Assembly: GCA_002269645.1 (NCBI GenBank)
Contig: NIVC01003002.1
Coordinates: 1-32,215, forward strand
Reading direction: 5' to 3'
Length of the DNA: 32,215 nt
Origin: Macrostomum lignano
Taxonomy: Eukaryota
Each line of letters opens with the position of its first letter. The first letter of the stretch is position 1. A program made the translations under genes and the position numbers. Under the pieces are notes generated by a model that saw only the letters and a program-made list of their open reading frames with translations, was not told where the DNA came from and searched no databases. Of the stretch, positions 1-32,215 are shown piece after piece.

Positions 1-487
1 CTGATATGAGACACATTCAACACTATATGAGACATTCACACTGATATGAGACACATTCACACTGATATGAGAACATTCACACTGATATGACATTTCACAC
101 TGATGATGACATTCACACTGATATGAGACATTCACACTGATATGAGACATTCACACTGATATGAGACATTCACACTGTTATGAGACATTCACACTGATAT
201 GAGACATTCACATGATATGAGACATTCACACTGATATAGACATTCACACTGATATGAGACATTCCACTGATATGGGACACATTCACTGATATGAGACACA
301 TTCACACTGATATGGACACATTCACACTGATATGAACACATTCACACTGATATGGGACACATTCACACTGATATGAGACACATTCACACCGATATGGGAC
401 ACATTCACACTGATATGAAGACATTCACACGATATGAGACATTCAGCACTGATATGAGACATTCACACTGATATGAGATACACACTG
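1..487. repeat. 19-21 nt minisatellite (CTGATATGAGA[CA]CATTCACA), about 24 copies, runs off the window start
   Basis: Direct tandem repetition. Many single-base indels between copies suggest a noisy consensus or a degenerate array. Confidence 0.95.
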
Positions 488-1291
488 TGTTCAGTCTAGG
501 TTTCTTTAGCAGTGTACGTCATGACACGTAGTTTTGGCCTTCTGAATTTGGACCCGCCCGATTGCCACAATTGGTACCCTGTTTTTTTCAAACTAAATGT
601 TATTTTTTGGGCTCCATGTTTCTGTAATCCATATTTTATTTAAAGCATCAATAAAGGGTAAAGGGTAGATTAGAGGTATTAAGGTATTATGTTTAATTTC
701 TAAATTTTCCACTCATGTCAGCTGCATAAAAAGCTCAGATTCAGATTTTTACGTGATTGGTACGGATAGAAACTTCATAGACATTCAAATGTCCATTGAT
801 TGGTATATTTTGACATCTACATACAAATTAGTAATATTGTTTCACTGTACAAGTGCACTGGAGAGTTCACTTGAGCTTTCTAAGAATCTAACAGAATTTT
901 AACTATCAGATAAGCTTCTGAGTATACAGTATACTAATATTGTTTATGTTTTTTCTACAAATTAATAACAGCTCTAATAACTGCAATCTTTTCATAGGTT
1001 GCTGGCTGGCAAGTTAAAGTGCAGCTTCTTTTGTTTGCTAAAAGTTTAATGAATTTGCGTGTTGTTCTACACAAGTTTTATAACAATATCCTTTGCCTGA
1101 TTGGCCGCTTTTGCAATACTGCTATTAATAATATACTACTGCTAATGAGTAGTTATCAGCAATAGTCTCAGATTCCAATAGGCCATTTCAATTATCTATC
1201 TAAAATTTTAACAATATAATCCGACAGCAACTTTGCTAATGTTGCTGAAACGAAACACATTTTCTTGTTAATTTCTTTTTTTGTCTTTTAG

Positions 1292-2610
1292 CAGCAGCAG
1301 CAGCAGCAGCAGAGCAAAGACGCACAAAGCCGCGACAGAGCCAGATCAATGAGGCCGCTGCCTTCGTTGCCGTCGGGGAAAACTGCACTTCCACGACTGC
1401 CGCCTCGTTGCAGTAAAAATTTGTCGAATCTGCCAACCCAGAGTCAGAATCTGCCGTCTGCCAGTTTGAATCTGCCAACCCAGAGTCAGAATCTGCCGTC
1501 TGCAAGTTCGAATCTGCCAACCAGAATCAGAATCTGCCGTCTGCCAGTTTGAATCTGCCAACCCAGAGTCAGAATCTGCCGTCTGCCAGTTTGAATCTGC
1601 CAACCCAGAGTCAGAATCTGCCGTCTGCAAGTTCGAATCTGCCAACCCAGAGTCAGAATCTGCCGTCTGCCAGTTCGAATATGCCAACCCAGCGTCAGAA
1701 TCTGCCGTCTGCCAGTTCGAATCTGCCAACCCAGAGTCAGAATCTGCCGTCTGCCAGTTCGAATCTGCCAACCCAGAGTCAGAATCTGCCGTCTGCAAGT
1801 TCGAATCTGCCAACCCAGAGTCAGAATCTGCCGTCTGCCAGTTCGAATATGCCAACCCAGCGTCAGAATCTGCCGTCTGAAAGTTCGAATCTGTCAACCC
1901 AGAGTCAGAATCTGTCGTCTGCAAGTTCGAATCTGCCAACCCAGCGTCAGAATCTACCATCTGCAAGTTCGAAACTGCCAACCCAGCATCAAAATCTACC
2001 GTCTGCCAGTTCGATTCTGCCAACCCAGAGTCAGAATCTGTCGTCTGCCAGTTCGAAACTGCCAAAAAAGCGTCAGAATCTGCCATCTGCCAGTTCCATT
2101 CTGGCATCCTTGCGTCAGAATCTGCGCCAAAAACCGTTGCCGCCGTCGAAGCCGCCGCCGCAGCCGCCTCCGCCAACAATAAATCGGTTGCCAAGTACCG
2201 GCGGACTGCCTCGTCCGCCGCCGCCGCCGCCTCCGCCGAAGCCACCGAAGCCGACGATTGATCGCGCTAGGCCGGCTTCGAACTCGCCGTCGCCGCCGCC
2301 AGTCTGGAAGCCGATTCGAATCGAGCCCAAGCCGCGCCGGGTCATTCAATTCGGAGCTGGCGAATCGGCCAGCCCGCCTGTGGAAACGGATGAACAGGGC
2401 AGCAAAGATGAGAGTGAACTCTATGCCAGCGTTGCTTCCGGTCCTGCAGAAGCAGCAAAACTAGCAGAAGAAGAAGACAAAGAAGACGATGAGGATGCAT
2501 TTTTTGACCGAGCAATGGACGCTCTTCGCGCCAGATCTATGGCTATTCGAAACAAAGCCGATCAAGAGCGGCTTCAACATCTTATAAACAGGCATGGCAG
2601 TGACGGTTAA
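1292..2610 (+). CDS. Terminal coding exon of an unidentified low-complexity protein: Q7, about 16.6 x 14-aa repeat (NLPTQSQNLPSASS), polyproline tract, acidic C-terminus. One 1-nt frameshift at about 1521.
   Basis: Strong acceptor (tttcttttttgtcttttag, ending 1291). The phase-0 frame QQQQQQQSKDAQSRDRARSMRPLP is continuous with track ORF 1349-1552. A missing C (CC vs consensus CCC at 1521-1522) shifts into track ORF 1549-2610, which ends at TAA 2608-2610. Repeat copies show synonymous changes (GCC/GCA, CTG/CTA, CCG/CCA) and no stops. Confidence 0.75.
1427..2124 (+). repeat. Coding 42-nt tandem repeat built from two related 21-nt halves (AATCTGCCAACCCAGAGTCAG + AATCTGCCGTCTGCCAGTTCG)
   Basis: 16 full units plus a partial unit. 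Copies diverge towards the 3' end. Confidence 0.95.
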
Positions 2611-2949
2611 CTTTAGTTTTTTTGTGTTTCATTTTAATTTCTTCTAGACTTTCATTTTGTTTTTATATATTGGCGCCAAAGTCTTTTGGGTTCGTTGTAA
2701 ATTTTTATCGCAATATGCTATTAGTACTACTGCCTTTATTGTTTTTATTGTCGGTTAGAAAAATCGACCTTAACTTTTGTGCTAATCATGCTTATCTGTT
2801 TTGCTTCCCAGACTATATGTCTTTTTACATCTATATGTTTCCTTGGTTGCTTGTAAATTTGAAGGGCAGGGTGAGGTGTATAAATCCTACATTACATATA
2901 TTGAGGTGACATGTCTATGTCATAGATATTGGGGTCAGATGTTTATGCT

Positions 2950-3592
2950 CTGCATCATCGATAGGAGTGAGATGTCTGGGCCCTGCATCATAGATAGGAG
3001 TGAGATGTCTGGCTGGCCCCTGCATCATAGATAGGAGTGAGATGTCTGGCTGGCCCCTGCATCATAGATAGGAGTGAGATGTCTGGCTGGCCCCTGCATC
3101 ATAGATAGATGTGAGATGTCTGGCAGCTGCATCATAGATAGGGGTGAGATGTCTGGCAGCTGCATCATAGATAGGGGTGAGATGTCTGGCTGGCCCCTGC
3201 ATCATAGATAGATGTGAGATGTCTGGGCCCTGCATCATAGATAGGGGTGAGATGTCTGGGCCCTGCATCATAAATAGGGGTGAGATGTCTGGGCCCTGCA
3301 TCATAAATTGGGGTGAGATGTCTGGCTGGCCCCTGCATCATAGATAGGGGTGAGATGTCTGGCTGGCCCCTGCATCATAGATAGGGGTGAGATGTCTGGC
3401 TGGCCCCTGCATCATAGATAGGGGTGAGATGTCTGGCTGGCCCCTGCATCATAGATAGGGGTGAGATGTCTGGCCCCCGCATCATAGATAGATGTGAGAT
3501 GTCTGGGCCCCGCATCATAGATAGGGGTGAGATGTCTGGCTGGCCCCAGCATCATAGATAGGGGTGAGATGTCTGGGCCCTGCATCATAGAT
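2950..3592. repeat. 33-37 nt minisatellite (CTGCATCATAGATAGGGGTGAGATGTCTGG[CTGG]CCC), about 18 copies
   Basis: Direct tandem repetition with a 4-nt indel variant (with or without CTGG). Confidence 0.95.
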
Positions 3593-4484
3593 ATTGATAT
3601 GTAAAATAGATATATTAAAGTCCTGTTTTGCAAATATAGTCATTTGTTTCAGTGTGCATATTCTTACCGGATTATCCCACAGCTGATTATGCCAGCCCCT
3701 CTATTTTTCCTCTCGTGTCGAGCAAACTCGCCTCGCGAAGCCTTGAACAGCAAGCATCGCATTTGTTAATATACGAGCTACTACTCGTGTACAGAAATTA
3801 TTCTGTTTTGATGTATCAATTTTTATGTATTCCCTCTGCTGTGACCAGTGAGTTGGCTTAAATTGGTAATAAAACAGCTATATTGGCAAATATTTAGATT
3901 TAAGCTGATTGTTTTTGCATTTTGCATGAAAATATGCCCCGACATTTGTCTCTAAACTTTGTAGACATTAAGCAACCATAAACCCCCTTTTTGTTGCTGT
4001 TGCTCCAATTTATTTGTTTTCGGTTCAACACTTGACAGCTTAAACAGTATGCATTAATTCGCTTACAAATATATTTTATTTATAAGCGCCATTTTTGGTC
4101 TGAAAGACCTTGGAACAAATATTGCTTTTTCACCAGCTATAATCTTTAACAACACCTTTAACCCTAACTGCGAATACACGACATTCAAACGACTGTTATA
4201 AGAATTATAAACCAATAATCACGTTTTTTTCGAATTCTGAGCAATGAGCAACTCATGTTTAACTTAGTCTAAACGATTCTCGCGAGGGCTTGCTATTTCA
4301 GTTTTAAAGGGCTATAGATTACAGAAGCACATGATGCAGAAGTCATGATAAAGTCCTGTTGAAAACAATTGCTTTTCAAGTAGGTCCTTTAACGACCCGT
4401 TCACTGATAGTGAAGCTCAGTCAGTCCCTCGATGACAAATCAAGATCAGTTTAGTTCATTTGTAAATTCATTAGCTCAGTTCAC

Positions 4485-5460
4485 CAGTGGCACAATTTGA
4501 GTCTCAGTTTTTATCAGTGACGCAATTTGAGGCACAATGAATTAGCGACACATTTTGAGGCCCACTTTCATTAGTGACACAATTTGAGGCTCACTTTCAT
4601 CAGTGACACAATTTGAGGCTCAGTTTTTATCAGTGACACATTTTGAGGCTCACTTTCATCAGTGACAAATTTTGAGGCTCAGTTTCATCAGTGACACAAT
4701 TTGAGGCCCAGTTTTTATCAGTGACGCAATTTGAGGCACAATGAATTAGTGACACATTTTGAGGCTCACTTTCATCAGTGACACAATTTGAGGCCCAGTT
4801 TTTATCAGTGACGCAATTTGAGGCACAATGAATTAGTGACACATTTTGAGGCTCACTTTCATCAGTGACACAATTTGAGGCCCAGTTTTTATCAGTGACG
4901 CAATTTGAGGCACAATGAATTAGTGACACATTTTGAGGCTCACTTTCATCAGTGACACAATTTGAGGCTCAGTTTTTATCAGTGACACATTTTGAGGCTC
5001 AGTTTCATCAGTGACACAATTTGAGGCCCAATTTTTATCAGTGACGCAATTTGAGGCTCAGTTTTTATCAGTGACGCAATTTGAGGCTCAGTTTTTATCA
5101 GTGACGCAATTTGAGGCTCAGTTTTTATCAGTGACGCAATTTGAGGCTCAGTTTCATCAGTGACACAATTTGAGGCTCAGTTTTCATCAGTGACGCAATT
5201 TGAGGCCCAGTTTTTATCAGTGACGCAATTTGAGGCACAATGAATTAGTGACACATTTTGAGGCTCACTTTCATCAGTGACACAATTTGAGGCTCAGTTT
5301 TCATCAGTGACGCAATTTGAGGCTCACTTTCATCAGTGACAATTTGAGGCTCAGTTTTTATCAGTGACGCAATTTTGAGGCTCACTTTCATCAGTGACAA
5401 TTTGAGGCTCAGTTTTTATCAGTGACGCAATTTGAGGCTCAGTTTCATCAGTGACACAAT
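4485..5460. repeat. About 28-30 nt minisatellite (CAGTGACACAATTTGAGGCTCAGTTTTTAT and variants), about 33 copies, with a local 87-nt three-monomer higher-order repeat
   Basis: Direct tandem repetition. The 87-nt period shows as a 29-aa repeat in antisense track ORF 4630-4929. Confidence 0.95.
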
Positions 5461-5586
5461 GTGGCAAATTAGGCAAAAAATTAGGCAAATTCAACACGCT
5501 TGACTCAAAGCCAGCAATGTGGCTTTGCTATATCACACAATGCCATGTAATAAAGATTTATATTACCGTTGCACTCTGTCAAACAG

Positions 5587-6177
5587 CAAATGCCAACAAT
5601 GCCAACACTCATCATGCATTACCAAACACAGCAAGAGCGCCAGCGCAGTCGCAATCTCAGTGCGCACCTGGCCTTGGCAAACTGTTCATTAATTCCGGCC
5701 AAGCAAGATTTCGAATGCCCGATCTGCATCACGGACGTATCGGCAGAGTGCGATGCGGACGGCATTCAATTGCGCGACTGCGGCCACGAGGTGTGCCGAG
5801 AGTGCCTGCGCCAGCACCTGCTCCACGCCGACTCCATGCCAGTCCGCTGTCCGCACGATCAGTGCCAGCAGACGGTGACCGATTCGGAGGCCAACCAGTT
5901 GCTAACCAGTCAAGAATTCGACCGGTTGCAACGGTTGGGCCTTCGACAAGCCGAAGCTGTCATACCCAACACGTTCCACTGCGTGGCGCCTAACTGCGAC
6001 GCCTTCGTTGAGCTGGCCGAAGATGTTAACAGCTTCGAGTGCATGCTGTGCGGCCTGCACAACTGCGTCACGTGTCGGGCCTCGCATCCGGGCGTCAGCT
6101 GTCGGCGATACCAGAACCAGCTGAGGATTGACGCTAAGAATAATAAGGAGGCCCAGCTCAATCTGACGCACCTGGAG
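5587..6177 (+). CDS. RBCK1: HOIL-1/RBCK1-like RBR E3 ubiquitin ligase, exon encoding RING1 and IBR
   Basis: RING1 (CPIC..LRDCGHEVCREC..CP..C) and IBR (FHCVAPNC..DVNSFECMLC..NCVTCRASH..SC..YQ) match remembered human HOIL-1 (CPVC..LRECLHTFCREC; YHCKTPDC..DVNEFTCPVC..NCLLCKAIH..NCKEYQ). Upstream HYQTQQERQRSRNLSAH matches QYQQRKQQQQEGNYLQH. Acceptor aaacag at 5586; donor GAG|gtgagc at 6177/6178, phase 0. The 5' boundary is uncertain (first ATG is at 5590). Confidence 0.9.
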
Positions 6178-6200
6178 GTGAGCGCTGCTGCGGCTGGGAC

Positions 6201-6976
6201 AGGGGCCTGAGGTGGATTAGTGATAGGGGCCTGAGGCGGATTAGTGATAGGGGGCTGAGGCGGATTAGTGATAGGGGCCTGAGGCGGATTAGTTATATAA
6301 GACTGAGGCGGATTAGTGATATGGGACTGAGGCGGATTAGTGATAGGGGCCTGAAGCGGATTAGTGATAGGGGCCTGAGGCGGATTATTTATATGAGACT
6401 GAGGCGGATTAGTGATATGGGACTGAGGCGGATTAGTGATAGGGGCCTGAGGCGGATTATTTATATGAGACTGAGGCGGATTAGTGATATGGGACTGAGG
6501 CGGATTAGTGATAGGGGCCTGAGGCGGATTAGTGATAGGGGACTGAGGCAGATTAGTGATAGGGGCCTGAGGCGGATTAGTGATAGGGGCCTGAGGCGGA
6601 TTATTTATATGAGACTGAGGCGGATTAGTGATATGGGACTGAGGCGGATTAGTGATAGGGGCCTGAGGCGGATTAGTGATAGGGGCCTGAGGCGGATAAG
6701 TGATAGGAGCCTGAAACGGATTAGTGCAATAGCTAGAAGCCTGAAATGGATTGGTGATACGGGCCTGAGGCGGATTAGTGATACGGGCCTGAGGCGGATT
6801 AGTGATAAGGGACTGAGGCAGATTAGTGATAGGGGACTGAGACAGATTAGTGATAGGGGACTGAGGCAGATTAGTGATAGGGGACTGAGGCGGATTAGTG
6901 ATGAGGGACTGAGGCGGATTGATTAGTGTGATAAAACTGATAGGATTAGTGAGATGAGATGAGGCAGATTAGTGAT
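6201..6976. repeat. 24-nt minisatellite (GGGGCCTGAGGCGGATTAGTGATA), about 32 copies, filling the RBCK1-like intron 6178-7056
   Basis: Direct tandem repetition between the donor at 6178 and the acceptor at 7056. Confidence 0.95.
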
Positions 6977-7056
6977 CGGCTCAGCGGGTGCCGCATGGCG
7001 GGGCTCAGACTCGTCTAATGAAAGCAACACAAAGCAATTGCTTTTATTCACCGCAG

Positions 7057-7281
7057 AAAATGGTGAAATCCGGCGAGGCAATGAACTGCCCGAACTGCCA
7101 GGTGTTCCTGCAGAAGAAGGAGGGATGCGACTGGCTGGCCTGTTCGATGTGCCAAACCGAGATCTGCTGGGCTACCCGGGGACCCAGGTGGGGCCCAGGC
7201 GGCAAAGGCGACACCTCCGGAGGCTGCAAGTGTCGCTTGAATGGACGGCTGTGCCATCCAGAGTGCCAAAACTGTCACTGA
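7057..7281 (+). CDS. RBCK1: HOIL-1/RBCK1-like terminal exon: RING2 with catalytic Cys and the HOIL-1-specific C-terminal Cys/His extension
   Basis: Acceptor ttttattcaccgcag at 7056, phase 0. [74 protein letters not shown] closely matches the remembered HOIL-1 C-terminus ([51 protein letters not shown]). Confidence 0.93.
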
Positions 7282-9272
7282 AAAGTACTGGTTGGGTCAA
7301 TGTACTTTTAGAAAAATTATGTGCCAGAATTTTCACTTTATTAGTATCCGTGTTAAGATAATGCGCTTTTAACAGCCTGGTTTGTACTCATTACGTACTG
7401 TAGCCTTATAATAGTTAATTTTGAGTTTCTTTGTTTCAATGAAACTGTGCTCAGACTGCAACCAAGACTATCTGTGTGCATAATTTTTAGCTTAGTCTAA
7501 ATTTATATAGAAATTGCCATTTTTCAAAACTTTCTATTCCGCCGATGAATATCGCTTTTAATTGTATGAGCGTGCATGTACATCCGTGAATTCTATTTTC
7601 TACTTGCATTGCCTGCAGTGACTCCAGTGAGTCACAGAATTCGCGCATTCAATCAAGTTTTATTTCTCTGGGAAATTTGTTTTATATTATAAAATGTTTT
7701 TCTTTAATTTTGCTACTTGCTCACCAAAGCTATATTTTCCTTGAAGTATTGTTGCATCCAATGTAGTCCACGACTGTCGCTTCTACTTTATATGGGTCTT
7801 TAAATACTCTAGTAAAATTGCGAAAAATATTCTAGCTATTTATACTCGTAAAGTGTTGGTTTATCATATTTTTATGAATGATAATTTTCATGAGAAAAAA
7901 ATTATATTCTTATTCTTGTAATATACTGTATTCCTTGAATGATAAAAAACAATGCCTTTCTAAACATTCCTAAAATACAAATGACTACTCTTAAGGAATA
8001 TCTCACATGAAAACTTTTAAAAGCTATAGGACCACAGAGTTTCATGACCTAAAGAGACCTTAAAAAGCTACGAGTATTTTTAAAATCAAGCACGGATCCA
8101 GAATTTTACCACTCAGATACTTCAATTTCCAACTCCAACTCAAAGAAAATTTTTATCTGCGATAAGACTATTCAGACGCTGAAGCGATTGCTTGAAACCA
8201 AGGAGAAACGAAATCTGCATGTGTAGTGCTATTAACGACAATAAAGGAAGTGCAAACTCTTGAAGCCGATTTTCAAGCTCCCACGGTGTCGTGTTTTGTC
8301 CGTGGCCAAAATTTTGTATAAAAGCACGCGCTTCTACCTCATGTTTGATACTTTAAGTGTAGGCTTCTTTTTCATAATGAGTGCAGCCTTTACATTGTAT
8401 GGTCTTTGGCTGCAGCAATAGTGCAAAAGAAGCGGCTGTCTCGTTTTGAGGTACAAAAACAATTTAGAATGTCTCAGCTCGTTGATACACTCGACACGAG
8501 CCGGAAAGCCGTATAATATAGGTTTAAATAATAGTTAAAACAAAAGGAATCAAATTTTAAGCAAAGAAATAAAAAAGTAAAATTTATATTAAGTAAATTT
8601 TTTATTTTTTAGTTTTTTAAAACGAAGTAGCAATTTTTTTATTAACTGGTAAAAAAAGTGTTTTGCTTTGAGCATTGCAGAAAAAACTTTGTGACTGTTT
8701 ATTTATTCTTGACTTTTTTTTCTGCGTTCTGCAAGCAAGCAAGGCAAGGCATCGTATATCATTATAGAAAATTCAGATTAGTTAATACGGAATTGATTTT
8801 CTCCTTTTTCGTTATAAAACTCGGTAGTTGTCATTACCTGCTAATTTATATACTTAATCACTCGTCAGAAGTTTTAATGTACTGTTAATGTCTTTCTTTC
8901 ACGACTCTAAAAATAGGTAGGCCTAATGGAAGGATTGAGTGGTGATGATAATGTAATAGTACATTAAATAATTTTGTCATTTTATATAAAATATACTATT
9001 CGTACATGAAACATTTAGTGGGTGTTTTTATTTTTGTTCTTCCTTTTTTTATTCCCTTTTTGAAATTATTCAACCTGTTTAAGTTTTCTAATTTTAAGTC
9101 CAGTTTTTAGCTCGATAATGATGGACATTTTTTATTAGGCCTATAGTCAATGATGACACAATTTTAGTATATTTGACTATATAGATAATTCGCTTTTTCA
9201 TTTTAATACAATATTATTAGACTCAAAAGTTAGAACTAGATTCATTCTAGTTTAGTATTCACTATTCATTAA

Positions 9273-9867
9273 GGCAGTGCTTATCCCCACGGTACCGTAG
9301 GAATAATTTCTGTCTTATTCCAACGGTACCGTGGGGATAATTTTCTGCTTATCCGCACGGCACATTGACGAGATAGCTGCCCCATCTTCTACATATGCCG
9401 TGGGAATAATTTTCTGCTTATCCGCACGGGTGAATTGTTGAAGCAATGCAATAATCTATACAAACAAATTGAGAATTTACATGTCTAGTAAGAAGTCTAC
9501 AGAAGCAGCGGCAATGGACTTTTCAGGGATGTCGGGATTTAAAGACTAGTTGCTAAAAGTTCTTAAATTGTAAACAATTACTAGAGCAATTTATCTTAAA
9601 TCATATGTCATAAATACAAAAAAGTGTTTTTTTGCGTAACAAGGCCATTAAATCTTTACTTCTATCAAAATAATAGCCAAGCAAAGTTATGTTGTTATAT
9701 TGCACTTAAACCGTAAGTACTAAACTAAATTATGAACCCACGGCATATGTGGAAGATGGGCAGCTGTCTCGTCAGTGTGCCGTGCGGATAAGCAGAAAAT
9801 TATCCCCACGGTACCGTTGGAATAAGACAGAAATTATTCCTACAGTACTGTGGGGATAAGCACTGCC
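9273..9867. mobile_element. 595-bp non-autonomous DNA transposon (MITE), Mutator/MULE-Foldback type
   Basis: About 131-bp terminal inverted repeats (9273-9404 and 9737-9867, termini GGCAGTGC/GCACTGCC, few mismatches). Identical 9-bp flanking direct repeat ATTCATTAA at 9264-9272 and 9868-9876. No transposase ORF. A 9-bp TSD with long G-starting TIRs is characteristic of MULEs. Confidence 0.9.
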
Positions 9868-10100
9868 ATTCATTAATTTTGGTATTATATATAGGCCTAA
9901 GATTTAAGAACTTTGTATCTTTCACTTTGCTAGGGGCCTAGACTAATAACTAATGTAAGACATTTTTTGTATTTTCAAACAAAAGATAAAACTAAAATAA
10001 TATAGCAATTTAATTGATAAAAATTGAGCTAAAAATTGCAATTTGCATGAAATGTTTTTTTTGGAATTTAGATATGTTAAATCATACTGACTTTTAATAG

Positions 10101-12114
10101 CTATGCCAATAATGGCAATATTATCTATACAATACCATGCCAATAATGTCCTATTTATTTACATAGTGGCCAAGTTATATATATAGGCCTATATATATTA
10201 TACTCTGGATCATGTAGTATATGCCCAAAAATTTGAGTGTGCATTGGCCTTATATGCCAAAAGTAGGCGTGTACAGTTGGTGTGCATCACTCCTAAGAAA
10301 ATACACTTGGCGTGCACTTTATAGAATCATGCAAGAGTTATTTTAAAGTAGAAAATAAATGAAAAAAGTTTATTTTTAAGCTTAAATTTCCCACTTTCTA
10401 GGTTTTTAAGCTTTTAATAAGGCATTTAAACAATTCTTTGCTTGTATCAATTTTCTACTATAAATATTATCACCCAAAAAGCAGAAAAACTAACCAAAAG
10501 TTTTATCAAAAGTGTCTATTATGCAATAAAAAAGGTCATTTATTGTTGCAACACCAGTGGAGTCTTAGGAATAAGTATGTATTCAATTTTCTTGGCATGC
10601 ATTTGTAATTATTAATTTTTGTTTGGGCATGTACCTAGCATGATCTAGACTATGGTATATATATCTAACTCTAACCCTATATATAATAGGCTTAGCAATT
10701 TTTTTAGCTTATGCTATAGTCTAGAACATGCTGGCCACCATAGTCTGGAACATGGCAAGCATATGCTAAAATGAAAATTCATGTAAATTTTTTTAAATCA
10801 AGTTTAAAATTGTTTATGTGCCAGTTTTTTAAGAATTTATTTTTACAACTTTTAAAGTTTTACATAATTATACTAGCTTTGAACTTGGCTATTTTTTAAG
10901 CCAACTGTGTATACTTCATGTTGAACTTGAAAATTCCATATGCTAAGTGTACGCCAAGATTGTCAGCCAGAGCAAAAATATGCCTGAAAATTCTAGCATA
11001 AAGGCAGGCATATGCTGAAATGAAAATTCATGTTAAACATAAAATTAAAAAACTTACTTTTATATATTTTTTAATTACACAATTAAATTAGCCTTGAACT
11101 CAGCTATTTTTTGTACACGTACACCAACTGTGAACCTTCATGTTGAACCTGAAAATTCTGTATGCCAATTTTATGCCAAGATTGTCAGCAAGAGCAAAAA
11201 TATGCTGAGTTTTCTGGCATAAAGGCCACATTCTGGACTATTGCATGCTAGATGTATGCCTAAACAAAAATTAAATAATTACAAATGCATACCAAAAAAG
11301 TGTATGCTTACACTCAAATCTATATCTATAATCCCAAGTATATACTATGCATGAGATTTTTTGCTTTGCATGCTGCATGTGGGAGAGTTGGATCTACTCC
11401 AAGTGTAGGCCAATGGACCAAGAAGGGGGGGTCAGAAGTTGGGGCAAAAATAGAGGACTTTTTGTGTTACAACTATAAAAGAACCTCTTTGCATTGCAAC
11501 TTTAGTTTTTTGCATTTTGAATTTTGTGAGATTATAGATAACCAATTTTCAAGGAAATGTTCTCCTGTTTTTAACCTAAATATATTCAATTATTTTTCAG
11601 TTATTAAATTATCTATGTCTCTTAAAATTTATATACAATACTTGCTTCAAAAATTATAAGTGTCACATCATGTTTTAAAATTATATTAAAATGAAGCATG
11701 CCAAAAGAACTTTGCTAACTCCTTGCTATATGCTGTGCATGCAGTACTTGTTGCATGCAAGAATTTTCTCTTAAAACATCTTTAAGAGTATAGATCTATT
11801 AGTGTTACAACAATACATGGCCTTTTTATATTGCAACAATAAATAATGACCTTTTGGGTTGCATAAAAGACCTTTTTAGCTAATAATTTGATGGTAGATT
11901 TTTTATTTGTTTGACTTTCTATATTGTTCTATTCTAAATATATATTGTTATATTATTTTATTCTTTATTTATATTGTATTATTACTTTTAATATGTTGAT
12001 TTTTTAAGAATTGTTGGCATTTCTTGTATATATATAATAGGCTAGCTGCTTTGCAAATAAACAAAGCATTATTGGCATGCCAATGTGTAGATAATATTGT
12101 TGTTTTTGGCATAG
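10101..12114. repeat. Degenerate nested inverted repeat (possible old foldback element)
   Basis: Three colinear inverted pairs: 10101-10148 with 12067-12114 (40/48 by hand), 10508-10551 with 11831-11877, and 10592-10642 with 11244-11295. True ends and TSD were not found. Confidence 0.7.
10759..11226. repeat. Two-copy diverged tandem duplication (about 250 and 220 bp) at the centre of the inverted repeat
   Basis: Copies start GCATATGCT(A/G)AAATGAAAATTCATG at about 10759 and 11008. They share CTTCATGTTGAAC(T/C)TGAAAATTC, GCCAAGATTGTCAGC and GAGCAAAAATATGC, and both end GCATAAAGGC. Confidence 0.85.
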
Positions 12115-13239
12115 TACTGTGGGGAGAAGCATTGCAAATAAATAATTGATAATAACAGTTTTTTTACTTATAACTAAATAAAAAAATTAGATAATATTTA
12201 TTTAGCTAGCATTACTTAAATAAGGCTTATTTTTTAGCCAATTTCAGTCAAATATAAGTTCATAGCAATTAAAGGTCAGATAGTGTCTTGATTTTGATCC
12301 CAAAGTCCTGGAATCTTGACTCTAAAATGAGAATAAAAATAGGTTTTGATGATTCAAAATTGATAAAATTAGTAATTATTTAAATTCATTTTATTTCAAC
12401 TTTTAGTTGTTACTTTGTTTACTACTATTGTTTTTACTTTTTGATTTTAATCTTAACCATATGGACCTACAAACTGTGGTACAAAAGACCTAATCTCAAT
12501 TCCTTAATCCTAATCCCAAACTCAAGAAAAAAATTATTCATAATCCTAATCTTGCCTGATGACTTAAATCCTATCTGATCTCTATTAACAATGTCTGTTC
12601 AATCAAAGTTATTCAAAATTGATTGAACAATATAATTAAACAGGTTGAGATTTATGAAAAGCAATTGAGCCATAAAGTCCATCATTTTGATATTTTTAAA
12701 GATTTATGATAAATAGATATAGGCAACTCGTCTTTAATTTACTATTTATAATTTTTGGCATATACTATTATTCAAGGTATGACATTTTACTATGCCATAA
12801 AGTTGAGCTAATGATGTAAAAAATAATTTAAAAACTTTTTTGGAAAGCAAATTTGGATTTTATATATATATAATAGGCAATAAGACTTTCTTTATTATTG
12901 TTATATTCCAATTCAAGCATTTCTAAGCACCTGCAAAAGTGGAATTTTTAATATGCACAATATGCTTTTTCAATGTTTTAATAGTGTTACAAAATTGATT
13001 GTATATACAGTAATATACTTATAAAGAAAAGTGTTATATTAGCATTATATGTAAATAAAACTGTAGTGTCTTTAGATATTGCTTTTAAATGTAAACAAAT
13101 TTAAATTTTTTGCACTTATTTCAGCTGCAGTGTTATATTTAATAATAATTTTCTTTTTATAATATTTTGTCACACACATTGCAGTATTTCATAAAATAAT
13201 TATCCACCTGTCCCACCACCGCTGCTTCTTCGCAGAAAC

Positions 13240-14027
13240 ATGGGCACCAGCGCCGAGGATGTCAGTCCTAGTCGGCCGCAGCTTTCCTGTCCGTCTGTTT
13301 GTCCTCTGTGCGGCAGCGGAGTTCGCATAGCTCAGTGCGGCTGGATGCGAGCAATGCCAGTGTGCGACAATGCCCAGTGTCTGTACCCTATGGTGTCCGA
13401 GCTGCCTGCGCCAAACCTAGCCAGGCCCTACACAGACATGCCAGCTAGTCCGCCAGCTGCTAGTTCATCTTCTCCGACAGCTAAATTAGATCATTCCGAT
13501 GCTGACAGCCAGGCTGTATCTATTGAATCAGTTAGCCATCTGCCAGTGGAACCAGATGAAGTGTTTGTTCACACAATGACCGAGCCTGATCGGTCTGGTC
13601 CGTTTACTGCCGCCGCGCTAACTACTGTTCTCTGCGGTCCTGTCCAGCGGCGAGCCAGTGCGGCAGCTTCAACTTCATCCGGCACCCTGGCCGCGTGCAG
13701 CCGCGCCTACGCTAAAGCGCTGCGACTAACCAGAGCGTCGTTGCACCCGGCGCAGGTCTCCTCTGGACGAGTTTCAACGAGGCGTCAGTTTCGCAATTTG
13801 GAACTTGTCGGCCTGGCCGATATTGAGCGGTCGGTGCTGCGCGAGCTGGACTCGCTAGATAGATTAGTGGCTAAGCCACTCTCCCTAAGCGTCAGCGATG
13901 TTCGCGACGATTTTTATGAGACCGCGCATCGGCTATTGAAATCCGACAAGCGATTGGCTAAACAATTCCAGTCTGTTCACACCCTGCGCCAGGTCTGCAC
14001 TGTGTGCTTTAAGCAGCACGTTAGCCG
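13240..14027 (+). CDS. USPL1: USPL1-like protein, exon 1 (N-terminal Cys motif and start of the peptidase-like domain)
   Basis: CPLCG..x..VCDNAQCLYPM resembles the USPL1 N-terminal CPAC..LCEDLQCIYPL motif. AHRLLKSDKRLAKQFQSVHTLRQVCTVCFKQHVSR aligns with USPL1 AFPLLLKLETHIEKLFLYSFSWDFECSQCGHQYQNR. Donor CG|gtaagt at 14027/14028, phase 2. Alignment is from memory. Confidence 0.75.
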
Positions 14028-14729
14028 GTAAGTAGATGAATAATTTTTGTTTTTTAACACACATGCCCAATAATTAGAAAGTCAGTGCGCTGACGCCTGT
14101 GTGTGCTCAGAAGTTAGCAGAATGAGTAGAATTGCCTCGGCGCTGAGAGTTCGTTTTCGTGTGAACAATTACAGCAATTGTGATTTTGGTCCAGATCAAG
14201 GTTTTAGTCTAGTAAGATTCTTAGACAGTGCTTAACAAAAACTTAATGGCCATTTTTGTGTTTCTGAGAACACAGCGTTATTAACGCTCGTATTGGGTTT
14301 GTTAAGCGTCAGAATTGCAGTGCCATTTGGCATCCTGGGTCCAAGTTCAGATCTTTAAACAAGTTTCAAATTCAAAATCAAACAAAATATCAACACCTCT
14401 CTACCTCTACCCTTTACACTGCTAAGTCTCCAAGTCTCTTTGACAATTGATAGAAGTCTTGAAAATCCTAAAATCCATATAATTATAGAGTTATTAATGC
14501 CTGAAACAGAGGTTAAAATACAAAAAATATATAATTTAAACCAAATAATATCCAGCTTAGAAAAAAACAGGGTGCCAATGTTTAACCCAAGGTTGAAATT
14601 TAGGATAACAAAATTAATTTAACGCACGCTATGACAAAAAGCCAGTGTAAGACAGAGCAGTACTTCATTAATTTATTACCGTTTCGTATTCGCAATAATA
14701 AAAAATGCACAACTACTCTCATTTGTTAG

Positions 14730-14863
14730 ACAAAAAGCCACCGTACTACGATTAAGCGATCCGGCTACAGATTTCGATCTATTTGATCCCAACAAGCGAG
14801 TTTCTTGCGGCCTTGCCAACACTGCAGGGCGCCGCAGCAGCGCGTTTTGTTGCGCTGGGAAAA
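14730..14863 (+). CDS. USPL1: USPL1-like exon 2, containing an apparent 1-nt deletion at about 14801-14803
   Basis: Acceptor ctctcatttgttag at 14729 fits phase 2 (R-QKATVLRLSDPATDFDLFDPNKRV). After restoring one T it reads FLRPCQHCRAPQQRVLLRWEK, matching USPL1 HFGPCNNCNSKSQIRKMVLEK. Donor AA|gtacgc at 14863/14864. This exon is not in the ORF track. Confidence 0.7.
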
Positions 14864-14953
14864 GTACGCGTTGAACTTATGTTGACTAATAATTTAATGT
14901 ATTTGTTTGAGACAATGGGATTTTAATTGTCAAGTCTTGTAATTTTTCTCCAG

Positions 14954-15156
14954 ATCCTCAGACGGCCGCCAGCCAATCTCGGACGCAGTTTTCCTAGAGG
15001 CCCGCGACGGCTTGCCCGGCCCAATCCAGCTGAATAAGAGCCTGCGCACGCACGATGGCCTGGCCCTGATACCTACGGCTGCTGTGCAACGATTGACTCG
15101 TAGCAGCCAATCTAACAATCAATTTTATTACGTTATTTGGCTATACAGTCGGGACA
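14954..15156 (+). CDS. USPL1: USPL1-like exon 3 (His-box region)
   Basis: Acceptor tttttctccag at 14953, phase 2, matching exon 2. SDAVFLEARDGLP..DGLALIPTAAVQ..NNQFYYVIWL aligns with USPL1 SPIFMLHFVEGLP..EGCLYQITSVIQ..NNHFITWI. Donor A|gtaagt at 15156/15157, phase 1. This exon is not in the ORF track. Confidence 0.75.
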
Positions 15157-15835
15157 GTAAGTTTTGCTTTAATAACTAGCCGACTCTAGTGTGCTTGCGT
15201 GTGTGGTCTGACTGGACTCGCAGATACTATACTAGACCTGCCACTTGGCCAAATTGGCCATTTCAAAATTTGGAGAGGACGCAATCGTAAAAGTTGTTAG
15301 AGCAAGAACAAAACTAGTCGGTTAACTGGTTAAAAATAATAAAACGGGTCAAACTGTTTTCTAAGCTAAATACTTTCTACTGTACTGAAAGTGTGTGTGT
15401 AGCACGTTCTAGAATCCATTATACTAAAATTTCCATTTCTGTCTTTTATTAGGGTGTGTTAGTCTAGTGTCTAGTCTGTGTGAATGAATATTATACTTGT
15501 GCCTGTTTTCTATCATAGTGTTTTAAGTACAAGTATTGATTATATAAATGCTATTGTATGTATATTTGTAGACAGTCTTTGTGTCTTACCACTTTAGGGC
15601 AAGCCCGCATCGGTGATCGAAGTGTTATTAATTCGATTCTTGTCGAAAATAGCACTTATTGTGCTGATGCGAGATTGCGATATACTTATAGTCAGGTGTG
15701 GACTTTGCAGAAAAGAAAACGAAATCTTTACGGCTTGCTAAAACAAAAAAAATTGTTTAATCTATTGAGAATTACATATAAACTATAAATCTGAATTGAA
15801 AATCAGTTATGCAAAAAGAACCGAAGTTCACAGCT

Positions 15836-17914
15836 AGAAACCGACTTTACGGCTTACCAGCATTACCTAGTCCTAAAAATCCAGTCAGAAACCGACTTTG
15901 CGGCTTTCCAACATTACCTAAAAATCCAGTCAGAAACCGACTTTACGGCTTACCAGCATTACCTAGTCCTAAAAATCCAGTCAGAAACCGACTTTGCGGC
16001 TTACCAGCATTACCTAGTCCTAAATATCCAGTCAGAAACCGACTTTACGGCTCACCAGCATTACCTAGTCCTAAATATCCAGTCAGAAACCGACTTTACG
16101 GCTTACCAGCATTACCTAGTCCTAAAAATCCAGTCAGAAACCGACTTTGCGGCTTTCCAACATTACCTAAAAATCCAGTCAGAAACCGACTTTACGGCTT
16201 ACCAGCATTACCTAGTCCTAAAAATCCAGTCAGAAACCGACTTTGCGGCTTACCAGCATTACCTAGTCCTAAATATCCAGTCAGAAACCGACTTTACGGC
16301 TCACCAGCATTACCTAGTCCTAAATATCCAGTCAGAAACCGACTTTACGGCTTACCAGCATTACCTAAAAATCCAGTCAGAAACCGACTTTACGGCTTTC
16401 CAACATTACCTAAAAATCCAGTCAGAAACCGACTTTACGGCTTACCAGCATTACCTAGTCCTAAATATCCAGTCAGAAACTGACTTTACGGCTTACCAGC
16501 ATTACCTAGTCCTAAATATCCAGTCAGAAATCGACTTTACGGCTTACCAGCATTACCTAGTCCTAAATATCCAGTCAGAAACCGACTTTACGGCTTACCA
16601 ACATTACCTAAAAATCCAGTCAGAAACCGACTTTACAGCTTACCAACATTATCTAAATATCCAGTCAGAAACCGACTTTACGGCTTACCAACATTATCTA
16701 AATATCCAGTCAGCAACCGACTTTACGGCTTACCAACATTATCTAAATATCCAGTCAGAAACCGACTTTACGGCTTACCAACATTATCTAAATATCCAGT
16801 CAGAAACCGACTTTACGGCTTACCAACATTATCTAAATATCCAGTCAGAAACCGACTTTACGGCTTACCAACATTATCTAAATATCCAGTCAGAAACCGA
16901 CTTTACGGCTTACCAACATTATCTAAATATCCAGTCAGAAACCGACTTTACGGCTTACCAGCATTACCTAGTCCTAAATATCCAGTCAGAAATCGACTTT
17001 ACGGCTTACCAGCATTACCTAGTCCTAAATATCCAGTCAGAAACCGACTTTACGGCTTACCAACATTACCTAAAAATCCAGTCAGAAACCGACTTTACGG
17101 CTTACCAACATTATCTAAATATCCAGTCAGAAACCGACTTTACGGCTTACCAACATTATCTAAAAATCCAGTCAGAAACCGACTTTACGGCTTACCAACA
17201 TTATCTAAATATCCAGTCAGAAACCGACTTTACGGCTTACCAACATTATCTAAATATCCAGTCAGAAACCGACTTTACGGCTTACCAACATTATCTAAAA
17301 TCCAGTCAGAAACCGACTTTACGGCTTACCAACATTATCTAAAATCCAGTCAGAAACCGACTTTACGGCTTACCAACATTATCTAAATATCCAGTCAGAA
17401 ACCGACTTTACGGCTTACCAACATTATCTAAATATCCAGTCAGAAACCGACTTTACGGCTTACCAACATTACTTAAATCCAGTCAGAAACCGACTTTACG
17501 GCTTACCAACATTATCTAAATATCCAGTCAGAAACCGACTTTACGGCTTACCAACATTATCTAAAAATCCAGTCAGAAACCGACTTTACGGCTTACCAAC
17601 ATTATCTAAAATCCAGTCAGAAACCGACTTTACGGCTTACCAACATTATCTAAAAATCCAGTCAGAAACCGACTTTACGGCTTACCAACATTATCTAAAA
17701 ATCCAGTCAGAAACCGACTTTACGGCTTACCAACATTATCTAAAATCCAGTCAGAAACCGACTTTACGGCTTACCAACATTATCTAAATATCCAGTCAGA
17801 AACCGACTTTGCGGCTTACCAACATTATCTAAATATCCAGTTAGAAACCGACTTTATGGTTTGCTAATAATACCAAAAAATCCAGTCAGAAACCGACTTT
17901 ACGCCTTACCAGCA
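15836..17914. repeat. 45/51-nt minisatellite (CCAGTCAGAAACCGACTTTACGGCTTACCAACATTATCTAAATAT; the 51-nt form has an extra TAGTCC), about 45 copies, in USPL1-like intron 3
   Basis: Direct tandem repetition. Mixed 51/45-nt units on the left change to almost pure 44-45-nt units on the right. Confidence 0.95.
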
Positions 17915-18813
17915 TTTTTTGTAAGAGAACTTTACGCCTTACCAGCCTACAGAAAAATAATTTTGGATTAGAAAATTTTATTGCCTTTAAAACTAAAAAA
18001 ACGATTCTTGTATAAAGTATAAAAGATCTAATTAAAAACCACGCGGTGCCTAAAATCATTATAAATCAAGAGTCTTCCCAGTGAGAGACTGACTTTACGG
18101 CTATATAGTTGCGAATGATAATTATTAAGCACAAAGGAAGGAGCCAGTGCGGCTTGGTGGCGGCTCGCGAATCAACTTCAAGAAGGTTCGACTAAGGTAA
18201 AATGCTCCTTCCTGATGAGTTGCTTACTTGCTCTACATATAGTTTGATTAAGTCAGGCTCCCACTGAACAAATGGTCTTGAAAAGTTAGCCATTAATCGC
18301 GTGCAACAAAACTCATTGAAAAGTTGAAATTCAAGTAAGTTCCGACCCGACTTATCTGCAAGCATCCAGTTTCGTTAATAAACCGTAGATTATAAGTAAT
18401 TTTTGCTCCCTTTGATGCCGTCTGGGTTTCCTTTACACTCACTCTAATAATCTCGTGACTAAAAAATGTGCCAAGCAATAAACAGTATATCAAGCGTCAA
18501 TATAAAAATGCCAATCTAGAGGTGAAATTGATTGATAAGTCGGGTAAGTCTGGCTATCGACCATAGACAAAACGAATGACTTCTACACTGGCACCACAGG
18601 TTGGCATTCTATGTTTACGCTCGATATTCTATGGTAATATCTGGTCTGACCTGTCAATAAAGTTAAGCATACGTAATTGGTACAGTCAACAATTAGCTCA
18701 TATTAAAAACAGGTAACAGAATTTAGTCTCCTTTTTAGCCCAAGCTGCTTCTCTTAAACTGTGCCATTTTAACCCTACCAGACCGATATCTGTCACTATA
18801 TATTAATCTGTAG

Positions 18814-19604
18814 ATGCCCGCTGGATGCGCCTGGGTCCAAATAGCGACTCTGCTCTGCCGGCCCTGGCCTGCCATGACATTGCCTCGGCGCCGAACTTTC
18901 AGTCTGGCGAATTAGTCGCCGCACTGTTTGAACGCGACTGTCCAGCTGGCGACGCTGGCGGCACAGAGCCGTCTAGTAGCTTTACTAAAACCTGCGACGG
19001 GTCTGGGCGGAGCTCGGCCGCTCTGCCTCCAGTTTATCGACAGCCACCCGCTGCTGCTGCTGTGACCGCTCCGCCAGTTGCTGCGACCGCCGATGCCAAC
19101 AATGACGAGTTGGACCTTCTAGACGAATTGTTCGGCACGCCTCCGCCGCAGTCCACAGTAAGCCCCAGCGCCAACCTTCAATCAAGACTTCGTTCCGTGA
19201 TGGCAAAACGTCGCGCCGATTCGGCCGTTTCGTCAGCGTCGGCGTCTGTCGGTGCAGCCTCGGTTCGTTCGGATCCGACAGTTTGCGGCCAGCTGCCGCT
19301 GCCGGCCAGCTCCGGCCGCGGTTTTGTACTGTCGCGTTTCCTCAGCTCCGCCGCTAAGCCGGCCGACGATCGACGACTGCCGGCTTACAGCGAGGACCGA
19401 CACCTGCTAGCGCCGGCTGACGAGCAGCCGCGCCGGCGACGGCGACCCGGCTCTGTCGGCGAGGAGGAACAGGAGCAGCAGGCGGCTGAAGCATCGGCAG
19501 CGCTACGGGCCGAGCCGCAGTTGAAGCGGGTGCGCACAGCGGAACAGGGACTGCAGGTGGATGCGCAGCGGGCATCGCTACTAGAGTTGGCCAAGTTCAA
19601 ATAA
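18814..19604 (+). CDS. USPL1: USPL1-like exon 4 (end of the peptidase-like domain and a low-complexity C-terminus)
   Basis: Acceptor taatctgtag at 18813; phase 1 joins exon 3 in frame (N-ARWMRLGPN..FQSGELVAALFER vs USPL1 GSWLECDDL..VPASEIHIVIWER). Stop TAA 19602-19604. The four exons plus the one restored base total 1917 nt (638 aa). Confidence 0.72.
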
Positions 19605-19770
19605 ATTATAAATATTAACCCTATAGTTTGGACACCCAAACAGTGCTCCTTTGCCGTAATGCGCCGTCTATTTGTATATAAGCTTGTTCTGTTCTCTTAA
19701 TGTCAGTTATGCAGCCTGTGCGGTCTTTGTGTGTTTAACTATTTGCTTGCTATAAGCATTATCTGAATAT

Positions 19771-19776
19771 AATAAA
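19771..19776 (+). promoter_or_regulatory. Candidate polyadenylation signal AATAAA for the USPL1-like gene
   Basis: Hexamer about 165 nt after the stop codon. The context is AT-rich, so this is weak evidence. Confidence 0.35.
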
Positions 19777-20370
19777 ATATAATGCAAAAAAACATTTTGC
19801 TCTATTTTCTCTGTTCAGGAATGCTTAGTAATTAATGCTGTATTGTTCAAATCTATCGAACGGTAAAATTTGCTTTGTAATTATTTTATATATTAAAGTA
19901 CAAGCAGAGATTAAAGTACATAATAACCGATAAGCCGCTGGTAAACGTGCAAAGTACATATACAATCGTACATATTGCTAATTTCAAATATCGGTGCACT
20001 AGTACTAGATTAACAGTCAGCCAGATTAGTTTATCTTAGTTTCTGATAAAACAACAAAAAATTAATTTGATTTTTAGAGGGTAGAAAAAGCACGCAGAGA
20101 ACTACTGTAGGTGTACATGTACATGGCGCACGGACAACTGCAGTAGCAGGGTGGTACACTTGATTTTCTTAGAAATGAGCTAGAGGCTGATTAGGAACGT
20201 TTAATCGGATTTTTCTCGACTGAATTTGTCTATGGCAAATTTGTTTTGTTTTGGCCATAGACATAAATAAACGGGAGACTATTTCCAATTGGCCCGGTAC
20301 TTTACTGAAATCGACTATCAATCAAATATACGATAGCTGATAATATCAATGAAGTTGTCAAAGCGTTATC

Positions 20371-20644
20371 TTAGCCTGGCTGGGACTGGACATCCCAGTA
20401 GGCCGGAGGCGGCGGCTGCTGCGACAGATTAATCGGGTATGGTGGCGGCTGTTGCTGCTCCTGTCCGTAGTAGTTTAACGGCTGCTCAGTCGGCTTGTTG
20501 ATCAAGTCATTTGAAGCTGGAGCCAAGGTCGGCCGATTATCATGGCCACCCGCGGCTACAACAATCGGTTCTGCTACTTGAACGTTTGACATTTGTAGCG
20601 CCGGATTGGTGTGCGCCACGGATACTGAGGCGCTTTGCGATTGG
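20371..20644 (-). CDS. Shisa-like gene A, terminal exon: cytoplasmic tail with two PPxY motifs
   Basis: Acceptor aatttcag (20645), phase 2. Reads QSQSASVSV..QQQQPPPYP..QQPPPPAYWDVQSQPG*. Length is 1+273 nt. Confidence 0.85.
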
Positions 20645-21344
20645 CTGAAATTTAGGTGTACATGGCATATTACATGTACACATGATTGAGTCTTGGGCGG
20701 ATTTTGACCTCCGTTGGTATTGTCAGATTCGATTATGACTACTGAGAAAAGTATACAAATAAAGATTTGAATCGTAGAATGTATCACATATCGCAAAGAT
20801 GTCACGAAACGTCTGTGCACACAGAGTGGTGGGAAAGTACGATGTGTGATAATGGCCGACTGACAGAGGCAAACCAAGCCAGAAACCGGTCTCGGTATGC
20901 CTGCATGAAGTTTGACCCATTTTTTAGTATCACAGGTAAATTGAGTGCGAATGATTCATCATGTCAGAATTTCTCTATTGATAAGTAGAAAGTATGGAGT
21001 GTAGCGCGAAAAATCTATGCAATGAACATACTAGACGTTGTTCAGCGCTAGCCTAGCTCACACATTGGATGGAGCCAGTTGAGGGCAATATCACACCCAG
21101 GTACATGCCATGTACAGTTGTACACGACAGAACTGACGATTTTGGCCCAAGGACAGTTATTTTACAGGAAAACTATAGCTATTGAAGGTGATCTTCTAAA
21201 CTATTAACATTAACTTTAACGGTAAACTCTAACTTTAGCTGGTTCATTTTTGTCACTATAGTTTCCCAAAAGCTTGAAACATTAAGCATCTTCAACACGA
21301 GAAAATGTTTTATGATATAATCTACCTTCACGAACTTTACGCAC

Positions 21345-21449
21345 CTGTTCTTGTGCCTTTTGTAGCCCTTGTAGCATCGGTCAGCGATGTAGACGCAGAC
21401 GCAGCAGCCCAGCACCACGCCAACGCAGAGTCCGATGACTCGGCCGCTG
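21345..21449 (-). CDS. Shisa-like gene A, transmembrane exon
   Basis: Acceptor aattgcag (21450), donor AG|gtgcgt (21344), phase 2-2. Reads (D)SGRVIGLCVGVVLGCCVCVYIADRCYKGYKRHKN: a hydrophobic helix with juxtamembrane Cys followed by basic residues. Confidence 0.85.
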
Positions 21450-21519
21450 CTGCAATTGACGCATGCGAATTTGTACTTTTACTTTGACCTTCTCGTATCT
21501 TAATCTTACTTTAAGCTTA

Positions 21520-24500
21520 CTCATGATTCATATGAGCTTGATCTCATGATTGTTATGAGCTTGATCTCGTGACTGTTATGAGCTTGATCTCATGATTCAT
21601 ATGAGCTTGATCTCATGATTGTTATGAGCTTGATCTCGTGACTGTTATGAGCTTGATCTCATGACTGTTATGAGCTTGATCTCATGATTGTTATGAGCTT
21701 GATCTCATGATTGTTATGAGCTTGATCTCATGATTGTTATGAGCTTGATCTCGTGACTGTTATGAGCTTGATCTCATGACTGTTATGAGCTTGATCTCAT
21801 GATTGTTATGAGCTTGATCTCGTGACTGTTATGAACTTGATCTCATGATTGCTATGAGCTTGATCTCGTGATTGTTATGAGCTTGATCTCGTGATTGCTA
21901 TGAGCTTGATCTCATGATTGCTATGAGCTTGATCTCATGACTGTTATGAGCTTGATCTCGTGACTGTTATGAGCTTGATCTCATGATTGTTATGAGCTTG
22001 ATCTCGTGACTGTTATGAACTTGATCTCATGATTGCTATGAGCTTGATCTCGTGATTGTTATGAGCTTGATCTCGTGATTGCTATGAGCTTGATCTCATG
22101 ATTGCTATGAGCTTGATCTCATGACTGTTATGAGCTTGATCTCATGATTGTTATGAGCTTGATCTCATGATTGTTATGAGCTTGATCTCGTGATTGTTAT
22201 GAGCTTGATCTCATGATTGCTATGAGCTTGATCTCGTGATTGTTATGAGCTTGATCTCGTGATTGCTATGAGCTTGATCTCATGATTGCTATGAGCTTGA
22301 TCTCATGACTGTTATGAGCTTGATCTCATGATTGCTATGAGCTTGATCTCATGATTGTTATGAGCTTGATCTCATGATTGCTATGAGCTTGATCTCATGA
22401 TTGCTATGAGCTTGATCTCATGATTGTTATGAGCTTGATCTCATGATTGCTATGAGCTTGATCTCATGATTGCTATAGCTTGATCTCATGATTGCTATGA
22501 GCTTGATCTCATGATTGCTATGAGCTTGATCTCATGATTGCTATGAGCTTGATTTCACTCTTCACATGAGCTTGATCTCATAATTGCTATGAGCTTGATT
22601 TCACTCTTCTCATGAGCTTGATCTCATAATTGTTATGAGCTTGATTTCACTCTTCTCATGAGCTTGATCTCATGATTGTTATGAGCTTGATCTCATGATT
22701 GTTATGAGCTTGATCTCATGATTGTTATGAGCTTGATCTCATGATTGTTATGAGCTTGATCTCATGACTGTTATGAGCTTGATCTCATAATACTTATGAG
22801 ATTGATCTCATGATTTTTATGAGCTTGATCTCATTATTCTTATGAGCTTGATCTCATGATTTTTATGAGCTTGATCTCATGATTCTTATGAGCTTGATCT
22901 CATGATTTTTATGAGCTTGATCTCATGATTGTTATGAGCTTGATCTCGTGACTGTTATGAGCTTGATCTCATGACTGTTATGAGCTTGATCTCATGATTG
23001 TTATGAGCTTGATCTCATGATTGTTATGAGCTTGATCTCATGATTGTTATGAGCTTGATCTCATGATTCTTATGAGCTTGATCTCATGATTTTTATGAGC
23101 TTGATCTCATGATTGTTATGAGCTTGATCTCATGATTGTTATGAGCTTGATCTCATGATTGTTATGAGCTTGATCTCATGATTGTTATGAGCTTGATCTC
23201 GTGACTGTTATGAGCTTGATCTCATGACTGTTATGAGCTTGATCTCATGATTGTTATGAGCTTGATCTCGTGACTGTTATGAGCTTGATCTCATGACTGT
23301 TATGAGCTTGATCTCGTGACTGTTATGAGCTTGATCTCATGACTGTTATGAGCTTGATCTCATGATTGCTATGAGCTTGATCTCATGATTGTTATGAGCT
23401 TGATCTCATGATTGTTATGAGCTTGATCTCGTGACTGTTATGAGCTTGATCTCGTGACTGTTATGAACTTGATCTCATGATTGCTATGAGCTTGATCTCG
23501 TGATTGTTATGAGCTTGATCTCGTGATTGCTATGAGCTTGATCTCATGATTGCTATGAGCTTGATCTCATGACTGTTATGAGCTTGATCTCGTGACTGTT
23601 ATGAGCTTGATCTCATGATTGCTATGAGCTTGATCTCGTGATTGTTATGAGCTTGATCTCATGATTGCTATGAGCTTGATCTCGTGACTGTTATGAGCTT
23701 GATCTCATGATTGTTATGAGCTTGATCTCATGATTGTTATGAGCTTGATCTCATGATTGTTATGAGCTTGATCTCGTGATTGTTATGAGCTTGATCTCAT
23801 GATTGTTATGAGCTTGATCTCATGATTGTTATGAGCTTGATCTCATGATTGTTATGAGCTTGATCTCATGACTGTTATGAACTTGATCTCATGATTGTTA
23901 TGAGCTTGATCTCGTGATTGTTATGAGCTTGATCTCGTGATTGCTATGAGCTTGATCTCATGATTGCTATGAGCTTGATCTCATGACTGTTATGAGCTTG
24001 ATCTCATGATTGTTATGAGCTTGATCTCATGATTGTTATGAGCTTGATCTCGTGATTGTTATGAGCTTGATCTCATGATTGCTATGAGCTTGATCTCATG
24101 ATTGTTATGAGCTTGATCTCATGATTGTTATGAGCTTGATCTCATGATTGCTATGAGCTTGATTTCACTCTTCACATGAGCTTGATCTCATAATTGCTAT
24201 GAGCTTGATTTCACTCTTCTCATGAGCTTGATCTCATAATTGTTATGAGCTTGATTTCACTCTTCTCATGAGCTTGATCTCATGATTGTTATGAGCTTGA
24301 TCTCGTGACTGTTATGAGCTTGATCTCATGATTGTTATGAGCTTGATCTCGTGACTGTTATGAGCTTGATCTCATGATTCATATGAGCTTGATCTCATGA
24401 TTGTTATGAGCTTGATCTCGTGACTGTTATGAGCTTGATCTCATGATTGTTATGAGCTTGATCTCATGATTGTTATGAGCTTGATCTCGTGACTGTTATG

Positions 24501-25412
24501 AGCTTGATCTCATGATTGTTATGAGCTTGATCTCATGATTGTTATGAGCTTGATCTCGTGATTGTTATGAGCTTGATCTCGTGACTGTTATGAGCTTGAT
24601 CTCATGACTGTTATGAGCTTGATCTCATGATTGTTATGAGCTTGATCTCGTGACTGTTATGAACTTGATCTCATGATTGCTATGAGCTTGATCTCATGAT
24701 TGCTATGAGCTTGATCTCGTGATTGCTATGAGCTTGATCTCGTGATTGCTATGAGCTTGATCTCATGATTGTTATGAGCTTGATCTCATGATTGCTATGA
24801 GCTTGATCTCATGATTGTTATGAGCTTGATCTCATGATTGCTATGAGCTTGATCTCATGATTGCTATAGCTTGATCTCATGATTGCTATGAGCTTGATCT
24901 CATGATTGCTATGAGCTTGATCTCATGATTGCTATGAGCTTGATTTCACTCTTCACATGAGCTTGATCTCATAATTGCTATGAGCTTGATTTCACTCTTC
25001 TCATGAGCTTGATCTCATAATTGTTATGAGCTTGATTTCACTCTTCTCATGAGCTTGATCTCATGATTGTTATGAGCTTGATCTCATGATTGTTATGAGC
25101 TTGATCTCATGATTGTTATGAGCTTGATCTCATGATTGTTATGAGCTTGATCTCATGACTGTTATGAGTTTGATCTCATGATTCCTATGAGCTTGATCTC
25201 ATGATTTTTATGAGCTTGATCACATTATTCTTATGAGCTTGATCTCATGATTGTTATGAGCTTGATCTCATGATTTTTTGAGCTTGATCTCATGATTCTT
25301 ATGAGCTTGATCTCATGACTTTTATGAGCTTGATCTCATGATTTTTATGAGCTTGATCTCATGATTCTTATGAGCTTGATCTCATGACTTTTATGAGCTT
25401 GATCTCATGATT
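21520..25412. repeat. 23-nt satellite (ATGAGCTTGATCTCATGATTGTT), about 169 copies, filling about 98% of intron 21450-25426
   Basis: Direct tandem repetition. The unit has a short internal inverted repeat (ATGAG..CTCAT). Variant blocks recur at about 22551, 24161 and 24942. Confidence 0.97.
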
Positions 25413-25426
25413 TGCCAGCAACTCAC

Positions 25427-25743
25427 TCCTCCCAGAAGCTGCAGCACCTCTGTCCATCCTCCTCCCGCAGCAGTACACCTGGTCCTCCCGGCCCGGCTCG
25501 ATCGGGCACACGAACAGGCCATAGACAGTTCGGTTCCGGTAGAGCCACGGCTCCACCACAGAGCTGTTGTGCTCAGCCGGCAGGTCGTCAATCACGTTGA
25601 AGCAGAGGGTGGCGCTGTCGGAGTAGTCAGAGTGGCGTCTCCGCCAGTGCCAGGAGGAGAAGAAGATGCCGCTGGTGTAGGCGCGCCTGTTCACGCGGTA
25701 GCTGACATAGTTGGGGGAGGGGGTGTACAGGGGGTAGTCACGA
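25427..25743 (-). CDS. Shisa-like gene A, exon with the Cys-rich ectodomain (C*C*CC*CC). Apparent 1-nt deletion at 25464-25466.
   Basis: Acceptor aaatatag (25744), donor GA|gtgagt (25426). Reads RDYPLY..ATLCFNV..FVCPIEPGREDQVYCCG; restoring one G continues EEDGQRCCSFWE and puts the exon in phase with the TM exon (317+1 nt). The six-Cys pattern is typical of Shisa-like/WBP1/CX single-pass proteins. Confidence 0.8.
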
Positions 25744-25964
25744 CTATATTTAGCTTTCAAAGATAACCTAATTTAGGACGGGAAACTTCGTTTCTTAGAA
25801 AGTCATGAATGTTGGTTCTAAGCGTCCTTTCCGTGACTGGCCATTTTTATTGTTTCATTAAAGTGAAATTCAAATACTTTTCAAGAAACTATAATTGTCA
25901 CGTCCTTTGCTTTTACGAGTACACAGGCCATCCTGCGTTACAGGTGTTTAAGATTCGAACTCAC

Positions 25965-26115
25965 GAGAATCGTTTGCTGACCAGTAGAGACATAGTGCTG
26001 TAGCCACTGCCTCTAGAAGAGCCATAGCGACCGCTGCTCCTACTGCCGCTGTACCTACTGCTGTACCTGCCGCCGCTGAACCTGCCACCGCCTCTGGCAC
26101 CTGAGCTGCTACCGG
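25965..26115 (-). CDS. Shisa-like gene A, Gly/Ser/Arg/Tyr-rich exon following the signal peptide
   Basis: Acceptor cacacgcag (26116), donor TC|gtgagt (25964), phase 1-2. Reads (A)GSSSGARGGGRFSGGRYSSRYSGSRSSGRYGSSRGSGYSTMSLLVSKRF. Confidence 0.78.
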
Positions 26116-26146
26116 CTGCGTGTGATCGAGGAGAGGCGATTTTAAT

Positions 26147-27120
26147 CATGACAATCTACCTGACTCACTGCATGACAATCTACCTGACTGACTGCATGAC
26201 AATCTACCTGACTCACTGCATGACAATCTACCTGACTCACTGCATGACAATCTACCTGACTCACTGCATGACAATCTACCTGACTCACTGCATGACAATC
26301 TACCTGACTCACTGCATGACAATCTACCTGACTCACTGCATGACAATCTACCTGACTCACTGCATGACAATCTACCTGACTCACTGCATGACAATCTACC
26401 TGACTCACTGCATGACAATCTACCTGACTCACTGCATGACAATCTACCTGACTCACTGCATGACAATCTACCTGACTCACTGCATGACAATCTACCTGAC
26501 TCACTGCATGACAATCTACCTGACTCACTGCATGACAATCTACCTGACTCACTGCATGACAATCTACCTGACTCACTGCATGACAATCTACCTGACTCAC
26601 TGCATGACAATCTACCTGACTCACTGCATGACAATCTACCTGACTCACTGCATGACAATCTACCTGACTCACTGCATGACAATCTACCTGACTCACTGCA
26701 TGACAATCTACCTGACTCACTGCATGACAATCTACCTGACTCACTGCATGACAATCTACCTGACTCACTGCATGACAATCTACCTGACTCACTGCATGAC
26801 AATCTACCTGACTCACTGCATGACAATCTACCTGACTCACTGCATGACAATCTACCTGACTCACTGCATGACAATCTACCTGACTCACTGCATGACAATC
26901 TACCTGACTCACTGCATGACAATCTACCTGACTCACTGCATGACAATCTACCTGACTCACTGCATGACAATCCACCTGACTCACTGCATGACAATCTACC
27001 TGACCCACTGCATGACAATCTACCTGACACACTGCATGACAATCTACCTGACTCACTGCATGACAATCTATACCTGACCCACTGCATGACAATCTACCTG
27101 AAACTGCATATCTATCTACC
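26147..27120. repeat. 24-nt minisatellite (CATGACAATCTACCTGACTCACTG), about 40 near-identical copies, filling an intron of Shisa-like gene A
   Basis: Direct tandem repetition. The core is essentially invariant, with variants mainly at the high-coordinate end. Confidence 0.97.
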
Positions 27121-27138
27121 TGATACTGTACTACAATT
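27120..27138 (-). CDS. Predicted 19-nt microexon of Shisa-like gene A (NCSTVS + G)
   Basis: Flanked by gtgcacag (27139) and CAG|gtagat (27119). It converts phase 0 to phase 1, exactly what is needed to join the signal-peptide exon to the next exon, giving ..LLLAI-NCSTVSA-GSSSGARGGG. Confidence 0.55.
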
Positions 27139-27186
27139 CTGTGCACATTAAAGAACCTGGAACAACAGCAGCAACTGGAATCTTAC

Positions 27187-27240
27187 GATAGCCAGCAGAA
27201 GAATGAGGACAATAAGACAGTTGATAAGCTCCAGTTTCAT
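27187..27240 (-). CDS. Shisa-like gene A, first coding exon (signal peptide MKLELINCLIVLILLLAI)
   Basis: ATG at 27240 in an aaacATG context, a hydrophobic run, donor ATC|gtaaga (27186), and an upstream acceptor-like tttgttcctttttag ending at 27297. Not in the ORF track. Confidence 0.75.
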
Positions 27241-27432
27241 GTTTTACGATCAGCAAACAATCTTTGCCACACTGCAATCTTCAGCTTTGCTGAACTCTAA
27301 AAAGGAACAAAAATGTTCTTCGCTCAACTACTTGTATGGGACACCTCCCTGCCCTCTCCAGCACTTCTATAGCGGAGAAGGGGCAGAATCGATAATGGCT
27401 GCTCTGTCCCCGGGGGTGAGAGTTATAGAGGT

Positions 27433-27446
27433 GTTGCCATGACAAC
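27433..27446. promoter_or_regulatory. RFX X-box-like motif GTTGCCATGACAAC upstream of Shisa-like gene A
   Basis: 14-bp near-palindrome one base from GTTGCCATGGCAAC, fitting the RTHNYY-WT-RRNRAC consensus, about 190 bp 5' of the ATG. Confidence 0.55.
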
Positions 27447-27930
27447 GGAGTCGCCCTCCCCTCTCACTGCACTCTCGTCCTCCCGGTTTCTCTCCCACGT
27501 CTCACTCGCTGTCCTTCCCTGTTCCCCAAAATAAAATGGGAGTACAAAAACGCGAAATAATACATTTACAAAAGACTTAACGCTTTAACGAACATTATAT
27601 TTTTATTTCGTTGGATTTAATCTACCTTACTAAAAGATATGGTTTCTTTTCACAGAGACAGCGCTATGCAAATGCTGTTAAGCCAAAGGGAGAAGAAAAT
27701 TTGTTTTTTGATTTGAGCGATAAGACACGGCTGGAAAGGGAAGGAGTTTTAAAATAAAGCACAAAAATTAGCGTACGACTGAATATTTGTAAAATACAAA
27801 AGCGATACACGAGGCTAAATTATATATTCGAGCCTGATGCTGCTGCAACTTGACTCTCAAACTATAGTTCAGATCACCGAGGATCGTTGGGGACCTCTGA
27901 GGATTATTAGGGATCTCTATGAAATTACTT

Positions 27931-28081
27931 TGAGAATCTCTGAAGATCTTTGAGAATCTCTGAAGATCTCTGAGGATCTCTGAAGATCTCTGAGGATCTC
28001 TGAAGATCTCTGAGGATCTCTGAAGATCTCTGAGGATCTCTGAAGATCTATGGGAATCTTTGAGGATCTCTGAGGATCTCA
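27931..28081. repeat. 10/20-nt microsatellite (ATCTCTGAGG/ATCTCTGAAG)
   Basis: Direct tandem repetition that grades into the adjacent complex satellite. Confidence 0.92.
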
Positions 28082-30900
28082 TATATTTCTAGAGATATCT
28101 CTAAGGATCCCTATGGATCTATGGCGATCTCATATATTTCTAGAGATATCTAAGGATCGCTAGAGATCTCTGACGATCTCAAACATTTCTAGAGATATCT
28201 AAGGATCGCTAGAGATCTCTGGGGATTTTTGGTGGGTCTCTAGGTATCCCTGGGGATCTCAAATATTTCTAGAGATATCTAAGGACGCTAGGGATCTCTG
28301 GCGTTCTCAAATATTTCTAGAGATATCTAAGGATCGCTAGAGATCTCTGGGGATTTTTGGTGGGTCTCTAGGTATCCTGGGGATCTCAAATATTTCTAGA
28401 GATAACTAAGGATCGCTAGGGATGTCTGGCGATCTCGAATATTTCTGGGGATATCTAAGGATCGCTAGAGATCTCTGGGGATTTTTTGGGGGTCTCTAGG
28501 TATCTCTGGGGATCTCAAATATTTCTAGCGATATCTAAGGATCGCTAGGGATGTCTGGCGATCTCGAATATTTCTGGGGATATCTAAGGATCGCTAGAGA
28601 TCTCTGGGGATTTTTTGGGGGTCTCTAGGTATCTCTGGGGATCTCAAATATTTCTAGCGATATCTAAGGATCGCTAGGGATGTCTGGCGATCTCGAATAT
28701 TTCTGGGGATATCTAAGGATCGCTAGAGATCTCTGGGGATTTTTTGGGGGTCTCTAGGTATCTCTGGGGATCTCAAATATTTCTAGCGATATCTAAGGAT
28801 CGCTAGGGATGTCTGGCGATCTCGAATATTTCTGGGGATATCTAAGGATCGCTAGAGATCTCTGGGGATTTTTTGGGGGTCTCTAGGTATCTCTGGGGAT
28901 CTCAAATATTTCTAGCGATATCTAAGGATCGCTAGGGATGTCTGGCGATCTCGAATATTTCTGGGGATATCTAAGGATCGCTAGAGATCTCTGGGATTTT
29001 TTGGGGGTCTCTAGGTATCTCTGGGGATCTCAAATATTTCTAGCGATATCTAAGAATCGCTAGGGATGTCTGGCGATCTCAAATATTTCTGGGGATATCT
29101 AAGGATCACTAGAGATCTCTGGCGATCTCAAACATTTCTAGAGATATCTAAGGATCGCTAGAGATCTCTGGGGATTTTTGGTGGGTCTCTAGGTATCCCT
29201 GGGGATCTCAAATATTTCTAGCGATATCTAAGGATCGCTAGGGATGTCTGGCGATCTCGAATATTTCTGGGGATATCTAAGGATCGCTAGAGATCTCTGG
29301 GGATTTTTTGGGGGTCTCTAGGTATCTCTGGGGATCTCAAATATTTCTAGCGATATCTAAGGATCGCTAGGGATGTCTGGCGATCTCGAATATTTCTGGG
29401 GATATCTAAGGATCGCTAGAGATCTCTGGGGATTTTTTGGGGGTCTCTAGGTATCTCTGGGGATCTCAAATATTTCTAGCGATATCTAAGGATCGCTAGG
29501 GATGTCTGGCGATCTCGAATATTTCTGGGGATATCTAAGGATCGCTAGAGATCTCTGGGGATTTTTTGGGGGTCTCTAGGTATCTCTGGGGATCTCAAAT
29601 ATTTCTAGCGATATCTAAGGATCGCTAGGGATGTCTGGCGATCTCGAATATTTCTGGGGATATCTAAGGATCGCTAGAGATCTCTGGGGATTTTTTGGGG
29701 GTCTCTAGGTATCTCTGGGGATCTCAAATATTTCTAGCGATATCTAAGGATCGCTAGGATGTCTGGCGATCTCGAATATTTCTGGGGATATCTAAGGATC
29801 GCTAGAGATCTCTGGGGATTTTTTGGGGGTCTCTAGGTATCTCTGGGGATCTCAAATATTTCTAGCGATATCTAAGGATCGCTAGGGATGTCTGGCGATC
29901 TCGAATATTTCTGGGGATATCTAAGGATCGCTAGAGATCTCTGGGGATTTTTTGGGGGTCTCTAGGTATCTCTGGGATCTCAAATATTTCTAGCGATATC
30001 TAAGGATCGCTAGGGATGTCTGGCGATCTCGAATATTTCTGGGGATATCTAAGGATCGCTAGAGATCTCTGGGGATTTTTTGGGGGTCTCTAGGTATCTC
30101 TGGGATCTCAAATATTTCTAGCGATATCTAAGAATCGCTAGGGATGTCTGGCGATCTCAAATATTTCTGGGGATATCTAAGGATCACTAGAGATCTCTGG
30201 CGATCTCAAATATTTCTAGAGACATCTAAGGATTGCTAGGGATGTTTGGCGATCTCAAATATTTCTGGGGATATCTAAGGATCGCTAGAGATCTCTGGCG
30301 ATCTCATGTATTTCTAGGGATATCTAAGCATCGGTAGGGATCTCTGGGGATTTTTTGGGGGTCTCTAGGTATCTCTGGGGATCTCAAATATTTCTAGAGA
30401 TATCTAAGGATCGCTAGGGATCTCTGGCGATCTCATATTTTTAGAGATAACTAAGGATCGCTAGGGATGTCTGGCGATCTCAAATATTTCTGGGATATCT
30501 AAGGATCGCTAGAGATCTCTGGCGATCTCAAACATTTCTAGAGATATCTAAGGATCGCTAGAGATCTCTGGCGATCTCATATATTTCTAGGGATATCTAA
30601 GTATCGCTAGGGATCTCTGGGGATTTTTTGGGGGTCTCTAAGTATCTCTGGGATCTCAAATATTTCTAGAGATATCTAAGGATCGCTAGGGATCTCTGGC
30701 GATCTCATATTTCTAGAGATAACTAAGGATCGCTAAGGTCTCTGGCGATCTCATATATTTCTAGGGATATCTAAGCATCGGTAGGGATCTCTGGGGATTT
30801 TGGGGGTCTCTAGGGATCTCTGGGGATCTCAAATATTTCTAGGGATATCTAAAGATCTCGAGAATATTTGGGTAACTCTGAGAATCTCTGAGAGGATCTC
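28081..30900. repeat. Complex satellite with a 129-bp higher-order unit (49+49+31 nt) made of about 10-nt submonomers
   Basis: GATCTCAAATAT recurs at 28511, 28640 and 28769 (period 129). Edges are dominated by less regular 49-mers. Confidence 0.95.
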
Positions 30901-31037
30901 TGAGAATATTTTAGCAAAATGACATAAGGATTTCTGCTGACTAGAGTGTTCCAGAGAAATCAAATCCTTGAGAATCCAAAAACCCTGCCCGAGTCCCTGA
31001 AGATCCTGTCAAGTCGCTCAGCTCATTGCTGAGCGCC

Positions 31038-31326
31038 TTATCTCCGACTAACCGCCCAGTACGGAGGCGGCGGCGTGTCGGGTTGTTGCGGATAATCGAC
31101 ATCCATCTGCTGGCGCCGCTGCCTCTCGTCCCACATCTCCTCTAGCACTGTGTCGTATCTTGGCGGAGATTCTGGTTTGTCATCTTGAGCTGCTTCTGGT
31201 GCTGCTGCTGTAGACGATGATGATGAGGCTGCTGCTGCTGCACCAGCTTCAGCTGCAGCCGCTGGTTGCTCCGCTGTGGCACCTGGATTGCCTCCAGCAT
31301 CTGCCGAATGCTCTTCGACTTGGTTT
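31038..31326 (-). CDS. Shisa-like gene B (paralog), terminal exon: Ala-rich cytoplasmic tail with two PPxY motifs
   Basis: Acceptor atcatcttcttcgcgcag (31327), phase 2. Open frame NQVEEHSADAGG..ESPPRYDTVLEEMWDERQRRQQMDVDYPQQPDTPPPPYWAVSRR* (1+288 nt). It ends in the same PPPP-(A)-YW motif as gene A. Not in the ORF track. Confidence 0.82.
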
Positions 31327-31527
31327 CTGCGCGAAGAAGATGATTATTTATGACACATGCATGAGGTACGAGTAGTATGGATCATTCCTGTCTCTAAATT
31401 CTGTCACAAAGTTAAATCTAAAAATATTTCCCTGAAAATGATGCTTTTAGAAGCTCTTAACTTCAAACTTCTTGTACATGTACTAACCAACTTCCAAAGC
31501 TTAAAAGATGCCTAACTTCATATTCCT

Positions 31528-31660
31528 CCAAGTTTAACATTCTCCAAGTTAAACATTCTCCAAGGTAAACATTCTTCAGGCTAAACATTCTCCAAGGTAA
31601 ACATTCCCCAAGCTAAACATTCCCCAAGTTAAACATTCCCCTAGCTATAAACATTTCCCA
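31528..31660. repeat. 16-nt minisatellite (CAAGTTAAACATTCTC), about 8 copies, in intron 31327-31792
   Basis: Direct tandem repetition with substitutions. Confidence 0.85.
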
Positions 31661-31792
31661 ACTTCATACTTCACTATCAAGTTTTAAAATATCCCAAAAA
31701 TTTGGTCAGTTTACAACCAAGGACCACTAGGAACTCTTCGATGTAGTCTAGTCTGTCTAGTCTAGTAGTCCTTGGTTGGAAATTTTACGAAC

Positions 31793-31903
31793 CTTCTGAC
31801 GCCGCGGGACCTGACGCAGGCCTGCCAAAGGCGGATCGAAGCCACGAAACCGGAGGCCAGACAGCACACCAAGCCGAAGGTTGCAGAAGCGACCCGGGAC
31901 GCG
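31793..31903 (-). CDS. Shisa-like gene B, transmembrane exon
   Basis: Acceptor ccaaccacccag (31904), donor AG|gttcgt (31792), phase 2-2 like the gene A TM exon. Reads ASRVASATFGLVCCLASGFVASIRLWQACVRSRGVR. The upstream exons lie outside the window. Confidence 0.72.
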
Positions 31904-31919
31904 CTGGGTGGTTGGGTGG

Positions 31920-32215
31920 AGTCAAGTGTGAGTCAAGTGTGAGTCAAATGTGAGTCAACTATGAGTCAAATGTGAGGAAACTGTGAGTCAACTATGAATC
32001 TGGTGTGAGTCAAATGTCAGTCAACTATGAATCAAGTGTGAGTCAACTATGAGTTAAGTGTGAGTCAATGTGAGTCAAGTGTAAGTCAAGTGTGAGTCAA
32101 CTATGAATCAAGTGTGAGTCAAGTGTGAATCAAATGTGGGTCAACTGTGAGTCAACTATGAGTCAACTATGATTCAGATATGAGTTTAGTCTAGTGTAAG
32201 ATAGCTCTGAACTCA
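31920..32215. repeat. 10-11 nt microsatellite (GTGTGAGTCAA / CTATGAGTCAA), intronic in gene B, runs off the window end
   Basis: Direct tandem repetition. Confidence 0.9.

Follow-up and report, generated by a model that had tools for sequence, protein, structure and literature searches.

USPL1 and USP folds without catalysis

The closest described system is vertebrate USPL1 (MEROPS C98, PF15499, PDB 7P99), in which an N-terminal CPxC...CxNxQCL(Y/F)P motif is followed by a USP-like domain. The catalytic residues of the human protein are Cys236, His456 and Asp472 (PMC8983731). In humans, both cell proliferation and the integrity of Cajal bodies require USPL1. Its knock-down phenotypes are rescued by a catalytically inactive form (Schulz 2012, as related in PMC10919355), and the purpose of the isopeptidase activity is thus in question. 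The original prediction for the present locus had named both this triad and a non-catalytic role, in agreement with these sources.

USP folds without catalytic residues are found in the pseudo-USPs USP39/Sad1 and PAN2/USP52, in which the fold is a binding or scaffold module of nuclear RNA-processing complexes (see also PMC10919355). These proteins, however, belong to other USP subfamilies of the ubiquitin lineage and not to the SUMO-directed C98 branch. After years of being listed as pseudoenzymes, USP53 and USP54 proved active (PMC12037411); inactivity deduced from sequence can therefore be wrong. In the literature searched, USPL1 was not linked to flatworms and no dead USPL1 was described.

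The current work concerns a USPL1-like gene of the flatworm Macrostomum lignano. It lies on the + strand of a window of 32,215 nucleotides, the whole stretch analysed (contig NIVC01003002.1 of assembly GCA_002269645.1).

Gene structure and the one-base deficit in exon 2

All four exons of the gene are real, and all of their borders are GT/AG (Table 1). They had been predicted to be in phase; a single base lacking in exon 2, however, disrupts the frame, and the predicted protein of 638 aa is obtained only when one T is added there. At least four near-identical copies of the gene were found in M. lignano: besides the window, L002 and L003 lie on two contigs of GCA_002269645.1, and P0005 and P0006 are further variants. 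Exon 1 is the same in L002, and P0001 (NCBI PAA76214.1, M. lignano) corresponds to exons 1-3. UniProt lists this four-exon model as A0A1I8HDA4 (632 aa); the gene model is already public, hence not new. Its automatic name, "USP domain-containing protein", masks the predicted loss of activity.

Table 1. Features of the USPL1-like locus, in window positions
Feature	Position	Strand	Description
Likely SL trans-splice acceptor	13225-13235	+	Pyrimidine-rich cttcttcgcag, ends AG, 4 nt before ATG
Exon 1	13240-14027	+	Residues 1-262 plus 2 nt; ORF; N-terminal zinc-type motif (13300-13389), linker, thumb part of USP-like domain, CTVC (13996-14007); donor G/GTAAGT
Cys-box equivalent	13561-13635	+	V108-FVHTMTEPDRSGPFTAAALTTVL-C132; first Cys is C132
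Exon 2	14730-14863	+	134 nt, against 135 nt in intact copies; finger strands and second zinc pair CQHC (14814-14825)
Exon 3	14954-15156	+	Palm strands and His-box equivalent N362-N-Q364-F-Y366-Y-V-I-W370-L (15114-15143); donor A/GTAAGT
Intron 3	15157-18813		About 850 nt shorter in L002
Tandem array in intron 3	15836-17916	no strand	45-bp unit, ~45 copies, non-coding
Exon 4	18814-19604	+	Asp-box equivalent N377-A-R-W379-M-R-L-G383-P384 (18822-18839), last palm strand ELVAALFER, tail; stop TAA 19602-19604
AATAAA, candidate polyadenylation signal	19600-19605	+	Overlaps stop codon; read from sequence

A cDNA contig of a related species (L001) joins exon 1 to exon 2 and has introns 1 and 2 spliced out. 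At the exon 3/exon 4 junction it runs into intron-like sequence, so the cDNA confirms only the first two of the predicted junctions; the third, SRD/NARWM, is matched by a paralogue (NSDSERWM in P0003) and by the UniProt model P0006. The 5' start of the cDNA is ATTGCATG followed directly by AGCCATGGGC, and ATTGCATG equals the 8-nt end of the spliced leader published for M. lignano (PMC8629364). The acceptor in front of the ATG may thus be used in M. lignano for trans-splicing, and the AATAAA at the stop codon may function as a polyadenylation signal. The tail in exon 4 is low-complexity, rich in Ala, Pro, Ser and Arg. The 45-bp repeat of intron 3 gives rise, as a by-product, to a 224-aa ORF (15809-16483).

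The frameshift in exon 2 results from the T-run at 14801-14803, which is one base short compared with L002 and the cDNA of the related species. The exon reads GAGTTTCTTG in the window, GAGTTTTCTTG in L002 and GAGTCTTCCTG in the cDNA; without the extra base, the frame yielding QKATVLRLSDPATDFDLFDPNKRV fails to run on into FLRPCQHC. An alternative in-frame model of 614 aa, which uses an internal AG at 14799-14800 and drops 24 residues between the zinc pairs, was rejected: the form is absent from the cDNA, and the Pfam Peptidase_C98 match, which needs the full exon 2, is lost.

The window copy is either mis-assembled or disabled. Over 2.9 kb of comparison with L002, all four 1-nt indels are homopolymer runs one base shorter in the window. 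Because such same-direction contractions are the signature of long-read consensus error, this error is most likely the source of the missing base. If the deficit is real, the window copy would be a duplicate that was disabled recently, a unitary frameshift pseudogene in a multi-copy gene that otherwise functions, which we consider unlikely. The deletion itself, seen against both L002 and the cDNA, is in its favor, as is the state of L003, which has lost a different single base, the first of exon 2, outside any homopolymer, and which NCBI annotates as two split products of 271 aa and 259 aa. Different 1-nt exon 2 deletions in two of the four copies could mean real erosion. M. lignano has moreover been described as a hidden polyploid with redundant scaffolds (PMC8629364; PMC10468722), so that spare copies can decay. 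Apart from the single base, however, the window differs from the intact L002 in coding sequence by only 4 synonymous and no non-synonymous changes (3 of the 4 in exon 4), all four indels contract in the same direction, and the remaining coding sequence (1,916 nt in total) has no stop or indel. Against L003, 4 synonymous and 3 non-synonymous differences were counted. The introns are present, and the many lesions and neutral substitution of a processed or decayed pseudogene are not seen in the window copy. A consensus error thus stays the preferred reading, and the corrected protein is analyzed below.

Similarity to USPL1

The predicted N-terminal motif and both CxxC pairs were recovered. The motif, C21-P-L-C24...C42-D-N-A-Q-C47-L-Y-P50, aligns with vertebrate USPL1 N-termini by hhalign (Prob 96.4, E 1.3e-9); in the form CPxC...C(x)NPQC(L/I)(F/Y)PL it occurs in 27 vertebrate sequences and both Macrostomum sequences, and no Pfam model covers it. 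The finger zinc site is complete, with C253 and C256 (CTVC) and C292 and C295 (CQHC) aligned with human C361, C364, C397 and C400. Equivalents of Trp460 and Trp468 and the terminal (I/L)x(W/F)ER strand are also shared with vertebrate USPL1. The M. lignano protein differs from the human one in having two more residues within or beside the His-box strand, and the identity is about 16-20%. Its tail is short (~220 aa), and comparison with the C-terminal region of vertebrate USPL1 gave nothing significant.

Profile searches gave a mixed result for the window protein. Against Peptidase_C98 (PF15499) its corrected form scores 20.3 bits (E 4.8e-4), under the 27-bit cut-off, and it matches no other Pfam family, PF00443 included. 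P0002, a 66%-identical homologue from a related species, scores 29.4 bits, over the cut-off. When the Macrostomum profile was aligned with USPL1 profiles by hhalign, Prob 94.5 and E 7.5e-8 were obtained; with 17 USPL1 rows Prob rose to 96-97 and E fell to between 2.4e-9 and 1.3e-10, over 205-284 columns, the Macrostomum profile being thin (Neff 1.3) and the E-values pairwise. In a search of 177,635 PDB sequences with a Macrostomum-only HMM, USPL1 chains were the top two hits at a score that is not significant (E 0.46), and phmmer found nothing in PDB.

The structural resemblance is likewise conditional. With USPL1 rows in the alignment, AF2 gave a model of pLDDT 72 whose best Foldseek match was 7p99_A (TM 0.77; other USPs at most 0.5). 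On Macrostomum rows alone the pLDDT was 33, and the fold match is therefore not independent evidence.

That the similarity is spurious, or points to another USP subfamily, and that the protein is an unrelated zinc-binding protein is hardly credible. The sub-threshold Pfam score of the M. lignano sequence, the blank phmmer search and the failure of AF2 without USPL1 rows would fit it. Against it stand the P0002 score above the curated cut-off, the hhalign E-values near 1e-9, the N-terminal motif, which matches independently, the lack of a match to any other Pfam family and the identity of the two leading PDB hits. No specific sequence relationship to USP39/Sad1 or PAN2/USP52 was detected. On this sequence evidence the M. 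lignano protein is accepted as a USPL1 homologue, as had been predicted.

Catalytic positions, selection and possible role

C236, H456, D472, N231 and F457 are invariant across 17 USPL1s, 16 of them from vertebrates and one from an annelid (the human sequence was checked against PDB 7p99). At the triad positions of the M. lignano protein, no Cys, His or Asp of the triad was found in any alignment register tried, and the protein has nothing functionally equivalent to Cys236, His456, Asp472 or Asn231. The predicted loss of all three catalytic residues is thus upheld, and the residues named for it lie exactly where they were placed (Pro121 at 13600, Tyr366 at 15126, Gly383 at 18834). The pairing of individual residues is less firm. 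Pro121 is only one of several counterparts of Cys236; global hhalign gives Gly120, and registers anchored on strands give Pro116 or Asp117. These counterparts were read from the global alignment, from MAFFT and from the spacing to the invariant Tyr157. The Cys-box could be aligned only when a global or forced mode was used, at a confidence close to zero, and it lies outside the statistically supported alignment. Asn231 is paired with Thr112 or a gap, and the oxyanion-hole Asn is probably missing. Tyr366 is the counterpart of His456 in some alignments; the HMM alignments, which pair NNHF with NNQF, give Gln364 instead, so the register is ambiguous. Asp472 is paired with Gly383, and in one MAFFT alignment an insertion of 3 residues brings Ser386-Asp387 opposite Asp472-Asp473. 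Without the triad, the protein counts as a homologue but falls outside the enzyme class.

The annelid protein (Dimorphilus gyrociliatus DgyrCDS3312, P0077) provides a lophotrochozoan comparison with the same architecture. Its WMRCDD lines up with WMRLGP, and its His-box-to-Trp spacing equals that of M. lignano if His456 corresponds to Tyr366. It differs in keeping the full triad, in scoring 147.6 bits on Peptidase_C98 and in also matching PF00443.

A still-active cysteine isopeptidase with non-canonical residues, such as Cys132 (LCG) as nucleophile, is highly improbable. C132 is shared by the three Macrostomum proteins of the family, as one of few invariant Cys outside the zinc pairs, and a low-confidence MSA-free model places it at a helix break, right before a helix. 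Under the HMM register the related species' P0002 keeps a His (NNHF), and USP53 and USP54 are cases of mis-called pseudoenzymes. C132, however, lies 25 residues upstream of the invariant Tyr157, compared with 36-46 for true USPL1 catalytic Cys, and 21 residues past the VFVH strand, compared with 5-6 in USPL1. No His is invariant across the three Macrostomum proteins, both candidate His positions in M. lignano are Gln or Tyr, and Asp472 pairs with Gly or Ser.

Loss of the triad is accompanied by signs of constraint. A comparison of 365 codons with the relative gave a dN/dS of 0.12, and the mRNA of that relative is both cis-spliced and trans-spliced to the spliced leader. These two results imply that the family is not decaying, and purifying selection, not decay, is supported at the family level by the sequence comparisons. 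The prediction of a selected protein holds at this level, and the L002 coding differences, all four synonymous, agree with it. The features expected of a pseudo-DUB are therefore found together: triad loss, low dN/dS, synonymous-biased copy differences and a spliced mRNA in the relative.

The M. lignano protein is thus a plausible natural pseudo-isopeptidase. The explanation that we regard as rather probable adds a scaffold or adaptor role, with the missing base of the window as a likely artefact. The locus, as one of the near-identical copies, would encode a USPL1-family protein unable to cleave SUMO conjugates, which may work through binding in the nucleus. It would then resemble human USPL1, which maintains Cajal bodies and snRNA-gene transcription independently of catalysis. 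The predicted function as a SUMO binder finds no support. The residues at the human SUMO2 contacts are replaced (R324 to S, F335 to E, N398 to Q, H421 to E, H493 to V), although most of these contact residues are missing from the annelid USPL1 as well. If the explanation is true, selection on the fold, zinc sites and N-terminal motif in a protein whose triad is gone would be independent evidence for a conserved scaffold role. RNAi and transgenesis are possible in M. lignano, which makes the idea testable.

A further reading is tentative and, in our judgment, somewhat doubtful: that Macrostomum kept USPL1 solely for a non-catalytic job, with the nucleophile lost lineage-wide and no intact USPL1 left in the genome. 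"Lineage-wide" here covers two M. lignano paralogue families and the orthologue of the related species. If true, it would provide a natural separation-of-function allele and would speak for a conserved core role of USPL1, as a scaffold for Cajal bodies or snRNA genes, that does not depend on deSUMOylation. The second family is represented by A0A1I8ITY3 (P0003, 440 aa), encoded outside the window, which is 34% identical and also lacks the triad. Its deposited model differs in having neither the N-terminal motif nor the first CxxC pair, which may be a gene-model problem. The His-box/Asp-box architecture is the same (CFDYIAWL...RWMAMSS), and the tail motifs LxxRLxSVM and (F/Y)V(L/M)SRFL are common to both proteins.

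Homology to USPL1 and the predicted fold

Judged from sequence profiles, the corrected 638-aa protein of the window (exon 2 frame with one T added) is a homologue of USPL1, and the homology put forward in the original prediction holds at that level. A four-sequence Macrostomum profile was compared by hhalign with 17 USPL1 domains (16 of vertebrates, one of an annelid); the local alignment, of 205 columns, had Prob 96.2 and E 2.4e-9, the global alignment Prob 97.1 and E 1.3e-10, and the built-in hhalign comparison Prob 94.5 and E 7.5e-8. The human catalytic-domain sequence used is 100% identical to PDB 7p99_A over 285 residues. The N-terminal motif SVCPLCGSG...VCDNAQCLYPMVSE was matched to the fish motif CPWC...LCTNPQCLFPLVS (Prob 96.4, E 1.3e-9), and the four zinc-ligand Cys pair with human C361, C364, C397 and C400.

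With Pfam Peptidase_C98 the corrected protein scored 20.3 bits, under the cut-off of 27, and the protein of a related species (P0002, 66% identical) scored 29.4 bits, over it; the Pfam scan of these two proteins returned no other family. Searches of PDB by phmmer and by thin-profile hmmsearch gave no significant match, and when a Macrostomum-only HMM was run against 177,635 PDB sequences two USPL1 chains ranked first with a non-significant score (E 0.46). When USPL1 rows were included in the alignment, the AF2 model reached pLDDT 72 and pTM 0.71, and its best Foldseek matches were four USPL1 chains (E 1e-13, TM 0.74-0.77), other USPs remaining at TM <=0.5. From three Macrostomum rows alone AF2 failed (pLDDT 33), so the fold match indicates that the sequence is compatible with a USPL1-type fold and is not independent proof.

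Fate of the catalytic residues

Human USPL1 has a documented triad, Cys236, His456 and Asp472 (PMC8983731). Among the 17 true USPL1 domains these residues, the oxyanion Asn N231, and F457, W460 and W468 are invariant, the sole exception being one truncated sequence. On the evidence of the alignments, nucleophile and Asp are lost, and M. lignano has lost the His as well. The original prediction had Pro, Tyr and Gly at the triad positions; the loss itself is upheld, and Tyr366 becomes one of two possible registers.

Both hhalign runs placed Gly383 at Asp472 (WLECD, or WMRCD in the annelid, vs WMRLG), where the 34% identical M. lignano paralogue A0A1I8ITY3 (P0003) has Ser; alternatively, MAFFT paired DD with S386-D387 past a 3-residue insertion. 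His456 falls on Tyr366 when Trp370 is the anchor, with His-to-Trp spacing as in the annelid, or on Gln364 when NNHF is paired with NNQF and YY is taken as an insertion; in this second register P0002 carries His and P0003 Cys. Under both registers the M. lignano His-box strand contains no His, and the three family proteins share no invariant His. The Cys box aligned only under forced settings, so its register is uncertain: Gly120, Pro121, Pro116 or Asp117 may stand at Cys236, and P0002 and P0003 have no Cys at the aligned position. Residues 100-131 of the M. lignano protein contain no Cys. The first, C132, lies 25 residues upstream of the invariant Tyr157, vs 36-46 for the catalytic Cys of true USPL1s. 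Spacing to this Tyr favours Gly120/Pro121 in M. lignano, but indels in the loop that comes next, in the paralogue and in fish, confound this measure, and it was set aside as a tie-breaker.

In the related species, P0002 reads NNHFYY (~358-366) vs NNQFYY in M. lignano (window 15114-15143). Human USPL1 has the same four residues NNHF, among them the catalytic His and Phe457, and the related species already lacks the Cys box; provided that the HMM register is correct, this suggests a stepwise loss of the triad. A caution comes from USP53 and USP54, which were annotated as pseudoenzymes and later found active (PMC12037411); unlike them, the flatworm protein has no suitable residue at any of the triad positions or at the oxyanion Asn.

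A two-sequence HMMER profile searched against 1.84 billion representatives retrieved only P0002 and P0003, with neither flatworm bridge sequences nor an intact paralogue. A word-indexed search with the vertebrate USPL1 profile retrieved one invertebrate (the annelid) and no Macrostomum proteins; because it depends on shared words, an intact paralogue may have been missed.

Gene model, reading frame and selection

The spliced window protein matches NCBI PAA76214.1 (BOX15_Mlig016927g2, Macrostomum lignano) across exons 1-3, and the residue coordinates first proposed proved exact (Pro121 at 13600, Tyr366 at 15126, Gly383 at 18834).

Features of the window
Feature	Coordinates	Strand	Remarks
Satellite DNA	1-478, 1424-2125, 2950-3593, 4480-5460, 6201-6920		
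RING + IBR exon	5569-6207	+	IBR E 1.4e-7; RBR-type E3 ubiquitin ligase
USPL1-like exon 1	13240-14027	+	donor GTAAGT
USPL1-like exon 2	14730-14863	+	acceptor AG, donor GTACGC
USPL1-like exon 3	14954-15156	+	acceptor AG, donor GTAAGT
Spurious 224-aa ORF	15809-16483		arises from the 45-bp array
45-bp tandem array	15836-17916		intron 3, ~45 copies
USPL1-like exon 4	18814-19604	+	acceptor AG
Tail stretch DELDLLDELF	19104-19133		acidic-hydrophobic
AATAAA	19600-19605	+	overlaps the stop codon
168-aa ORF	20371-20877	-	Pro/Gln-rich end, PPPY- and PPPPAY-type motifs
Satellite DNA	21520-25412, 26147-27123, 27965-30902, 31526-31655, 31919-32166		

In a cDNA contig of the related species (L001, a 1,223-nt Logan contig of run SRR28338165) exons 1, 2 and 3 are contiguous; introns 1 and 2 are therefore removed in this relative, whose protein is 66% identical. 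The contig opens with ATTGCATG, the 8 nt in which the M. lignano spliced leader CGGTCTCTTACTGCGAAGACTCAATTTATTGCATG ends (PMC8629364), and this indicates a trans-spliced, mature 5' end; a matching putative acceptor, cttcttcgcag, lies 4 nt upstream of the ATG in the window.

The exon 3/exon 4 junction is not confirmed by L001, since the contig (1123-1223) reads through the exon-3 donor GTAAGT into ~100 nt of intron-like sequence and stops just past a possible acceptor (ctccttag); its use as proof of this junction was dropped. The read-through could be retention of intron 3, an alternative 3' end or an assembly-graph artefact, and an alternative 3' end could yield a protein of ~374 aa without the last palm strands. 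For the junction itself, P0003 reads straight across as ...WLFNSDSERWMAMS..., and the UniProt model A0A1I8HDA4 (P0006, 632 aa) shares it, so the four-exon model is not new to the databases, where its automatic name is "USP domain-containing protein". The junction is also supported by the last USP-domain strand, which is encoded in exon 4 (ELVAALFER vs human EIHIVIWER), and by exon-4 differences between copies, all three of them synonymous.

The four exons were originally taken to be in phase. This does not hold for the window, where the frame is broken in exon 2 and the 638-aa protein is obtained only after one T is added. The exon reads GAGTTTCTTG in the window, GAGTTTTCTTG in the copy on contig NIVC01000837.1 of GCA_002269645.1 (L002), and GAGTCTTCCTG in L001. 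An in-frame 614-aa model using an internal AG (acceptor at 14801) was rejected, because exon 2 is present in full in the cDNA and in the other copies. The model drops 24 residues between the two zinc pairs, loses the Pfam match and has none in PDB.

Four 1-nt indels separate the window from L002 over 2.9 kb, every one a homopolymer run one base shorter in the window, while exon 1 is identical and the four coding substitutions are all synonymous. On these grounds an assembly error is quite probably the cause of the break. Redundant copies in the hidden-polyploid M. lignano may instead be truly eroding, as a different 1-nt loss is found in the copy on contig NIVC01003003.1 (L003), where the first base of exon 2 is missing (2895-2905, gttag followed by CAAAAAG) and the NCBI annotation splits the gene into two fragments. 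L003 differs from the window at 4 synonymous and 3 non-synonymous sites (G27A, V93A, V368F); its 5' part is 97.4% identical and the remainder 99.1%, a mosaic that suggests recombination or gene conversion between copies.

NG86 dN/dS between the corrected window gene and L001 was 0.12 over 365 codons (N-terminal motif 0.09, linker 0.19, domain 0.12), with dS of ~1.4-1.7 and hence partly saturated. The 34% identical paralogue keeps the same dead architecture and tail motifs. Together with the synonymous-only differences from L002, these values bear out the earlier view of a selected gene, and fit a maintained non-catalytic protein rather than a decaying family.

Possible function and genomic surroundings

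With a predicted USPL1-type fold, intact zinc sites and no catalytic residues, the protein would serve in binding or as a scaffold. Human USPL1, with its non-catalytic role, offers the obvious parallel: a catalytically inactive mutant rescues the Cajal-body disruption and proliferation arrest that follow its knock-down (PMC10919355), and at snRNA genes USPL1 is associated with the little elongation complex (PMC10919355; PMC3937775). Residues contacting SUMO2 in human are replaced (R324 by S, M330 by R, S332 by D, F335 by E, N398 by Q, H421 by E, H493 by V); however, the active annelid USPL1 also lacks F335, N398, H421 and H493, which leaves these positions without diagnostic value.

The tail carries basic clusters (RRRRR, KRVR) and shows no significant homology to the C-terminal region of vertebrate USPL1 (E 0.094). 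In that non-significant comparison the best-matching local segments are DELDLLDELF and EDILEDLF, the latter close to the C-terminal end of bird USPL1; DELDLLDELF resembles a SUMO-interaction motif and is a candidate for one.

In the literature searched, USPL1 was never linked with flatworms or Macrostomum, and the two papers there that name USPL1 alongside pseudoenzymes do not describe such a case. The gene model and its generic USP name are already public; its USPL1 homology and triad loss appear undescribed. Pseudo-DUBs are common, and the non-catalytic role of USPL1 is already known.

The RBR-type gene lies ~7 kb upstream on the same strand. The pairing is also kept in L002, the window and L002 being compared, where the upstream gene (1-3926) encodes an RBR-type product with a weak RanBP-type zinc-ribbon match. 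The position of a ubiquitin-system gene beside a dead SUMO-protease homologue is probably coincidental. The 168-aa ORF, which has no Pfam match and is conserved in L002 but for a single amino acid, forms the first exon of a convergent neighbour gene, annotated on L002 as a 286-aa product.

Intron 3 is ~850 nt shorter in L002, and the copy number of the 45-bp array thus varies between gene copies. Short-period satellite DNA, with periods of 11 to 258 bp, makes up ~1/3 of the window; one array has 169 copies of a 23-bp unit, another 41 copies of a 24-bp unit at 98% identity. Long artefactual ORFs on both strands arise from several of the arrays.
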